IMG/VR virus record: IMGVR_UViG_3300049846_002076
Coordinates: 9,644 to 73,643 of that record
Strand: one strand, 5' to 3'
Origin: a virus
Length of the DNA: 64,000 bases
Part shown: positions 1 to 64,000 of the stretch, piece by piece
Layout: each line of letters begins with the position of its first letter
Numbering within the stretch: the first letter of the stretch is position 1
Notes under the pieces: model-generated
Databases searched by the model: none
Told to the model about the DNA's origin: nothing
Seen by the model: only the letters and a program-made list of their open reading frames with translations
Made by a program: the position numbers and the translations under genes

Positions 1-71
1 GGCTGCTGCGTTGTGGAGCTGGCTTCTCTCAAAGATCCTCCGTTCTTGGTTGTTGGTCAACTCGCGCTGAG

Positions 72-128
72 ATTATAGCACTTAGGCACTATTGACGACA
101 CGCTGGCGACTGTTTGTCTATAATGACT
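72..128. promoter_or_regulatory. Divergent promoter region with two degenerate AGTCA-N4-TGACT boxes
   Basis: TATAAT on minus (72-77) and on plus (119-124); boxes AGGCActatTGACG at 84-97 and TGTCTataaTGACT at 115-128. Confidence 0.5.
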
Positions 129-165
129 GTTACGGGGATTCCCGTTTAGCTTCTGGAGGTAGACA

Positions 166-636
166 ATGAAACCCACCACCGTAGCCCAATACATCACGGC
201 GCAGATCGAAGCCTCGGGTCTCACGAACTCCGAGATCGCTACCGCACTCGGCTACACTCCCGACCGCGCTAACATGATCTCCATGATCCGCACCGGGCGC
301 TCGAAGCTGCCGATCAACAAGGTCGCGTCGATGGCGAAGGCACTTCACATCGACCCGGCCCATCTCCTGCGCTTTGTGCTTCGGGAGTATTCTCCCGACA
401 CACTGGTCGCCCTCGAGGAGGCGATCGGCACTGGCCTTCTGACCGAAGGTGAGCAGGAGGTTGTCTCCCTGCTCCGTCGTGAGGCGGGCGAGCTGCCGAT
501 TCACCTGGCCGACGATCAACTCGTCACGATTCAGCAGTGGGCCCGGAAGGCCGCGCAGCATGCCCACGTTGAGCAGAATCGTCGGTTCAAGGAGGGGGCG
601 AAGCATCGGCACTCCGAGGTCGCGCTGCAGCACTAG
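166..636 (+). CDS. XRE/Cro-CI family HTH transcriptional regulator
   Basis: LTNSEIATALGY...ANMISMIRTGRSKLPINKVASMAKAL; GGAGG RBS; upstream TATAAT. Confidence 0.8.
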   Translation: MKPTTVAQYITAQIEASGLTNSEIATALGYTPDRANMISMIRTGRSKLPINKVASMAKALHIDPAHLLRFVLREYSPDTLVALEEAIGTGLLTEGEQEVVSLLRREAGELPIHLADDQLVTIQQWARKAAQHAHVEQNRRFKEGAKHRHSEVALQH

Positions 637-1310
637 CGCTTCCAGAACATCCCATCGTTGACAGTCCCGCGAACCGTGCGGGACTTCGCGACGCCTTCGA
701 GCCAGTCCCCCACGGCGCCGGCGTTCTGTTCGTCGTAGCGCTCCACGTAGAGGTCGTAGAGTTGCCAAAGGGTGCTGATGTCCAGCACCGCCTCTGCCTG
801 CCACATGCGTTCGGTGGTTGCCATCTGTGCAAGCCGCCGAGCAGCCGCCTTGACCTTGCCGGCCGTCACGAAGGTGCCCTCGGGCATCGTGCGGGTCATG
901 AAGCGCTCCATGAGCACGTTGGGGTCGCCGTCGACGAACACCGAGTAGAGCTGCGGCAGCGGGCGCGTCTCGGTCGTCCGATGCCACTTCTTGACCTGCT
1001 TGAGGCCCGTCGGCTCGATCACCCAGACCGCGAACCCGCCCCCACGGGCCAGGGCGTCGAGAATGTCGTCCTGGGTGTTCCCGTAGAAGTTGCCAGAGAA
1101 CTCCACGTGCTCGACGAGCTCGCCGCGGGAGAGCTTCTCCTCGAACCAGGAACGGTTCCTGAAGTGGTAATCCCGGCCATCGACCTCGCCGGGCCGGGGT
1201 TCCCGGGACGTGTTGGAGATCACTCGGGCGGCGCCCCGCTTGATCAGGGCTTCCTCGAGGGTGGTCTTGCCCGCGCAAGACGGGCCGGTGAGTGTGATGA
1301 GGACGTTCAT
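633..1310 (-). CDS. Guanylate kinase-like nucleoside monophosphate kinase
   Basis: P-loop GPSCAGKTT, TSREPRPGEVDGRDYHF, EHVEFSGNFYG. Confidence 0.88.
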   Translation of the reverse strand: MNVLITLTGPSCAGKTTLEEALIKRGAARVISNTSREPRPGEVDGRDYHFRNRSWFEEKLSRGELVEHVEFSGNFYGNTQDDILDALARGGGFAVWVIEPTGLKQVKKWHRTTETRPLPQLYSVFVDGDPNVLMERFMTRTMPEGTFVTAGKVKAAARRLAQMATTERMWQAEAVLDISTLWQLYDLYVERYDEQNAGAVGDWLEGVAKSRTVRGTVNDGMFWKR

Positions 1311-1513
1311 GAGGGTGCCTTTTCGGGTGTCGGGGGTTGGGATGCCAGGCGCTCGGTGATGTTGGTCACGAACTCCAGCATGACGAACATCGGCACTTCC
1401 TGACCTTTTGCGTCCATCAGGGCGACCCTGTTGGGCGGGAAGATCATGGTCTTCCAGGGCATCGGGTGGATCGCCCGAAGCTCCTCGACGGTCAGGGGGC
1501 GCGGAGCGTTCAC
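1307..1513 (-). CDS. Hypothetical protein
   Basis: 68 aa; 4-nt overlaps with both neighbours. Confidence 0.65.
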   Translation of the reverse strand: MNAPRPLTVEELRAIHPMPWKTMIFPPNRVALMDAKGQEVPMFVMLEFVTNITERLASQPPTPEKAPS

Positions 1514-1869
1514 CGGGCGCCCTGCTCGCGCAGCGTGGCCCGGGTCTGCCCGACCGTCAGGGTGCGGCGGTTGATGCCCGAGGGAAGCTCGAAGACCGGC
1601 AGCGAGGGCTCGTCGAGGGCGTCCTCGATCTCCTTCGCAATCCCGGCGTTGATCGTGCCGTCCGGGTTCGCCCGGAACGCGAGGGCGTCGCAGTCGCGGA
1701 TCATCGCGGTGAAGTAGTCCATGCCCATGCGCTTGTAGCCGGCTTCGTGCTCCGGGGCGTTGGGGTTCACGACCTCGAAGCCGAGCTTCGTGAGGGTGTC
1801 GATGTCCCGAGCTTCCTGGGGCGTGTTGTAGATGGCGATGGAGTGCGCGTAGTAGACCTTCTTCATCAT
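1510..1869 (-). CDS. Nucleoside 2-deoxyribosyltransferase/hydrolase-like protein (start re-called at MMKKVYYAHS)
   Basis: KVYYAHS...FEVVNPN...IRDCDALAF...GIAKEIEDA pattern typical of this fold. Confidence 0.6.
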   Translation of the reverse strand: MMKKVYYAHSIAIYNTPQEARDIDTLTKLGFEVVNPNAPEHEAGYKRMGMDYFTAMIRDCDALAFRANPDGTINAGIAKEIEDALDEPSLPVFELPSGINRRTLTVGQTRATLREQGAR

Positions 1870-2105
1870 GTCCTCACGAACTTGTCGGGGTAGTTGGTCT
1901 GCAGGCCCGGCCCTTCGACCTTGACCTGTTCGATCATCGACGGCGAATACCAGATCAACTGGCCGCGGTCGTTGCGCCGGCGGTAGCCGTTCGCGGTGAT
2001 CGCCGCGAAGTGGGTCATGGCCTGATCCTTGGTGCCCACCCGATACTGGTAGGAACCCGGGAAACCCTTGACGAAGATCGACAGCTTGTATTTGCCGCTG
2101 GTCAT
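1866..2105 (-). CDS. Hypothetical protein
   Basis: 79 aa; translationally coupled on both sides. Confidence 0.65.
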   Translation of the reverse strand: MTSGKYKLSIFVKGFPGSYQYRVGTKDQAMTHFAAITANGYRRRNDRGQLIWYSPSMIEQVKVEGPGLQTNYPDKFVRT

Positions 2106-3574
2106 GCTGAAACCTCCTTCTTGTCGTCACGAAAGCGCACGAACCGGGGGTGCCGCAGCGAACCGTCCGGCGTGACTTCGTGGTATTGGACTTCGATCAG
2201 GCGACCCACTACAGGATCGGGATCGGCAAGGTGTTCCTTGATCGTCCCGAACGATGCTCCGATGGGATCGCTCAAGTGCCCGATCCAAAGGTCTTGACGC
2301 TGCTCGTCGGTGAATCCACCCCCGACGTTCACGCTAACCCCCTTATAGTCGACGATCAGGCCACCAAGCATCCCGGCATACTTGCCTTCGCCCTCGAAGG
2401 CGCCGATAACCTTGAGGTCGAGCGTCTCCTCCGCCTTGATCTTCGACCATGCGTGGTGGCGCTTGCGGTAGTAGAGCGCCTTGGGATCCTTGACGATCAG
2501 ACCCTCGAGTCCTCGAGCCCTGCACGCCTCGTAGTGCTCGTGAATTTCCTCTTCGGAGTTCACGACTTTGGAGGGCAGCAGAACGATCGGGGCGCCGGCG
2601 GGGGCGCACTTCACGAACTCCTCGAGCCGAGCACGACGCTGTTCGTAGGTCTCCTCACCGACCTCGTCCTTCGGGCCGGGCTCGTTGAAGTCGTCCTGAA
2701 AGAGCAGGTCGAACACGCAGAGCTTCGCGTCGATCGCCTGGGCGTCCTTGCGACGCACATCGCCGACCGTCTTGTTGAAGCCACCCGAAACGACCTCTGC
2801 CTCGAGGACGAGGTAGCAGGCTTCGTCAGCCCGAAACTCTGCGTAGCAGGCGTCCATGTGACCGCAGTCGATCCCCGAACCATCTTCGCCACCCTCGGGG
2901 CCGCCCTCCTTGTCGTAGAGGTCGCACGCCTTCCGCATGAGCTCGCCGCGGTAGACTGCAGCCGCGTCGATCAGGGGAGCCTTCAGATGGTCGAAGGTGG
3001 TGAACTCCTTGCCCGAGCGGGAGAAGAAGCGCACCTCCTGGTCGTCCAGGTTGATGAAGGTCAGCACCCGCACGCCGTCGATCTTCGGTTCGGCCCGCAG
3101 CGGGAACGCGAGCTTGTGCTTGTGCTCCTTGTAGGGGTGGGCCAGCATGCAGTCGAACACCGTGATCGTCCCCGGCTTGGCCCGGTTGATCGTGCCCTCG
3201 GTGAAGCCCGCCCGCATGTCCTTGCTGATGATCCTCCAGAGCAACTCCTCGCTCTTGGGCGACAGGTCTTCCATGTGATCGACGAGCCAGTCGATCGCCG
3301 CATTCCCGGTCAGCCGTCGGGCGGCCAGGTCTTTCAGACCAGCCCACGTCGCGGCGGTGAACTGGTAGTCGGTGTTCTTCTTCGCCGGGTCGATCTTGGG
3401 GCGCTTGGCGATCCCGTAGGTCACGAAGGGGTCGTAGCACGCCACGAGCACGTCGGTGCCGAGGTCGTCCCCGAGCAGGGCGGCCACGAGAGCTTCCTTG
3501 TCCTTCTTGCCCGGGGTTGCGGCGATCTGTTCGATTGCGTCGAAAACTTGATCGGAATTCATTGTCTCTCCCAT
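2102..3574 (-). CDS. ATP-dependent DNA ligase (start 3574 or 3562)
   Basis: Motif I EPKIDGVR, VFDLL, EGLIVKD, WSKIK, C-terminal SLRHPRFVRFRDDK. Confidence 0.93.
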   Translation of the reverse strand: MGETMNSDQVFDAIEQIAATPGKKDKEALVAALLGDDLGTDVLVACYDPFVTYGIAKRPKIDPAKKNTDYQFTAATWAGLKDLAARRLTGNAAIDWLVDHMEDLSPKSEELLWRIISKDMRAGFTEGTINRAKPGTITVFDCMLAHPYKEHKHKLAFPLRAEPKIDGVRVLTFINLDDQEVRFFSRSGKEFTTFDHLKAPLIDAAAVYRGELMRKACDLYDKEGGPEGGEDGSGIDCGHMDACYAEFRADEACYLVLEAEVVSGGFNKTVGDVRRKDAQAIDAKLCVFDLLFQDDFNEPGPKDEVGEETYEQRRARLEEFVKCAPAGAPIVLLPSKVVNSEEEIHEHYEACRARGLEGLIVKDPKALYYRKRHHAWSKIKAEETLDLKVIGAFEGEGKYAGMLGGLIVDYKGVSVNVGGGFTDEQRQDLWIGHLSDPIGASFGTIKEHLADPDPVVGRLIEVQYHEVTPDGSLRHPRFVRFRDDKKEVSA

Positions 3575-3580
3575 CGTCAC

Positions 3581-3599
3581 ATTATAGTCAGTTTTGACT
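3581..3599. promoter_or_regulatory. -10 box (TATAAT, minus) abutting a perfect AGTCA-GTTT-TGACT palindrome
   Basis: attatAGTCAgtttTGACT, directly upstream of the ligase. Confidence 0.75.
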
Positions 3600-4151
3600 G
3601 GCGCGAGTAGCCAGCATTCGTTTCGCCGCTTCGAGCATCGACTCGCCCGGAAGCACGTGCAGCGGCCCATTCACGACCGCTGAACGCCGCTCCCCGCCGA
3701 GCTGTTCCTTCTCGATCTGGGCCTGGTGATCCTTCATCGCGCTGTTCAGGGCAGCCGCCATGTAGTCATCCCCGATGGGAGCCGGGCTGTTACCCAACGA
3801 TTTCTCGTTCTGTTGGGTAACGGGAGCCTTGGTGGGCATGAACAGCTCCTTCGCCTTGTCGACGAGAGCCGAGAGTCCGGTGAAGCGCACCCTTTCCTTG
3901 AAGTAGATCGCCCTGCCCTTCGCGAGCTCCTCACCACGCATCGTAGCCGCCACACACGCGGTCGTGTCGAGGTTCTTGATGCAGTTCCGGTCGACGAGCG
4001 CCAGGGCTTTGCCGTCTGCGTTCTTGAGGCGATGCAGGCAGAGGGCGTAGTGGTTGGGGCGTCCGATCGCCTCGCAGAACAGGGTGTATGCGTTGCGCTT
4101 GCCATCCGAGCTCGCCTCGAGCGGGATGATGGGTGTCGTTTCAGTTGCCAT
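3588..4151 (-). CDS. Hypothetical protein with a Cys-rich N-terminal half
   Basis: 187 aa; Cys/His residues in FC..HYALC..NC..AC; fits the operon. Confidence 0.7.
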   Translation of the reverse strand: MATETTPIIPLEASSDGKRNAYTLFCEAIGRPNHYALCLHRLKNADGKALALVDRNCIKNLDTTACVAATMRGEELAKGRAIYFKERVRFTGLSALVDKAKELFMPTKAPVTQQNEKSLGNSPAPIGDDYMAAALNSAMKDHQAQIEKEQLGGERRSAVVNGPLHVLPGESMLEAAKRMLATRASQN

Positions 4152-4350
4152 CGAGCTTCACCATTTCCTGTTGATCATTCGGTCTGTATTGTTCCACCAC
4201 GATTGGGCAGTCGTCGCAAGTCCAGGGATAGTTGTGGCGACAGTCGAACTCGCCCCAATAATCCCGGTAGCCGCCACAGCCCGCCTCGAGCACCTTGATG
4301 TAGCGCCTGGTTCCATGTTGGGGCGCCCTGTCGCTCACCACGTCCCCCAT
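4141..4350 (-). CDS. Small Cys-rich protein, possible zinc binder
   Basis: GCGGY...FDC...WTCDDCP; overlaps both neighbours. Confidence 0.55.
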   Translation of the reverse strand: MGDVVSDRAPQHGTRRYIKVLEAGCGGYRDYWGEFDCRHNYPWTCDDCPIVVEQYRPNDQQEMVKLDGN

Positions 4351-4808
4351 CCTTCAGGGCGGGGGCCGTCGTCGACGGGCTTCGGTTGCTTTTTCAGCTT
4401 GGGCGGTTCAGGTTCGTCCTCGAAAACCGGGACGTCAGTTCCATCGCCGAAGGTTGTGCGAATCTGGGCCGCGTTGGTTCTTCCGAAGAGCTTCTCGATT
4501 CGCTCGAAGAACTCATCCTCGTTGACCAACTCTTGTTCCTGGGCCTCGAAATTGTAGCCACGACCTCTCTTCTTCTTCACCATGCTGTTGAAATCGAGAT
4601 CGGCAGCGCGTTCGGTCATGTGTTTTGTGACCTTAATCTCGCCACCTCGCCCGATGTGCTCCAGCACAGCCGTGCTCTTGCCCCACTGGTGAACCGTGAC
4701 CCATCCGAGGTCGTTGTTCCCGAGCTTCCAGAGCTGATACGCCTTCGTCCCTTCCTCATGGGAGGCGAAGGAGTGCGAAATCATCGCTTTCTTTTTGATT
4801 GCGGGCAT
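4335..4808 (-). CDS. WGR-domain-like protein with a C-terminal GTW tag
   Basis: KAYQLW...HQWGK...FNSMVKKKRGRGY resembles a WGR domain; ends PRPEGWGTW. Confidence 0.7.
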   Translation of the reverse strand: MPAIKKKAMISHSFASHEEGTKAYQLWKLGNNDLGWVTVHQWGKSTAVLEHIGRGGEIKVTKHMTERAADLDFNSMVKKKRGRGYNFEAQEQELVNEDEFFERIEKLFGRTNAAQIRTTFGDGTDVPVFEDEPEPPKLKKQPKPVDDGPRPEGWGTW

Positions 4809-4830
4809 GGTCTAAATTTACCAGTGTGTT

Positions 4831-5961
4831 CTAGGCGTGCGAAGCTGCCGCATTCATTTGCCGACGCTCGATGGCGATGGCTGCGCCCGAGAGCTTGTCG
4901 AGCAGGGTCGCCCGGTAGAATGCTTCCCGCACCGTCGCCGCGGGCACTTCGTTGGGATCCTTCAGGGGCGGGAGCATCGCGATACGCACCCGCAGCCCGA
5001 TACTACGCAGCAGATCGCCTGACTCGATAGCCTGGTCGGTCGCGGGAATCTCGCCATCCCACATGATCGTCACTTCCTCGAGCCCACGCTCATCCTTCAG
5101 ACGTCGAAATTTCTCAAGCTGACTATCCTCAGTGCCGAACGACAGGTGCTTACCGAAGCTGCCGATGGGCACAACGTCACGCAGGGCCGGGTCACCGTCC
5201 AGGGCAGCCTTGGTTGCCGCGACGTCGAATGCGCCCTCGCCCATGACGACACGCCTGGTGCCGACGACGTTGTGTCCGTTGTAAAGGTGGGCGCCGGTGA
5301 CAGCGTAGCCGACGGGGAACAGGTATTTGGGATCCTGAGTGCCGAGGATGTCACGCCCTTGGAAGCTCACCAGCGTGCCATCAAGGTCGAACACCGGGAT
5401 GATGATCCGGTTGCTGAACCACTGAAACTGCCACAACCCGCTATCGTTGCGGTAACGGTGGTATCCGTTCAGACAGAAGCGCCAGTTGAAGTAGTGCGCG
5501 AGCGCCGCGTCGATCCCCCGGTTCTCCAGGTAAGCCAGGTTGCGCCCCTTGATCGGGATCGCGTAAGAAGCGGGGAGCTCCGGGCTGCCTTTCTCGACCT
5601 TGGTCTCCACCGAGGTCACACGCCGGGACTTCCAGCCGGTCTCCCGAGCAAGCCTCTTGATGAACTCCTTGACCGCATGAGCATGCACTCCTTCGCCCAA
5701 GTAGGCACGAATGAACGACCACTTGTTGTAGCCCTTCCTGTCCTGGGGGTGGTCGCCGGCGAAGCAGTTGCCGAGCCCAGTCTCCCGGTTGATGTAGACC
5801 TTCCAGCGATCGTCGCCGCAGACCGGGCATTCCCGCACGTTGTATTGCGGGCCACGGGAGCCCATTGTGGGCCGGTAGGTGATCCCCTCGCGGTCGAGAA
5901 AGACACCAATGTCGATCGCCTCGAGAAGCTCCTTGAGCTCCTGGTCTTCGTGCTGTTTCAC
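4831..5961 (-). CDS. DNA primase (zinc ribbon plus TOPRIM)
   Basis: ECPVC...GNCF; RIIIPV...SFQGR...KYLFP; GEGAFD; MWDGE; KDPNE. Confidence 0.9.
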   Translation of the reverse strand: MKQHEDQELKELLEAIDIGVFLDREGITYRPTMGSRGPQYNVRECPVCGDDRWKVYINRETGLGNCFAGDHPQDRKGYNKWSFIRAYLGEGVHAHAVKEFIKRLARETGWKSRRVTSVETKVEKGSPELPASYAIPIKGRNLAYLENRGIDAALAHYFNWRFCLNGYHRYRNDSGLWQFQWFSNRIIIPVFDLDGTLVSFQGRDILGTQDPKYLFPVGYAVTGAHLYNGHNVVGTRRVVMGEGAFDVAATKAALDGDPALRDVVPIGSFGKHLSFGTEDSQLEKFRRLKDERGLEEVTIMWDGEIPATDQAIESGDLLRSIGLRVRIAMLPPLKDPNEVPAATVREAFYRATLLDKLSGAAIAIERRQMNAAASHA

Positions 5962-6176
5962 AGGTCAGCTCCGAGTCGTCGCAGCACCGAGCGTATGTTC
6001 TTGATCGCCCGGGGATCCGTGCTGCCGCTGATTAGGGCGAATTCGGTGCCAGATGGCGGGTATGCCTTGATGTGCCCGCGCCCGGTCTCGACGATGTTCC
6101 ACCCGAGATCCTTCAACTGCTTGAGTATCTTGCGAAGATCCTTGTCGCGGTGGACGTAGGGTGACTTTGCTTTCAT
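5958..6176 (-). CDS. HicA-like mRNA interferase (start re-called at MKAKSPY)
   Basis: 72 aa basic protein, LKDLGWNIVETGRGHIKAY...AIKNIRSVLRR. Confidence 0.65.
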   Translation of the reverse strand: MKAKSPYVHRDKDLRKILKQLKDLGWNIVETGRGHIKAYPPSGTEFALISGSTDPRAIKNIRSVLRRLGADL

Positions 6177-6463
6177 TCTTCGATTGTCCCCTTGCGGGCG
6201 CGGCGAGTCTTTGGATGCGAGAAGTGATGCTTGTGAACCCACATCGCCGACATGATCGCCAGCGGCCCGCTCACCAAGAAAACCACGATCTCCAGGGTTT
6301 CGGTAGCCTGGGGAATGATCTTCAAGATGCCGAGGTTCGCGAACCCGATCACCAGCGAGTTGAATCCTGCAAGCAGGTATTGTCCCGAATTGACCGTTCG
6401 GGACTGAAAGCCGAGCGCGAACACGAACACGAAGTTCGCCACCAGAATGAGCAGGGCGGTCAT
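6173..6463 (-). CDS. Small membrane protein (about 3 TM helices)
   Basis: Hydrophobic segments; coupled overlaps. Confidence 0.65.
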   Translation of the reverse strand: MTALLILVANFVFVFALGFQSRTVNSGQYLLAGFNSLVIGFANLGILKIIPQATETLEIVVFLVSGPLAIMSAMWVHKHHFSHPKTRRARKGTIEE

Positions 6464-6714
6464 TTCTTCTCCGGCAGATCCGTGAGACTGTAGACGTCGC
6501 CGTTAGGACAGGTGAAGACCACTTCGGGTGGCGATCCCATGTAGCCGGTGCGTCGACATCCATGGTCTTTCGCCCACTCCATCTTGCGGCCCTTTCGGTC
6601 CTCCCTCATCTCCTCGCTTTTCGCGATGAGCCAGGTTCCAAGACCCATCGACCCGAATGCGACCAGCAGAACCAATGCCACATGAACTGCTCCATGATTC
6701 AGGTCGATTTTCAT
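6460..6714 (-). CDS. Small single-TM protein
   Basis: N-terminal TM, then WAKDHGC...FTCPNG. Confidence 0.65.
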   Translation of the reverse strand: MKIDLNHGAVHVALVLLVAFGSMGLGTWLIAKSEEMREDRKGRKMEWAKDHGCRRTGYMGSPPEVVFTCPNGDVYSLTDLPEKK

Positions 6715-6923
6715 CCTCTGTCCCTCCCGAGCACGATTTCCGCGGCGTCCCAGAACACGAACACGATGATCGCGACTATCATGCCGATCTGCAGCCTGGT
6801 TTCACCGATTTGTCCGAGAAACTCCAGTGCGAGCATGACGATGATGATCGAGCCGAGCCCGATCACCAGCGCCACGATCGCGGTGAGAACGATCAACAGG
6901 AAGTGCTTGGGGCCTTCCATCAC
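6711..6923 (-). CDS. Small 2-TM membrane protein
   Basis: Two hydrophobic helices; coupled overlaps. Confidence 0.65.
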   Translation of the reverse strand: MMEGPKHFLLIVLTAIVALVIGLGSIIIVMLALEFLGQIGETRLQIGMIVAIIVFVFWDAAEIVLGRDRG

Positions 6924-8284
6924 TCCTCCCCGAGAACGCGCTTGATGAACTTCATCCGTTCGCGATCCTGTTCGATGCGGATCGAGAACCCGGCCGCCTG
7001 GTTGCGGGACGCTGCGAAGTAGAGCCGGGCGTAGCCCTCTTTGACTTCCTCTTCGGTCGCGTTGATGCTGATGATCACGTCAGCGATCCGCACCTTGTTG
7101 AAGTCGTCCGCGACGTGCTCGGCCTTCGCGACGGCAGCGGTGAAGCCCTGCCGGTTGGTCTGCGTGGCGGTGAGCAGGGCGAAGCCCTCCTGCATCGCGA
7201 GCCCACGCAGTCCGACGTAGACGCTCTTGGAGTTCTCGGTGGTGCTCTCCACGAAGCGTTCGGGCTGCATGATGTCCGCGTAGTCGACCACGACCATATC
7301 GAACATGACGCCTTGCGACTTGTAGTGTTCGATCAGCCGGCGCAGGTCGGAGACCCGCATCGAGCCGGTGGGGTATTCGACGATCTTGAGCTCGCCTGCT
7401 TTCTCGCCCCACTTGCGAACCTTGTCCATCACCGTGATGATGTGCGAGGTCAGCTCCTTGAAGGGCGTGTCCGAGATGTTCGCGTCCATGCGGGACGACA
7501 GGATCGAAGCCGAGACCTCCAGGGTCGCGTAGAGGACGTTGTGGCCGTTGCCCACTGCCTTGACGGCGAAGTCGAGCAGCGCGGTCGTCTTGCCGGATTT
7601 CGCCCCGCCCATGATCACGGACAGTTCGCGCTTGCCCCATCCCTTGTGATAGAGCTTGTCGTCGATCGCCGCGTAACCAGTGCTGATGCCGGTGGGGGAG
7701 CGCTTCCCGGCTGCGATCTCCTTGCGGTCGAAGGTGCGGGAGTCGATTGACCGCTTGAAGTCATAGACGCCTTGCTCGGGAGTGGCGCCGACTGCGAGTG
7801 CCTTCGACAGCTTCTCTTGGATGGCCGGGAAGTCGCCCTTGTCCAGCTTCTTGATTGACTCGCGAATCGCGTCGGTGACCGCCTGGTGTTTCGCGAAGGT
7901 AGCCACCTGGTCGATCACGAAGTCACGATCGCCGATGTCGTGATCCCACAGCTCCTTGAGCGTGAGAATCACCGAGGGTGCGTCATCCTTCCGAAGCAGA
8001 CCCTTCGCCAGGTTCTCCTTGATCACCTGCGCGAAGATGTTCTTGTCCGCGGGAAGGCGCTTGTAGGTCTTGAAGTAGTCGATCGCGATCGCCACGAGTT
8101 GAGCCACGGGAAGGCTCTCGAAATACTCGGGCAGCACGAGTCCGTCGGTGCGCTGAACGAACTTCACGTCCCTCACCGTGAGGGCCGCGATTTTCTTCTG
8201 GAACGACAGGTCGTAGTCAAACTTGTGAACGACGTGCGTCGTTTCCTCGTCGACCGGGGCGGTTGCCAGGGCGGTTTCGGTCAT
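6920..8284 (-). CDS. dnaB: DnaB-like (SF4) replicative helicase
   Basis: GISTGY, Walker A GGAKSGKTT, TLEVS, VVVDYADIM, TATQTNR. Confidence 0.92.
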   Translation of the reverse strand: MTETALATAPVDEETTHVVHKFDYDLSFQKKIAALTVRDVKFVQRTDGLVLPEYFESLPVAQLVAIAIDYFKTYKRLPADKNIFAQVIKENLAKGLLRKDDAPSVILTLKELWDHDIGDRDFVIDQVATFAKHQAVTDAIRESIKKLDKGDFPAIQEKLSKALAVGATPEQGVYDFKRSIDSRTFDRKEIAAGKRSPTGISTGYAAIDDKLYHKGWGKRELSVIMGGAKSGKTTALLDFAVKAVGNGHNVLYATLEVSASILSSRMDANISDTPFKELTSHIITVMDKVRKWGEKAGELKIVEYPTGSMRVSDLRRLIEHYKSQGVMFDMVVVDYADIMQPERFVESTTENSKSVYVGLRGLAMQEGFALLTATQTNRQGFTAAVAKAEHVADDFNKVRIADVIISINATEEEVKEGYARLYFAASRNQAAGFSIRIEQDRERMKFIKRVLGEE

Positions 8285-8643
8285 TGCGCTGCCCTCGAGC
8301 CGAAGCTCTCGATGCCGTGCTTGTAGAAGGTGAGTTGGATCGGCGGGTCGAAGTTTTCGACCTTGCCCTGATCGTCCGTCGTCTTGACCATCATCGTGAT
8401 GGTGAACTTGTCGCGAGTGACGATCGTGCCGATGTATCCCACGCCCGAGATTGCCATGAGCGCGACCTCGGCTTTGGCGTCTTGCAGCCTGGCGAGAATC
8501 GCGTCGTGACCCTTGGGCATGAACTTCCGGGGCTTGTCGCCGCGGTATCCGGGCTTCGCGTGCAGGGTGGTATCGCCTTGGGAGCGGCCGAAACGCTGCT
8601 GGTCGGCGCGAATGTCTTCCGGGTTACGCTGTTGCTCGTTCAT
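8281..8643 (-). CDS. Hfq/Sm-like RNA-binding protein
   Basis: Helix plus SGVGYIGTIVTRDKFTI (Sm1) and FYKHGIESF (compare Hfq YKHAIST). Confidence 0.7.
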   Translation of the reverse strand: MNEQQRNPEDIRADQQRFGRSQGDTTLHAKPGYRGDKPRKFMPKGHDAILARLQDAKAEVALMAISGVGYIGTIVTRDKFTITMMVKTTDDQGKVENFDPPIQLTFYKHGIESFGSRAAQ

Positions 8644-8706
8644 TCCAATAGATCCTTTCTAGGTTCAAATCAAAAATACGCACCCATTATTGGGTGCCTG
8701 GCTTGG

Positions 8707-9399
8707 CTACAAACTGGCAGTTCTGACTGCTTCCGCAATCACTTCCTTCGAAAAGTGTCCGTTCGCGTAGACGCTGTTCAGATGTCCTTCGCGAAAACAC
8801 CGGGACAACGCCGCCTGGGGCCGCTGCCTCGAGTTGCACCGCTCGACGAGCCACGCTCGATACGCAACCTGATGTGCCTCGCCGCGATCGTTGCTCAACA
8901 GATAGTCCTCGTGTTTAGCAACGTCGAAGATGTGCCGAAGGTGCTCCTCCCAGGCAGTCTTCACGTCCCGAATGAGCGTTTCCTCGTAGATTTGGTTGGG
9001 GCGCGGGAACATCGTCCAGCCCCGGTCTGCCGCACGGTTCATCGCGAAGCGAAGGGCGAAGTCATAGCGCACGCCGACGCGATCGCAGAACTGCCGGGCC
9101 CGCCACAGCGAGATGGTGTCGAGCGCCCGGTGAAAGATGTCCTTCTCGCCCTTCCAGACCTCGATGCGAAGTGCCTCATCAAGATCCTTGGTCTTGGCGT
9201 AAATGTCACGCACCGCTTTCTCGTATTCGTCCGCGAACAGGTAGGTCGCGAGAGCGGGGTGCATGGGCCGATAGTCCCACCACCGCGTCGTGTAGAGCTG
9301 TGCTTCCTGGGTGCGGGCAGCCTGTGGGATGCGAGTCAGCGCTCGCAGCTCCAGGTCATCCGAACTCAGGTCGATTCCGAAGAAGGTCTTGTTCCGCAT
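8707..9399 (-). CDS. Phage hypothetical protein, possibly replication related (start 9399 or 9417)
   Basis: About 230 aa with WWDYRPMHP and FPRPNQIY; heads the replication operon. Confidence 0.7.
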   Translation of the reverse strand: MRNKTFFGIDLSSDDLELRALTRIPQAARTQEAQLYTTRWWDYRPMHPALATYLFADEYEKAVRDIYAKTKDLDEALRIEVWKGEKDIFHRALDTISLWRARQFCDRVGVRYDFALRFAMNRAADRGWTMFPRPNQIYEETLIRDVKTAWEEHLRHIFDVAKHEDYLLSNDRGEAHQVAYRAWLVERCNSRQRPQAALSRCFREGHLNSVYANGHFSKEVIAEAVRTASL

Positions 9400-9417
9400 C
9401 CCCGTATGGATTCCCAA

Positions 9418-9465
9418 AATCAGTGCTTACTGACACATTATAGCGTCTGCGCTTGGATTCGTTAA
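9418..9465 (-). promoter_or_regulatory. Sigma70-like promoter of the replication operon with a downstream degenerate box
   Basis: TTAACG (9465-9460), 17 bp, TATAAT (9442-9437); AATCAgtgcTTACT at 9418-9431. Confidence 0.55.
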
Positions 9466-9534
9466 GTCCTTGAATTTGAATTTGAAATGGGCTATTTAGA
9501 GGGCGAACTTTCCAGGCCCCAACACTTTTTGGCT

Positions 9535-10296
9535 TCAGACGCCCTCGATTCCGATCTCGGGGATCGCGACCTCGTATGCCTGCACGATCTCCTGCACCAG
9601 ACCCGAGCGCACGATGTCCTTGCGCGTGAACTCAACGATCTTGACCGAAGGGATGTGACGGAGCCGATGCACTGCGTCGATCAGCCCGTTCGTTGGATGG
9701 TTGTGGTTGTCGTAGCAGTTGATGTCGCTCTGCATCGGGTCGCCATCGACGACACACTTCGATCCTTCCCCGAGACGGGACAGAAAGAGCTTCATCTGCC
9801 TGGGCGTGGTGTTCTGGGCCTCATCGAGGATGACGAAGGAGTTCTTGAAGGTGCGGCCCCTCATGTAGGCAAGAGGTGCAGCTTCGATGCGCCCCGACTT
9901 CAGCAGGTATTCGACCGCGCTCGAGCCGAGTCGCTCCTCGAGCACCTCCCTGAAGGGCGCGATGAAGGGCTCGTATTTCTCCTCCAGCTCGCCTGGTAGA
10001 AATCCGAGCGATTCACCCGACTCGACCGCGGGCCTGGTGACGATGATCCGCTCGACCGTCTTGTTGGTGAGCAACTGGGCCGCCAACACACCTGCGATGT
10101 AGGTCTTGCCTGTGCCGGCGGGCCCCAGTCCGAACGCGAGGGGAAAGGACTTGATGGCGTTGATGTAGCGTTTCTGGGCTTCGGTGCGGGCGTGAAGAGG
10201 CTCAGTATTCTTGACTCTGGAAGGAGGAGGGAACTCGGACTCGATCTGTTGGGGCTGGTCGTTTTTCGCGAACTTCTTCTTGTCCGGTTTTCTCAT
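9535..10296 (-). CDS. phoH: PhoH family ATPase
   Basis: GPAGTGKT, TRPAVESGESLGFLPG, AYMRGRTF, LDEAQN, GDPMQSD, DIVRS. Confidence 0.95.
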   Translation of the reverse strand: MRKPDKKKFAKNDQPQQIESEFPPPSRVKNTEPLHARTEAQKRYINAIKSFPLAFGLGPAGTGKTYIAGVLAAQLLTNKTVERIIVTRPAVESGESLGFLPGELEEKYEPFIAPFREVLEERLGSSAVEYLLKSGRIEAAPLAYMRGRTFKNSFVILDEAQNTTPRQMKLFLSRLGEGSKCVVDGDPMQSDINCYDNHNHPTNGLIDAVHRLRHIPSVKIVEFTRKDIVRSGLVQEIVQAYEVAIPEIGIEGV

Positions 10297-12227
10297 GCGG
10301 CTTTCTTTCCTTTGAGAGTGGCGATGACGGTATCGGGGAGCTCGTTGACTGAAATCGAGTCAGAGGGGTTCCTTGCACTGCCAGTGATTGCAGCCATGTC
10401 GACGACAATTCCAGGTCTGGTGGGCGTGATCGTGTCGGGAGCAGGGGGAGAGACCGAAGCGGAGACAGTCGGAAGAGGAGTGATGGTGATTTGTTCGGGG
10501 GACAGCACCACGATGTCGCCGACTGCAGTCGCTTGCACCACCGTGACGGTGATTGCCGGGATCGTGGAAACAGCGCCGCCGGCACCTGTCGCTTGGGCCG
10601 TCGGGGACTGAATGAAGAACGTGCCGAGCTCCCCAGATGCCGTCGCATCGACGACTGCGATCGCCTGGGGTGCCGAGATGTAGATCGTGCCCAGTGCCGA
10701 GCTCGCTGCAGCGGTTCCGGTCGCGGACGCTTGGGGCGTAGACACCGTGACTGTGGGCAGGGAACCAGTCGCCAGACCATTGACGTAGGCGATGCCCGAA
10801 ACCGGGCTGACCGTGATCGTGGGCAGGGATCCAGAAGCCTCTCCGACCTGACCGCCGCTCCCGAATCCGACGGGTGCCGAAACTGTGATCGTGGGCAGGG
10901 AACCGCCGGTGCTCGCTGTGCCGGTGCTCGAGCCGGTGGGCGCAGAAACCGTAATGGTAGCCAGTGCCCCGGTTGCATTCGCCGCCACCCCCGCAGATCC
11001 AGTCGGGGCGCTGACTGTGACCGTGACCAGGGATCCTGTCGCGGTGACGTTGCCTTCTCCGACGGCCGAACCAGCGATAGCTCCGATCGTAACCGTGCCG
11101 ATCGAGCCCGCAGCTCCAGCTCCGCCGGTTGCGGAAACGCTTGGGGCTGTGACGCTGACCGTCGAAAGGGCGCCCGTTGCCCCCGCGGCTCCGCTTCCTG
11201 TGCCTGCAGGAGCACTGATGGTGACCGTAGACAGACTGCCAGATGTGCTTGCCGCACCTGTAGCCGATCCCGCCGGGGCGCTGACGGTGACTGTCGGAAG
11301 ACTGCCAACCGCGAATGCCATGCTCGCGGCGGAACCCGAGATCGGACTGACGGTGACGGTTTCGATCGTAGCCGATGCACCTGCAGCTCCGGTCGCAGTC
11401 GCCGCCGGCGAACTGACCGTGACGGTCGGGAGAGCTCCTGTCGCAATGACTTCTGCCGCAGCCGAGCCGCTGATCGGGCTGACGGTGATGGTTGCCAGGG
11501 ATCCACTCGTCGAAGCCGCACCCGAGCCCGTAGCGGTCGGCGAACTGACTGTGACCGTGCCGACGGTCGCGGTTGCCTGGGCTGCGCCTGTCGCACTTCC
11601 CGAGGGGGTCGTGACCGTGACAGTAGACACCGCCCCGGACGCGCTAGCCGCCCCTGTGGCACTCCCAGAGGGCGCGGTGAGGGTGATTGTCGGGAGCGCC
11701 CCGGTAGCGCCCGCATCGCCCGTTGCGGAGGCCCCAAGGGGAGAAATGGTGACGGTCGCCAGGGCTCCGGTCGCATCCCCGCTGGTGCCTGCCGAACCCG
11801 CCGGGGAACTGACCGTAACGGTTCCGATCGCACCCGAGGTGCTCGCCGCACCCGATCCCGTGCCTGCGGGTGCTGTGACCGTGACCGTGGTGAGAGCTGC
11901 CGTGCCGGTGGCATCCCCGGTTGCCGAACCTGCCGGAGAGGTCAGGGTGACGGTGCCAATCGCAGCAGAAGCGCCCGCGGCACCTGTGGCAGAACCCGCA
12001 GGGGTCGTTACGGTGACGGTGACGAGGGCGGCAGAAGCCCCGGCGTCCCCTGTAGCGGAACCCGAGATTGCGGTGACTGTGACAGTGCCGATTGCACCGC
12101 TGGCATTCGCGTCGCCACCGGCGCTATCAGTGTATCCGTCGGTGTCGAACCATCCAACACTCTTCTGCGTCTCGTCGAACCAGGACGAGACCGCGAGACT
12201 CGGATCAAATTGTCCGAGGTTTGCCAC
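10293..12227 (-). CDS. Thr/Ala/Gly/Ser-rich tandem-repeat protein, probably virion surface
   Basis: More than 20 repeats of about 22-24 aa: A(S/T)GALxTVTVxAPxGSATG. Confidence 0.75.
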   Translation of the reverse strand: MANLGQFDPSLAVSSWFDETQKSVGWFDTDGYTDSAGGDANASGAIGTVTVTAISGSATGDAGASAALVTVTVTTPAGSATGAAGASAAIGTVTLTSPAGSATGDATGTAALTTVTVTAPAGTGSGAASTSGAIGTVTVSSPAGSAGTSGDATGALATVTISPLGASATGDAGATGALPTITLTAPSGSATGAASASGAVSTVTVTTPSGSATGAAQATATVGTVTVSSPTATGSGAASTSGSLATITVSPISGSAAAEVIATGALPTVTVSSPAATATGAAGASATIETVTVSPISGSAASMAFAVGSLPTVTVSAPAGSATGAASTSGSLSTVTISAPAGTGSGAAGATGALSTVSVTAPSVSATGGAGAAGSIGTVTIGAIAGSAVGEGNVTATGSLVTVTVSAPTGSAGVAANATGALATITVSAPTGSSTGTASTGGSLPTITVSAPVGFGSGGQVGEASGSLPTITVSPVSGIAYVNGLATGSLPTVTVSTPQASATGTAAASSALGTIYISAPQAIAVVDATASGELGTFFIQSPTAQATGAGGAVSTIPAITVTVVQATAVGDIVVLSPEQITITPLPTVSASVSPPAPDTITPTRPGIVVDMAAITGSARNPSDSISVNELPDTVIATLKGKKAA

Positions 12228-12230
12228 GGC

Positions 12231-13142
12231 TTAACTCACCGCGGCATACATCGAGGCAGTGCTGGAGGTCAGTGCGGCAGCGGGGTTGGGCAGTGCGGTC
12301 GTGAGACCCGTGGAGCTCGTTCCCGAGATGATCGGGGCCGTGCCCGCGAGCTGACCGCCGGTGCGGGCTGTGCCGCCCTTCATCGTGATGATCGTCGTGG
12401 CGGTCATGTAGAAGCCGATGTAGTAGAGGCCCGAAGTCGGCACACGGAACGCGGCCGTCAGCGGGATCGTCTTTACGGTGTTCGCCGCCCAGGCAGTCGT
12501 CGTCTGGTTCGCCGTGTTCGCGAGCAGGTTCCGGGTCGTGCCGTCGAAGATGCCCGCCGCGTAGTTCGTGGGCGTGCCAGCGGCGGTCGTCCCACTCGAC
12601 AAGATGATGTTGTTGATGACCTGACCCGCCGTCAGGTAGATCGCCTGCATGAAGAGCGTGCCGCTGGCCGAGGGCACAGTGCTGTTCACTTCGGGGCACA
12701 GTTCGCGGGGCATGGTTTCCGCGATCGTGCCGGTGATGCCGAGGTTCGGGCGAGCAGGCACCGTGTAAGAATATTCCCCACCCTGCGCGTCATGGTGAGT
12801 CCAGCTACCTTCCGCATCGAGAACGAGGTTTTCCCCCGGAAGCAGCGTCACACTCATCAGGTCTTCCGAGGTCGTTCCGTCGAAGTGCTGCACGGTCACC
12901 TGCGTGGCAACCGTGGCATGAGCGTTCGTGATGTTCAGGTGCTTGACGTTGCGCTGCGTGCTCGCCGCCGGGCTGCCGACGACCGTAGTCGTCGTATTGG
13001 TCGTGATCGCCGCGGTGTTCGTGCGCCCCGGAGTGATCGTGCCCGCATTGTTGTCCACCCAGGAAGCGTGAACCTGGATCGAAGATCCAGTCGTGCCAGT
13101 GACAACACGAATGATGTCACTGGTGCCGGTGAGCAGCAGCAT
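12231..13142 (-). CDS. Thr-rich beta-strand protein, probably virion associated
   Basis: 303 aa; lies between the repeat protein and a structural gene. Confidence 0.65.
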   Translation of the reverse strand: MLLLTGTSDIIRVVTGTTGSSIQVHASWVDNNAGTITPGRTNTAAITTNTTTTVVGSPAASTQRNVKHLNITNAHATVATQVTVQHFDGTTSEDLMSVTLLPGENLVLDAEGSWTHHDAQGGEYSYTVPARPNLGITGTIAETMPRELCPEVNSTVPSASGTLFMQAIYLTAGQVINNIILSSGTTAAGTPTNYAAGIFDGTTRNLLANTANQTTTAWAANTVKTIPLTAAFRVPTSGLYYIGFYMTATTIITMKGGTARTGGQLAGTAPIISGTSSTGLTTALPNPAAALTSSTASMYAAVS

Positions 13143-13155
13143 TCAGGACTCCCGA

Positions 13156-13578
13156 TTAGTTCTGGAAGCGCAGGGGCGAGGACAGCGTGACCGAGAACGT
13201 GCCGTTGGTCGCGGTCACGTCGGCGCCGAAGTCGACGTAGGCGACCAGTTCGTCGGCAGTCGAAGCGCCGCCGCGGGACTTGTAGATCACGCCAGCGCGT
13301 GCCGTGAAAGTCGATGCCGGCCAGGACGGGTTCGAGAACGTCACGTCGAGACGGTCGTTCGCGGTGTCCTTGCTCACCGTCGCGGTGACTGTGGCGCCCC
13401 CGGTCGTGTAACCGTTGCCGTTGGCGACCTCGCTGGTCACGGCAGAGCGCTTGAGGTCGGTGTCCTTGTTGGGCGTGTAGGCCGCCGTCACCAGCATCAT
13501 CTTGAAGGTGTCGGTGTCGAAGTCGATCGCGCCGCGGGCGAGGTCTTCGAGGCACGAGTTGTAGACGAGGGAAGCCAT
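13156..13578 (-). CDS. Phage structural-type protein (tail accessory)
   Basis: IDFDTDTFKMMLVT...EVANGNGYTTGG...LVAYVDFG; AAGGA RBS. Confidence 0.7.
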   Translation of the reverse strand: MASLVYNSCLEDLARGAIDFDTDTFKMMLVTAAYTPNKDTDLKRSAVTSEVANGNGYTTGGATVTATVSKDTANDRLDVTFSNPSWPASTFTARAGVIYKSRGGASTADELVAYVDFGADVTATNGTFSVTLSSPLRFQN

Positions 13579-13630
13579 GGCAAATCCTTTCCGGGATGGG
13601 TCAGTGGATTATGGTCGATTTCGCCTAGTT

Positions 13631-13644
13631 AGTCAATGCTGACT
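13631..13644. promoter_or_regulatory. Perfect AGTCA-ATGC-TGACT box
   Basis: At the gene boundary upstream of the 13578 gene. Confidence 0.75.
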
Positions 13645-14863
13645 ATTTCACCGCGAGAGGCGAAATCAGGGGGCGGTTCACGAACTCATGGGGCTCTCGG
13701 ACATAGAGCTTGCCCCCGACGACCGCATGGTCGGCGATCGGGACGTATTCGATCACCTGGCTGCGCGTATGGGTGTCGACGTGGACGAGGGCGAACCCCA
13801 TGTGCCACTTCTCCCCGACGCAGTAGGAGGCATCCCGGCGGTGCCCGCAGCCCATCTGGTGCCACTCGTAGGCCCCGTAGACGGGGCTGAAGTTGGGCCA
13901 GACGATGTGCGAGTGGTGGTGGCCGTTCACCCCCGGCATGCCCCAGGAGCGGCCGTCCGGGTAGTGATATGCGAGGAATGAATCCCAGTAAATTCGATAA
14001 TTGTTACGAAGCTCCTTCTGCACGTCCTTCTCGGTGTAGGCCGCCAGGTCAGCCTTGCCGACCCAGTTGACGTTGAACTCGTCCAGCTTGAAGAGCTTGC
14101 GAACGTCCATGTCGTGCAGTTCGGCGAGCACCGCCCGCAGCGCCGGCGTCTCGTCAGCGAAATGCCGCAGGATCCGGTATTCGTGGTTGCCTTCGATCAG
14201 GTCGATTTGGGCCTCCGGGGCAGCTTCCCGGGCGGGGCGAACGATCTGGTCGCGGAAGAACTTGATGCGACGCACCGGCCCCCACTGCCGCGGGTCGACC
14301 GTGTATTTGCCGAACTCGGGCAAGTCCATGCCGTCGCCCACGATGCTGAAGACTTCCGGCTGTGCCCGCTTCAGGGTATCGAGCATGACCCGCCTGAAGA
14401 ACGGGTCGATCTCCTCGTCGTGCAGATCGGAGACGAACATCCCCATCTGCCAACGCTTCTTGTTGGGGCGAAGGTAGCGCTCGCCCCACTCCGACCGTTC
14501 TGCTGCCACCGCCCGGTAGTGGTCGACCGAGGCATGCTTCGCGATCTGCCGCTCGAGGTTGTGCTGCTGCCTGGTGAGGATGATGCCGGCCTGGCGCTTG
14601 AACTCCTCGAAGGTGCCGAAGTGCGCGTTCCAGACCGACTCGGTGATGGGGCTCTTGTTGCGGAAGTAGTTGCGGGTGATGACCTTCTCGGGTTCCGCGA
14701 GCGCGATTGCCTTGAGGATCTCGATGCACGCTTCCGCGGTGCGTGGGGTCGGATCCTTGTGCAGAACGGTTTCAGAGAGCGGCGCCTTGCCGGCGTTCGC
14801 GGGTTTCTTGGGGACAGGTGCCTTCTTGGGTGCGACTGACGCTCTCGTTGTGCGAGACGGCAT
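13643..14863 (-). CDS. Calcineurin-like metallophosphoesterase with N-terminal helical domain (start re-called at MPSRTT)
   Basis: SDLHD, GDGMD, EGNHE and GHHH motifs. Confidence 0.82.
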   Translation of the reverse strand: MPSRTTRASVAPKKAPVPKKPANAGKAPLSETVLHKDPTPRTAEACIEILKAIALAEPEKVITRNYFRNKSPITESVWNAHFGTFEEFKRQAGIILTRQQHNLERQIAKHASVDHYRAVAAERSEWGERYLRPNKKRWQMGMFVSDLHDEEIDPFFRRVMLDTLKRAQPEVFSIVGDGMDLPEFGKYTVDPRQWGPVRRIKFFRDQIVRPAREAAPEAQIDLIEGNHEYRILRHFADETPALRAVLAELHDMDVRKLFKLDEFNVNWVGKADLAAYTEKDVQKELRNNYRIYWDSFLAYHYPDGRSWGMPGVNGHHHSHIVWPNFSPVYGAYEWHQMGCGHRRDASYCVGEKWHMGFALVHVDTHTRSQVIEYVPIADHAVVGGKLYVREPHEFVNRPLISPLAVK

Positions 14864-14886
14864 TGCGACTCCTGGTTGTTGAGGGG

Positions 14887-15486
14887 CTACTGCCGTTGCT
14901 GCTGGATCTTCTTCTGGTAGGCCGCGACGTCGTCTACGAGCGCGTCGTGGCGCTTCCCGAGCTCCCGGCACTGCCCGGCGATGAGGGCGAGGTGGTCGGA
15001 CACTTCGCGCAGTCCATTCTCGGAAGGGGTGCGCTTTTCTCCATCGCTCCATCCCGCGGGATCAGGAGCGGTGCCGTCGAGGGCGCGGTTGAGCAGGCCC
15101 ACAGCACCGACGCTGAGAGTAGAAGGCACGCAGTTGCACAGTTGCGGAGCAGTTGTTGAGCAGAGCGCATTGGGGTCTTCCTTCACGGAGTTCAGAGGCG
15201 TGGGAGGGATCGCGTCGGCGAGCTGACGCCGCAGACGGTCGTTCTCGGTTTTGATGGCGCGGTTCTCTTTCTGCAGCTTCTCGCCATCTTCCCTGGCTTT
15301 CACGGGAGCCGCGGCATCTTCCCTGGCGGTCTGCTGTGCCTGCTCGAGCTTCGCAGCGTCGGTTTTCCAGGCGTGAATCTTCCAACCAGCGACCCCGCCG
15401 AACACACCGCCGGCCACAAGGCCGATCAAAAGTGCGACGAGGAAGTTGCGAACCTCGGTGACGATGCCGAGACCGGGGATGTTCAT
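14887..15486 (-). CDS. Rz-like inner-membrane spanin (start re-called at MNIPGLG)
   Basis: N-terminal TM plus coiled coil plus Cys; follows holin and endolysin. Confidence 0.72.
   Translation of the reverse strand: MNIPGLGIVTEVRNFLVALLIGLVAGGVFGGVAGWKIHAWKTDAAKLEQAQQTAREDAAAPVKAREDGEKLQKENRAIKTENDRLRRQLADAIPPTPLNSVKEDPNALCSTTAPQLCNCVPSTLSVGAVGLLNRALDGTAPDPAGWSDGEKRTPSENGLREVSDHLALIAGQCRELGKRHDALVDDVAAYQKKIQQQRQ
14934..15170 (-). CDS. Embedded Rz1-like outer-membrane spanin lipoprotein (alternate frame)
   Basis: Signal-like CLLLSASVLWA-C lipobox and Pro-rich mature part nested in Rz; GGAAG upstream. Confidence 0.5.
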   Translation of the reverse strand: MRSAQQLLRNCATACLLLSASVLWACSTAPSTAPLLIPRDGAMEKSAPLPRMDCAKCPTTSPSSPGSAGSSGSATTRS

Positions 15487-15488
15487 GG

Positions 15489-15746
15489 TTACTCCTCCTT
15501 CTTGCTCGCTTCGGCCTGGCGCCGAATGCGATCGGGCAGCAAAGCGCCGAGCAGACCCACGACCAGCATGCCGATCGTGAGAATCGCCTCGAGGTTCTTG
15601 GGGCTCGCCCAGACGCCGATCGACGTGAGCGCCATGACGATGCCGCGCAGCGTCGAGGGCTCGGACATGCGGTCGAGCAGGTAGACGTAGACGCGAATGC
15701 ACCCCATACGGAATTTCTCGCCGAATGTCACCTTTTTCGCGTTCAT
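15489..15746 (-). CDS. Holin (2 TM; start re-called at MNAKKVT)
   Basis: RMSEPSTLRGIVMALT...ILTIGMLVVGLLGALLPD with charged tail; between endolysin and spanin. Confidence 0.72.
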   Translation of the reverse strand: MNAKKVTFGEKFRMGCIRVYVYLLDRMSEPSTLRGIVMALTSIGVWASPKNLEAILTIGMLVVGLLGALLPDRIRRQAEASKKEE

Positions 15747-16261
15747 GTGATGTCCTTCAATCCAACCAGGTATTCGGTCTTCATCTTGCCGGGGCGCTTC
15801 GGATCGGGGCGTTTCACCGCAGTGATGATTTCGCGACGACCCTTCTTGCCTTCCTTCGAAATGCTGACATGCACCCAGGAACCGAATTCGAGGATGATCT
15901 GATCGAAGTCGAGGTTGTAGACAGCGCACATGCGAACGATTTCGGTCGCCAGCACGAACGGTCGAACCCCGGCTACAGTCAGATCACCCGCGAGAGCCTC
16001 GGTGTGTGCCGACGGGGGAGAAACTGCCCCGCCTGCCTTGACGTTGAGGACTGGGCACCGATACCCCGAACTCACGTAGATGCCTTGCTTGAACAAACCC
16101 AGGCAGCCCGCGTTGAGCTCACCCAGGAACCACGACAGTCGCCGCGCATTCGGCAGCAGATCGGGCGGGATCGAGTTGTCGATGCCTTCGCGTGCCGCGA
16201 TCTGACTGTGTTCCAGCACATCCCTGCCGAACAGGGGATGAAAATTTACGGGAGAAGGCAT
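15743..16261 (-). CDS. Endolysin, peptidase M15 family (start re-called at MPSPVNF)
   Basis: SSGYRCPVLN...SAHTEALAGD...DQIILEFGSWVHVS. Confidence 0.88.
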   Translation of the reverse strand: MPSPVNFHPLFGRDVLEHSQIAAREGIDNSIPPDLLPNARRLSWFLGELNAGCLGLFKQGIYVSSGYRCPVLNVKAGGAVSPPSAHTEALAGDLTVAGVRPFVLATEIVRMCAVYNLDFDQIILEFGSWVHVSISKEGKKGRREIITAVKRPDPKRPGKMKTEYLVGLKDIT

Positions 16262-16611
16262 CAGTGTCCGAAGACCTTGCCGGCGATGGCGAACAGCGCT
16301 ACGCCGATGACGCCTACGATGAGGATCACGACGAAGACCTTGGCGAACAGTGAGCCCATGGTCTCGTCGAACCACTTCAAACCTCGACGCAGCCGATCGT
16401 GGTGAATGATGTGGTCGCTCGGATCCATCCTGCCGAGGATCGCGATACGGTTCTGCATGATTTCTTCGCGCAGGGATTCGCGCAGTCCTTCGAACTGTTC
16501 GGCGATCTCTGCGCGTGTCTCGACTACGATCTCCTGCGCTGCCTTCTGGGCCGCGGCGCCGGCGATGATTTCAAGAACTTCTCTTTCCATCGTGATGGTT
16601 CCTGTTGTCAT
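16261..16611 (-). CDS. Membrane protein with C-terminal TM (holin/antiholin-like)
   Basis: Helical N-terminus plus C-terminal TM; first gene of the lysis cassette. Confidence 0.65.
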   Translation of the reverse strand: MTTGTITMEREVLEIIAGAAAQKAAQEIVVETRAEIAEQFEGLRESLREEIMQNRIAILGRMDPSDHIIHHDRLRRGLKWFDETMGSLFAKVFVVILIVGVIGVALFAIAGKVFGH

Positions 16612-16643
16612 AGGGGCCTGCGCTCGCTTGCAGGATCAGAAGA

Positions 16644-16665
16644 ATTATAGCAGTCAGCGTTGACT
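16644..16665 (-). promoter_or_regulatory. Lysis cassette promoter: TATAAT plus perfect AGTCA-GCGT-TGACT box
   Basis: attata at 16644-16649; box at 16652-16665. Confidence 0.75.
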
Positions 16666-16668
16666 AAC

Positions 16669-16938
16669 TCAATCCCCGATCATTTTCAGCTTGGCGTTGC
16701 GCTTGATCGTGCCGACGCTTGCCATGCCTCCACGCGGGATACGGGAGCGAAGTTCGGGGGTCAGTGAGTGCTTGCGACGGTAACCGAGCTTCGCCATGAC
16801 CGTCTCCGCACGCGCCAGGGTGATGATGCGGTTGCCCCGCTTGCCCTGCATCGCGTCGAAGCTCGGCTGCTCGATCTTGACCGTCACCACGATCAGCCCG
16901 CCCTTCTTGTCGTCCTTGTAGAACTTGACCGAATTCAC
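16669..16938 (-). CDS. Small basic hypothetical protein
   Basis: 89 aa; AAGGAG RBS; GTG start. Confidence 0.65.
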   Translation of the reverse strand: MNSVKFYKDDKKGGLIVVTVKIEQPSFDAMQGKRGNRIITLARAETVMAKLGYRRKHSLTPELRSRIPRGGMASVGTIKRNAKLKMIGD

Positions 16939-16979
16939 TTGCGTCTCCTTATATAAGGTTTAAGGTGCCACTTGAAGGT

Positions 16980-17456
16980 TCACTTGCCACCATCATTCCA
17001 GCCCTGTGCCTGGCCGGGGTTGGGGAAGTCCATGCCGCGGGCCGCGCTCTCGTCGCCCTGAATCCGAAAGGCAACCGCGAAGCGACCGTTGAGTTTCCAG
17101 CCCACGTGCGTCTGCAGGTAGCTCCTACGCTTGTTGCCAGCCCATCGGATCTGGACTCCGATGAAGAACGGCAGCATCAGGCGAATGAAGAGCACACCGT
17201 TGTAGTAGAGGCTGTTCTTGTGGCCGTTGTTCTTGTAGGTGACCAGCGTGGGCATCGTCCCGGTGCGAATCGTTTGAGCCCCAAGCAGGCAGACCCGCAA
17301 ATTTCGGAAGTTCGGCTTCTCGAGCTTGGTCGGATCAGCCCATCCCCACTGCAGGGAGAAGACGGGCTTGATCCAGGTCAAGGGAATAGTGGAAAGCTCA
17401 CCGACCCAGTCGATGAGCTTCCACATGAACTTCAGCTTCGCAAACGGGCGGGCCAC
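16980..17456 (-). CDS. Trp-rich hypothetical protein
   Basis: 158 aa in the operon; start uncertain (GTG 17456 or ATG 17426). Confidence 0.6.
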   Translation of the reverse strand: MARPFAKLKFMWKLIDWVGELSTIPLTWIKPVFSLQWGWADPTKLEKPNFRNLRVCLLGAQTIRTGTMPTLVTYKNNGHKNSLYYNGVLFIRLMLPFFIGVQIRWAGNKRRSYLQTHVGWKLNGRFAVAFRIQGDESAARGMDFPNPGQAQGWNDGGK

Positions 17457-17466
17457 GTTCAGCCCA

Positions 17467-18168
17467 TCAGCAGGTGGTAGCGGGCGGCACCGGCCGGCAG
17501 GTTGCGTTGTTGCGGTTGTCGCCGGCGTTGTTCACGCTGTTGTTCGGGTTGTCGCGGTTGTCGCCGGAGCTCTGGCCGTAGTTGCCAGCCGAGTTGTCGC
17601 GCTGGTTGCCCGATCCCTGGCCCTGGTTGTCGCCGGTGTTGTAGGAGTTGTTGTAGGTGTAGGAATTGGGCGTCGGACGGGCGCTCACGCCGAGGATGAT
17701 GTCACGCCACATGGAGTTCGTGCTCTCAGCCTGCTTGGTGTGTTCCTTGGACTGAACCACGTTGCCCCACATCATGATGCCGGGCGCGAGACCCTTGTCG
17801 ATCGCGAGCAGGGCTGCCTTCTCGAGGAAGGACGGCTGCTCGACGTAGGCGGGCACGTTCGATGCCATCTTGTCGTAGGAGACCTCCGCGGTGCCGCCCT
17901 TCTCGAAGAGCTCCACGGGCAGGTTCACGGTGATCTCGGACACGCCGGACATGATCATGGGCTGGCCGTCTTTCCCCTTGATCGAGAGCACCTGGACGGT
18001 CTTGACCGCCTTGGCTTTCTCGATGTCGGCGGCCTTCTTCGCCTCGATCGCGGTCTTCACGACGTCCATCTGGGTCGCGTAGTTGGGGTCGGGCTTCTTG
18101 TCGAACAGACCGCATGCCGACAGCGTGAATGCTATCAGCAAAGCGAGGACGATCTTGAACACGTTCAT
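17467..18168 (-). CDS. Lipoprotein with Asn/Gly/Asp low-complexity tail
   Basis: MNVFKIVLALLIAFTLSA-C lipobox; AAGGAG RBS. Confidence 0.8.
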   Translation of the reverse strand: MNVFKIVLALLIAFTLSACGLFDKKPDPNYATQMDVVKTAIEAKKAADIEKAKAVKTVQVLSIKGKDGQPMIMSGVSEITVNLPVELFEKGGTAEVSYDKMASNVPAYVEQPSFLEKAALLAIDKGLAPGIMMWGNVVQSKEHTKQAESTNSMWRDIILGVSARPTPNSYTYNNSYNTGDNQGQGSGNQRDNSAGNYGQSSGDNRDNPNNSVNNAGDNRNNATCRPVPPATTC

Positions 18169-18190
18169 GGCTCTCTCCTTCTCGGGTCAG

Positions 18191-18703
18191 TCACAGGTGA
18201 TTGATTCTGCCAGGATTTTTCGCCCCTGGCAAGGAGGCGTAGGGCTCTCCGTCATAGACGGTCAACAGCGGGGAGTCGAGAAGCATCTGCGGCGTCACGC
18301 GATTCACGCGGGTGCGCCGGTTGATCAAGGGAACTCCCGCCTGCAGGGCAGCCTTCGCCACCAGCTCGGAGCAGAACCACTTGTCGTCTTCCTCCCAGTC
18401 ACGGTGGACGGCGATTCCGAGACAGCCAAGCCAGTCGTATTTCTTGCCGATCTGGCTCTCGGCATAGGCCCAGACGCGCTTGGGATCGGCATCGAATTCG
18501 CAGATCATCCAGCGCGTCGAGTGGTCGATGCGATCCTCGATCGCACGGTGGCTGACCCCGTGCCAGGGGGTTGCCCCCAAGATCAGCCCGGACTCGCGGT
18601 CGGGGCTGATGATGTCGACATGGGAATAGTCGCTCCACGTGCCTACCCGGATCAGAACCGACCCGGGCAGGTTGTTCGTGCTGAAGAGGATCTGCGTCTT
18701 CAT
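18191..18703 (-). CDS. Permuted papain-like (YaeF/YiiX-type NlpC/P60) peptidase (start re-called at MKTQILF)
   Basis: His before Cys: YSHVDI ... GKKYDWLG ... KWFCSELVA. Confidence 0.8.
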   Translation of the reverse strand: MKTQILFSTNNLPGSVLIRVGTWSDYSHVDIISPDRESGLILGATPWHGVSHRAIEDRIDHSTRWMICEFDADPKRVWAYAESQIGKKYDWLGCLGIAVHRDWEEDDKWFCSELVAKAALQAGVPLINRRTRVNRVTPQMLLDSPLLTVYDGEPYASLPGAKNPGRINHL

Positions 18704-18705
18704 GC

Positions 18706-19035
18706 TCAGTCGTCGGTGCCGCCGTAGGGCAGCTCGGCCGGCGCGGGGGCAGGCACGGGCTCGAAGACCTTCGGAGCGGAGTCGCCGATCGGGGTCGCAT
18801 CCTTGTTGACGACCTGGCTCTCTTCCTTCTCCTTCTTCATCTTCTCGATGGTCGCGGTGAGGTCGTTGATGTGCCGGGACATGCCCTCGATCTGCAGCTT
18901 GAGGCCGGCGGCGTCGCCGGCGAGATGGGCGCAGCGGGTGTTTGCCAGGTCGCGCTGCGTCTCGAGCTCCTTGATGACGGCGTTGTTCAGGGCCGAGGCA
19001 ACGTGCGGCGGGACTTGCTGGACTTCTTGGTTCAT
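18706..19035 (-). CDS. Coiled-coil hypothetical protein
   Basis: 109 aa with heptads; AAGGAG RBS. Confidence 0.65.
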   Translation of the reverse strand: MNQEVQQVPPHVASALNNAVIKELETQRDLANTRCAHLAGDAAGLKLQIEGMSRHINDLTATIEKMKKEKEESQVVNKDATPIGDSAPKVFEPVPAPAPAELPYGGTDD

Positions 19036-19044
19036 GCGGTCTCC

Positions 19045-19725
19045 TTACGGAAGGTTGGTGAATTCGCGCTTCGCAAGCCAGTTCGTGCCGTTGTCGAAGC
19101 TGATGAGCAGCACGCCATCGGCACGGTTGGCGGTGGTTGTCCACGCAGGGGTGGCATTGTTGTTCTCGAACTTGACGCTCGCCGGGAATGTCGGGGTTCT
19201 GCCCCCGGTGGCGTCCTGCCTGAGAATGACTCGCATCACGATCATCTGCGGCGTCTGGGTCGGCACGTTCGAGATCACGAACGTCGTGTTTGCCTGCAGC
19301 GTGACGTGGAAATTCCCGCTCTGGCTCATGTCGAGCCCGGTGGTCGCTCCGGTCGCCGTGACTGACTGGAAGTGACGCTCGCGGTTCAGGATCGTCTGGA
19401 TGACCTGCATTGCCTGGCTGAAGATCGTGGCGGTGTTGACGTCTCCCGCGGCGATCAGGGGGATTTCGTCGGGGGTCGTGAAGTCGACCACGAAGACGCC
19501 ATTGGCTGCCAGGTTCGTCGCGCCCTGGTAGGCGCCCGTGAGCACCACGGTCGTCTCGGCGTTGAGCGAGGAGTAGGTCGGATCGGATGCCAGGAAATAG
19601 GGGGTCAGCTCGCCATGCACCATGAAAATCTGGCCGGCAAAGACCTGCCCGACGAGGTTCTCGTTCGGAACGATCACGGTCGTCGAGTTGTTCGTGACCT
19701 CGACTGGGAGTTTGAGCTGTGCCAT
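19045..19725 (-). CDS. Short tail-fibre-like protein, paralogous to the N-terminus of the 2356-aa fibre
   Basis: MAQLKLPVEVTNNSTTVIVPNENL...DFTTPDEIPLIAAGDVNTATI versus MAQLVYPASLVNASSQVVVPNEDL...DYTVPDGIPLIYPGDVHTASI. Confidence 0.75.
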   Translation of the reverse strand: MAQLKLPVEVTNNSTTVIVPNENLVGQVFAGQIFMVHGELTPYFLASDPTYSSLNAETTVVLTGAYQGATNLAANGVFVVDFTTPDEIPLIAAGDVNTATIFSQAMQVIQTILNRERHFQSVTATGATTGLDMSQSGNFHVTLQANTTFVISNVPTQTPQMIVMRVILRQDATGGRTPTFPASVKFENNNATPAWTTTANRADGVLLISFDNGTNWLAKREFTNLP

Positions 19726-19731
19726 ATCGGT

Positions 19732-19755
19732 ATTATAGCATAGTCACCAATGACT
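19732..19755 (-). promoter_or_regulatory. Leaderless-type promoter: TATAAT 6 nt before the ATG, plus perfect AGTCA-CCAA-TGACT box
   Basis: attata at 19732-19737; box at 19742-19755; ATG at 19725. Confidence 0.75.
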
Positions 19756-19765
19756 AAGCAGGAAC

Positions 19766-22345
19766 TTACTGTCCGTTCTCCTGGTTGAGTTCGACCGACC
19801 CATCGGCTGTGCAGGTCGCATTCCCGTTTCCGGTATCGGTCACGGTCAGTCTGATCGTTCCTGTGTAGGTGACGACCGCGTTCTGGGCGGTCGTGAACCT
19901 CACTGTGACAGCCGAGGTTGTCCCGTTGAGGATGTCGATGCCAGATCCGCCCGAGAGCCACGCCCAGGAATAGGTGAACGGCCCCACGCCACCACTGACC
20001 GTCGCGGTCGAAGAAGCCTGGGGCTTCGTCGGATACATCGCGAAGCCCTGAAGGAACGTAGGCGAGATACTCACCGTTGCGGCCGGCGCCTGCGGCATCA
20101 CGTTACCCGATGCCGACGAATAGGCACTGTTACCCGAGCTGTTGTAGTAACCGTTGTAGGCCGCCACGATGAAGTTGTAGTTGTTGCCATTCGTCAGTCC
20201 GGTGACAACCGTCGAAAGGCCGCTGACCGTCTTGTTGTAGTTCCATGCCCCGCCATTGACGGACATGTAGACGTCGTAACTGACGATACCACTCGGGCTG
20301 CCGCCATCGTTGCCAGAAGCCGGCCAGGACAGACTGACCTGTGCATTGCCCGCGGTCGCCGAGCAGCTTGCCGGCGGCGACGGGTAGTTGATCACGCGCA
20401 CCGTGTTGCTGTTTGCGGACGCCGAGCTCGAACCATAGGCATTACGGGCGGTGACCCAGAAGTAGTAGCCGATGCCCTGCCCTGCCGAGAACCAGGCAGG
20501 CGAACCCGAAACCACCTGACTACCTCCGCCAGACGAGTAGACCGTGTAGTCGAGCACCGGGCCGCCGCCTTGATCGGCGGGCGCTCCGAAGTAAACGTAG
20601 ATGCCACCCGAAGCCCCGGGCTGACCACCACCGCTCGCGCTCGCGGAAACGCTCGTAGGGGCGCTCGGAGGCGTCGGGGAGGTCGTTGTGACGTTGTTCG
20701 AGACCGCACCCGCCCCGGTGCCCACCGCATTCGTGGCAGTCACCGTGAAGTTGTAGGTCGTGCCGCCCGACAGCCCGCTCATGTAGATCGGTGAGCCCGC
20801 AGAGCTCGCCTGAATCCCTCCAGGAGACGAGGTCGCGGTGTAGCTCGTGATCGGGCTGCCACCGTTCGATGCGGGTGCGGAAAAGGTCACGGTCGCTGTC
20901 GTAATGCCGGTTGCGGTTGCGCTGACGCTTTGCGGGGCACCCGGGACGTTGAAAGTCGTCACCGCTGCGCTCGCCGCTGAAGCTGCACTGGTTCCAACCC
21001 CGTTGGTTGCGGTCACGGTAAAGGTGTAGCTGGTGTTGTTCGCCAGGCCCGAGACGGTGATCGGAGATGCAGAACCCGTCCCAACGAATCCGCCAGGGCT
21101 CGAGGTCACCGTGTAGCCGGTAATCGCGCTGCCGTTGTTCGCGCCCGGGGTGAATGCCACCGAGCAGCTTCGCACGCCCGGAGTTGCTGTAACCGCCGTA
21201 GGAGCTGCGGGGACGTTGTGCGTCGTGATCTGGTTCGACGCGACCGATGCTGTCCCCGTTCCCACCGCGTTCGTCGCGGTCACGGTGAAGGTGTAGTTTG
21301 TGCCATTGGCGAGCCCGGTCACATTGATCGGCGATGCCGAGCCCGTTCCCGTGAAGCCACCGGGAGACGAAGTGACGGTATAGCCCGTGATCGCAGATCC
21401 ACCGTTCGATGCAGGAGCGGTAAAGGCAACCGAGGCACTTGCGATCCCCGCGGTCGCGGTAGCCGCGGTGGGTGCGCCAGGCACATCGAGCGTGGAGGTC
21501 GAGTTCGAAGCTGCGGATTCTGCACCCGTCCCGACGCCGTTCGTCGCCTTCACCTTGAAGGTGTAGGCGGTTCCGTTCGCGAGACCCGTCACCGTGATCG
21601 GGGATGTCGTTCCTGTGCCGGTGATATTGCCCGGAGTCGATGTCGCCGTGTAGCCGGTGATCGCGTTGCCGCCATCGCTGCCGGGCGGGGTGAAAGCGAC
21701 CGTGGCTTGGCGAATTGCCGCGGTGGCGACACCGATTGTGGGTGCCCCGGGAACCGTTGCAGGGGTGACGCTGTTCGACGCAGCGCTCTCAGGCCCAGTG
21801 CCAACCGAGTTTGTCGCCTTCACCTTGAAGGTGTATGCAACGCCGTTCGTGAGACCCGAGACGACAATGGGAGAAGAAGCGCCCGTTCCGGTCAGGCCGC
21901 CAGGCGTTGCCGTGACCGTGTAGCCGGTGATGAGATCGCCGTTGTTGCCCGGGGGCGTGAAAGTCACCGTGGCTTGGGCGTTACCGCCAACTGCCGTAGG
22001 TGCAGCGGGCACGAACGGGACACCGGCGGGCGTTACCGAGTTCGAGGCGGGAGAGGATGCCCCGAAGCCGGCAGAGTTGCCGGCGCGAACGCTGAAGGTG
22101 TATGCGACTCCGTTTGTCAGCCCCGTCACGACGACCGGGCTTGTCGCGTTCTGGGCGGCGATCCCTTCAGGCGAAGATGTGACGATGTAGCTGGTGACCT
22201 GGGCGCCGCCGTCAAATGCCGGCGGAGTGAAGGTCACGGTCGCAGACTGATCGCCCCGGGTCGCGGTTCCGATCGTGGGCGCATCAGGCGGGACGGCAAT
22301 GAAGGGGCTCGAGTTTCCTTTCCCGAACCGCAATGCCTTATGCAC
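19766..22345 (-). CDS. Fibronectin type III repeat protein (about 8 FN3 domains), putative virion adhesin
   Basis: Repeats of PxAPT...ATVTFTPP..NGG..ITGYTVT...ITVTGLxNGTxYTFxVxATNxVGTG. Confidence 0.85.
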   Translation of the reverse strand: MHKALRFGKGNSSPFIAVPPDAPTIGTATRGDQSATVTFTPPAFDGGAQVTSYIVTSSPEGIAAQNATSPVVVTGLTNGVAYTFSVRAGNSAGFGASSPASNSVTPAGVPFVPAAPTAVGGNAQATVTFTPPGNNGDLITGYTVTATPGGLTGTGASSPIVVSGLTNGVAYTFKVKATNSVGTGPESAASNSVTPATVPGAPTIGVATAAIRQATVAFTPPGSDGGNAITGYTATSTPGNITGTGTTSPITVTGLANGTAYTFKVKATNGVGTGAESAASNSTSTLDVPGAPTAATATAGIASASVAFTAPASNGGSAITGYTVTSSPGGFTGTGSASPINVTGLANGTNYTFTVTATNAVGTGTASVASNQITTHNVPAAPTAVTATPGVRSCSVAFTPGANNGSAITGYTVTSSPGGFVGTGSASPITVSGLANNTSYTFTVTATNGVGTSAASAASAAVTTFNVPGAPQSVSATATGITTATVTFSAPASNGGSPITSYTATSSPGGIQASSAGSPIYMSGLSGGTTYNFTVTATNAVGTGAGAVSNNVTTTSPTPPSAPTSVSASASGGGQPGASGGIYVYFGAPADQGGGPVLDYTVYSSGGGSQVVSGSPAWFSAGQGIGYYFWVTARNAYGSSSASANSNTVRVINYPSPPASCSATAGNAQVSLSWPASGNDGGSPSGIVSYDVYMSVNGGAWNYNKTVSGLSTVVTGLTNGNNYNFIVAAYNGYYNSSGNSAYSSASGNVMPQAPAATVSISPTFLQGFAMYPTKPQASSTATVSGGVGPFTYSWAWLSGGSGIDILNGTTSAVTVRFTTAQNAVVTYTGTIRLTVTDTGNGNATCTADGSVELNQENGQ

Positions 22346-22754
22346 TGCCGCGCTCCTCGCAGAATTCCCACTCGTTCTTTCCCGCTACCTGGATCTTGTG
22401 CATGATGTAGTCGGTATCGGACAAGCGGGTGATGTAGTGAAACCGATTGTCGAGCAGCCAATCGCCGTCTTCGACCGTTGCGACCAGGATCGCATGGTAT
22501 TCCCGGGACTTTTCGTTCTTCGGCTCGAGCGGCTCGGTAAAGCAGGTCGCCAGACGCAGGTTCTCGACCGGAAATCCCTGTTCCATCAGCATTCTCGCCT
22601 TCGCGAGCGCGTAGTCTTCGCAGTCGCCCGCGACAGCAGTCCACGACCAGAACTCGGGCATCTTGTAGAGCTCGATGTCCGTCTTGTATTCGACCCGGGA
22701 ATTGACCCTCCCGTTGACCATGCGAATCATGTCCTTGAGAGGTGTGGCGCTCAC
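22338..22754 (-). CDS. Transglutaminase-like cysteine protease (BTLCP/C93) catalytic domain (GTG start re-called)
   Basis: GDCEDYALAK...HAILV...WLLDN Cys-His-Asp triad; GGGAGG RBS. Confidence 0.85.
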   Translation of the reverse strand: MSATPLKDMIRMVNGRVNSRVEYKTDIELYKMPEFWSWTAVAGDCEDYALAKARMLMEQGFPVENLRLATCFTEPLEPKNEKSREYHAILVATVEDGDWLLDNRFHYITRLSDTDYIMHKIQVAGKNEWEFCEERGSA

Positions 22755-22921
22755 TGGAACCTCCCGAAGCAAAGAGGCGCACTCGGATCGCGCTGACACA
22801 TCTCTTCGTAACCGATCGGGGGCGGTGCTGACTTGCCGGTTCCCTTGATGACCTCGTAGGTCGCGGACGCACAACCCGCGAGACCCAGAACGACAAGCAT
22901 CACCAGGTCACGGAATTTCAC
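22751..22921 (-). CDS. 56-aa lipoprotein resembling a BTLCP N-terminal segment (not in ORF track)
   Basis: Hand translation MKFRDLVMLVVLGLAGCASATYEVIKGTGKSAPPPIGYEEMCQRDPSAPLCFGRFQ; LAGC lipobox; GTGA overlaps at both ends. Confidence 0.7.
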   Translation of the reverse strand: MKFRDLVMLVVLGLAGCASATYEVIKGTGKSAPPPIGYEEMCQRDPSAPLCFGRFQ

Positions 22922-23319
22922 GCGAGCACCTCCGCAGCACGCCCCGTGCCGATCAGCCCGGCGCTCTCGAGTGCGTTCACCATCGCGATCGTGTCGGCAC
23001 GGTTGAGGTCGACGTAGGTGGCGATCTCGAGCATGTGCATCATGTCTTCGACGTCCTGGTTGTTCTTCGAAGCGTTGCGAATCGTCTTGCGCTCGGCGAG
23101 CGTGAAGCGCTGCATGAACTCGAGGCGCGTGAGATGGGGCTTCGCTTTCTGGGGAAACCCATGGGTCAGAGTTTCGCCATCCCAGGTATGGCCGATTCCC
23201 GCGGTGTCCGATGCCAGATAGAGGTCGGCTTCTCCCTCGTTCACGAGAGTCTGGGCGAAACCTTCATCCGACTCGATGACGTTGACGACCACCCCACCCT
23301 TAATCAGTGCAATTCTCAT
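22918..23319 (-). CDS. Tail-fibre-associated or assembly protein
   Basis: MRIALIKGGVVVNVI...AGIGHTWDG...LTRLEFMQRFTLAE...GRAAEVLA. Confidence 0.7.
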   Translation of the reverse strand: MRIALIKGGVVVNVIESDEGFAQTLVNEGEADLYLASDTAGIGHTWDGETLTHGFPQKAKPHLTRLEFMQRFTLAERKTIRNASKNNQDVEDMMHMLEIATYVDLNRADTIAMVNALESAGLIGTGRAAEVLA

Positions 23320-23981
23320 TAGAACCACTCCACAAGAACGAATCCAGGGCCACCGTTACCACCGTTACCGTCGGTGGCATTGCCACCGTGTCCACCTACG
23401 CCGAAATCGGTTGCATGGGTCAATGTTCCCGATGCTGTCATTCCGTTCCCGAAGAATGAATGTCCGCCCTGACCCGCGGCGACCGGGCCCATATTGAATT
23501 GGGCATACACGAAGGAGTGCCCCGCCGCGTTCGTGGAACCCGCAACACCAGGAAAGACGTGCGGATAGACCCAGACAGGCCTTACGGTTGACGTGCCGCC
23601 TGTGCTCCACACTCCGCCACCGTCAGTCGCGCCGGCAGAAGACGGGCCGCCCGTCCCCCCTCCGGCGATGATCATGTTGGGGGCTGTCCCAAACGAGGAA
23701 TTCCCTCCATTTCCGCCGGCCACTCGGGATGTGGCACCAAGACCGCCAGCGCCGACTGTCACGAGACTTCTTGAAGCTCCATTGCGGTAGAAGGGGATGC
23801 GAACGAGCAGCTCCCCTGCTGCGCCACCCCCTCCATTGCTCGCAGAACGTCCCCCGCCACCCCCTCCCGATTGGATGGTCAGGAAGACCATCTCGACGCC
23901 CGGCGGCCAATAGAAGTAACCGCTCTGTGTGAAGAGCTGGAACTTGTTGGCGATCGCCTGCGACATCTTGGAGGGGAACAT
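23319..23981 (-). CDS. Glycine-rich tail accessory protein (start re-called at MFPSKMS)
   Basis: FTQSG..WPPGV...GGGGGGG...VTVGAGG...GNGGNSSFG...GGPGFVLVEW. Confidence 0.75.
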   Translation of the reverse strand: MFPSKMSQAIANKFQLFTQSGYFYWPPGVEMVFLTIQSGGGGGGRSASNGGGGAAGELLVRIPFYRNGASRSLVTVGAGGLGATSRVAGGNGGNSSFGTAPNMIIAGGGTGGPSSAGATDGGGVWSTGGTSTVRPVWVYPHVFPGVAGSTNAAGHSFVYAQFNMGPVAAGQGGHSFFGNGMTASGTLTHATDFGVGGHGGNATDGNGGNGGPGFVLVEWF

Positions 23982-24391
23982 TAGTAGTCTCCCGCCCAGG
24001 CAAAGACGTTGAAGTCCTGGTCGACCGTCACGCTGCAGTAGAGCTTGTGGCCCGGCGGCAAGATCAGGGTTGTGTAGTCCTTGCTGGTTCTCCAGCCAAG
24101 CGCAGTGTTGCCGGGAGTCACCGCATCGACCTTGAACTCGTCGAACAAGTAGGACTTCGTGCCGTCGTAGACCCAGATCCAGACCAGGCCCGCGACGGTC
24201 GTCTCCTTCGCGATGATCTCGATACGGTCGACTTGACGGCCATCGTCGTAGGTCGTGTCGGCGAAGACGATCTCGGTCAATCCGGTCGTGCCGGTGATGG
24301 TCGCCCGCGAAGTGAGGGCGGTAGGGGAAACCAGACTCGCGAAGCCGACGACAGGCTGGCGAGGAAAGATCGGGTCGATGTTGGCAGCCAT
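23981..24391 (-). CDS. Tail accessory protein
   Basis: 136 aa MAANIDPIF...WAGDY; coupled to the Gly-rich gene. Confidence 0.7.
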   Translation of the reverse strand: MAANIDPIFPRQPVVGFASLVSPTALTSRATITGTTGLTEIVFADTTYDDGRQVDRIEIIAKETTVAGLVWIWVYDGTKSYLFDEFKVDAVTPGNTALGWRTSKDYTTLILPPGHKLYCSVTVDQDFNVFAWAGDY

Positions 24392-24562
24392 TTACAGACC
24401 TCCGAATGTCCTGTGCATGTAGAGACGCGCAGCCGCCGAACGCGCTGCTTGTTGAACGGGCGTTTTCACCTTCCAGACCGTGCCATCGAACACCCATGTG
24501 GTATTGCCCACCGTGAAGGTGTCATTCACAGCCGGCGATGAAGGAAAATTGAGAGCGGCCAT
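24392..24562 (-). CDS. 56-aa protein with an 'MAALNFPSSP' module (not in ORF track)
   Basis: Hand translation MAALNFPSSPAVNDTFTVGNTTWVFDGTVWKVKTPVQQAARSAAARLYMHRTFGGL; stop abuts the next ATG. Confidence 0.7.
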   Translation of the reverse strand: MAALNFPSSPAVNDTFTVGNTTWVFDGTVWKVKTPVQQAARSAAARLYMHRTFGGL

Positions 24563-24572
24563 AATCGGACTC

Positions 24573-24595
24573 GGTCAGTAGTGACTGTTATTCTA
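24573..24595 (-). promoter_or_regulatory. GGTCA-GTAG-TGACT box downstream of a TAGAAT -10 element
   Basis: Box at 24573-24586; attcta at 24590-24595. Confidence 0.6.
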
Positions 24596-24597
24596 CG

Positions 24598-24933
24598 CTA
24601 AATGCGCCGCGCAAGCACGCAGATGACCTTTGCCATGGTCTTGAGCAGCGCTTTCGCATCAGCCAGGTTGTTCACGTTGTTCTCGACGTAGGTCGCAGCC
24701 TGCGCGGGCGTCATCCCCCGAAGGGTCTGCACCGCTGTGTCTGCACTCGCGGCGGCGGCATCGACCGTGTCGGGATGCGGGGACGGTTCGGGATCAGCCT
24801 GGGCGACAGTGTTGCCGAGCAGAATCCAGTCCAGAACCGCTTGATAGTCGCGGTTGCCCGGGTCGACGGGGATGTTCGCGCCATCCGAAAGTCTGATGAT
24901 GATGCCTGGGGTGCGAGAAAACTTGTAGCTCAT
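24598..24933 (-). CDS. Tail fibre assembly/chaperone-like protein
   Basis: IIRLSDGANIPVDPGNRDYQAVLDWI..GNT motif following fibre genes. Confidence 0.7.
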   Translation of the reverse strand: MSYKFSRTPGIIIRLSDGANIPVDPGNRDYQAVLDWILLGNTVAQADPEPSPHPDTVDAAAASADTAVQTLRGMTPAQAATYVENNVNNLADAKALLKTMAKVICVLARRI

Positions 24934-24948
24934 GATTTCGTCCTTTGG

Positions 24949-26064
24949 TTAGATTTCGGCGTCGAGTTTCGCGCCCCGCCCATAGGCGTAGTAAGTGCCT
25001 GCCGAACCTGCGCCCCATTGAATGCCCGTCTCGGACTTGGTTCCCGAAACGATACCGTTGTCAGTTCCAGGCAAGCTCGAGTTGCCGGCGTCGCCCGCAG
25101 TGTAAGTAGGCAAGGCGCGCATTTCAGCACGATGCTGAAAGCTCACGCCAACATATCCATCGGACGTGTAGCACCGGAACGAAGCGTGTGCGTGGTAGTA
25201 GTAGCGCGAACACAGGTCGAACTCTTCATGCGCCGTTCTGTGCTCGAAGTCGGTCGCGGCATCGCCCAACTCAAGCTGCACCAACTGGATCTTGAAGTCG
25301 TTCGACACCGAATCCATCGCGTTGACTTGGTTCGAGGTCGCGAGCAGCACCGAGCCGCTCCAGGTATTCGCTGCGCCTTGATATGTGGTTCCGCACGCGA
25401 GCGTCCAGAAAATCGACAGACCATTTCCAGTGTCGTAGAGCCAGGTGCCGGTTGTATCCACCGGGAAGGTCAGGACTTTTTTCTCCCACACGTTGCTCGC
25501 GTAGACCGTGTATTCCTTGATGTAGAAGCGGTTCGAGGCGCTGTTGCCGAGCGTGACGCAGAAGATTCCGGTCTTGGTGGACTTCACCCAGAACTGCAAC
25601 GTGATGTAGCGCGTGCCAGACTGTCCAAATCCCGCCCGGGCGATGTTCAGCCCTTCAACCTTCGTGCCGACGTAATACCAGTCGGTCGCGGCAATCGAAG
25701 TGTCCGCTGTCGTCACATCGACGTGGAAACAGTGCGTGCTGTAGAAGCCGGCATCGGCGATCGACGGGGCGTCAGCCGTCTTGAGAATGCTCACCGCTCC
25801 GGCACTCTGCGAGTTGTTCACGAAAGCGAAGCGGTCGGCGGTGTAACCCCCAAGGGCAGCAGCCGCGATCGTGATAGAGGTTCCCCGTTGCCAGGGATTC
25901 GTCGAAAAGTCCCCACCGATGATCAGGTTCTTGCCCTTGATGATCGGGGCGACCGTTGTCGGGGCTACGTTCTCCCAGGTCGTGCCATTGAAGCGCCAAG
26001 TGCGGCCAGCCGAAGTGTGCGTCTGTCCGGCGGCGGGGGAGGAAGGAAAGTTGATCGCGGCCAT
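24949..26064 (-). CDS. Secondary fibre/receptor-binding protein, paralog of the giant fibre C-terminus
   Basis: GKNLIIGGDFSTNPWQRG...VQLELGDAATDFE...CSRYY carbohydrate-binding-like domain. Confidence 0.8.
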   Translation of the reverse strand: MAAINFPSSPAAGQTHTSAGRTWRFNGTTWENVAPTTVAPIIKGKNLIIGGDFSTNPWQRGTSITIAAAALGGYTADRFAFVNNSQSAGAVSILKTADAPSIADAGFYSTHCFHVDVTTADTSIAATDWYYVGTKVEGLNIARAGFGQSGTRYITLQFWVKSTKTGIFCVTLGNSASNRFYIKEYTVYASNVWEKKVLTFPVDTTGTWLYDTGNGLSIFWTLACGTTYQGAANTWSGSVLLATSNQVNAMDSVSNDFKIQLVQLELGDAATDFEHRTAHEEFDLCSRYYYHAHASFRCYTSDGYVGVSFQHRAEMRALPTYTAGDAGNSSLPGTDNGIVSGTKSETGIQWGAGSAGTYYAYGRGAKLDAEI

Positions 26065-29000
26065 TAGAGTTCGGCGTCAGCCGTCCAGTAGTAGACAAGG
26101 TAGCCACCGGCAGCGGTTCCATTTGCCGTGGCATAGCAGCGCCAGGAACGCTTTGTTGTGACGTTGGCAGTTGGGGCCGACGCAGGAAAATGACCGCTGT
26201 TTCCGGTGTAGTAGTAGGTCATCGTAGGCGCAGCACGCTTCGCAACAAGGAAAAATCCAATGCTGTAATACTGTCCACCGTTTGTGACATCGCCAGAAAT
26301 CAGACCGTCCGAGTTGGTGCCATCGTGCTGCTCGTAGTAACGCTGGCAGCGGGCGGTGACCATCTCCACGTCGACAACATCAAACGGGGTCGCAACCGGG
26401 CCTGCTTCGAGCTGCACAAGCTGGATCTTGAAGTCGTTGGCAGTCGAGTCGAGGGCGTTGACCTGGTTAGCGGTTGCCAAGATCGCATTCGCCGCCCATG
26501 TGTCGCCCGTTCCCTGATAGGTGGTTCCCGCCATGAGCGTCCAACCGAGCCACAGACCGATGCCGGTGTCGTAGAGCCAAGTCCCCGTCGTGTCGACCGG
26601 AATCGTGACCGTCTTCTTTTCCCACACGTTGCTGCTGCTGACGGTGTATTCCTTGACGATCGTCCGGTTGGCGGCACTGTTGCGGAAGAAGACGCAATAC
26701 ACCCCGGTCTTCGTCGCTTTGACCCAGAAGGACAACGTGATGTCTCGAGTGACAGACTGCCCGAATCCCAGGAACGCGCTGTCCAGACCCTCGACCTTGT
26801 AGGACAGAAAAGCATAGTCACCAGCGGCGAGCGAAGCGTCGGCTGTCGTGACGTCGACATGGAGACAGTGAGTCGAATAGACCCCCGCCTGAACGACAGT
26901 CGGTGCGTCCGCTGTTTTTGCAATCGTGACCGCACCCGCGTTCGATGCGCCAAACTGCCAGCGGTCAGCGGTATATGCGCCATTCGCGGCGGCGGCAAAG
27001 CTCGTCCCACGCTGCCAGGGGTTCGTGGTGAAGTCGCCGCCGATGATCAGGTTGCGACCAGCAACAGGCTCGGGGCCCGGAGTTGCGGAGACCCACTGCG
27101 ACGACGTTCCGTCGTTGTAGTAGATGTAGAGGTTTCCGTTCTCGCTGTTCCACCACAGGGCGCCCGCTGCGGGGTTTCCCGGGGCGGTTGCCGACACGAT
27201 GACTGCGTCGACGGGCGGAGCAAGCGACGCTGCAACCCACTGGTTCGACGTGCCATCCGAATACCAGACGTAGAGGTTGCCCTCCTCACTGTTCCACCAG
27301 AGGTCACCGGCAGCGGGAGAGCCGGGCGGTGTGGTCGAGGTCGTGACCGTCGCACCGCCAGCCGTTCCGAAGGGGCCGACCGTGACGCCGTTGATGCGAG
27401 CATACATGCCCGCGGTCGTTGTCCAGATGTCTCCATCAGCGGGCGTTGTCGGAGCGACACCGTGCGTGATACGCACCGGGGCCAGCGCAGTCGTTCCTGC
27501 GGGCAGTGTGAGCTGTGCGGACGACGAGGGGGCGATCCCAAGGCCAGTCGTGCCGGCATACTGGAAGAAGGCCGTCTCGAGAGCCCATCCCCACCCGTTT
27601 TCGCCGACGATCGCAACGTAGTTGCCACCACCGCTCTTCCAGCCCACGTAGCCACGGCGAGTCGCGTCAGGAGTGAAGAAGCCGATGTAGCCAGGGCGCG
27701 TTGCATCGCCATACTGCATCGAAATGCTGCCGTTCGAAGCAGAAATGATCGAGAGGTTGCCCGCAGTGACCGTTCCCGTAAACGTGGGCGATGCCAACGG
27801 GGCATAGGTCGCTGCCGCACTCGCAGATTTGAGGTAGCCCTGCCCGACCACATAGGCAGTCGTAGCGAGCTGCGTGGTGTTCGTGTCGACTGCGGCAGTC
27901 GGCGCAGCCGGGACACCAGTGAAAGTCGGGGAAGCGAGCAGCGCATACGAAGCGGCTGCAACACCGCCAAGCTGCGAAGCGTTCGACGCAGTGCCGGTGA
28001 TTCCCCCGGTGACGATCAGCGCCCCGTCCGTCTTGAGCGTGCCCGCGGCACTCTGATACAGGTTCGCCGAAGTGCTCCCGAAGTAGATGCCGTTCGCTGC
28101 ACCCGTCGCGGCGGGAAGCTGGATCTTGCCCGCGCTCGCGGTATCGGTCGTTGTGCCGACGAGCAGGTTGCCCGCGGCAGCCACGAGGTAGGAGGTGCCC
28201 GTTCCCGACAGGCGATTCTGGGCGGTTCCCGTGTTCGTCTTGACGTCGAAGTTGCCGAACAGGGCGTTGTTCGTCATGTATTTCGAGACGAACGGGAGCT
28301 CGAGTTCGGATGTCCAGCGGTCACACAGGTAGTTGAGCGCGGTGACCCAGACCAGGTTGGTGCCGTCGGTCTGGATCGTGAGTTCGATGTCGGTCAGGTA
28401 GTTGGCACCCGTGACCGCAAAGGCCATCACTTTGTAGCTGCCGATCGTCGAGATGTCGGTGGGCGCTGCCCAGGCAGTCCATGACCCGTTGTATTTGCCG
28501 CGGGCACTGATGGCGACGTAGGCGTTGTTCGTCGAGTAGAACGAGACGTAGAGCGTGCCCTGCGGATAGGTAATGCCCGCTGCAGGCACGCCCGACTGGT
28601 TCGCCATGCTGATGTTCATGACGTGCGTCGTGCTCGTCGTGAGCTGCACGGGGCCGTCGAACCCACCATCGAACAGTGCGGCGCTGCCCAGGTTGCCGGT
28701 CACGTTCGTAACCGTGAAGCGCTTGTCGGCGTGATAGAGGACGTCGCAGAGTTCGTTGAGACGAATCTGACGCTGCCCGAAGACCGGAATGATCGACGTG
28801 AAGTCGAGGTTGTTGATCTTGGTCGTGCCGGTAATCGTGGCACCGGCAGCCGTCAGGGTGCTCGATGCGGCAATCGTTGTTGCGCTGAGTCCGCCGACCA
28901 GGGTGAGGGCGCCTGCACCCGACAGGGTCGCAGCAAGCGTCGTGCCGCCATACCACCTGAACTGCGAAGCGGTCGTCGGGACAGAATTCCACAGTGTCGA

Positions 29001-32000
29001 GCCATCAATGCCGATCGCATAGTCGGCGCTCGAAGCGCCGATGTTCGGATACAACATGACGCGAGTGCCGGCCGAACGGGTCGTAAACGACGGGGGCGCG
29101 ACGCCGCTCGTCGTGTAGAGCAGGAACTTTCCACCACTGATGGTCTGGTCGTTCGTGAAGTTGTTCGCGCCTGCCAGGGTCGGGAAAGCCGTCGAGTCGA
29201 GACCATCGAGGAAGTCAGCATTGAGACCCGAACCAGAGCCACCCGTCAGGGAGTCGAGTTCGAATGCCGTCATCGAGGCAATCCACCACACCAGGTTCAC
29301 GCCCGGGCTCGGGGCCGGCGAACCCGTCACGTAGATGTGACCGGAGCTCGAGAACGAGCCGCTATCGCCAGATTCGACCACCCGAATGTAGGTTTCCCAC
29401 TTGCCTGTTCCTGCGTCGCTGGTAAGGAAGTAGTTCGCGCCGTTCGTGCCGACCGAGTTGCTGGCGTAGACGAACTTGTAACCCGCCGGGAGCTTCGCTC
29501 GGAACATCTGCACGAAGCGCTTGTTCAGGGCGGAGTTGACAATTTGCATCACTCCACCGAACCCCGGGGTTGCCGTGTTGTCGGTGTGGCGCACCTCAAG
29601 GCAGTAGCCGGTCGAATTGGGCACTCCCGAGATCGCGTTCGTGCGCGTGACCGTAACCACGCCGTTGCCAGCGTTGTTGTAGGCAGCGACCGAGTTGACG
29701 CCCGTGGCGAATTCTTCGTCGTTGAAGAGGCGCTTGCCCTGGCGCATGGCGTAGAACATCGGGTGCGGATTGCCAACCGCCGTGTTCGTCTCGTTCAGCC
29801 AGCCCATCCAGGCATAGATGTCGGGCGTGCCGATCGACCATTCCTGGCGAGCCCCACCGTCCCGGATCGTCACGGTGAAGAAGTTGCGCCCGTTCGACTC
29901 GTAGAACTGGTCGGAGGGTTTCCCGCCCATGAACTGCGCCGCAGCGGGGAAGGTGATCGTCTGCCCCTGCTGACGGAAGCCATTGATCATCTCGATGACG
30001 ATCGTTTGGGTCTTTCCAGCCGCGGCGATTCCCGAGAGCGCGATCGTGAAGCTCGAAGACTGGGCCGGCGCCGTGAATGCGACGTGACCGTATTTGTCGA
30101 CTTCGATCGTGACTGTGCCGCCACCGGCGACAGCCCCGTAGTCGTTGAAGCGCTCGAGCACGCGCCAACCATCGAGCACGCCAGCAGCGGTCACGCTCGT
30201 CGGGGTGATGTTGCCAAGCCCGAGGGTGATCTGCGGGGTCGTCGTGGGGTTGGCAACGCTCTGCGTGATCCCGTTGTTCGCAGTGACGCCGACCGTCGTG
30301 ACTGTGCCGCCACCCACCGTGACGTTGAGGGCGCCACCCGAGAACTGCAGCCCGGTTCCGAGCGTGATCGTTTCGACGTTGCCGGTGCCCGCGGTCGAGC
30401 GTCCGAGCAGCACGCCAGTCGCCACCTGGGCCATGTGCGAGAGCGCAACCGCGTTCGCGGTGATCGAGGTCGCATTGCCGACAGACGTCACGGGGCCAGT
30501 GAGGTTGGCGTTCGTCGTGACGGTCGCGGCATTGCCCGTGATGTTGCCCGTGAGCGTTCCGGTGACGTTCCCGACGAGGTTGCCAGTGAAGGTCGTCGCT
30601 GTGACCGCGGTGAGGCCGGCGAGGGACGTCGAGGTGCCACCCAGGGAGATCGCGGTCGTGCCGATCGTCACGTTGCTGTTGACGAGGGCCGCGTTCGGGA
30701 TCGAGGTCAGCGCTGCACCGGAGCCTGAGAAGGCGCCCGAAAACGTGGTCGCTGTGAGCGTGCCGGTGCTCGGGACAAACGAGAGCTTGGTCGACGAAAT
30801 CTTCTGGGCCTGGTTGCCGGATGCCCCCGCGGCCCACAGCGGGTAGACTGCAGTCGCGGTTGCGTTGTCGTCGGTGACCGGGTTCGTTCCCGTGACCGAC
30901 ACAGCCCCGCCAGAGATGCTCAGACCAGTTCCGAGCGTGAGCACCTCGATGTTGCCCGTCCCCGCAGTGGAGCGCCCCAGAAGCGTGCTGGTGGCGACCT
31001 GGAAGAGTTTTGCGGCCGTCAGGGAGTTCGCGGGAATGGTCGTCGCATTGCCGACCGAGGTCACATCCCCGGTAAGGTTCGAGACACCCGAGAACGCCCA
31101 TTCCTGGCGCGTGCCGCCATCGCGGAAGGTCACCGTGAAGAAGTTGCGCCCGCTCGAGGCCAGGGCGTTGTTCGGCGGGGGCAGACCGCCCGCCATCCAG
31201 TAGGCGTTGACCGGGTAGTTGATCGTGCCGCTACCGGCCCGCTGGCCGTTGATCATCTCGATCAGGACGGTCTGCGACTTCCCGGAAGCGGGGATGCCAC
31301 TCAGGGCGATTGTGAAGTTGGCGGTCGTGTCGACGGGGGCAGTGAAGGCAGCATGCCCATACTTGTCGACTTCGATGGTGACGATCCCGTTCGACGCCAG
31401 GGTGCCGTAGTCGTGGAACGCTTCGGTGATTCGGGAGGCGTCGATCTTGTCTGCGGTCACCGTCCCAGTGAAGGTGGGGCTCGCCGCACCCACGAACGCC
31501 GCCGGAGTCAACCCGCGCCACGTGTCTGCGTCGAGCCCCGAGCCAGTGCCATCGTTCTCGGAGTGCCAGATTTTCGATGCGGCGTTCGCCCCCATTGTCG
31601 TGAGGTCGAGATAGCCGCCACGGAATGTGCCCGCACCTTCCCAGAAGCGAACCCTGTTGTTATTGACGTCGAAGTAGACGTTTCCTGCGAGCGTCGTGCC
31701 CCCGTTGCTCGCCTTCTGAAGGATGATCTGTCCACCCTCACCAGTCGCAGCATTTTCCGCGTTGACGGTCAGGGCGTCGGTCGTCAGGGAGGTCGCAATC
31801 GAAGCCCCAAGCTCCGCGGTCGCGAAGTAGCCCTTGCGAACCCGCTTCGAGCTCGAGCCGACGTCGTAGGAATTGTCGACCCCGGGGATGAGCTGCCCAG
31901 TCGAGTCGACCGACCAGCGCAGAAGGGCATTGGTGAGGATCTCGAAGTCCGACAGCCCGGTCGTGCCGACCTTGAGCTTGCGGGTGGCGCCGGCGCCGGC

Positions 32001-33134
32001 CTGAGTGGTGTAGAGGTAGCCCTCGGTGTCGTTGGAACCAACCGAGATGCGTTCTTGGTCGACTCCACCCACCCCGTCGTAGCGGTTGTAGAGCCGAAAC
32101 TCCTGGTTCACGTTGCCGTCGCGCTGCCCCAGAACGCCCGAAGACTCGTTGATCAGCTTGACGAGGCTATTGAGAATGATTCCGTTTGCGTCGATCTGCA
32201 GGCGGGTGTTCGCCCCGTCGATGAACCGCCACTTGTCGACCGTGCCGGCCGCCCTGACGAAGTCCCAGGAGGTGTTCGCCTGGTTCAGGGCGATGTAGTC
32301 GGATGCGCCGGAGAGCTGCCATTTCGTGCCCCATTCGTCCGCCTGGATGATCTGGACGCCCGTTTGCATCGTCAGCGGGCCGGTCATGACCGCGCCCGCC
32401 GGGTTCATCGGCGTGTAGCCCAAAGCGGACGTCACGTCGCCCGAGATGAGCGCCCGCCAGACATTCGTGCCGGTCAGGAAGGTTGCCGAAGTCGCTGTCC
32501 CCGACCCCAGGCGAGCGGTCGCGACAGTCCCGGCGTTCAGGTTCGAGGCGTTCTGGTAGTAGGCGCCCTGTTGGCCGTCGAGCAGGTCGGCATCGAGTGT
32601 CGATCCCGCCCCATCGTTCCCCACATGCCAGGGCGTGTATCCGAGCGCCGCGGTGACGTCTCCCGAGGTCAGCTCTCCCCGGATCGTCGCCGAGCTCTTG
32701 TTTTCGACGTTGCCGATTCCGAGGTTCGTGCGGGCTGTCGCGGCGTTCTGCAGGTCGGACAGGTTCGAAGCCTTCTGGAGGGCATACCCCGCCCCGACCG
32801 AAGCGAGAAGCGCCTGGAGCTTCTTCAGGGCTTCGCTGACGATGCTCGCGGTGTGAACGTCCCCGGGATAGATCAGCGGGATGCCATCGGGCACCGTGTA
32901 GTCGGAGACGACCGTGATGGTCTTGGTCGCGGTGGTGCCCGCATAGGGGGCGGTGAGGGTGATCGTGGTATCGGGGTAGAGGAACGTCGGGGTCGCCGCC
33001 ACGTAATACGGCATCGACTCCCCTTCGACATAGAGCAGATACCCCGCGGAAATGTAAGTCCGCAGGTCTTCGTTCGGGACGACGACCTGGCTGGACGCAT
33101 TTACGAGTGAAGCGGGGTAGACGAGCTGTGCCAT
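26064..33134 (-). CDS. Giant mosaic tail fibre/adhesin (2356 aa)
   Basis: NLSDLQNAATARTNLG, three LxADxxxG repeats, PLASPTFTG repeats, C-terminal NLIIGGDF..WQRG domain. Confidence 0.88.
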   Translation of the reverse strand: MAQLVYPASLVNASSQVVVPNEDLRTYISAGYLLYVEGESMPYYVAATPTFLYPDTTITLTAPYAGTTATKTITVVSDYTVPDGIPLIYPGDVHTASIVSEALKKLQALLASVGAGYALQKASNLSDLQNAATARTNLGIGNVENKSSATIRGELTSGDVTAALGYTPWHVGNDGAGSTLDADLLDGQQGAYYQNASNLNAGTVATARLGSGTATSATFLTGTNVWRALISGDVTSALGYTPMNPAGAVMTGPLTMQTGVQIIQADEWGTKWQLSGASDYIALNQANTSWDFVRAAGTVDKWRFIDGANTRLQIDANGIILNSLVKLINESSGVLGQRDGNVNQEFRLYNRYDGVGGVDQERISVGSNDTEGYLYTTQAGAGATRKLKVGTTGLSDFEILTNALLRWSVDSTGQLIPGVDNSYDVGSSSKRVRKGYFATAELGASIATSLTTDALTVNAENAATGEGGQIILQKASNGGTTLAGNVYFDVNNNRVRFWEGAGTFRGGYLDLTTMGANAASKIWHSENDGTGSGLDADTWRGLTPAAFVGAASPTFTGTVTADKIDASRITEAFHDYGTLASNGIVTIEVDKYGHAAFTAPVDTTANFTIALSGIPASGKSQTVLIEMINGQRAGSGTINYPVNAYWMAGGLPPPNNALASSGRNFFTVTFRDGGTRQEWAFSGVSNLTGDVTSVGNATTIPANSLTAAKLFQVATSTLLGRSTAGTGNIEVLTLGTGLSISGGAVSVTGTNPVTDDNATATAVYPLWAAGASGNQAQKISSTKLSFVPSTGTLTATTFSGAFSGSGAALTSIPNAALVNSNVTIGTTAISLGGTSTSLAGLTAVTATTFTGNLVGNVTGTLTGNITGNAATVTTNANLTGPVTSVGNATSITANAVALSHMAQVATGVLLGRSTAGTGNVETITLGTGLQFSGGALNVTVGGGTVTTVGVTANNGITQSVANPTTTPQITLGLGNITPTSVTAAGVLDGWRVLERFNDYGAVAGGGTVTIEVDKYGHVAFTAPAQSSSFTIALSGIAAAGKTQTIVIEMINGFRQQGQTITFPAAAQFMGGKPSDQFYESNGRNFFTVTIRDGGARQEWSIGTPDIYAWMGWLNETNTAVGNPHPMFYAMRQGKRLFNDEEFATGVNSVAAYNNAGNGVVTVTRTNAISGVPNSTGYCLEVRHTDNTATPGFGGVMQIVNSALNKRFVQMFRAKLPAGYKFVYASNSVGTNGANYFLTSDAGTGKWETYIRVVESGDSGSFSSSGHIYVTGSPAPSPGVNLVWWIASMTAFELDSLTGGSGSGLNADFLDGLDSTAFPTLAGANNFTNDQTISGGKFLLYTTSGVAPPSFTTRSAGTRVMLYPNIGASSADYAIGIDGSTLWNSVPTTASQFRWYGGTTLAATLSGAGALTLVGGLSATTIAASSTLTAAGATITGTTKINNLDFTSIIPVFGQRQIRLNELCDVLYHADKRFTVTNVTGNLGSAALFDGGFDGPVQLTTSTTHVMNISMANQSGVPAAGITYPQGTLYVSFYSTNNAYVAISARGKYNGSWTAWAAPTDISTIGSYKVMAFAVTGANYLTDIELTIQTDGTNLVWVTALNYLCDRWTSELELPFVSKYMTNNALFGNFDVKTNTGTAQNRLSGTGTSYLVAAAGNLLVGTTTDTASAGKIQLPAATGAANGIYFGSTSANLYQSAAGTLKTDGALIVTGGITGTASNASQLGGVAAASYALLASPTFTGVPAAPTAAVDTNTTQLATTAYVVGQGYLKSASAAATYAPLASPTFTGTVTAGNLSIISASNGSISMQYGDATRPGYIGFFTPDATRRGYVGWKSGGGNYVAIVGENGWGWALETAFFQYAGTTGLGIAPSSSAQLTLPAGTTALAPVRITHGVAPTTPADGDIWTTTAGMYARINGVTVGPFGTAGGATVTTSTTPPGSPAAGDLWWNSEEGNLYVWYSDGTSNQWVAASLAPPVDAVIVSATAPGNPAAGALWWNSENGNLYIYYNDGTSSQWVSATPGPEPVAGRNLIIGGDFTTNPWQRGTSFAAAANGAYTADRWQFGASNAGAVTIAKTADAPTVVQAGVYSTHCLHVDVTTADASLAAGDYAFLSYKVEGLDSAFLGFGQSVTRDITLSFWVKATKTGVYCVFFRNSAANRTIVKEYTVSSSNVWEKKTVTIPVDTTGTWLYDTGIGLWLGWTLMAGTTYQGTGDTWAANAILATANQVNALDSTANDFKIQLVQLEAGPVATPFDVVDVEMVTARCQRYYEQHDGTNSDGLISGDVTNGGQYYSIGFFLVAKRAAPTMTYYYTGNSGHFPASAPTANVTTKRSWRCYATANGTAAGGYLVYYWTADAEL

Positions 33135-33140
33135 GCCGCG

Positions 33141-33164
33141 ATTTTACCTCAGTCAGTGGTGACT
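33141..33164 (-). promoter_or_regulatory. Leaderless-type promoter (TAAAAT 6 nt before the ATG) plus perfect AGTCA-GTGG-TGACT box
   Basis: atttta at 33141-33146; box at 33151-33164; ATG at 33134. Confidence 0.75.
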
Positions 33165-33174
33165 GCCTACTGTC

Positions 33175-33411
33175 CTAGAAAAGGGCGGGCTGAACGTCCT
33201 TCGTGTCGACGACTTCGCCGTTGATGAGATGGAAGTCCTTGAATCTCTTGCGCCATTCCCAGAATTGCTCGGCGGTCACCTCCACCAGGGTGTTGTTCGG
33301 GAAATTGGCGGCCACGAACCCCGCAAGGTCGGACTCGGGCAACTGCATCATCATGACTGCCTCACCCGAGGGGTCGAAGGAGATCCATTGCTTCATCACG
33401 ATAGTGGACAT
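33175..33411 (-). CDS. Hypothetical protein downstream of the tail tip gene
   Basis: 78 aa; 2 nt after the J-like stop. Confidence 0.65.
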   Translation of the reverse strand: MSTIVMKQWISFDPSGEAVMMMQLPESDLAGFVAANFPNNTLVEVTAEQFWEWRKRFKDFHLINGEVVDTKDVQPALF

Positions 33412-33413
33412 GG

Positions 33414-36400
33414 TCAGAACCAGTAGATGTCGACGTTGCCGCCGCTCGAGAAGTCGAGACGAACGGTGATGCCGGTTGAGGAAAGGGAGTTGATTGCGGC
33501 ACTGCCGGCCGACGAGACGACCGTGACAACCGGCGCGGTGGTGCGGCTTTCACCCCAGTTGTGAGTCGCGGTGCCGTTGTTCGGGACATAGACCGTCGTC
33601 GATTTCCATCCACGAAGCACGAGCTTGTCGAATTCGGCGGTTCCGTTCTTCTGAATGCGCCATCCCGCGACACCGGCCTCGAAGTTGTCCGACTTGATTT
33701 CGTTCCCGATCTTGGCATTGGTGATCGTCGCATCCCCGATCAGCGCTCCATCGACGACGATGCGGGCCAGGCCATTCACCATGCCGACCGTGAAGGGCTT
33801 CGCGGTCGGATAGCTCGGGAAGCGAATCGAGAACTTGTCGGCGAGCACCTCGAATTCAGACGAGAAGCGGAAGAGCCCCGTCGCGGGGTCTTGCACCCCA
33901 GTGCTCGCCAGGCCGAAGCCGGTGACGTAGCCGTTGTTGTCGATCTTGACCGTGTATTGGCCCTCGATTCCGTCGATGGTGGTCTGCATCGTCTGAATCG
34001 AGGTCGTATGCGAGGTGATGCGGTCGTCGGCCGAAGCTACCCAGGCAGTTCCATTCCAGCGATATGCGCGGTTGCCATCGAGGGTGTCGAACCACAGATC
34101 GCTCACCCGCAGCGTGTAGGACGCATCGCTGGCGGGGGCGCTCGATTGATGGAACACACGGTTTCCCGAGAGCAGGGCATTTTCAGCCGTCGCAAGCCAG
34201 GTCGCGCCATTCCACATATAGCGCTTGTTGTTGTTGTCGGTCTCGATCCACACGTCGTTGACGACGAGCGTGTAATTCGAGTCGCTCACGGGCGCCGCGT
34301 TCTGGAAGAATGTCCGGTTCTTGAGGTCGACCTTGCTTGTCAGGGTCGTGATCGAGGTTGCCTGCGAAGTGTCCGCCGCAGCGCGAACGCTCTGTTCGGT
34401 CGAGATCGCCGCCTGGGCATTGGCGACCGAGACCGACAGCGAATCGAGAATCGAGGCAGTCCCACCTTGCGAGGTGAGGTTCGCCATGATCGCTTCTTGG
34501 GCCGCTGCCGAACCCACGCCCGCGAGCGCGGCATAGACCGTGTCGGTCTTGGCGGCCTGGGAACTGTCGGCATTCTGTCTCGCGGTCTGCTCCGAGAGCA
34601 CCGCGGCCTGACGAGCGTTCGCCTCACCCAGAATGCGGGCGTTGACCGAGTTCGGCATGTCGCCGTCGACGAGGTCAATGCGCGAGCGCAGCAGGGCATC
34701 GAGCTTGTCGACCCCGACGATACCGTCGGCGATCGCGTTGATGTCCATGAACGTCGTCTTGAAGCTGATCGGCTGCGTGAAGTTGAGACCCGTCTTGCCG
34801 AAGGTGTCGTAGGCCGCGGCCTTGACCCAGTAAACCGTGTCGGCACCGAGCTTGTTCAGGATGATCGACGTGTTGGGGCCGTCGTATGCGAGCGTCTCCG
34901 GGGTCTCGGGAATGTTCGAGTTCTGCGAGACATAGAGAAGCACGCCATCGAAGTCGGGATCGGTCGGGCGGTTGTAGATGACCTCCGCAGTCTCGAAGGA
35001 GACGTTCTTCACCTTCAGACCATAGAGCCAGGGCGGCGGATTGTAGGCGGTTGCAAACGCGATCGGGCCAGGTGCCCCGATCTTCGGACGCACCCGCACC
35101 TCGAACTTGAGATGACGCTTCAGGCCGTCTGCCTGGTTCATCTCGTAGGTGTAGGTGAATGCGGGCCGTGTCGTGTATTCGGTGCGCTTGTAGACCCACG
35201 TTTGGGCGTTCGGCGATCCGACGTTGACGTTGTGGTAGACCTTGACCTCGTAGTCGAGGATCGACGGATCGAGCGAGCCCGAGTCGGCACCGTAGGGCTC
35301 GCTGCCGATCTCGTAGCTGTTGTTTCTCGAGTTGTAGCGCCAGTAGAGCTTGCAGTCGCGACCGCTCCAGATGATGTTCAGGCCGGTAACGGGCGGCGTC
35401 TGCGGGGGCGTTGTCGATGTCCCGGTGACGGTGTAGGTCAGTGTCGGCGCAGTGTCGAAGTTCGCACGCTTGTCGAACATATCGAAGGCGACGACCTTGA
35501 ACTTGACGACGGAGCCGACGTCGGCATCCATCGAATAGCGCGGAGCTCCCACCGCCTCTGTCACCTTCTTCATCGGATCGTTGTTGACCGAGACGTAGAC
35601 GTCGGCACCCTTGTAGATGCCGTATTGAGGCGGGCTCCAGGCGAGCGTGATGCGATTCTTCACCTGGGCGCCGGAGATGTAGACCTCCTCGTAGACCGAG
35701 AGGTTCTGCACATGCGACAGGGCGTAGCCGGGGTTCGTCGGGCCGCCCGGGGGAACGATGCCGCCGGGGCCGGTATAGCCCGAGACGTTGTAGACCGCCT
35801 CGTCGTATTGGACGCAGGTGACGTGACGCTTCAGGTCGTCGGAGCCCGCGGTGATGTTCTTCACCCGGAACTTGCGCTTCACCTTCGTGACCGGGCCGAT
35901 CATCCAGTGCGAGTATTCGGCAGGGGCTCCTGGGGCGAGGGGTGCGGTCAGGGTCACGCTGCTCACAGTGGCGACCGGGTTGACCACATCGGCTTCGACA
36001 ATGACGTCGGTATCGTAGAAGGTCGCAACCTGACCGTTCGAGATACCGCTGACGTCGTCCACCCAGATGTAGTTCGTGCTGGCGCTGCGCTGTGCGGCAC
36101 GTTCGACACCGTTGATCGAGACGCGCTTGAAGTTGCCGGCGGGCAGCGAAGAGAAGCCGACGTATTTCTCGGTTGTGTTCACCGAGGTCACTGTCGCTGA
36201 TCCGACCTGCACCGAGGGGTAAATCACCAGGGCCTTGTAGGATCCCGCGGGGAAGGTGATCGGGCGATCGAGCTGCAGCACCGAAGAGGTCGAGCCCGCA
36301 GCCAGGCGACCCGACCATTCCCAGTTCGGCATATCGTGTTGAATGTAGATCAGGGAGCCAACTGTGCAGGCGAGCGCTTCGATGTTGGTCTCGAACTCGC

Positions 36401-38417
36401 AGGTCTGCAGGATGTAGCGGTTCATGTTCAACAGCAGACCACCTTCCTTCGCGGCGATGTTCTCGTCGGTGCAGCCGAAAAGGGTGATGGCGCTCGAGCG
36501 CTGCGGGCGACCCGAGTTGAGCACCGCAGGGTCGTAGACCTTCAGAGTCTCCTGCCTGTATTTGTTCGTGGCATTGAAGAAGGTGACCGCGATCTCGTTC
36601 GCTCGCTCAGTCATCGGGAGCCAGTTGATCTTGAACGAGCCTTTCGCGATGTTGCCCATGCCGAACATCATCACGGGTGTATCGGCACGTTCGATCGCGA
36701 CCGACCAGCGCGTGCCGACGTTTACGAGTTGGGCATGACCCAGTCGACAGACGTATTGCAGCGCATCCCAGAGTTGAAGCGCAGAATCGAAGACGCCATT
36801 GAACTCCAGGTTGTTGTCGTCGCAGTGTTTCGCCCAGTCCTTGAACGCCTCCATGTCGATGCGACTCTCGGCAAGCTGACCGCCATAGCGCATGTGCGTG
36901 AGCATGTCGAGCGCGATCCAGGCGGGATTCGAGTTGTTCCCGTATCCCCATTGCCGGGTGACTGGATCCCACATCTTGATGACGCGACCGTGATTGACGA
37001 AGGTCACGTTGGGGAGTCCGTTCAGTTGATCGGTGAGCTTGACCTTGATCCCGACGAGTGCCGAATGGTTATAGGCAACCTTCGAGGGCGTGATCTCGTT
37101 GATGTCGGAAAGGTAGACCTCGTCCGACACGTAGAGGTCAGTCGACTTCGGCGTGATGCGCTTGATGCGAATGTCGTATCTGGCGTTCGCGGCGAGCTTG
37201 GGCGTCGAGAAGCTGCGACGCACCGCAGAACGGCTCTTGTCTGTGATGACAAGTTTGTTCTGGTAGGTGACGTTCTGAGTGGCTTGTGCGATAGCGTAGG
37301 TGACCGGACTGCCACCATTGGGGTCAGGGTCGGTGACGTTCTGGTTGTTCGTGGTCGTGTTCGAGCTTGTGATGTCGGAGATCGCCTGCAGCGGGATCCA
37401 GGTGCCGCTACCCATTTGCTTGTAGTCGATTGCGATCTCGACGCTGTAGCTCTGAAGTGATCCGTCGTCCTTGTTGACCTTGAAGAGTCCGCCAGGAAAG
37501 ACGACATCGAAACGCAACTTCTCGCACGTCCCGGGTGTCGTGTAAGACCAGAATGTCCCGTCGTTCGGGATTTTCATCTGGACGTTGCGTGCCGTGAACG
37601 AGTCGTTGAACCAGTCGATGAGCTCCTGGTTCGCGGTGCCCATGCGAGTCTTCCACTCAGCGTTCTGGAAGTTCCCGATCGGCTGATCGTTCAACTCGAT
37701 CTGGTCGATGTTGAGGATGGGCCCTTCACCCGCGTTGATGAGCATGTAGAGCATCTGCGTCGCTTCGACGTTCTCCACATAGAGGCCGATGATGTTACCG
37801 GCCATGCGGTGCGAGCCGTAGCAGACGGGAACCGCGATCCCTTCGGCAGACGAGTTCTTCGGGCCGTCGATGCCGTAGGTGTTCGTCTGGTCGCCCATGC
37901 CGTTATTCATGTTCGGCTGCACGGGCTTCACCGGAAGCAGGGAGTTCACCAGCATCGAGCCAGCGATCATGATCCCCGCTTGCGCGATTGCGGTGCCCGC
38001 CGCGAGAGACATATTGAAAGTCGACGACAGGTAAGAGCCAACGCCAGGGGCGAAATAGTTCGCAATCACTGTGACCGCGATCATCGCGACGATACGCAGG
38101 ATGTTCTTGCCCCCTCCCCCGCCCTCGGGCACAGGGCACATGACGATGTGATCGTCGGGCTTGAGGAAGGTCTTGGTGTAGTTCTCGGGGTCGATGATTC
38201 CGCCGTTGACGCTGATGACGTATTCGGCATGCGCCATCACGGTCGGGACAAGGTCGACGACGAGCATCCCGGGCATCCAGGGCTGCTGGTGGCGGGTGTG
38301 TTCCCTCGGATCGAACGGGTTTGTGATCGTGATGATCGTGAGCCCGGCGTCAGCCGAGATCAGTTCGCCTTCAAGCGCGGGACGATCAGCGATTTCCGAC
38401 ATAGCGGTAGTAGTCAT
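33414..38417 (-). CDS. Central tail tip/host-specificity protein (lambda gpI+gpJ-like fusion; start 38417 or 38402)
   Basis: N-terminal ubiquitin-like part ending PVPEGGGGGK; VPVCYG, GEGPI, NPAWIALDML, FN3-like parts, YTVKIDNNGYVTGFGL, GWRIQKNG. Confidence 0.9.
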   Translation of the reverse strand: MTTTAMSEIADRPALEGELISADAGLTIITITNPFDPREHTRHQQPWMPGMLVVDLVPTVMAHAEYVISVNGGIIDPENYTKTFLKPDDHIVMCPVPEGGGGGKNILRIVAMIAVTVIANYFAPGVGSYLSSTFNMSLAAGTAIAQAGIMIAGSMLVNSLLPVKPVQPNMNNGMGDQTNTYGIDGPKNSSAEGIAVPVCYGSHRMAGNIIGLYVENVEATQMLYMLINAGEGPILNIDQIELNDQPIGNFQNAEWKTRMGTANQELIDWFNDSFTARNVQMKIPNDGTFWSYTTPGTCEKLRFDVVFPGGLFKVNKDDGSLQSYSVEIAIDYKQMGSGTWIPLQAISDITSSNTTTNNQNVTDPDPNGGSPVTYAIAQATQNVTYQNKLVITDKSRSAVRRSFSTPKLAANARYDIRIKRITPKSTDLYVSDEVYLSDINEITPSKVAYNHSALVGIKVKLTDQLNGLPNVTFVNHGRVIKMWDPVTRQWGYGNNSNPAWIALDMLTHMRYGGQLAESRIDMEAFKDWAKHCDDNNLEFNGVFDSALQLWDALQYVCRLGHAQLVNVGTRWSVAIERADTPVMMFGMGNIAKGSFKINWLPMTERANEIAVTFFNATNKYRQETLKVYDPAVLNSGRPQRSSAITLFGCTDENIAAKEGGLLLNMNRYILQTCEFETNIEALACTVGSLIYIQHDMPNWEWSGRLAAGSTSSVLQLDRPITFPAGSYKALVIYPSVQVGSATVTSVNTTEKYVGFSSLPAGNFKRVSINGVERAAQRSASTNYIWVDDVSGISNGQVATFYDTDVIVEADVVNPVATVSSVTLTAPLAPGAPAEYSHWMIGPVTKVKRKFRVKNITAGSDDLKRHVTCVQYDEAVYNVSGYTGPGGIVPPGGPTNPGYALSHVQNLSVYEEVYISGAQVKNRITLAWSPPQYGIYKGADVYVSVNNDPMKKVTEAVGAPRYSMDADVGSVVKFKVVAFDMFDKRANFDTAPTLTYTVTGTSTTPPQTPPVTGLNIIWSGRDCKLYWRYNSRNNSYEIGSEPYGADSGSLDPSILDYEVKVYHNVNVGSPNAQTWVYKRTEYTTRPAFTYTYEMNQADGLKRHLKFEVRVRPKIGAPGPIAFATAYNPPPWLYGLKVKNVSFETAEVIYNRPTDPDFDGVLLYVSQNSNIPETPETLAYDGPNTSIILNKLGADTVYWVKAAAYDTFGKTGLNFTQPISFKTTFMDINAIADGIVGVDKLDALLRSRIDLVDGDMPNSVNARILGEANARQAAVLSEQTARQNADSSQAAKTDTVYAALAGVGSAAAQEAIMANLTSQGGTASILDSLSVSVANAQAAISTEQSVRAAADTSQATSITTLTSKVDLKNRTFFQNAAPVSDSNYTLVVNDVWIETDNNNKRYMWNGATWLATAENALLSGNRVFHQSSAPASDASYTLRVSDLWFDTLDGNRAYRWNGTAWVASADDRITSHTTSIQTMQTTIDGIEGQYTVKIDNNGYVTGFGLASTGVQDPATGLFRFSSEFEVLADKFSIRFPSYPTAKPFTVGMVNGLARIVVDGALIGDATITNAKIGNEIKSDNFEAGVAGWRIQKNGTAEFDKLVLRGWKSTTVYVPNNGTATHNWGESRTTAPVVTVVSSAGSAAINSLSSTGITVRLDFSSGGNVDIYWF

Positions 38418-38778
38418 GGATGCGTTGACTCCAGTCGGCCAGGCGTTCGACGACGACCCCGCCCGATCCTTCCCAGGTGTGGATGAAGCGATCGGCCGGC
38501 AGCACGATCCCGCAATGGGCGATCCGCCCCAGGATCTTGATGACGACCACCGCACCGGGTTCGGGGCTGGTGGGCTCCCAGAGCTGAAGCTGGTTCATCA
38601 TCAGTGCCGAAATGTGCGGGCGGTCGCTCGGGGAGCGATAGTCGGGCAGCAACACCCCCTGACGACGATGGAGCTCGCGCACGAGCCCGTAGCAGTCGAA
38701 GGTGTCGGGGCCCCGACCGCCGTAGGCGAACGGGGTTCCGACCAGGTCGGCAACCTCAGAAGTATCTGGAGCCCGCAT
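38386..38778 (-). CDS. NlpC/P60 tail assembly protein (gpK-like)
   Basis: GTPFAYGGRGPDTFDCYGLV...HCGIV...FIH. Confidence 0.88.
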   Translation of the reverse strand: MRAPDTSEVADLVGTPFAYGGRGPDTFDCYGLVRELHRRQGVLLPDYRSPSDRPHISALMMNQLQLWEPTSPEPGAVVVIKILGRIAHCGIVLPADRFIHTWEGSGGVVVERLADWSQRIHDYYRYVGNR

Positions 38779-39406
38779 TGTTGATCCCCGGGAATGCCCC
38801 GAAGTTGGCTTCGTTGTTGTGGGCCTTGCAGCCGTTGGGGCCGGAAAGGGTGAAGTCGCAGCCGACGATGCCGCCGGCGTATTTGCATGTGGCCGGATCC
38901 TTATAGCGCCAGGCGCAGAAGTTCTTGACCTGCAGACGCCGCGGGAAGAGCTTCGTCAGGGGGTTTTCCGCCCCGAGCGTGAAGGAGCAGACGTATTCGG
39001 AGACCGACGCCCCGATGATCTCGAAGAAGAACTGCACCTCGGGCTTGAGGCTCGGAAGGGTGCCAGTCGTGCCATGCACGACCGAGACTGTGACCTTGAA
39101 GCCCACCCCGCCGCCGTAGCTCTCGAGGCGCTGCGCGATCGTCTTCGTGTAGTCGACGACCGTCAGGTTGATCTCGGGCTGCGCTCCCGCCTCTTCCTTC
39201 AGCTCGACATCGAACTCGGCGGCGGTGTAGACGTTGCCGTTCCAGGTGACGTTTTCGCTGTTCTTGACCAGGCGGAGCGTCTCGACGTCGCTTTGTGTCG
39301 ACGGGTCGACCACCGTGACGTCCAGGCACAGGAGGAAGGGGACGGCTGAAGCGACCTTGTTCTTCTCGAGAACGGTCGCGATCGAGAGGGATTTGTTGGC
39401 AGGCAT
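38756..39406 (-). CDS. Minor tail protein L-like hub protein
   Basis: CAWRYKDPATC...CDFTL...GCKAHNNEANFGAFPG. Confidence 0.85.
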   Translation of the reverse strand: MPANKSLSIATVLEKNKVASAVPFLLCLDVTVVDPSTQSDVETLRLVKNSENVTWNGNVYTAAEFDVELKEEAGAQPEINLTVVDYTKTIAQRLESYGGGVGFKVTVSVVHGTTGTLPSLKPEVQFFFEIIGASVSEYVCSFTLGAENPLTKLFPRRLQVKNFCAWRYKDPATCKYAGGIVGCDFTLSGPNGCKAHNNEANFGAFPGINNAGSRYF

Positions 39407-39412
39407 AGGCGT

Positions 39413-39434
39413 ATTTTGACAGTCAGTGCTGCCT
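39413..39434 (-). promoter_or_regulatory. Leaderless-type promoter (CAAAAT 6 nt before the ATG) plus AGTCA-GTGC-TGCCT box
   Basis: attttg at 39413-39418; box at 39421-39434. Confidence 0.6.
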
Positions 39435-39445
39435 GATGCAAGGGG

Positions 39446-39475
39446 AAACGAAAACGGGCGCCGAAGCGCCCGTTT
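39446..39475 (-). terminator. Rho-independent terminator
   Basis: AAACGGGCG-loop-CGCCCGTTT with a T-rich tail on the minus strand. Confidence 0.75.
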
Positions 39476-39493
39476 GCGGGGTCAGGAGACCTC

Positions 39494-40201
39494 TTAGGCG
39501 ATCGTGCCGCCGTCGTTCAGGTCGACGCGCCACATGCTGCCGAGCCAGGTCAGGATCGCCGCCTTGTTCTGCGGGATGGTGATCTTCGTGCCGCCCTGGA
39601 TCGTGCAGTAGACGACCACCGAGCCGGCGCCGATGTTGACCAGGTTCTTGTCCTGGCCTTCGTCGCCCGCCGCCAGGATGGCGTTGCCGCCCGTGGCGTT
39701 GTTGAAGATCGAGGTCTCGGTGTCGAGGGAGACCGCGTAGTTGGCCTTGCCGTTCGTCTGGCGGGTCACCACGACCGTGCTGTGGGTCGAGCCGAAGTCG
39801 GCCGTGGTCGTGTTGCCCAGATCGCCGGAGAGCGCCACCGGAGTCGCCGTGAGGGCGGTGTTGGTGTCGGTCTTGGTGAAGGTGAACGCGGCGACCGTCG
39901 GTTTGGCTGCCTTGGCGGCGTCGAGGGCGGTGATCAGGTTCGTGATCGAGGTCGACAGGTCGACCCCCACGTTCCACTGATACGCGGCGGCACCGGAGGC
40001 GACGGCGGTGAAGACCACGCCACCGACCGTGACGGTGTCACCGGCGATGTGGTTGCCCGTGAAGACGATCTTCGACGCGGAGGCATCGGCGCCGCCGGCA
40101 TAGGCGAAGGTCTCGGGCTCGCCCGTCTTGCCCGCGGCGATCGCGGAAAGCGGGTTGGTCTTGTAGGCGGGGGTGACGTATTTCGGGCTGTGCATGGTCA
40201 T
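39494..40201 (-). CDS. Virion accessory protein sharing a domain with the tail tube protein (start 40201 or 40195)
   Basis: SKIVFTGNHIAGDTVTVGGVVFTAV...VGVDLSTSITNLITALDA resembles the tail tube insert. Confidence 0.7.
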   Translation of the reverse strand: MTMHSPKYVTPAYKTNPLSAIAAGKTGEPETFAYAGGADASASKIVFTGNHIAGDTVTVGGVVFTAVASGAAAYQWNVGVDLSTSITNLITALDAAKAAKPTVAAFTFTKTDTNTALTATPVALSGDLGNTTTADFGSTHSTVVVTRQTNGKANYAVSLDTETSIFNNATGGNAILAAGDEGQDKNLVNIGAGSVVVYCTIQGGTKITIPQNKAAILTWLGSMWRVDLNDGGTIA

Positions 40202-40262
40202 TCCTTTCTAAGGAGAGTTGAAAGCGAGCGCTGACTATACTTGAAAATGAATTTCGTGTCTA

Positions 40263-40625
40263 CTAGACCTGCTCGAGGCTCAAGGTGACGTCCCAGAGCT
40301 TCGTGTTGCCCATGCCGGCGTAGTCGAAGTTGATCGGCCCCTTGAACCGCACCGTGTAGACCGTGCTGGTGTCGGGTTCCGTCCAGGTGAATGAGTCGGA
40401 TCCGCCGGCGACCGTGTCCCAGAAGGTCTCCAGGGTCAGCTTGTCGGCGTTGAGCATGCTCTTCCAGCCGATCGTCCAGGTGCGACGGGCGGCCCGGGTA
40501 TGCCGCGGGCGCGATGTCATGTAGCCGCCGTCCATCTCGGTGCGAATCGACTTGTCCTCCTTCGAGACCTTGTAGAGCTTCGAGTCCCACCCTTGGGAGT
40601 TGTGGTTCAGGGGGAAGGCGGCCAT
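40263..40625 (-). CDS. Distal tail protein (gpM-like)
   Basis: IRTEMDGGY...RRTWTIGW...GGSDSFTWTEP; directly after the tape measure gene. Confidence 0.8.
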   Translation of the reverse strand: MAAFPLNHNSQGWDSKLYKVSKEDKSIRTEMDGGYMTSRPRHTRAARRTWTIGWKSMLNADKLTLETFWDTVAGGSDSFTWTEPDTSTVYTVRFKGPINFDYAGMGNTKLWDVTLSLEQV

Positions 40626-43600
40626 TAGCGCAGCGCTCCTTTCATGCCGTCACGGAAGTTGCCGGGACGGGAGACCGCCGAGAGCACCACGTCGAGGATG
40701 AGCTTCTGGCCGTCGAAGCGGGGTTGACCCTGCTGCTCTGCCTCGACCTGCTGGCCGGTCTGGTTGATGACGTTCACGACGACGTTCGGGGCGCCGCCCT
40801 GCATGCTCACCGGGATCGACCGACCGTCAGGCAGGGGAACGTAGGCTTCGGGACGGGAACCCTCTCCGAACAAGGCGACCTGGGGCGACTTGGCGACACC
40901 ACCGTAGGCATACTTGCGAAGCGGGAGCGGGCCTTCGGGGGTCATGATGCCGCCCTTCGCGAAGGTTCCGTCCGGCGAGGACATGTAGCCTGCCGGGGGC
41001 GTGGCACCAAGACCAAGCCCGTTCAGAATCCACCCACCAATCGAGGGGAGCAGTCCCGACAGCGGCTTCACGAGCGTCGCCTGAATCTGGATCTTCAGGA
41101 TGTCCATGAGAATCGACGCAGCGAAGTCGGAGAAGTTGAATTTCCCCGTCTTCACGAAGTTGAGGACCTCGTTCACGCCGTTCTGCGCCCACTGCGCGGT
41201 GGCGTTGTCCATTTGGGTCGCGGTGTCTTTCCACGAGTCGAGCATCTTGTCGACCGCGGTCTTGTGCTGCCGGAAGAAGGCAGCTTCGTTCGCCGCCATG
41301 TTGTCCAGCATCATCTTGTGGGCATCGTTCACGAAGATCATCGCCCAGGCCCATTCCTCGGTGTAGGGCTGCAGCCCGGCAAGCGCCGCGGTCTTCATCG
41401 CGTCGAATTGCTTGACCAGACGCTCGTTCGACGCTTGCAACGATGCCCGGGCGCGTTCCATCGGGTTCTCGATCGCGTCCGCAGCAAGGGTTTGGGTCTT
41501 CGCACGCAAGTCGCTTGCGAAATTCATCAGGGCAGCGAGGCCCGTGTTCTGGGTGATCTGCGCGGCTTTCTGGTCGAAGGTCTCAATCTCGCCCGTCAGA
41601 CGAATGATGCCCTGGCGAATGTTCTCGATTTCCTCGGGCTTGAGCTTGCTCAGAATCTTCGGGTCGGAAAGCTGAGTCTCGAGCCCGGCCCGGGTGTCGA
41701 TCAGGGTCGCCCGCATCTTCGCGAGACTCTGCTCGACCTTCATGACGGCCGACGACCGGCGCTCGGCGTTTTCAGGATCCCAGAAGCGCTCGGAAGACTG
41801 CGCCAGGTCTTCGATGCTCTTGGCGAGCTCCTTGTTGGCATTGCCGATGATCTGGTTATTCTTCGTCGCGATTTCGGCGATCGTGAGATAGAAGCCCTCG
41901 AGGATCAGACGGGAGTCATCGGCGGCGGGGCGAATGAGCTTCTTCGGGTCAGCGGCGTCCGCGACGTCATAGCGCCCTTCCTTCAGCATGCCCTGAACGC
42001 GACGGGTCACGCGCTCGTAGACCTCGGAGACCGTCACCGTGCCATCTTCGATCTCGCCGAGCTTCGCGAGAGCCTCGTTCATCTTGATGCGGGCATCTTC
42101 GAGGGAGCGGGTGAGAGGCTCCTCGCGACGATCCTTCTTCTCCATCTTCATCTGGTTGTCGGCGAACTTGCGCGACTCGCTCACCAGATCCATCTGCTGA
42201 GAGATGAGACGCTTCACCGCGTTCAGGCGACCCTGCGCCTCGGGACTCAGGGGCCCCTTGTCGTATTCGGCTTCGAGACGCGAGCGAATCCCCTGCAGCG
42301 CCGCGAGTTCCGCCTCCGCCTGCTTCGCGCCGATCTCCCCGATCTGCTTCGCGAACAGGGTGAGCTTGTCCTTCTTCTTCTCCGGCGAGACGCTGGTGTC
42401 GAGCTCGAGCTCGTTGCGCTTTTCCTTCACCCGGTCGCGCTGCTCGTCGAACCCCTTCGCGATCGCGATCTTGGCGGCGTCGAATTCCTTCTCGATCGCA
42501 CTGGCGCCGACCTTCGCGTTGTTGTCGGAGACCTGCTTCATCGCCTCGTTGCGATCTTTCGTCGCCGCGGCGAGCTCTTCCTTCCACTCGGCGAGCTCCT
42601 TCTCGAAGGCAGCACGCATCTTCGGGCGGTTGCGAAAGCGATAGTCCTTGTCGGTCGCCGGCAGGGACAGAATCTTCTCGCGCTCTTCGATCTTGCGCTT
42701 GAGCTCCTCGACCCGGGCGTCGGTCGAATCGAGGGTTTCCTTGTCCGCGGTGCCGCTCGCCAGGGCACGCTTGACCTTCTCGATCGCCTCTTTGCCGCGA
42801 TTGCCCCACTCCATCCAGAGCGGGATGCCGATCGAGAGCACCGTGATGAGCACTCCAAACGGGCCGCCGAGCGCAGCCAGCAACCCGCGCAGACCCGCTG
42901 CAGCCAACCCCAGTGCCCCGAGCGACTTGCCGGCATTCGCGGCAGAGTCGGCTTGACGACCGAGGACGGTGATTTGGTTGCGGTGCTCTTCCGAGGTCTT
43001 GGCGATCTCGGCACGGAGCTCCTGGTTCTTCTTCATCTGCTCGTCGGCGATACGGGCGGCAGTCTGGGACGCGGCGATCTGACCCGCGATTGCGGCCTGG
43101 TCGACGTAGCGGCCACCGACCTTGGTGCCGTCGATTGTCGTGCCCGCGGCATAGCGTCCGGCACGGGAGATTGCCTCGAGGTTCGCGATGCGGGCGAGGT
43201 GCTGCGCGTGCTGCGTCTCGAGCGCGGCGTATTCAGCACGCTTGCGTGCCATGATTTCAGCGGAAGCGGCCACCGCCATTTCCCGCTCGGTGATCTGCGC
43301 CCGCGCAACCGCGGCGATGCGTTCGTTCAGGGCTGCATTCGCCTGCTGCATTGTCACCATTTGGGCCCGGAAGGGCGCCGCCAGGGCACCGGAGGCGGAA
43401 ACCGCCCATTCCTTCAGCTTATTCGCCCCAAAGAACACCGCGGCGGCGATTGCGAGATCCTTGATCAGCGTCGACATCTCGTAGAGCTGCTTGACGAACT
43501 GGGTGCCGTAGATGACCGCGGTCTTCAGTCCTTCACCCACCTCATACGCGAAGCGCTTCGCTTCGGGCCCCTTGAGCATTTCCATCAGCTCGCGGGTGCT

Positions 43601-44452
43601 TTCCTTGAGTGCCCCCATGAAGCCCTGACCTGCGGCGTTCTCGAGCAGACGCCAGGTCGTCTCCAACTGCTGCACGAGACCGACCCAGGTGTCCATCATC
43701 GCGGCAGCGGCGCCCCGGTTCTGAAGCTGCATCTGCACGAACATCCGGGCAAGACCTTCCCGGGCCTGCACTTCGCCCTTGGAAACGTGCTTGACGAACT
43801 GCGCCATGCTGTAGCCGGTGCCGTCCGCCATGAGCTGCATCGCGTTGGGGACAGCCTCGCCCAACTGCTGCCGCAGCTCTTCCATGGAGATGACACCCTT
43901 ACCGGCCATCTGCTGAATCGCGATCGAGGCACGGTGCAGGGTTTGGGAGTCGCCGCCGAACTTCGCGACCGAGTTGATGAGTCCGTCGAAACCGCCCTTC
44001 ATCGGGTCGACGCCGGCGCTCTTGAACTTCACGAAGGCGTCGGTGAGCGCCTTGATCTCGAACGGGGCGCGTTGAGCTGCGTCGATGATGAAGCCGAAAC
44101 TCTGTGCGGCATCGGCTTTCTTGGCGGCCTCGCCCGTGGCACGGGACAGACCTTCCATGAGCTTCGTCAGCCGTTCCATCTCGCCGGACGTCTTCACGAT
44201 CGAGCGCGGCAGACCCAGGATGACGTCGTTGAAGTCCATCAGGGCGAAGCGTGCCGCCCCGAGCATGACGACGAAATGCCGGAACGAGGTCAGGAGACCC
44301 TGGTGATGCGCTTTGTGCTTCTCGAGCGCCGCGTCGGCCTGTTGAAGCTGGCGGGTGAACGTCGAAATGACGCTCCCCGCCTTCGTCGTGGTGACGGTGA
44401 ATCCCCGATCCGTGAGGGTCAGGTCGACATTCAGTTCACCGACTGTTGCCAC
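40625..44452 (-). CDS. Tail tape measure protein
   Basis: 1275 aa helical; QMAGKGVISMEELRQQLGEAVP; FAKGG...ALFGEGSRPEAYVPL. Confidence 0.92.
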   Translation of the reverse strand: MATVGELNVDLTLTDRGFTVTTTKAGSVISTFTRQLQQADAALEKHKAHHQGLLTSFRHFVVMLGAARFALMDFNDVILGLPRSIVKTSGEMERLTKLMEGLSRATGEAAKKADAAQSFGFIIDAAQRAPFEIKALTDAFVKFKSAGVDPMKGGFDGLINSVAKFGGDSQTLHRASIAIQQMAGKGVISMEELRQQLGEAVPNAMQLMADGTGYSMAQFVKHVSKGEVQAREGLARMFVQMQLQNRGAAAAMMDTWVGLVQQLETTWRLLENAAGQGFMGALKESTRELMEMLKGPEAKRFAYEVGEGLKTAVIYGTQFVKQLYEMSTLIKDLAIAAAVFFGANKLKEWAVSASGALAAPFRAQMVTMQQANAALNERIAAVARAQITEREMAVAASAEIMARKRAEYAALETQHAQHLARIANLEAISRAGRYAAGTTIDGTKVGGRYVDQAAIAGQIAASQTAARIADEQMKKNQELRAEIAKTSEEHRNQITVLGRQADSAANAGKSLGALGLAAAGLRGLLAALGGPFGVLITVLSIGIPLWMEWGNRGKEAIEKVKRALASGTADKETLDSTDARVEELKRKIEEREKILSLPATDKDYRFRNRPKMRAAFEKELAEWKEELAAATKDRNEAMKQVSDNNAKVGASAIEKEFDAAKIAIAKGFDEQRDRVKEKRNELELDTSVSPEKKKDKLTLFAKQIGEIGAKQAEAELAALQGIRSRLEAEYDKGPLSPEAQGRLNAVKRLISQQMDLVSESRKFADNQMKMEKKDRREEPLTRSLEDARIKMNEALAKLGEIEDGTVTVSEVYERVTRRVQGMLKEGRYDVADAADPKKLIRPAADDSRLILEGFYLTIAEIATKNNQIIGNANKELAKSIEDLAQSSERFWDPENAERRSSAVMKVEQSLAKMRATLIDTRAGLETQLSDPKILSKLKPEEIENIRQGIIRLTGEIETFDQKAAQITQNTGLAALMNFASDLRAKTQTLAADAIENPMERARASLQASNERLVKQFDAMKTAALAGLQPYTEEWAWAMIFVNDAHKMMLDNMAANEAAFFRQHKTAVDKMLDSWKDTATQMDNATAQWAQNGVNEVLNFVKTGKFNFSDFAASILMDILKIQIQATLVKPLSGLLPSIGGWILNGLGLGATPPAGYMSSPDGTFAKGGIMTPEGPLPLRKYAYGGVAKSPQVALFGEGSRPEAYVPLPDGRSIPVSMQGGAPNVVVNVINQTGQQVEAEQQGQPRFDGQKLILDVVLSAVSRPGNFRDGMKGALR

Positions 44453-44467
44453 GACGTTTTCCTTTCG

Positions 44468-44782
44468 TTATTGAAGATTCCGCAGTTCGTCGAGTCCTGC
44501 TTGATCCAAGGGTTCTTCGCGAATGTCGGGCATCGCAACATCCCCGATGCCCAACACCAGTTCTTCGGAGAGTTCGGTCGCCGCCTCACTGTTCTGCGCT
44601 GCGATCGCGATCCGAAGATTGCGAAGGCTATCCTGGGCACGCAGTCGATCGACGTTACGAGAGAACACCCAGAAGGCGCGAATCGGCATCTTCATCACTT
44701 CCGCGTATCCCATGCAGTAGAACGAACTCACACGGCATACGAGAAAGCTGAAGTCGACCGAGCCCTCCTTCAGGACTTTGGG
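44468..44782 (-). CDS. Tail assembly chaperone GT extension, reached by -1 frameshift
   Basis: The -1 frame is open from CCCAAAG: PKVLKEGSVDFSFLVCRVSSFYCMGYAEVMKMPIRAFW. Confidence 0.75.
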   Translation of the reverse strand, partial: PKVLKEGSVDFSFLVCRVSSFYCMGYAEVMKMPIRAFWVFSRNVDRLRAQDSLRNLRIAIAAQNSEAATELSEELVLGIGDVAMPDIREEPLDQAGLDELRNLQ

Positions 44783-45123
44783 TCAGCGGCCTCCTCTGTG
44801 TTGGTGAGGACGCCGGGCGCTGCGCCCGCACCGTCGAACTCGCCGTTGATGTGGCTCACCAGTGCGGTGAGCTGCGGAATCTTGAGACCCTGCAGCACGT
44901 CTTCCGGGCACTCCGGCATGGCGAGGCGGATCGTCGAGATCATCGAATGGATGTGGTCTGCCTCGGTGAGGCCGACCTGCTTCTGCTTCTCCTCGAGCTT
45001 CTTCACTTCCTGCGAATAGGCGATGAAGCCCTCGACGCTCATCTCCTCGATCTTGTAGGTGACTCCCTTGATCGTGACGGCGCGGGTGACTTTCGCGAGT
45101 TCGTCCAGGTTCAGAATTTGCAC
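44770..45123 (-). CDS. Tail assembly chaperone (gpG-like)
   Basis: Between tail tube and tape measure; ends GAC CCA AAG TCC TGA. Confidence 0.8.
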   Translation of the reverse strand: MQILNLDELAKVTRAVTIKGVTYKIEEMSVEGFIAYSQEVKKLEEKQKQVGLTEADHIHSMISTIRLAMPECPEDVLQGLKIPQLTALVSHINGEFDGAGAAPGVLTNTEEAADPKS

Positions 45124-45150
45124 GACATCTCCTTCAGGGGTTGGGGATCG

Positions 45151-45183
45151 AAAGCCGAAAGACCCCCGCTCATGGCGGGGGTC
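45151..45183 (-). terminator. Rho-independent terminator after the tail tube gene
   Basis: GACCCCCGC-5 nt-GCGGGGGTC followed by TTTCGGCTTT on the minus strand. Confidence 0.75.
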
Positions 45184-45217
45184 ATCGGGCTATGTTTCAC
45201 TGCGGGGTAGGGCTAGG

Positions 45218-46072
45218 TTACGAGTTGTCGCCCACGATGAAGAGGCGGCCGGTCGTCGGATCCGGGTAGCCCGTGAACTCGACGTTGAAGATCCGCTCCT
45301 GGTCGAGCTTGTAGGCGAAGTTCAGGGCGCCGCCCGTGTTCGCCAGCGGGATCACGAAGTCGTCGGACAGGTCGCCGGCGGCTTTCGCGGTCGGGTGCAG
45401 GCGCAGTTCCTTGGCGCTGGTCAGGAGATCCTGGCCGATGCCATGGTCGACGGAGACGTATTTCTTCGTCGCGTCGACGCCACCCGTGAGGGTCGCGCCA
45501 CCCATCGTCACCTTCGCCGCGGCAGTGCCGGTGACGGTGGTGAAGGTGTTGCCTTCCACGCCGACGAACTCGTAGGTGAGCGTCACGACGTTGGTGGACG
45601 GCGAGGCGTCGACCAGCGAGAGCAGCGGGTTGGACGTCGCGTTGATGAAGTTCGACAGGTTCGTCGCGGTGGCAGCGGAGGACGCGCCGATGAGCACCTG
45701 GGTCTGGTTGTTGGCGACCGCGGTCTTGAACGTGATCGTGACGCCGTTGATGATGATCGTCTCGCCGTCCGACGGGTTGGTCGTGATCGTGACCGTGCCC
45801 GACGCCTTGGTGCCGCCCGTCTGGGTCAGCGTGGCGCCCGGCATGATCTTGATCAGGTTCTCGACCGTGGTCTCGGCCATCGGCACCTTGACCGTGAGAC
45901 TGCGGCCCATCACGTATTCGTTGATGGGGGTCTTGCCCATCTGGTCGACTTCGACCTTGTGGGTCTCGGACGTGACGTTCACCTCGACGCCACCCTGAGT
46001 CAGACCCAGGTCGTCGCCGTCGAAGTAGACCCGGCACACACCGAGTTTGACGTTGCGGGTATCGCTCTTCAT
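45218..46072 (-). CDS. Major tail tube protein with an inserted accessory domain
   Basis: NVKLGVCRVYF..DLGLTQGGVEV...VKVPMAETT...ERIFNVEFTGYPD; synteny. Confidence 0.85.
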   Translation of the reverse strand: MKSDTRNVKLGVCRVYFDGDDLGLTQGGVEVNVTSETHKVEVDQMGKTPINEYVMGRSLTVKVPMAETTVENLIKIMPGATLTQTGGTKASGTVTITTNPSDGETIIINGVTITFKTAVANNQTQVLIGASSAATATNLSNFINATSNPLLSLVDASPSTNVVTLTYEFVGVEGNTFTTVTGTAAAKVTMGGATLTGGVDATKKYVSVDHGIGQDLLTSAKELRLHPTAKAAGDLSDDFVIPLANTGGALNFAYKLDQERIFNVEFTGYPDPTTGRLFIVGDNS

Positions 46073-46111
46073 TGCAGGTTCCTTTCCTAGCTAGGGAAAT
46101 TGGGAGGGATC

Positions 46112-46125
46112 AGTCACGACTGCCT
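46112..46125. promoter_or_regulatory. AGTCA-CGAC-TGCCT box upstream of the tail tube gene
   Basis: One mismatch to consensus; intergenic. Confidence 0.6.
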
Positions 46126-46151
46126 GATTGTGCCAGAAGTGGGCACTCGCG

Positions 46152-46547
46152 TCAACCGACGACGTAACAGACATCAAAGTTCACAAGAAACTCGTTCAGC
46201 TTCGACGGAGCTTCCGGGAACGGGAAGGGTTCGGCACGCGGGCGCATGTATTTGATCCACAACGTCCCGACCTGCTGCTCGGTCTGGATCGTCAGGGCGG
46301 TGATGATGTTCTTCGCCAGGGTTTCGGCGACCGCGTAGGAGGGCGCCCGGGTGATCACCTGGAAGGTCGTCTGACGCCAGCCCGGCTTCTCGTGGTCGTA
46401 GTCGACCCCGCCGAAGTAGTGACGCAGCATGACCCCCTCCCGGTTGTCTGCCGGCCAGCCGTTGATGAAAAGGTTCTGGGCCTTCACAAGGCCCAGAGCG
46501 GGGTTGGTGGTGGCCGCAAGCTTGTCGCGGACGGTTTCGAGGATCAT
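46152..46547 (-). CDS. Tail terminator/completion protein (start re-called at MILETVR)
   Basis: 131 aa, FQVITRA...FLVNFDV; synteny. Confidence 0.72.
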   Translation of the reverse strand: MILETVRDKLAATTNPALGLVKAQNLFINGWPADNREGVMLRHYFGGVDYDHEKPGWRQTTFQVITRAPSYAVAETLAKNIITALTIQTEQQVGTLWIKYMRPRAEPFPFPEAPSKLNEFLVNFDVCYVVG

Positions 46548-47071
46548 TTTCCGAACACCTTTCTGGCGGCCTGCTCCGCCTTGCGCTTGATCTTGTCGGC
46601 ATGCTCGCGATACGCCCGCTCGAGGAACTTGCCCCCGGCCTGGGCACCCTTTGCCAGGGTAGAGGGGCTCGCCTCGAACCCCGGGCCGCCCCATTCGCCG
46701 TGCGGGAGCAGCCCTTCGTGCATGAGCCAGGCATAGCGCCCGATCGGCCGGCCCTGGTCGTCGGTGCGTCGGCCATTGACCCAGACCGTGAGCTTGAGGG
46801 CACGCCCGCCCCCGGTATTCTCGTTCTTCACCTCGATTGCTTCCTGAAGGTGCTTGCGGGGGTTGCTGCTGCCGCCGTATTCGGGCGAAGCGTAGGGCGC
46901 CATGTCCTTCGCGGTTTCGGCGATCTTCTTCGCCCCGTCCCGCAGAATGTCGTTGACGACCTTCGAGGCTTTGTCCCCCTCGTGGGAGATGATTGCCTTT
47001 ACCCGGTTCGCGACGATCTCGCCATCGAAAAAATCAATGGGGACGCCATTCAGTCGGAGTTTCAGTCCCAT
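46544..47071 (-). CDS. HK97 gp10-like neck protein (start re-called at MGLKLRL)
   Basis: AKDMAP...HLQEAI...YAWLMHEG...GGKFLERA. Confidence 0.78.
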   Translation of the reverse strand: MGLKLRLNGVPIDFFDGEIVANRVKAIISHEGDKASKVVNDILRDGAKKIAETAKDMAPYASPEYGGSSNPRKHLQEAIEVKNENTGGGRALKLTVWVNGRRTDDQGRPIGRYAWLMHEGLLPHGEWGGPGFEASPSTLAKGAQAGGKFLERAYREHADKIKRKAEQAARKVFGK

Positions 47072-47412
47072 GCCTCGCCCCGGACTTCGTAGTGGTCGAG
47101 CTGTCCCCAGATCGTGTAGCGGGGGTGCATGCTGATGATCCGCAGCGTCGCCCCGGACACCTCGAGCTTGTCTCCCATGCGGGCGACCGTGCCCGGGATC
47201 AGGAGAATCTTGCTGCGGGCGGCGAAGTCTTCGCCGTAGCCGCGGGAAGCCGAGCTGTCGGCACGCACCGTGGTGTGCTGTGTGATCGTCTCGACGGTCA
47301 CGATGGCACACTTCTCGGTGTAGGAGGTCGTCGAAAGCTGCGCCTCACCGTAGTCGTTCGAGCCCACCATGGGGGTGATGACGCAGGAATTCATGGGATT
47401 CAGTGTCGTCAT
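47062..47412 (-). CDS. Head closure protein
   Basis: 116 aa beta-rich, NDYGE...GQLDHYEV; synteny. Confidence 0.7.
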   Translation of the reverse strand: MTTLNPMNSCVITPMVGSNDYGEAQLSTTSYTEKCAIVTVETITQHTTVRADSSASRGYGEDFAARSKILLIPGTVARMGDKLEVSGATLRIISMHPRYTIWGQLDHYEVRGEAWD

Positions 47413-48152
47413 GCGGGCTCCATCATCGCGGTCGAATTGGGGTGGAAGAGCTCGTCCCGGGCGTCCTTGTAAGTCGGGTATCCCGGGGTCTTGCCCGACA
47501 GCGAGATCGTCACAGACGGGCGTCCATCAGGCCAGGTGATCTTGGCGAGATCCTGTTTCTGGGAGATGGCGAAGGCAGCCGAATCCGCCTGAAGCTGCAC
47601 GAGGTAGCCCCGCACCATGTTGCGAAGAAAGGTCGCGGTATCCCACCGGCGACCCGCTTTGTCGATCGTCTTGAACTGCAGGTTGGCGACCTTCTCGCGA
47701 CGGGCGTAGATAGGGGCATTCTTCCCGTAGCGGGGGCGACCCAGGTGGGTCTCGATCGCGAACGTCCGAAACGCCCGCAAGGCGGCGTATTGGTCACGCA
47801 TCGCCATCGCCAGGATCTCGCCGATGACTTCGTTGTAGCCCTCGATTGAAAGCAGCTCGAGTTGGGCGAAAATCTCGTGCTGCAGCGGTTCCGAAACCAC
47901 CGAGACGCCCGCCTCCAGCGCTTGCTTGCGGGACTCTGAGAGCACACCCACGGCGGCGCCCTGGTTGCCCAGAAGACGATCGAAAGTCTCGTTTTCCAGC
48001 TTCACCCGAACCTGGGTGCTTTCCGGGTCGGGGTTCTCGAAGGCACGTGCGAGCAGCACCTCGAGGTTCGCCAGGTAACCGCGGTAGGATCCCTCGATCA
48101 GGGCAGCCGGAGCCTCAAGCTGCCGGCCGGTCAGCCACGCCCGATGCGCCAT
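47409..48152 (-). CDS. Minor capsid/head morphogenesis-like protein (start approximate)
   Basis: FKTIDKAGRRW...ISLSGKTPGYPT...LFHPNS motifs. Confidence 0.65.
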   Translation of the reverse strand: MAHRAWLTGRQLEAPAALIEGSYRGYLANLEVLLARAFENPDPESTQVRVKLENETFDRLLGNQGAAVGVLSESRKQALEAGVSVVSEPLQHEIFAQLELLSIEGYNEVIGEILAMAMRDQYAALRAFRTFAIETHLGRPRYGKNAPIYARREKVANLQFKTIDKAGRRWDTATFLRNMVRGYLVQLQADSAAFAISQKQDLAKITWPDGRPSVTISLSGKTPGYPTYKDARDELFHPNSTAMMEPA

Positions 48153-48940
48153 CTGGCAACCGTCGTGTAGCCGTGCAGGGCTTTCATCGCCCGCTTGCAA
48201 ACCGGGAATTCGATCGGCTTCATCCCGGGCCGGAACATCTGCGAGCTCTCGCCCACAGTGCGGGAGAAGACGCCCGATTCGATCGCCTGCTGTTCGGGTT
48301 CCCCACCCAGAACATAGTTCGCCTGGTAGAGCTGCGCCTTCTTGAGGGACTCGAAGAACTCGGGCGGCAGAAGGGCGAGTTTCGCGGCGTCGAGCTCGTC
48401 GAGGTCGCTTTCCGAGCCCGGGGTGTCGCCGTCCCAGGTGATCGTGCTCTGGTTCGCGGTGTCCTCGTCGTAGATGAACTGCATCCGGCAGATCGCCTCG
48501 TAGGCGGAGATGAGCGCCGTCCGACGGTTCTCGGAGGTCGCGGCACTCCATCCCGCCAAGTCGTGCATGTCGGTGGCGAGCAGCTCGGCCTCGAGCTCGT
48601 TCATGAAGCTGTTCTCGCCGACGATCAGCCCATCGCTGCGAACGATGTAGTTGATCGTCGCGGTGTAGACCGAGGTGTCCGAGAAGGTCATGGTGACCCG
48701 AATCTGCCGGATCGCCCTGGTTTCCCCGACCGCGAGGGTGTTGGTCGCCGCGTCCAGGTTCATCTGGATCCCGAACGGTGCCGCTGCGCTGGTCACCGTG
48801 CCGGCCGCCGACACCTGCTTCACCAGGCCGTTCTGGTCGATGACCTCGAAGACGAAGGCGGAAAGCGTCACCAGGGCGCCGACGGGCGCCGAGACGGTTG
48901 CCGAGTAGATCGCGCTGATGTTCGGGGCCAAGACCTTCAT
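48131..48940 (-). CDS. Head-tail adaptor-like protein
   Basis: VGENSF...W...RRTALISA...LKKAQLYQA...SRTVGESS. Confidence 0.7.
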   Translation of the reverse strand: MKVLAPNISAIYSATVSAPVGALVTLSAFVFEVIDQNGLVKQVSAAGTVTSAAAPFGIQMNLDAATNTLAVGETRAIRQIRVTMTFSDTSVYTATINYIVRSDGLIVGENSFMNELEAELLATDMHDLAGWSAATSENRRTALISAYEAICRMQFIYDEDTANQSTITWDGDTPGSESDLDELDAAKLALLPPEFFESLKKAQLYQANYVLGGEPEQQAIESGVFSRTVGESSQMFRPGMKPIEFPVCKRAMKALHGYTTVARWRIGRG

Positions 48941-48943
48941 GGA

Positions 48944-49549
48944 TCAGTCCTCTTCGACGAATGCGACGGAGTCGTCTTGCACGGTTGCGACGCCCGCGGG
49001 CACGGGGGTCGGTTCAGCTTCCTTGGGCGCGGGAGCCTTGGTCAGAATGCGACCGTCGGAGACGCCGGCGCCCTTCTCGATCGTGGCGTCATCGCCGGCA
49101 ATGCCCGCCGACTGCTGACCGGGATGCCGGGCACCCGTCTTGAGCAGCTTGTCGATCAACTCGACCCCGCTCTTCGCCTTGATCTCGAGCGGATCGGCGA
49201 TCTCGCGCAGACCCTTGATGCCGACCGTGCCCAGGATCGTTTCGAGCTCCTCGCGCTCGTAGAGCTTGCCCAGGCCGTCGCCTTCTTCCCGAATCGCCCC
49301 TTGCTCGGAGACGTTCGTGATGTTGGTGGGCTCGAGCTTCGAGTCCATGGGAGTGTCGACGTTGTCGAGGATGATCTGCGACGGAGACGGATTGATCCCG
49401 GTGCCGACCTCCTCGATGGTGATCAGGGCTGCGAGCCGCTGGCACAGAACCGGCGAGACATCGTCGACGCTCTCTCCATTGACGAAGTTGGCCCCACCGA
49501 GGTTGCCGTTGAAGGCTTCCCAACCAGGCTGCGTGATCTTCAGTTTCAC
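48944..49549 (-). CDS. Hypothetical head-associated protein
   Basis: 201 aa after the capsid gene; GIKGLREIADPLEIKAKS helical motif. Confidence 0.7.
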   Translation of the reverse strand: MKLKITQPGWEAFNGNLGGANFVNGESVDDVSPVLCQRLAALITIEEVGTGINPSPSQIILDNVDTPMDSKLEPTNITNVSEQGAIREEGDGLGKLYEREELETILGTVGIKGLREIADPLEIKAKSGVELIDKLLKTGARHPGQQSAGIAGDDATIEKGAGVSDGRILTKAPAPKEAEPTPVPAGVATVQDDSVAFVEED

Positions 49550-49579
49550 TTTGTTCCCCTCAAAAGAGATTGCTGATGT

Positions 49580-49610
49580 GAAACGGGGGCAGCATCGCTG
49601 CCGCCCCCGT
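49580..49610 (-). terminator. Terminator-like hairpin after the major capsid gene
   Basis: ACGGGGGC...GCCCCCGT stem with a short T tail on the minus strand. Confidence 0.6.
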
Positions 49611-49637
49611 ATTCAGTCGTGACAGCTAACCCGAGGG

Positions 49638-50537
49638 TTAGATGTTGGTGACGCCCTTGAGACGAGCCACGGCCTTCGTGCTCTTCAGGGCGGCCCCGCA
49701 ATACCACTTCACGCGGGTGCGGGTCGCGTCCTTGTTCTGCACGGTGCCGATCTCCTCGATCCGCCAGCCGGCCGAGTCGCCGCCGAACAGACCGTGGAAA
49801 CCGTCGGCCTCGTTGAAGCGCACGGCGTAGATCGAGCAACAGGCCGAGGAGCCGCCCTGCACTTCGTTGCCGGGCAGCCACTCGTTCCGCAGGATCGCGA
49901 GACCGTTGTGGGCCGGCACCATGCCGAAGTTCTCGATCATGACCTGCTGCGGCTGCGCGCCGCCGAGGGCACGGAGCAGCGCCAGGTAGGCGCGGTAGGT
50001 GCCCGGGCGCATGATCAGCGCGTCGGCACCGAGCGGCACCTGGTCGGCCAGGTCGTCGAGCATCGACATCGTCAGCGCGGCGCCGTTGGCCCCCGCGGTG
50101 AGCGTCTGGCCCGCGACCGTCAGCTTCTTCAGGCCGTCGAACGACTTGGTGTCGCCCGTCACGTCGCCGTTCACGACCGTGTCGGCGAACTTGCGGGAGA
50201 TCGCCTTGGCCTTGGCCGCGATCTGGATGGCCTTCTGGTTGTTGAGGTTCGACATCGTCTCCTGGAGGAACTTGTCGACGTCGACGTCGCCGGCGAGGAT
50301 GCGGAGCTTCGCGGTGACTTCGTCGAAGTCCACGGCGCCCTCGTTGACGGTGTCGTTCGGATCCAGGAAGTCGACGGAAGCCAGCGACTTCTCACGGTGG
50401 TAGACCAGCGCCTTGCCGTCGACCTTCTGGAACGGCAGCATCGCCAGCATCTCGTCCTTCGTGAGGACTTCTTCGATCACGCCAGCGAGGACGTGGTCGG
50501 GGGAGAGGCGTTCGGCCTCGACTCGGAGCAGCGGCAT
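49638..50537 (-). CDS. Major capsid protein (HK97 fold)
   Basis: GDVDVDKFL, SFDGLKKL, RTRVKWYCGAAL; follows the scaffold; strong codon bias. Confidence 0.9.
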   Translation of the reverse strand: MPLLRVEAERLSPDHVLAGVIEEVLTKDEMLAMLPFQKVDGKALVYHREKSLASVDFLDPNDTVNEGAVDFDEVTAKLRILAGDVDVDKFLQETMSNLNNQKAIQIAAKAKAISRKFADTVVNGDVTGDTKSFDGLKKLTVAGQTLTAGANGAALTMSMLDDLADQVPLGADALIMRPGTYRAYLALLRALGGAQPQQVMIENFGMVPAHNGLAILRNEWLPGNEVQGGSSACCSIYAVRFNEADGFHGLFGGDSAGWRIEEIGTVQNKDATRTRVKWYCGAALKSTKAVARLKGVTNI

Positions 50538-50643
50538 AGTGATTCCTTTCCTGTCTGGGTTGAAATGCGACCTGCTATCCCGGGGCCTACGAAATGCGAC
50601 TTGGCGCCACGTCTCTTAGGTCCGCCGAGCCCATCAGGATGTA

Positions 50644-50657
50644 AGTCAGCACTGACT
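50644..50657. promoter_or_regulatory. Perfect AGTCA-GCAC-TGACT box upstream of the capsid gene
   Basis: Intergenic, scaffold-capsid. Confidence 0.75.
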
Positions 50658-50713
50658 GTAGCACACTGGAACGAAAAAGGGAAGACCCCCATTCGTCCCA
50701 GTGTGCATCCGTG

Positions 50714-51553
50714 TTACTTCTTCTTGCTGGCCGCCTCCAGGCCGGCCGCGATCTTCTCGATCGGGGTGAGCTTCTTCTCGTCCTTCTTGCCGCCGTCGGC
50801 TTCCTTCCCGCCGGGCTTGCCCGTCGAGGAAGCGGCGCCCTCGCCGATCTTGCTCTTCAGCAGCGAGTCCTTGTCGGGGTCGGCCTCGATGATCTTCTTG
50901 AACGCTTCGTCGAAGGACAGGGGTTCGCCCTTGCCGTCGACCAGCGGGGCGCGATCCTTCTGGCCCGCGGGCTTGTCGTAGCCGACGACCTTGCCGTCCT
51001 TGTATTCGAAGTGGGCGCCGTAGAGCGCACGCGCCTTGTTGGGCGTGAGCGCCAGGTCGTCGTGAACGAACTTCGAGCCCGTGAACGAAGAGCCGACCGT
51101 GATGTCCGCGATCGTCTTGTTCAGGTTGCCGATCTCGGTGTCCTTCTCGGCGAGCTTGCCGGCGACCGCGTTGAGCTCCTTCTGGTGGGCTTCGTTCATC
51201 TGGGCCTTCACCTTCTCCCACTCGCCCTTGCGAACGGCTTCGAGCTCCTCGGCGGCCTTCTGGTCGGCGATCAACTTCTTGATCGCGACCGGGTCGATGC
51301 CGTCGAATTCCTTGAGCTTCGCCTCGAGCGCCTCCTTCGCCTTGGTGGCGTTCTCGAGCGCTTCCTTCTTCTTCATGACGTCCTTGAGCAGAGCCGCTTC
51401 CTTGTCGGTCAGCTTGTTCTTGGCGTCTTCCTCTTCCTTCTTCTTCGCAGCTTCGGCTTCCTCCGCGGCCTTCTTCGCCGCAGCCTCTTCGGCAGCCTTC
51501 TTCGCAGCAGCTTCCTCCGCGGCTTTCTGGGCCGCCAGTTCTTCGGGGGTCAT
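50714..51553 (-). CDS. Capsid scaffolding protein
   Basis: E/K/A-rich coiled coil between portal and capsid. Confidence 0.85.
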   Translation of the reverse strand: MTPEELAAQKAAEEAAAKKAAEEAAAKKAAEEAEAAKKKEEEDAKNKLTDKEAALLKDVMKKKEALENATKAKEALEAKLKEFDGIDPVAIKKLIADQKAAEELEAVRKGEWEKVKAQMNEAHQKELNAVAGKLAEKDTEIGNLNKTIADITVGSSFTGSKFVHDDLALTPNKARALYGAHFEYKDGKVVGYDKPAGQKDRAPLVDGKGEPLSFDEAFKKIIEADPDKDSLLKSKIGEGAASSTGKPGGKEADGGKKDEKKLTPIEKIAAGLEAASKKK

Positions 51554-51612
51554 ACACTACCTTTCTGCCCTATCTCTCGGGCGCTTGTGGCCGATCTCTT
51601 GGCCGGTTTGTG

Positions 51613-53199
51613 CTACGAGTTCACTACCTTGTTCGCGATTGCGTTCTTGCCTTCCTTCTTGATCGGGTCGCCCTTTGCCGCGCCGGCAGCACCGGCTTCG
51701 GCCATCTTGCGAGCCATCTCGACGGGATCGGGCGGCCACGACTTCACGCTTTCCTTCAGCGCTTCCATCACTTCTTCCTTCACCTGCGGGAACAGCTTCT
51801 CGATCAGGGTGTTCATCTGCTCCTGACGCACTTCGTCGGGAGCGTCGATCAGCGCCAGGCGGGCGGCGATCTCGAATTCGTCGTAGAGCGAGCGAACGTC
51901 GAAGTTGTCGGGGTATTCGACCAGCTCGTTCTCGAGCTCCTCGATCATTTTCTCTTCGCCATGCCACTTCGCGACGAGCCAGCAGAGCCGGTTCTCGATG
52001 CGCTCGAGCGAACCTGCCTTCGAGGCGAGCAGGGCGTTGACGCGCTCGAAGTCGTAGGCTTTCGCCACGCCCGAAGCGTTGTCGATGCCCTTGCCCGAGT
52101 CGTCCTTCGTGCGTTCGCCCGAGAGACCGACCGAGTGGTAGATTTCGTTGATGATCTTGCCGACGACCGCCAGGATGAGTTCTGCCTGCTTCACGTCGGG
52201 CGAGAGGTAGAAGGGTGCCGCGTTGCCCTCGCCGTTGTAGGTGAAGACGCGCTTCGTGCCCATCTGGATGAGCTTGTCGATGGTCGCGGTGTCGGTGTCG
52301 GTGCCCGGCATGAGACCCTGGGCCGGCATCGCAAGCTGGCTGAAGGTCTGATCCTGAATGATCGCGTCCATGTTCGACAGATAGTTCGCGACCGCACGAT
52401 CGAGGTAGGCGACATCGGCGATCATCGCCGGTGAAGTGTAGGGTTCGTCGGAGATCACGTTGTCGGCGGCGAACACCGGCACGACGCCCAGGTTGTGCAT
52501 GATCGGGGCGCGGGGGATCACCTTGACCTTCGTGGGATCCTTCGAATCTTCGCCCTTCGTCTCGAAAAGCTGGCTGAACGTGCGAGTCCACAGCCGGTAG
52601 CGGTATTTCACCTTGCCGGAACTGTCGATGGGGTCGGCATCGTCCCGCGTCGTCTCTCGAATGAGAATCCAGTTGAGGTCGCCGCGGTCGTCGTAGCTCA
52701 TGTCGAGCGCGTCCTGCGGCAGCACCATGTAGGAGTAGACGCGAACGCCGGCCTTCTTCTCGTCGGCCTTCGTTCTGATCTTGCCGGTGCGGTTCGAGTC
52801 GACCACGACCCAGACGCGACCATTGGTCGAGCTGGCGCAGGAAATGCGCTTGGCGTAATCCTCGATCTCGAGACCGTTGAGGGTGGAGTTCTCCCAGAAC
52901 TTCTTCACGCTCTCCGGGGCGTCGCCTTCGCGGCGAACGATGAGCATCTTGAAGATGTGCTTGTCGACGAGGTCGACCACTTCCCGGGTGTGGTTGAAGC
53001 GATAGGCGCGACTGCGACGGGCACTGTATTCGTCGTCACCTTCCTTGTGATACTTGAAGATGTTGTTGACGAACCACTCCCGTCCACCGTTGTAGGTGTC
53101 CTGGAGAAACGCCCAGTGACTCTCCATCGCGTCGTATTCGGGGTGACGACGCTTGATGAAGCTCCTGAGCCTGGTCTGTTCGGAAACGGGGTCGGCCAT
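51613..53199 (-). CDS. Portal protein
   Basis: 528 aa after TerL; RHPEY...YNGG...HNLGVVPV...ASGVAKAYDF. Confidence 0.9.
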   Translation of the reverse strand: MADPVSEQTRLRSFIKRRHPEYDAMESHWAFLQDTYNGGREWFVNNIFKYHKEGDDEYSARRSRAYRFNHTREVVDLVDKHIFKMLIVRREGDAPESVKKFWENSTLNGLEIEDYAKRISCASSTNGRVWVVVDSNRTGKIRTKADEKKAGVRVYSYMVLPQDALDMSYDDRGDLNWILIRETTRDDADPIDSSGKVKYRYRLWTRTFSQLFETKGEDSKDPTKVKVIPRAPIMHNLGVVPVFAADNVISDEPYTSPAMIADVAYLDRAVANYLSNMDAIIQDQTFSQLAMPAQGLMPGTDTDTATIDKLIQMGTKRVFTYNGEGNAAPFYLSPDVKQAELILAVVGKIINEIYHSVGLSGERTKDDSGKGIDNASGVAKAYDFERVNALLASKAGSLERIENRLCWLVAKWHGEEKMIEELENELVEYPDNFDVRSLYDEFEIAARLALIDAPDEVRQEQMNTLIEKLFPQVKEEVMEALKESVKSWPPDPVEMARKMAEAGAAGAAKGDPIKKEGKNAIANKVVNS

Positions 53200-53222
53200 G
53201 TCTGTCCTGTATAAGCTCCGGC

Positions 53223-53244
53223 AGTGTAGCAGTCAGTGGTGACT
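53223..53244 (-). promoter_or_regulatory. TACACT -10-like element plus perfect AGTCA-GTGG-TGACT box upstream of the portal gene
   Basis: agtgta at 53223-53228; box at 53231-53244. Confidence 0.72.
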
Positions 53245-53255
53245 AACGCAAGGGG

Positions 53256-54503
53256 TCAAATCGAGACCCCCGCAATCACGATCTTCCTGACCGGGAAGCG
53301 GAATTCGATCGGATAGCCCAGGGCGTCCGCCGAGTGCTCGACCGACTGCTCCTTGTCGATTTCGCGACCGCCCGGCTTGTAGATGGTCTGCTCGAGCGAC
53401 TCGATCAGCTTCTTGCACTTGGGGTCGATCCAGAACCGAACCCGCCCGGTCGCATCCCGAAGCATCCGGTTGACCGCGTTAACCCGGTCGGCCACCGGCG
53501 GGTGCTTCTTGCGAAACTGGATCTTCTTGAACCCCCGATCCATGAGGATCTGAACGTCGGACTCCCCGCGGGCATGCTGGCGATAGGCGCCGGCGGGGTC
53601 AGGGTAGATGATGATCTTGTCCTGCCACCGGAAGTAGCGTCGCTCGAGCTCGTCGCAGACATCCTCAGTCGAGGCGCTTTTCAGGACGATCTCATCGACC
53701 GCCCAGACGTCGCCGGTGGGCTGTGGCTGCAGAATCACCGAGCTCATGGGGTCGATGTTGAAGTCCTGCCCCACCCAGATTTCGAGGTTCGGGTTGAACG
53801 GGCGGTCTGCCTGGGCGTGAACCTTCCGGTCGAACGGGTAGTAGACGCGCCCGCTCATGGTCTCGAAGCTCGCCTCGAATTCCTGGGCGAAGCTCTTGGG
53901 ATCCATGTCGAGCCGAGCCTCCTCGATTTCCTTCTCCGCGATGAACGGGGAGGTCAGGGTGGGGAATTGCCAGCTCTTCCAGCGACCCTTGTCCTGGCTT
54001 TCGACCTTCTGCCCCTTCATGTAGAGGTCGTAGAGGAAGTTGTAGCTCTTGGGGGTGCCGATGAACACCGCATGCCCGCCCGTCGACGCCAGGGTCGGGC
54101 GCAGCACCTTCTTCCAGGCTTCGGGGTCGATGTCCTGCACCTCGTCCATGACCAGGAAGTGAACCCCCACACCCCGCAGGGAGTCGGGATTGTCCGCGCC
54201 CTTCAGCTCGATGCGCGTGCCGTTGATGAGCAGGATCGAGAGCGTCGTCTCGTTGATCTTCTTGATCCAGCGACGGGGGATCGACTCCATGAGCTCGGGC
54301 CACATGATCTGCTTCGCCATGCGGTAGCTCGGGGCGACATACCAGATCAGGCGCTTGCGGATCCGGGCGTATTTGATGATCAGCGTCTTGGCGAGCTGAG
54401 TCTTGCCCCACCGGCGGCCGGCGACCACCACCCTGAAGCGGTGGCGCGACATATAGACCTCCATCTGACGCGGGTGGAGGTAGAGGTGCCGGGTTTTCTT
54501 CAC
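53256..54503 (-). CDS. terL: Terminase large subunit
   Basis: AGRRWGKT, YVAPSY, LVMDE, IGTP; nuclease GQDFNIDPM, HSADALGY. Confidence 0.95.
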   Translation of the reverse strand: MKKTRHLYLHPRQMEVYMSRHRFRVVVAGRRWGKTQLAKTLIIKYARIRKRLIWYVAPSYRMAKQIMWPELMESIPRRWIKKINETTLSILLINGTRIELKGADNPDSLRGVGVHFLVMDEVQDIDPEAWKKVLRPTLASTGGHAVFIGTPKSYNFLYDLYMKGQKVESQDKGRWKSWQFPTLTSPFIAEKEIEEARLDMDPKSFAQEFEASFETMSGRVYYPFDRKVHAQADRPFNPNLEIWVGQDFNIDPMSSVILQPQPTGDVWAVDEIVLKSASTEDVCDELERRYFRWQDKIIIYPDPAGAYRQHARGESDVQILMDRGFKKIQFRKKHPPVADRVNAVNRMLRDATGRVRFWIDPKCKKLIESLEQTIYKPGGREIDKEQSVEHSADALGYPIEFRFPVRKIVIAGVSI

Positions 54504-55168
54504 TGCTCGGTGCCCTTGCCCTTCTCCTCATCGTCAGGGGACGGTGGGCCACCTGTGATGCCCTTCTTGATGTTGCTTTCGACGACGTCCAGGTCGTCTT
54601 CGTCTTCCATCTCGGCTTCCGCGGCAGCCATGCGCCGGCGAATCTCCTCATCAGTGAGCTCGCGAACCTCGAGATCGGGCACTTCCTCGTCGTCGTAGTC
54701 GTCCTTGTTGAGCCCCAGGATGTCGAAGCGACCCCGGCGAGTGATCTCGACTGTCTCTGCCGAGAGCTTCAGCGCCTTCATGGTCTTCTCGGTGGTCGCG
54801 AGAGAGCGGTTCTCTTCCTGGGCCTTGCGAATCTCGTGGGAGACGAGCGCCTGGATCGCCTTGAGCATGCGGTAGGAGCCGTCGCGTGTCTCCTTGATGC
54901 GATTGGCGGTCTCAATCGCATCATCCGAGAGCTGCTTCTCAACCTTCTCGGCGACCTTCTCCTCGAACTTCTTCGCCTTGCTCCCTTTCTCGACGCCATT
55001 CTCCCGAAACAGCCGGCGGAACGTGTCGGGGTGCTTGTTGTAGCGCTTCGACAGGTCGTCGATGGTGACCTCGCCGCGCTCCCAAAGCTCGATCGCCTCC
55101 CGGCGATGCCTGGGGGCCATGCGCTTCTTGTCGAACTTCGGCTTGTCGTCCTTCTTCTCTTCGGTCAT
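54500..55168 (-). CDS. terS: Terminase small subunit (N-terminal HTH, helical)
   Basis: Overlaps the terL start; EAIELWERGEVTIDDLSKRYNKHPDTFRRLF. Confidence 0.72.
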   Translation of the reverse strand: MTEEKKDDKPKFDKKRMAPRHRREAIELWERGEVTIDDLSKRYNKHPDTFRRLFRENGVEKGSKAKKFEEKVAEKVEKQLSDDAIETANRIKETRDGSYRMLKAIQALVSHEIRKAQEENRSLATTEKTMKALKLSAETVEITRRGRFDILGLNKDDYDDEEVPDLEVRELTDEEIRRRMAAAEAEMEDEDDLDVVESNIKKGITGGPPSPDDEEKGKGTEQ

Positions 55169-55181
55169 TCAGCCACCGTCG

Positions 55182-55211
55182 AAAAAAAGGGGCGCGTGGA
55201 GAATCGCGCCC
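55182..55211 (-). terminator. Intrinsic terminator immediately upstream of terS
   Basis: GGGCGCG-8 nt-CGCGCCC followed by C and T7 on the minus strand. Confidence 0.7.
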
Positions 55212-55252
55212 ATGGGAGGAGACGGGTCGCAGCATACCCCAAGTCGGATTCC

Positions 55253-55345
55253 GATGCAATCAGCGCTGACTGCATCTCCCCCGGTCGCGCACGCGCGTGA
55301 TGGTTCATGGTTCCTTTCAAGGTTTGAAAGAAGTCACTATTTACT
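55253..55345. promoter_or_regulatory. Two one-mismatch boxes in the terS upstream region
   Basis: AATCAgcgcTGACT at 55258-55271 inside GATGCA...TGCATC; AGTCActatTTACT at 55332-55345. Confidence 0.65.
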
Positions 55346-55389
55346 AGGGAGAGGGCAAAAAGTGCCAAGTCGGTAAGTTCTTGTTTTTA

Positions 55390-55839
55390 TTAGAGATCGA
55401 ATACTTCGGGAGTCCCGGGAGTCTCGGAATCGTCGGAATCGAGAAAGACCACCTCGGAATCCAGATTCACCCCCTTCGGAGACTCGACGGGAAGGGCCGG
55501 TTGCGCTTCGCGCAGGTCGGCCACTTCCGGCAAGGGCGGGGTCGGATTTTCCACCATTCCCGGATTCGACTCGAGCGTCATCACCTGGCGAGCAAGGTCG
55601 GTCGCCAAGTAGACCGCACGCAGGCGGTCGCGTCGCTGAATGCGTGCCCCTTTCTCGAGCAGCCCGCGGGCGATCAGGGCGCGAATCGAGAACTGGATCG
55701 ACGCCTTTGTGGGCTTGTAGGCGAGTCGCTCGATGAGCTGGTCGAGGTCGACCGGCTCGATCGTGCCCGGCGTGCCGCCTGGGTTGCCGGCGAGCACGAC
55801 CCGGAGCAGTTGCACCTGCTTGTCGGTGAGGTGGTTCAT
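55390..55839 (-). CDS. Winged-helix DNA-binding protein with acidic tail (start re-called at MNHLTDK)
   Basis: LTDKQVQLL...DLDQLIERL...KASIQFSIRALIARGLLEK...YLATDLA. Confidence 0.7.
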   Translation of the reverse strand: MNHLTDKQVQLLRVVLAGNPGGTPGTIEPVDLDQLIERLAYKPTKASIQFSIRALIARGLLEKGARIQRRDRLRAVYLATDLARQVMTLESNPGMVENPTPPLPEVADLREAQPALPVESPKGVNLDSEVVFLDSDDSETPGTPEVFDL

Positions 55840-56783
55840 TTCAGGGTCTCCAGCAAATCGAGGCGCAGCGGCGCATCGGGCGCCTGCAGGTCGAACGCGA
55901 GGGCGGGAATGCGCTTCGGCAGGTGCTTGAGGCACTTCTCCTTCTCGTCCCAGTTCTCGATGCTCCAGTCGGGGTTCTTCCAGACCGCGTAGACCGAGGC
56001 ACCGAAGACGAGCTGCTGCGTCTGCTTCAGAAGGTAGGGAAAGGGCATGCCATCGACCCGGGAAGTGCCCCGGAGACGGTTGTCGCCGCTCTTTTCCATC
56101 GACGAGTGACGGTAGTAGAACTCGCGAAGCTCGCCCCATACCTTCTCCTGCACGTGGGGATCCATCTTCGAGAACTCTTCCTTGATCGCGACGTAGTCGT
56201 AGCCCGGGGAAGTGAAATTGCGCTGGAAGAAGCGCAACCCGTCCATCAGGGCTGCCGCGGGCCTGGGTGCGACGAAGCGCATGCCCGCCTTGATCGAGAA
56301 GGGATTGTAGCGGCTCATCGACGAACGCGACTCGACGTAGCGATAGCCCATCATGCGGTAGCCGATGTTCTTGAATCGGTAGGCGAGCCCTGCGCCACGA
56401 TACATGGTGTCGAGCACCGTTCGGGACGACAGAATCAGGTTCTTGTTGAGCCACATCATGCGCTGCTGGTTGATGAGGCGATTGTCTTTGCCGTCCTTGT
56501 TCGGCTTCAGGTGCGGAAAGACCTGGTTGCGACCGTTGTCGAGAGGCTTCGGGACGGTGAACACCATGACGCCGATGACCAGCGGTGCGCTCGTGCCGGA
56601 ATCGAGCACGCAACGCATGTAGCGCGGCCCGATTCCGAGCTGCGAACTCTTGTAGTGGAGCTCGTGCAGGAGCTTCCAGTCTTCGAGGCTGCCCTTCTCG
56701 ACGTAGCAGTCCTTCAGAATCGACAGACTGTGTTTCGGATCGCTCGGCCCACGAATGATTTCGACGTCGCCCTCGAGGATCAT
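55836..56783 (-). CDS. GNAT-fold acyltransferase-like protein (start re-called at MILEGDV)
   Basis: LHYKS; SRTVLDTMYRGAGLAYRF acyl-CoA-binding motif; SSMSRYNPF..KAGM. Confidence 0.72.
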   Translation of the reverse strand: MILEGDVEIIRGPSDPKHSLSILKDCYVEKGSLEDWKLLHELHYKSSQLGIGPRYMRCVLDSGTSAPLVIGVMVFTVPKPLDNGRNQVFPHLKPNKDGKDNRLINQQRMMWLNKNLILSSRTVLDTMYRGAGLAYRFKNIGYRMMGYRYVESRSSMSRYNPFSIKAGMRFVAPRPAAALMDGLRFFQRNFTSPGYDYVAIKEEFSKMDPHVQEKVWGELREFYYRHSSMEKSGDNRLRGTSRVDGMPFPYLLKQTQQLVFGASVYAVWKNPDWSIENWDEKEKCLKHLPKRIPALAFDLQAPDAPLRLDLLETLK

Positions 56784-57016
56784 TCGAACGTCCCGGATTC
56801 CGAAATCTTGATCATCGTTCCGTTGTCGACGACGAACTCGATCATCTTCCCGGGCTTGACCTTCGAGTGCAGGAAGAAGATGAGGCGACCATACGGGTCG
56901 AACCGCACCCTGGCGTTGAACTCGGTCTGGTTCGCGCACAGTCCCTCGTGCAGGAAACGCTGAAGGGCGTAGTCGATGTCGAGCTGGATGCTGAGTGTTG
57001 ACGCTTTCACAGGCAC
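56780..57016 (-). CDS. Hypothetical protein
   Basis: 78 aa; overlaps the ABC ATPase and GNAT genes. Confidence 0.6.
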   Translation of the reverse strand: MPVKASTLSIQLDIDYALQRFLHEGLCANQTEFNARVRFDPYGRLIFFLHSKVKPGKMIEFVVDNGTMIKISESGTFE

Positions 57017-57723
57017 TCCCTGAGTCTTTCCATCAGACCCTCTACGGTTGTGACGTTCTGGGCTGCGATCTCGTCCTTCAGTGTGTCGACGGTCTCGATC
57101 CGCAGTTTTTCGCGAAACCGCTTCTCGATGTAGAGCGACGGCGCCAGGTCGGGCAGCATGTCGGTGTGCGTGGTAGCCACGATCACCGTCGCGCCGGTCT
57201 TGCGGGCGGTCTTCTGCACTGAGTAAGCGATCACCTTCGCCGCGGTGCGGTCAAGCACCGCGAGGAACTCGTCAGCGACCCACACGTCCGCCCCCGACTC
57301 GATCGCCTTCGCCAGGCGGAAGCGATAGCGTTGCCCGTCGGACAGTTCGTTGGGCCGGCGCAGGAACAGGTAGGCATCGTTCAGCCCCGCGATCGACAGG
57401 ATGCGAAGCGCGTCGTTCGTGTCGGTGCCGATCTGGTCGATCAGGGCGTGGTCGTTGTTCAGGACGATCTTGTCGAGGTTGACGACCTTCTTGCCCTCCT
57501 CTTCCATCTGGCGCTCGAGCTCCTTCAGGAGCAGCGACTTGCCCGAGCCCGACTGGCCCGTGATGTAGACCACGTCCCCGGGCTGCACCGTGAGCTTCAG
57601 GTTGTCGAAGATCACGAACTCCTTGTCGTCGAGTCCGAGCCCGAACGCTTCGGCGATCTCCAGCACCCGGTCAGAGCGCTGGATCCGTGTCATGAAGCGT
57701 TTGTCGATGATGTAGTCAGGCAT
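57007..57723 (-). CDS. Stand-alone ABC-type ATPase with no permease (start re-called at MPDYIID)
   Basis: Walker A GQSGSGKS, signature LSDGQRYR, Walker B VADEF, H-loop ATTH. Confidence 0.9.
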   Translation of the reverse strand: MPDYIIDKRFMTRIQRSDRVLEIAEAFGLGLDDKEFVIFDNLKLTVQPGDVVYITGQSGSGKSLLLKELERQMEEEGKKVVNLDKIVLNNDHALIDQIGTDTNDALRILSIAGLNDAYLFLRRPNELSDGQRYRFRLAKAIESGADVWVADEFLAVLDRTAAKVIAYSVQKTARKTGATVIVATTHTDMLPDLAPSLYIEKRFREKLRIETVDTLKDEIAAQNVTTVEGLMERLRECL

Positions 57724-58126
57724 GGGCGCGTTCCTTGCGAATCGCGACGCACTGGCTGTTCCACCAGCGAGCGAAGCGGGGGTTGGCAATCCAGAACTGG
57801 CTCCACGCCTTGCCGTGCTTGTCGGCGATGTATTCCTCCTCCGCACCGTCTTCGATGTCGTAGGCCCAGTTGATCGCGTGGGTGAGCTCGTGCCACAGGG
57901 TCTCGAGGCCCATCGGCAAGCTGAGATCGTCGGAAAGGTAGATCGACCAGGGCTTCCAGTCCTTCACGTTTTCGTGCGGCGACTCGTCGAACACGGTCAT
58001 GCCGTCGGAGTTGGGCTGATCCTTCTCGTGCGGGGCGAGAACGGGATGCGTGCGCGGCTCGACGCGCAGGTAGAACTCCTGGGTGCCGACCCAGACCTTC
58101 TTGGGCAGCTTGGCGAAGGCGGTCAC
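57716..58126 (-). CDS. HExxH metallopeptidase-like protein
   Basis: ETLWHELTHAIN...EEEYIAD. Confidence 0.6.
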   Translation of the reverse strand: MTAFAKLPKKVWVGTQEFYLRVEPRTHPVLAPHEKDQPNSDGMTVFDESPHENVKDWKPWSIYLSDDLSLPMGLETLWHELTHAINWAYDIEDGAEEEYIADKHGKAWSQFWIANPRFARWWNSQCVAIRKERAHA

Positions 58127-58782
58127 GATGCGATCTCCCCGACGAGACCCTTCACGAAGGACATGAACGCTGCCGAGCCCTTCATTCCGGTCTGCTGCTC
58201 GAGCTGCGCCATGAAGCGGTTGAGGTAGATTTCGTCCTTGCCGGCGATCGACTTGAAGCCCATCGCCCGCGTGAGGGGAACCTCGGACTCCTTCAGTTCC
58301 TCCGCCTTGTTCTTGGTCTCGGCTTCCTGCCGGCGCACTTCGCTGTCGAGGTCGTCGATGAAGGCACCCGGGTTCATCTCGCCCAGGTCGGCGGTCGAGA
58401 ACTCGAGCTCCTTGTCGGTGAAGATGCCGCGAAGCATCTCCAGGTCGATCTCGGCGAGTTCCACACGCAAGGCAGCGGTGTCGATGTCACCCATCGCCAC
58501 GCGGTTGTCGGCGATGCGGGCCGCCTTCACTTGTTCGGGCGTCAGGTCGCGGCGAACGATCACCGGAACCTTCGTGAGCCCCAGTTCGATTGCAGCCAGG
58601 CGCCGACCGTGCCCCTTGATGATGACGCCGTTGCGGTCGACCACGATCGGCTGATCCCATCCCGTTTCCCGGATGAGCTTCGCCAGGCCCTTCACCTGCT
58701 CGGGCGGGTGCTTCTTGACGTTGTTGTCGTAGGGGGCGATCTCCTCGATCGCCCACATCTCGAGCTTGAGTTCCGCGGTCAT
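58123..58782 (-). CDS. ParB/Srx N-terminal domain protein
   Basis: IAPYDNNVKKH...GWDQPIVVD..IIKGHGRRLAA...RIADN. Confidence 0.88.
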   Translation of the reverse strand: MTAELKLEMWAIEEIAPYDNNVKKHPPEQVKGLAKLIRETGWDQPIVVDRNGVIIKGHGRRLAAIELGLTKVPVIVRRDLTPEQVKAARIADNRVAMGDIDTAALRVELAEIDLEMLRGIFTDKELEFSTADLGEMNPGAFIDDLDSEVRRQEAETKNKAEELKESEVPLTRAMGFKSIAGKDEIYLNRFMAQLEQQTGMKGSAAFMSFVKGLVGEIAS

Positions 58783-59033
58783 TCGGGCTTCCTCTTCATG
58801 ATGGATTCGATTGTTGGGGAGCAGAAGCCCACGACCTTCTCGCGAGTGTCCACGAGCTCGATGCGGGACTTGTTCTGCAGCACGATTTCGGAGCGCTTCG
58901 GCTTCGTGTGGCGCTCTTGGCGGTCACTTTCGTCGGGCTCGAACTCGCTCCCGTTTTCGCACTCGTCACAGACTTCTTCGTCGCGGTGATTCCGGTAGTA
59001 GCAGAACTCGCAGCACGGGAATTTGTTGCTCAC
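58779..59033 (-). CDS. Small Cys-rich protein
   Basis: CCEFC...CDECENG; coupled on both sides. Confidence 0.6.
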   Translation of the reverse strand: MSNKFPCCEFCYYRNHRDEEVCDECENGSEFEPDESDRQERHTKPKRSEIVLQNKSRIELVDTREKVVGFCSPTIESIMKRKPE

Positions 59034-59689
59034 TCGGGTCTCTCCGTGATCAGGATGTGAACCAGGGCATTGCCGGCGTTCGTGAGGGAGTCTTCGGTGA
59101 GGAATCCTTGCACCCGCATCGTCTTCTCGATGAGCGCCTGCACCTTCGCGACATCGGCGACCGGCACCTTGAAGCGCATGATCTGGTGGGTGGCTTCAGC
59201 TTTCCCGCTCCCCGCTTCAGGAACTTCGCCCTTGTCGAGCGCGTCAAGATCGTCGAGCGCTATAGTTGAAGCTGCGAAGATCGACGCAAGGTCGTCGCTC
59301 GACATCGGGAGGAAAGATTGCAGTTCGTCAACGTCGCCCAGGCCCTTCATGAGTTCAGCGAGACGCAGCACGTCGTCCTCGCCGTAGCGGCCGTTGTCGA
59401 CGAGACCGATCTCCTGTGCGGTCTCGTCGCTGACCGTGCCGACGTTCGCGACGGGAATCTCGGTGTAGCCGAGCTTCACCGCGGCACGCCAGCGGTGCTC
59501 TCCTCCCAGAATCTCGTAGGTGCCACCCGGGAGCTCCCGGACGATCACCGGCTTGAACATGCCGCCCAAAGCCTTGAAGCGCTTGATCGACTCTTCGATC
59601 TTCAGCTCGTTCTCGGGGCTGACGACGTTGGTGTTCCAGGGGTTCGGACGCAGCAGGCTTGCGTCGACCGTGAGTTGCTTGAGTGGCAT
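59030..59689 (-). CDS. ParB/Srx N-terminal domain protein
   Basis: LRPNPWNTN...KPVIVRE...YEILGGEHRWRAA...DNGRYG. Confidence 0.88.
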   Translation of the reverse strand: MPLKQLTVDASLLRPNPWNTNVVSPENELKIEESIKRFKALGGMFKPVIVRELPGGTYEILGGEHRWRAAVKLGYTEIPVANVGTVSDETAQEIGLVDNGRYGEDDVLRLAELMKGLGDVDELQSFLPMSSDDLASIFAASTIALDDLDALDKGEVPEAGSGKAEATHQIMRFKVPVADVAKVQALIEKTMRVQGFLTEDSLTNAGNALVHILITERPE

Positions 59690-59694
59690 GGCTC

Positions 59695-59753
59695 CCTTAT
59701 ATAAGGTATGATCGTCAGTCAGCGCTGACTATATCCGACTTCCTTCTATAAGG
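59695..59753. promoter_or_regulatory. Divergent control region: perfect palindrome AGTCAGCGCTGACT flanked by CCTT-N4-AAGG elements
   Basis: Box at 59717-59730; CCTTATATAAGG at 59695-59706; CCTTCTATAAGG at 59742-59753. Confidence 0.75.
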
Positions 59754-59761
59754 CAACCCCT

Positions 59762-61510
59762 GTGATCCTGACCATCGCCCACAACGCCGTGAACGCCCGC
59801 GTGACGCATGCCGGCACAACCCCGCCTGATGCCGTCATCACCTTGATTCAAGAGACTCTTTCCTACAAGGTCGAGGGGGCGGAATACACGGGCGCTTTCC
59901 AGTCCCACCAGTGGAACGGGCGGTCGAACTTCTACGACTACGAGACCCACACCTTCCCGACCGGGTTCGTCGCGATCGTGCTCGCCGCCCTGAAGAAGGC
60001 GGGCCACCAGGTCAACCTCGCCCGCCGGCCGTTCCCGCCGGCGCTCGGCCCCGCCTTCCCGATCGTCGACGACTTTCCCGAGGACGTCCGCTACGACTAC
60101 CAGCGCGAGATCGTCGAGAAGGTGCTTCGGCACGGGCAGATCATCGCCCGGGTCGCAACCGGGGGTGGCAAGAGCCGGATCGCCCGCCTGGTCTACAAAC
60201 GCATCTCGCGCCCGACCCTTTTCCTGACTACCCGGGGGATCCTCATGCACCAGATGGCTCGCTCGGTGCGGGCGATGGGCGAGCGGGTGGGCATTCTGGG
60301 CGACGACGAATGGAGCCCCGTCCCGGGCTTCAACGCGGGCATGGTGCAGACCTTCGCCGCCCGGTTGCGCGAGACCACCTTCGCGAAGGAATACGACGCG
60401 ATCGCCCAGGGGATCGCCGATGAGGAGGAGAAGCAGATCCTCGCCCTGCGGAAAAAACTCAAGGATCGTGGAGTTCGGGGGGCGGAATTCGAGTCCCAGG
60501 TGGCTGAACTCAACGATCGGTTAGTGGCTGCTCGCCCCTCCGAGGGGGTGGTGAAGGCCAGGGCTGCCGCGGCGGCAAACGCACAGCTCGAGCGCCGGCG
60601 CGAGACCCTGGAGCTGCTGCAGAAGTTCGAGCTCGTGATCCTCGAGGAGGCGCACGAGGCGAGCGGCAACAGCTACTTCGACATCATGAGGATGTGCAAG
60701 AACGCCCACTACCGGCTGTCGCTGACCGGCACGCCCTTCATGAAGGAGAGCGAAGAGGCGAACATGCGCCTGATGGCGAGCTCGGGCCCGGTCGCAATCT
60801 GGGTGTCGGAGAAGACCCTGATCGACCGCGGGATCCTCGCGAAGCCCTACTTCAAGTTCATCAGGCTCTCCGACGAGCTCCCCGAGGGGGAGATCGAGGT
60901 GAAGGTGACCGGGACGGCGCCGGCGGTGCGGCGCGTGAAGCTCATGAAATCGACCCCCTGGCCCAAGTGCTACGAGGTCGGTGTCGTCGGGGCGATCAAG
61001 CGCAACGCGATGATCGTCTACGAGGCGAAGCGGGCGGTCGACCACGGCCTCTCGGTGATGGTGCTCGTCCAGCACAAGAAGCACGGACGTCTGCTGCAGT
61101 CGCACCTCACCGCGGCAGGCATGCGGGCGAACTTCATCATGGGCGAGCACGACCAGAACGAGCGCGATGCCGCGATCAACGCCCTGAAGAGCCGCAAGAT
61201 CGACGTGCTGATCGGGTCGACAATCCTCGACGTGGGCGTTGACGTCCCGGCGATCGACATGGTCATCATCGGGTCGGCCGGCAAGGCGGAGGTCGGCACC
61301 CGGCAGCGCATCGGGCGCGGACTGCGGGAGAAGAAAGGACGCCCGAACGTCTGCTTCATCGTCGACTTCGACGACTGGCAGAACAACCACCTGCGCGACC
61401 ACTCGAAGCAGCGTCGGGCGATCATCGAAGAGACCCCAGGCTTCGTCGAGGGGATCGTCAACGACTTCGACTACGCGGCACACGGCTTCTCGAAAGTCGC
61501 TGCAGCGTGA
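59762..61510 (+). CDS. Superfamily 2 DExH-type helicase with a helical insertion
   Basis: YDYQ, ATGGGKS, ILEEAHE, LTGTP, ILDVGVDVP, QRIGRGLR. Confidence 0.92.
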   Translation: MILTIAHNAVNARVTHAGTTPPDAVITLIQETLSYKVEGAEYTGAFQSHQWNGRSNFYDYETHTFPTGFVAIVLAALKKAGHQVNLARRPFPPALGPAFPIVDDFPEDVRYDYQREIVEKVLRHGQIIARVATGGGKSRIARLVYKRISRPTLFLTTRGILMHQMARSVRAMGERVGILGDDEWSPVPGFNAGMVQTFAARLRETTFAKEYDAIAQGIADEEEKQILALRKKLKDRGVRGAEFESQVAELNDRLVAARPSEGVVKARAAAAANAQLERRRETLELLQKFELVILEEAHEASGNSYFDIMRMCKNAHYRLSLTGTPFMKESEEANMRLMASSGPVAIWVSEKTLIDRGILAKPYFKFIRLSDELPEGEIEVKVTGTAPAVRRVKLMKSTPWPKCYEVGVVGAIKRNAMIVYEAKRAVDHGLSVMVLVQHKKHGRLLQSHLTAAGMRANFIMGEHDQNERDAAINALKSRKIDVLIGSTILDVGVDVPAIDMVIIGSAGKAEVGTRQRIGRGLREKKGRPNVCFIVDFDDWQNNHLRDHSKQRRAIIEETPGFVEGIVNDFDYAAHGFSKVAAA

Positions 61511-61616
61511 AGTTGGTCTTTGCGCTTAAAAACGCTGATTTTAAAGGGTTTTTGCGTCTATAGACAAAAAAAGATGTCAGAAACCATACCATTTTTGCGT
61601 GCGTGATCTATAATCA

Positions 61617-61856
61617 GTGATCACTGACTGCATCGGAGCCCGCCCCTTGTTTCCTAAGTCGACCCCCGTGGTGTTCATCGTGCAGCTCCTCTGCATCACT
61701 CTCGCGGTCATCACCGTCGCTGCCCTGACCGGAAACGCCCTGGCCCTGCTCGGCTTCTGCTTCATGTGGTCGCACCCGCCCATCTTCGCCCCGGGCGACC
61801 GTGAGAACGAGGATAGCGTCGACGCACGCGGAATCGGGTTCGTTCAAAAAGAGTAG
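61617..61856 (+). CDS. Small membrane protein (start uncertain)
   Basis: Two hydrophobic stretches; ends DARGIGFVQKE; TATAAT at 61609-61614. Confidence 0.5.
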   Translation: MITDCIGARPLFPKSTPVVFIVQLLCITLAVITVAALTGNALALLGFCFMWSHPPIFAPGDRENEDSVDARGIGFVQKE

Positions 61857-61915
61857 CTTTACGCTTTAGCATTTTCGAGCTATAATATGCTCGTCACTGT
61901 TAATCTGGAGAGACC

Positions 61916-62221
61916 ATGAAAACGAAAGGCGACCGCTTCCACCACACCTCGATCTGGTGCCACGAGACGAACGAGATCCTCGAGTCGATCTGCGCGAAGT
62001 TCTCGGTGCCCAAGTCGAGCCTGCTCGAGGTGTTGCTCCTGGGGGCGAACGAGGCCGGCCTCGACCTCACCGACGTGATCGTCTCCGGCAAGGCGAAGCG
62101 CGAGATCGTGAATCCCGACGGCCGCAAGCTGCGTATGGCGACCCTGTCGAAGCTCGCGAGTCTCCCGCCTGCAGAACTCGAGCGCCTCATCGCACACGCG
62201 AAGGGAACCGAAGCGTCCTGA
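61916..62221 (+). CDS. Small putative DNA-binding protein (ribbon-helix-helix-like)
   Basis: HHTSIW...ILESICAKFSVPKSSLLEVLL; TATAAT at 61881-61886 and GGAG RBS. Confidence 0.65.
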   Translation: MKTKGDRFHHTSIWCHETNEILESICAKFSVPKSSLLEVLLLGANEAGLDLTDVIVSGKAKREIVNPDGRKLRMATLSKLASLPPAELERLIAHAKGTEAS

Positions 62222-62237
62222 GTCCCTGGGAGGACAC

Positions 62238-62810
62238 GTGAAGCAGCACGACATTGGCAAGCACGTCGTCGAAGTGTGCTTGTCGAGCCCGACCCGCCTG
62301 TTCTCGCAGACGCTTATCACGATCGCGGCGAACATGCCCTTCACCTTCGTGCGTGGCGTCGAGATCGGCTACCAGTATCGCAGCGACCGCGGCTACCGCT
62401 TCTCAAACATCGAGGACTTCGCGATCGCCGGCATCATGACCTTCGTCGGCTACAACCCCGGGACGCACCACGTCTCGGACAGCTTCCGCAAGCCCTTCGA
62501 CTACGAGAACGCGATCGGCTCGACGAGCCGGCGCCACCTCGAGTCGATGGTCTGGTTCATGGAGCACGCCGACGGCGACTGGGTCGACGATTTCATGACC
62601 GCGCTCTACACCGCGCACGAGATCGAACCCAAATCGGCGATCCCTTTCCCGCGTGCCGTCGAGATTTACCGCGATGCCGAGAAAGCGGGCGACGACCCCT
62701 ATCAAACGCTTCTCGAGGCGACGATGAAAAGCTCGTTCGCGAAATCCATCAAACCCATCGGCGATTCAGGCGCCCCCGCGGGCGACTCGACCGAGATCGG
62801 AACCTGGTAA
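62238..62810 (+). CDS. Hypothetical protein ending in GTW
   Basis: GGAGG RBS, GTG start; ends APAGDSTEIGTW. Confidence 0.75.
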   Translation: MKQHDIGKHVVEVCLSSPTRLFSQTLITIAANMPFTFVRGVEIGYQYRSDRGYRFSNIEDFAIAGIMTFVGYNPGTHHVSDSFRKPFDYENAIGSTSRRHLESMVWFMEHADGDWVDDFMTALYTAHEIEPKSAIPFPRAVEIYRDAEKAGDDPYQTLLEATMKSSFAKSIKPIGDSGAPAGDSTEIGTW

Positions 62811-62816
62811 CCCTCA

Positions 62817-63461
62817 ATGGCCGCAATCTTCCCCTCGATCTTCGGTGCGAAGTCGTCGTCGAAAGAGGAGCTCAAGCTCAGAGAGCTCATCAAGACGGCA
62901 GTCGAAGAAACGAAACCCTCGAAGACCGACTTCATGAAGTCGGTCGAAGACCTGATGCGGCAGGCCGACAAGAAGGGCATCGAGCCCGGCGAGATTCTGA
63001 CGATCCCACTGCCCGACCCCCTGGGCGGATCCCGCACAACGATCTGGAAGAAAAAAGACATCGCGTGGCCCTCGAAGAAAGAAGACCTCGCCGCCTGGAT
63101 CGACGAAGCCGCTGATCTCAGTGGCACCGCGGCACCCGGGTTTCCCATCGGCGGCACGACAATCGCAGACCCAACTTGGGTAGGAACAAACCCAATCTTG
63201 GGTGGCGGCATCGGCGGCATCGACGGCACTTCGAAGATCAGTGACTTCATGAAGCGCATCGAAGAGGCCGAGCGTCAAATCGAGAGCCTCACCCGGCAAA
63301 ACGCTGCGCTCACCGCGGTCATCAAGGAAAACGGCGTCACGACTGAGCAGCTCGAACGTCTCGCGAGGGCTTGCGGCGACTCGTTCGTGAGAGAGACCAC
63401 CGTCCCGATTCTGCCGACGCCGACCGATGCGCCCGAAACCCCCGAGTCGGGCACCTGGTAG
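62817..63461 (+). CDS. Hypothetical coiled-coil protein ending in GTW
   Basis: Ends PTPTDAPETPESGTW. Confidence 0.75.
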   Translation: MAAIFPSIFGAKSSSKEELKLRELIKTAVEETKPSKTDFMKSVEDLMRQADKKGIEPGEILTIPLPDPLGGSRTTIWKKKDIAWPSKKEDLAAWIDEAADLSGTAAPGFPIGGTTIADPTWVGTNPILGGGIGGIDGTSKISDFMKRIEEAERQIESLTRQNAALTAVIKENGVTTEQLERLARACGDSFVRETTVPILPTPTDAPETPESGTW

Positions 63462-63480
63462 AGGAAAGGAGCCAACCCCC

Positions 63481-63840
63481 TTGACGATCAGAAAATACGA
63501 AGGCTGGTATCGCCATCGCGAAACGAACGCCTGCGTCTATGTGAGAAACACCTGCCTGTCGAAAAACGGCGACGAAGTTGGCGCTGCAGTCATGTCGGCA
63601 CAGCTCAGAAACAGCGAGCTCGTCGTGCTCGAAGGAACGCCAATCGTCTTCATCCCGTTCAAGAACTTCAGAGACTACCAGCGCGTGAACGCAGGTGGCG
63701 CCCCCCTGTTCGACGACGAGATGAACACGATCTGGCTGCGCGATGTCGTCACCCGCGAAGACCTGGATCCCGCACACCTCGAGCGACTTGGCATCGAGCA
63801 CATCCCCACCGCGACCGACGAGGACGTCGGCACCTGGTAA
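63481..63840 (+). CDS. Hypothetical protein ending in GTW (TTG start re-called)
   Basis: AAAGGAG RBS before TTG at 63481; ends IPTATDEDVGTW. Confidence 0.72.
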   Translation: MTIRKYEGWYRHRETNACVYVRNTCLSKNGDEVGAAVMSAQLRNSELVVLEGTPIVFIPFKNFRDYQRVNAGGAPLFDDEMNTIWLRDVVTREDLDPAHLERLGIEHIPTATDEDVGTW

Positions 63841-63881
63841 CCTGCAACAAAATGTTCATTAGGTGCGCCAAGGCGCTCTAA

Positions 63882-63930
63882 TGATCAACATAGTGATCAT
63901 TATCCCGCATAGTGATCACTATGTTGATCA
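63882..63930. repeat. 18-bp perfect inverted repeat with a nested 16-bp palindrome
   Basis: TGATCAACATAGTGATCA (63882-63899) and TGATCACTATGTTGATCA (63913-63930); CATAGTGATCACTATG at 63908-63923. Confidence 0.85.
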
Positions 63931-63950
63931 CGGATCCCAGGGCACTTGGC

Positions 63951-64000
63951 GAAGTATAAGGATCGAATCCTACAGGGGCGCCAGGCTGGAAGTATAAGGA
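63951..64000 (+). repeat. Direct repeat GAAGTATAAGGA, 38-bp period, cut by the window edge
   Basis: Copies at 63951-63962 and 63989-64000. Confidence 0.65.

Follow-up and report, generated by a model that had tools for sequence, protein, structure and literature searches.

The window analysed here is a stretch of 64,000 nucleotides (positions 9,644 to 73,643 of IMG/VR virus record IMGVR_UViG_3300049846_002076), and four of its proteins have Gly-Thr-Trp (GTW) at the C-terminus. Translation verified all four ORFs, with the coordinates and ends that a sequence-only reading had assigned to them. Three of the genes are adjacent on the plus strand, in a block headed within the window by a UvsW-like DEAD/DEAH helicase (59762..61510, +; PHROG 16; Pfam Helicase_C, ResIII and UvsW_N). 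A sigma-70-like promoter match (61858..61886, +; TTTACG-17-TATAAT, 10/12), which is a consensus match only, lies upstream of an untagged ORF of 101 amino acids (61916..62221, +; no family match) and the three tagged genes that directly follow this ORF. These four genes probably form one transcription unit.

Tagged gene 1 (62238..62810, +) is translated into 190 amino acids ending in DSTEIGTW, and its tag (62796..62810, +) is I-G-T-W-stop, encoded by ATC GGA ACC TGG TAA. It has no Pfam or PHROG match and no credible homologue in 1.84 billion representatives, where the seven matches at E<=1e-3 were the protein itself and six long repeat proteins. An Atlas search gave a best score of 0.77 and no lead. 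Tagged gene 2 (62817..63461, +) encodes 214 amino acids with a coiled-coil-like stretch and the end TPESGTW; the tag (63447..63461, +) is S-G-T-W-stop, TCG GGC ACC TGG TAG. Its family search returned a DivIC match below threshold and nothing else, and its sole database relative, P0018, is 97% identical with an unchanged tail. Tagged gene 3 (63427..63840, +), 137 amino acids as listed, ends in DEDVGTW (tag at 63826..63840, +; V-G-T-W-stop, GTC GGC ACC TGG TAA). As listed it overlaps gene 2 by 35 nt, and its start position is uncertain. It has no Pfam or PHROG match, and no tblastn match in the relatives.

Tagged gene 4 is on the other strand (4335..4808, -), between a DnaG-type primase directly upstream (4831..5961, -; PHROG 47 and Pfam DNAG_N) and an ATP-dependent DNA ligase downstream (2102..3670, -; PHROG 114). 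The ORF translation has 157 amino acids ending in PEGWGTW, with the tag at 4335..4349 (-), W-G-T-W-stop, TGG GGG ACG TGG TGA. Close relatives of genes 1 and 4 were absent from the IMG/VR search. Protein 4 is laid out as a putative WGR-like domain (residues ~7-96), a helix, a linker of Pro, Lys and acidic residues, and the tag. In its AF2 model (mean pLDDT 65.6) the tail is disordered (pLDDT <50). The WGR domains of PARP1, PARP2 and PARP3 are among the best fold matches, with Foldseek probabilities of 0.99-1.0 but E values of ~1e-2. The VIA Z values were 6.2-7.2, which is middling, with 6.2-6.3 for the PARP WGR domains. A profile search of PDB found the PARP3 WGR with E 0.0023, a Pfam search at E 0.01 gave no match, and W42-G43-K44 and G84-Y85 are invariant in its alignment A5, where the WGR fold has a W-G-[RK] strand and, further on, a basic-G-Y element. 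The sole homologue detectable in the database search, P0002, encoded on a 114-kb contig, is 44% identical and ends in EEWGAW; the alignment gave no confirmed match against metagenome and genome contigs.

To place these ends against chance, the whole 73,643-bp contig was translated in six frames. Among 529 ORFs of at least 40 amino acids, 15 end in Trp, and GTW is the end of the four tagged ones alone. With gene calls from our own crude codon model, which scores some tagged ORFs low, four of 70 genes end in Trp, and all four of these end in GTW. GTW was found 4 times in 21,703 internal tripeptides of the contig proteins, and the binomial probability of at least four GTW ends in 70 genes is 6.4e-11. 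When 70 internal tripeptides were drawn at random, any tripeptide was present at least 4 times in 0.04% of 20,000 trials. The sequence-only reading had counted roughly 80 genes, which should be about 70, but its claim that terminal GTW exceeds chance is borne out by this genome-wide tabulation (4/70). It was also right that the bodies are unrelated: a BLASTP all-against-all comparison of 36 tagged ORFs from 3 genomes found no body similarity between the four tagged proteins of the window. A fifth candidate lies beyond the window (contig 4244-4540, -; 98 amino acids, ending PSTGEGVGTF). Past the third GTW gene the contig continues for 160 bp only. It is probably truncated, with some 35-50 kb lost as judged from the relatives, so further tagged genes may be missing.

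Codons and linker of the tail

The stop-proximal codons of the four tags differ, as had been pointed out, with Gly encoded by GGA, GGC, GGC and GGG in genes 1 to 4. Among the tags collected from this contig and its relatives, Gly codons GGA, GGC, GGG and GGT are present, the Arg residues of GRF tags are encoded by CGC, CGG, AGA and AGG, thus by both Arg codon families, and all three types of stop codon are in use. This synonymous variation argues for selection on the peptide and not on the DNA. It bears on the idea that the tail has no function of its own and either remains from the duplication of 3' gene ends or is the by-product of a DNA signal, such as the ribosome-binding site or start codon of an overlapping next gene. 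Genes in the arrays do overlap or abut, their last codons doubling as the start region of the next gene, and GGAG-like strings are found in some tails. However, besides the codon variation with both Arg families, the tag is present on isolated genes with no close follower (e.g. protein 4 and gene 3), the tagged bodies are unrelated until the final 8-37 residues in the BLASTP all-against-all comparison, orthologous proteins keep different flavours of the tag by lineage, and a ribosome-binding site contains neither TGG nor TAY. This idea is already largely refuted, and we regard it as very improbable.

The region before the tag also has a composition of its own. At residues -26 to -7, 48 tagged proteins contain 9.7% Pro and 12.2% Glu, compared with 4.2% and 7.6% in 848 untagged proteins, and such a Pro/Glu-rich linker is probably flexible. 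In the four window proteins the final 12 residues include 2-4 Asp/Glu, with Trp last. Judged from sequence comparison, the tail behaves like a short linear motif that is selected at the peptide level and common to unrelated proteins. The sequence-only reading had proposed the same, and the proposal agrees with the EEWGAW end kept by P0002 and with related endings in every fully read relative. We consider it likely that the motif is functional and serves a shared partner.

The tag in related phages

Comparison with relatives confirmed the earlier suggestion that the virus is an SSU5-like phage. Tag-type endings are present in all seven fully read relatives, each lineage having its own flavour. 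The general form is Pro, 1-3 residues, and then aromatic-Gly-x-Trp/Phe, either at the C-terminus or one residue short of it. The tag had been defined as G[TS]W. A terminal motif is indeed real, but this definition is too narrow, since the conserved core is aromatic-G-x-W/F and Nican01 has one residue more. The YGxW flavour is that of Stenotrophomonas and Xanthomonas phages. ANB28 has at least 13 tagged genes, including 8 consecutive ones after the UvsW-like helicase, and JGB6, whose record is full of split genes, has at least 8. Y-G-x-W-stop was counted 11 times each in ANB28 and in IMG/VR record G001, compared with 0 in the reversed control. Rhizobium phage RHph_N1_15 has 8 endings of the type [NMH][FY]GRF, Pseudomonas phage Nican01 has 11-12 of the type [FYW]Gx[WF] plus one residue, and SSU5 has 2 WATW endings. 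In a Castellaniella element, the flavour of which is WG[TS]W, [WF][GA]xW endings are found on 5 genes in a row and on 2-3 others. Within 10 kb of the helicase, 4 tags were found in Paraburkholderia, 2 in Oxalobacter and 1 in Ancylobacter (PNFGRF). Lineage flavours such as GRF, YGxW and WATW suit a fast-evolving phage-encoded receptor better than a conserved host pocket.

Four orthologous pairs of ANB28 and JGB6 retain the tag, and within one genome the tagged proteins share the tail alone. In the slot flanked by primase and ligase, the WGR-like protein has the end WGTW here, WGAW in P0002, NFGRF in RHph_N1_15 and WGAFG in Nican01, and the SSU5 protein in this slot ends in WATW. The RHph_N1_15 WGR-like protein is a homologue, with a BLASTP E value of 4e-7 in a set of five sequences. 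Tag flavour tracks the lineage rather than the protein, with orthologues retaining or exchanging it. We also curated 64 tails, which were chosen by a pattern fixing positions -3 and -1, so that the table is informative for positions -4 to -8 alone. Position -4 is Tyr, Phe or Trp in 48 of the 64, and Asn, Asp and Gln are common at -5. The literature searched contained no published description of such a tag; a mention in supplementary files is possible.

Tagged arrays lie directly downstream of the helicase orthologue in JGB6, ANB28 and the Castellaniella element; searched by itself against IMG/VR, the UvsW-like helicase matched one truncated contig. The primase-ligase slot is also occupied by a tagged protein in SSU5, Nican01 and RHph_N1_15, and the same three have tagged proteins in the slot after SbcC. 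The tagged genes are in replication, recombination and accessory blocks and not among the structural genes. The few carriers with a recognisable fold are WGR-like, BRCT or dCMP deaminase proteins, all of which act on DNA or nucleotides; in ANB28 they are two BRCT proteins and one dCMP deaminase. No credible Pfam match was obtained for window genes 1-3, for 7 of 10 tagged proteins of ANB28 and JGB6, for 8 of 10 from RHph_N1_15, SSU5 and Nican01, or for any of 10 further Nican01 proteins. Most carriers are without a recognisable fold, and it is therefore only a few proteins, together with gene neighbourhood, that connect the tag with DNA metabolism.

This gene context bears on the possibility that the tail is a virion-loading signal, by which the carriers would be packed in the procapsid and injected with the DNA. 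A terminal tag on a flexible linker is the addressing mode of encapsulin cargo and of T4 internal proteins, and many carriers are small and have no assigned function, like injected anti-defence proteins. However, the tagged genes in their replication, recombination and accessory blocks are away from the structural genes, a dCMP deaminase and proteins with nick- or end-binding folds are unlikely cargo, and the sigma-70-like match before the window array is a weak hint of transcription by the host polymerase. We consider virion loading improbable. Alternatively, the tail could be a degron, with which a protease or unfoldase of host or phage removes a set of proteins at a fixed time. C-terminal degrons of the ssrA type on unrelated proteins are well known, and an HslV-family peptidase is annotated in the Nican01 and RHph_N1_15 records. 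The Proteasome/HslV model of Pfam had no match in five complete relatives, for which reason an HslV-like peptidase was also rejected as a universal receptor. Furthermore, enzymes such as the dCMP deaminase bear the tag, and acidic residues precede the terminal G-T-W of the tails, unlike the apolar end of the ssrA type. A degron is quite improbable, slightly more so than a loading signal.

Candidate partners of the tail

The partners suggested in the sequence-only reading, namely an AAA+/vWA-type chaperone or unfoldase, a protease, a capsid-loading receptor or a host hub, are candidates only. We propose that the GTW ends may be this phage's version of a clade-wide docking peptide, which SSU5-like phages and phage-plasmids attach to many unrelated proteins, most of them small. 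The tail would tether all carriers to one common putative hub. This hub would most likely be a component of the phage DNA replication or repair machinery, because the carriers with a fold act on DNA or nucleotides and the genes are inside replication and recombination modules. The logic would be akin to the sliding-clamp "tool-belt" or to T7 polymerase, which binds the aromatic-ended tails of SSB and helicase. From the sequence comparisons we give this explanation as a whole about an even chance, and its assignment of the shared partner to DNA replication or repair is likewise evenly balanced. Since all seven fully read genomes are tagged, presence and absence of the tag could not be used for spotting a co-varying gene. 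Five complete relatives encode a DnaE-type polymerase, with no match to the DnaN and SSB models of Pfam, which suggests that host hubs are probably used. The phage Pol III alpha has 1127 amino acids and a UDG-like C-terminal domain. This clade-specific C-terminal part was considered as a tau-binding domain and rejected, since it belongs to the UDG superfamily. A conserved 236-amino-acid protein (PHROG 2500) was rejected as a gp45-like clamp because its model is all-helical (mean pLDDT 56), and RNR was rejected as receptor because NrdB tails are of another type.

A specific version of the docking explanation is that the tails are divergent clamp-binding motifs. They would dock in the hydrophobic cleft of the beta sliding clamp of the host, on which the DnaE-type polymerase of the phage must rely as well, and would either assemble a tool-belt for the phage or displace the host's own clients. 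The layout resembles the clamp consensus QL[SD]LF: position -4 is hydrophobic or aromatic, position -3 is small, the last residue is aromatic, and -5 is often Asn, Asp or Gln. ImuB has a functional clamp motif with Trp at its end (QLPLW; PMC11791113), and terminal clamp motifs are used by phage Mu proteins (PMC12867686). That the five complete relatives encode Pol III alpha with the DnaN model unmatched would fit a borrowed host clamp, as would the epsilon-like exonuclease also present in ANB28 and JGB6 and the WGR, BRCT and deaminase folds among the carriers. However, the window tails depart from the literal consensus in lacking Gln at -5 and Leu at -2, and their near-invariant Gly at -3 is not part of it. 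Lineage flavours sit badly with a conserved clamp cleft, and 8-13 clients competing within one genome would be an unusually large number. In a complex prediction, residues 113-157 of protein 4 were combined with a pair of Castellaniella DnaN chains (10-row alignment). The ipSAE values were 0.03 and 0.04, where the mark is 0.32, but with a clamp from a stand-in host and a job unlike the tool's calibration it says nothing either way on binding. That the shared partner is the host beta clamp specifically is rather unlikely.

Alternatively, a receptor encoded by the phage itself may read the tails, which would then belong to a phage-private addressing or remodelling system. One candidate is a conserved pair of a MoxR-type AAA+ protein and a CobT-like vWA protein adjoining the polymerase gene; others among the core phage proteins are DnaB, primase, the UvsW-like helicase, the ParB/ABC block and Pol III alpha, including its UDG-like C-terminal domain. 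MoxR and vWA belong to the core genes of all seven genomes, inside the replication module, and the DxSxS MIDAS motif of the vWA domain is intact. In other systems vWA domains are known peptide receptors, e.g. the Ku vWA domain for Trp-containing motifs of repair factors. Lineage-specific flavours fit a co-evolving receptor, and the tagged arrays are in one operon with the UvsW-like helicase. Against this candidate, Vibrio phage ICP2, the one genome of this kind covered, has a CobT/CobS AAA+/vWA pair and the tag on none of its 69 tabulated annotated proteins, which makes the AAA+/vWA pair a slightly weaker candidate. Moreover, the aromatic residue of Nican01 is not terminal and the upstream residues of RHph_N1_15 are not acidic, so that metal coordination by a carboxylate at or near the terminus is not a general feature. 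We regard a receptor of this kind, like the clamp, as unlikely. A broader statement covers SSU5-like phages and phage-plasmids in general, with the widespread enterobacterial ones among them: in each genome the tag would bring a changing set of accessory proteins, 5-13 or more in number, to a dedicated phage receptor. This is possible but doubtful; tag and receptor (e.g. the MoxR/vWA pair or the polymerase) may then co-evolve by lineage, and genes may join the system via the tail.

With respect to the docking explanation, the tail looks like an undescribed address tag linking many proteins to one putative partner. If one hub reads it, dozens of "hypothetical" proteins would obtain a cellular address in a large group of phages and phage-plasmids, whose members are frequent in Enterobacterales, Pseudomonas, Xanthomonas, Stenotrophomonas, Rhizobium and Burkholderiales. 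Further clients could then be found by a simple sequence rule, and the tail would clearly exemplify how a short linear motif spreads over unrelated viral genes, with its flavour changing by lineage. It might also serve as a portable tag directing engineered proteins to where the phage replicates. Should the host clamp be the hub, clamp-binding motifs would have a considerably wider sequence range than is known at present.

Comparison with known systems

The ssrA-type degron has an apolar Ala-Ala-type end read by ClpXP or similar proteases, and the window tails, G-T-W after acidic residues, do not have such an end. Cargo-loading tags include the T4 capsid-targeting sequence and the C-terminal cargo peptides of encapsulins. 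In McdB an invariant C-terminal Trp is key for carboxysome binding (PMC11321042). These cargo tags share with the tail a terminal address peptide on unrelated proteins, and in McdB also the C-terminal Trp, but they address a shell or compartment, whereas gene context and client folds point here to DNA metabolism. The SSB C-terminal tip, an acidic tail ending in Ile-Pro-Phe, likewise consists of a disordered linker and then a short aromatic-ended tip, which in SSB docks in hydrophobic pockets. The direction is the reverse, since in SSB one hub bears the tail and many partners read it, and the sequences differ. None of the four window proteins matches the SSB family in Pfam or PHROGs, and their tails end in G-T-W.

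The clamp-binding consensus is QL[SD]LF (or QLxLxL), and MuC of phage Mu has QHDLF and QPDLF (PMC12867686); the functional ImuB motif QLPLW has Trp last (PMC11791113). Like the tail, clamp-binding motifs (including those of Mu MuC/Mor and ImuB) are peptides of 5-6 residues, often terminal, on unrelated proteins of DNA metabolism, with a hydrophobic residue at -4, a small one at -3 and an aromatic one last. Theirs are read by one hub, and their use by phage is known. We compared the five contig tails (EIGTW, ESGTW, DVGTW, GWGTW and GVGTF) with QL[SD]LF. Gln at -5 or Leu at -2 was found in none of the five, and agreement was confined to a hydrophobic residue at -4 (4/5), the small residue at -3 and the aromatic residue at -1. 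The tail further differs in its nearly invariant Gly at -3, Trp as the usual last residue, lineage flavours and the number of carriers, which reaches 13 or more in a genome of 110 kb, and its link to the clamp is by analogy.

In RB69 the C-terminal peptide of gp43 occupies a hydrophobic pocket of gp45 (PMC3012046). This PIP-like T4/RB69 peptide is alike in being C-terminal, hydrophobic or aromatic and preceded by acidic residues, and it docks on a replication hub; T4 encodes its own clamp and loader, whereas the clamp model is unmatched in the five complete relatives. In phage T7, the tails of gp2.5 (SSB) and gp4 (helicase-primase) bind a basic patch of the gp5 polymerase (PMC12339929). T7 has two carriers compared with 5-13 or more here, and the Gly-x-aromatic core and the upstream Pro are not T7 features. 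In T7, too, unrelated replication proteins have acidic tails that end in an aromatic residue (Phe in T7), both are read by one partner, and the window proteins have the same acidic disordered tail with an aromatic residue last.

GTW-ended proteins of the phage contig

The virus record IMGVR_UViG_3300049846_002076 is a single contig of 73,643 bp with 61.8% G+C, of which the window covers bases 9644-73643. It encodes a full-length DnaE-type Pol III alpha with a UDG-superfamily C-terminal domain, a UvsW-like helicase, an RNA-ligase-like protein, a MoxR-type AAA+ protein and a CobT-like vWA protein, guanylate kinase, DNA ligase, primase, DnaB, PhoH, two ABC-type ATPases, two ParB-like proteins and structural genes. 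This gene set and its order are matched by Salmonella phage SSU5, Pseudomonas Nickievirus phages, Stenotrophomonas phage ANB28, Xanthomonas phage JGB6 and Rhizobium phage RHph_N1_15 at protein identities of about 25-60%, which bears out the earlier guess of an SSU5-like phage. The genomes of these phages are 103-117 kb long. Our contig runs from the polymerase gene to 160 bp past the third GTW gene (window 63841-64000). In relatives, another 35-50 kb of genes lie between these two points, and the record is therefore probably a fragment. The UDG-superfamily domain forms the last 248 residues of the polymerase (contig 186-929, minus strand, outside the window; PF03167, E 5.7e-10), whose coverage reached at least 80% in only 38 of 1305 matching records of the phage collection.

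Translation confirmed the four GTW-ended ORFs described in the sequence-only reading. Genes 1 to 3 (62238-62810, 62817-63461 and 63427-63840, plus strand) end ...STEIGTW, ...PESGTW and ...EDVGTW, and gene 4 (4335-4808, minus strand) ends ...EGWGTW. Over the whole contig, 15 of 529 six-frame ORFs of at least 40 aa end in Trp, and only these four in GTW. By our own codon-model gene call, which gives 70 genes for the contig, four genes are Trp-ended, each with GTW; among internal tripeptides GTW occurs 4 times in 21,703. The binomial P for at least four GTW ends in 70 is 6.4e-11, and any tripeptide reached four copies in 0.04% of 20,000 random draws, so the sharing is beyond chance, as had been claimed. 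A fifth candidate tagged ORF of 98 aa, ending ...PPSDKPSTGEGVGTF, lies just outside the window (contig 4244-4540, minus strand) in an otherwise empty gap, with a 4-nt overlap with the stop of the upstream gene. The tags counted here are a minimum, because the polymerase-to-array block of relatives, with RecA, SbcCD, RNR and many small genes, is missing from the contig.

The UvsW-like helicase at the head of the plus-strand block (59762-61510) ends ...AHGFSKVAAA. Many such helicases, in the window and at orthologous loci L041-L055, end G-[LF]-G-F-x-K-x-A-A or similar, with a Gly-Phe pair inside. A 10/12 match to a sigma-70-like promoter (61858-61886, plus strand) lies just upstream of a 101-aa ORF and the tagged genes; it is the best of five matches, against 0.6 expected, in the scanned 59000-64000. 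Among the tail-region genes, a 136-aa ORF (23981-24391, minus strand) has the aromatic-rich end ...FNVFAWAGDY, outside the tag pattern.

Tag flavours across the clade

The tag is clade-wide. The tabulation of protein ends proposed in the sequence-only reading found tags in all seven fully read genomes, in lineage-specific flavours. In ANB28, YGxW ends occur on eight annotated genes in a row behind the helicase, and five more tagged proteins elsewhere end YGGW, YGEW, IGAW, GSW and GDW. Small genes right after the JGB6 helicase end ENYGGW, ETYGAW, QEYGVW, DQYGDW and DNYGQW. At the DNA level, Y-G-x-W-stop is found 11 times each in ANB28 and the related IMG/VR record G001 (reversed control, 0) and 0-1 times in SSU5, RHph_N1_15 and Nican01, another related phage. 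Eight RHph_N1_15 proteins end [NMH][FY]GRF, 11-12 Nican01 proteins end [FYW]-G-x-[WF] plus one small residue with two further ones ending GSW or GGW, and two SSU5 proteins end WATW. Most large genes of the JGB6 record (OQ436456.1; L003, L007, L011), among them polymerase, terminase, capsid, RNR and tape measure, are split into several annotated pieces, as expected from uncorrected indel errors, and ORF ends there are less reliable. Tail-tip J-like proteins ending R-V-R-[IM]-G-[IV]-W (ANB28 73921-77328, JGB6 9622-10398, G001 22903-30714) fit the loose tag pattern, probably by structural coincidence, and were left out of the counts.

GTDB genomes were scanned with a helicase alignment. Of 38 loci, the 35 of at least 5 kb were read, and tags were sought up to 10 kb from the helicase. 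Five genes in a row end [FW]G[TSL]W in a Castellaniella element; Paraburkholderia has four tags (YGSW and similar), Oxalobacter has two WG[TS]WS ends, Ancylobacter has one PNFGRF end, and WATW occurs once in a MAG contig and once in a Yersinia plasmid-like contig; the other 29 loci had no tag within this stretch. In 140 kb read of the Castellaniella contig there are further ends NWGSW, DWGSW and FAGW, and its polymerase, 53-55% identical to that of our contig, is the closest found. Phage-module contigs L042, L046, L053, L057 and L078 come from MAG bins of Saccharibacteria, Actinomycetes, Chloroflexi, Fimivivens and Bacillota; their genes look like those of proteobacterial elements, and mis-binning of these plasmid-like contigs is likely. 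In 64 curated tails, chosen by a pattern that fixed positions -3 and -1, position -4 is Y/F/W in 48, Asn is commonest at -5, and Pro at -6 and -7.

Judged from the sequences, the tag tracks lineage and not protein family. The primase-ligase slot holds a WGR-like protein ending WGTW here, WGAW in the homologue P0002, NFGRF in RHph_N1_15 (a detectable homologue of protein 4) and WGAFG in Nican01; the SSU5 protein in this slot is unrelated, yet ends WATW. The slot after SbcC behaves in the same way, and the tail is kept in four ANB28-JGB6 orthologue pairs. Within one genome, tagged proteins align to each other over their last 8-37 residues only. The tag is written in freely varying codons, with four for Gly, both families for Arg and all three stops; some tagged genes have no gene close downstream, and the 20-residue stretch ahead of the tag is richer in Pro (9.7% vs 4.2% in untagged proteins) and Glu (12.2% vs 7.6%). 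Together, the tail-only similarity, lineage flavours, codon variation, isolated tagged genes and Pro/Glu linker rule out that the tag arose as a DNA repeat, as a by-product of ribosome-binding sites or by simple paralogy. The earlier claim that selection acts on the peptide therefore holds.

Tagged proteins and candidate hubs

BLASTP all-against-all found no body similarity among tagged proteins, as the sequence-only reading had it. Neither Pfam nor PHROG places genes 1-3 in a family. A search of 1.84 billion representative proteins gave no credible relative for gene 1, the sole database relative of gene 2 is a copy at 97% identity with the tail kept, and gene 3 has no tblastn match in any relative genome fetched. 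Protein 4 is WGR-like by its profile, which matches the PARP3 WGR domain (E 0.0023). Within its small family W-G-K and G-Y do not vary, its top fold matches include PARP WGR domains with weak scores, and its last ~35 residues are disordered in the structure model.

The best-supported reading is a tail that would dock many accessory proteins onto one candidate hub of phage DNA replication or repair. It is based on the client folds, of which only WGR-like proteins, two BRCT-domain proteins and a dCMP deaminase are recognisable; on gene positions between primase and ligase, after SbcCD, beside an epsilon-like exonuclease and in the helicase operon; and on the lack of any match to SSB and DnaN models in five complete relatives, though replication uses a DnaE-type polymerase. 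The earlier interpretation is thus partly supported: the motif is real and its shared partner putative. A receptor encoded by the phage itself would account for the strong lineage flavours at least as well, and there is a substantial chance that the receptor makes this a system of its own. The vWA protein is a candidate receptor with an intact MIDAS motif (DxSxS), yet Vibrio phage ICP2 has a CobS/CobT pair and no tag in its 69 annotated proteins tabulated. A ~180-residue low-complexity stretch rich in Glu/Lys/Gly/Ser separates the CobT-like N-terminal part of this protein (contig 7135-9375, minus strand, outside the window) from its vWA domain.

Three further ideas about the hub were rejected. 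The conserved 236-aa protein is predicted to be helical, which argues against a clamp; the extra polymerase domain is UDG-like instead of tau-binding; and the RNR subunits have tails of another type. RHph_N1_15 (L030) NrdB-like (84943-85950) and glutaredoxin-like (87607-87897) proteins end ...DDDEF and ...EDDDF, a second shared tail of an acidic run and Phe, distinct from the GRF tag of the same genome and probably of the known RNR subunit-docking type. The Kluyvera genome behind locus L058 has a divergent second DnaN-like ORF (G011:C24:63111-64295, open frame of 439 aa), 26% identical to the Castellaniella clamp and on a different contig from the SSU5-like element of that genome.

Relation to known docking systems

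That one hub can read a terminal motif common to several proteins is already known. Published reports describe clamp-binding motifs that dock proteins on a hub and are used by phage Mu too (PMC12867686), a Trp-ended clamp-binding motif in ImuB (PMC11791113), docking of the RB69 polymerase tail on gp45 (PMC3012046), and docking of the T7 gp2.5 and gp4 tails on gp5 (PMC12339929). Like the clamp-binding motif QL[SD]LF, the tag has a hydrophobic -4, a small -3, an aromatic -1 and frequent Asn/Gln at -5, but it fails the literal consensus. No description of the tag was found in the full-text literature, supplements excepted. What is new is the motif itself, its spread to up to 13 or more unrelated carriers in one genome, the flavours that differ between lineages and the clade in which it occurs.
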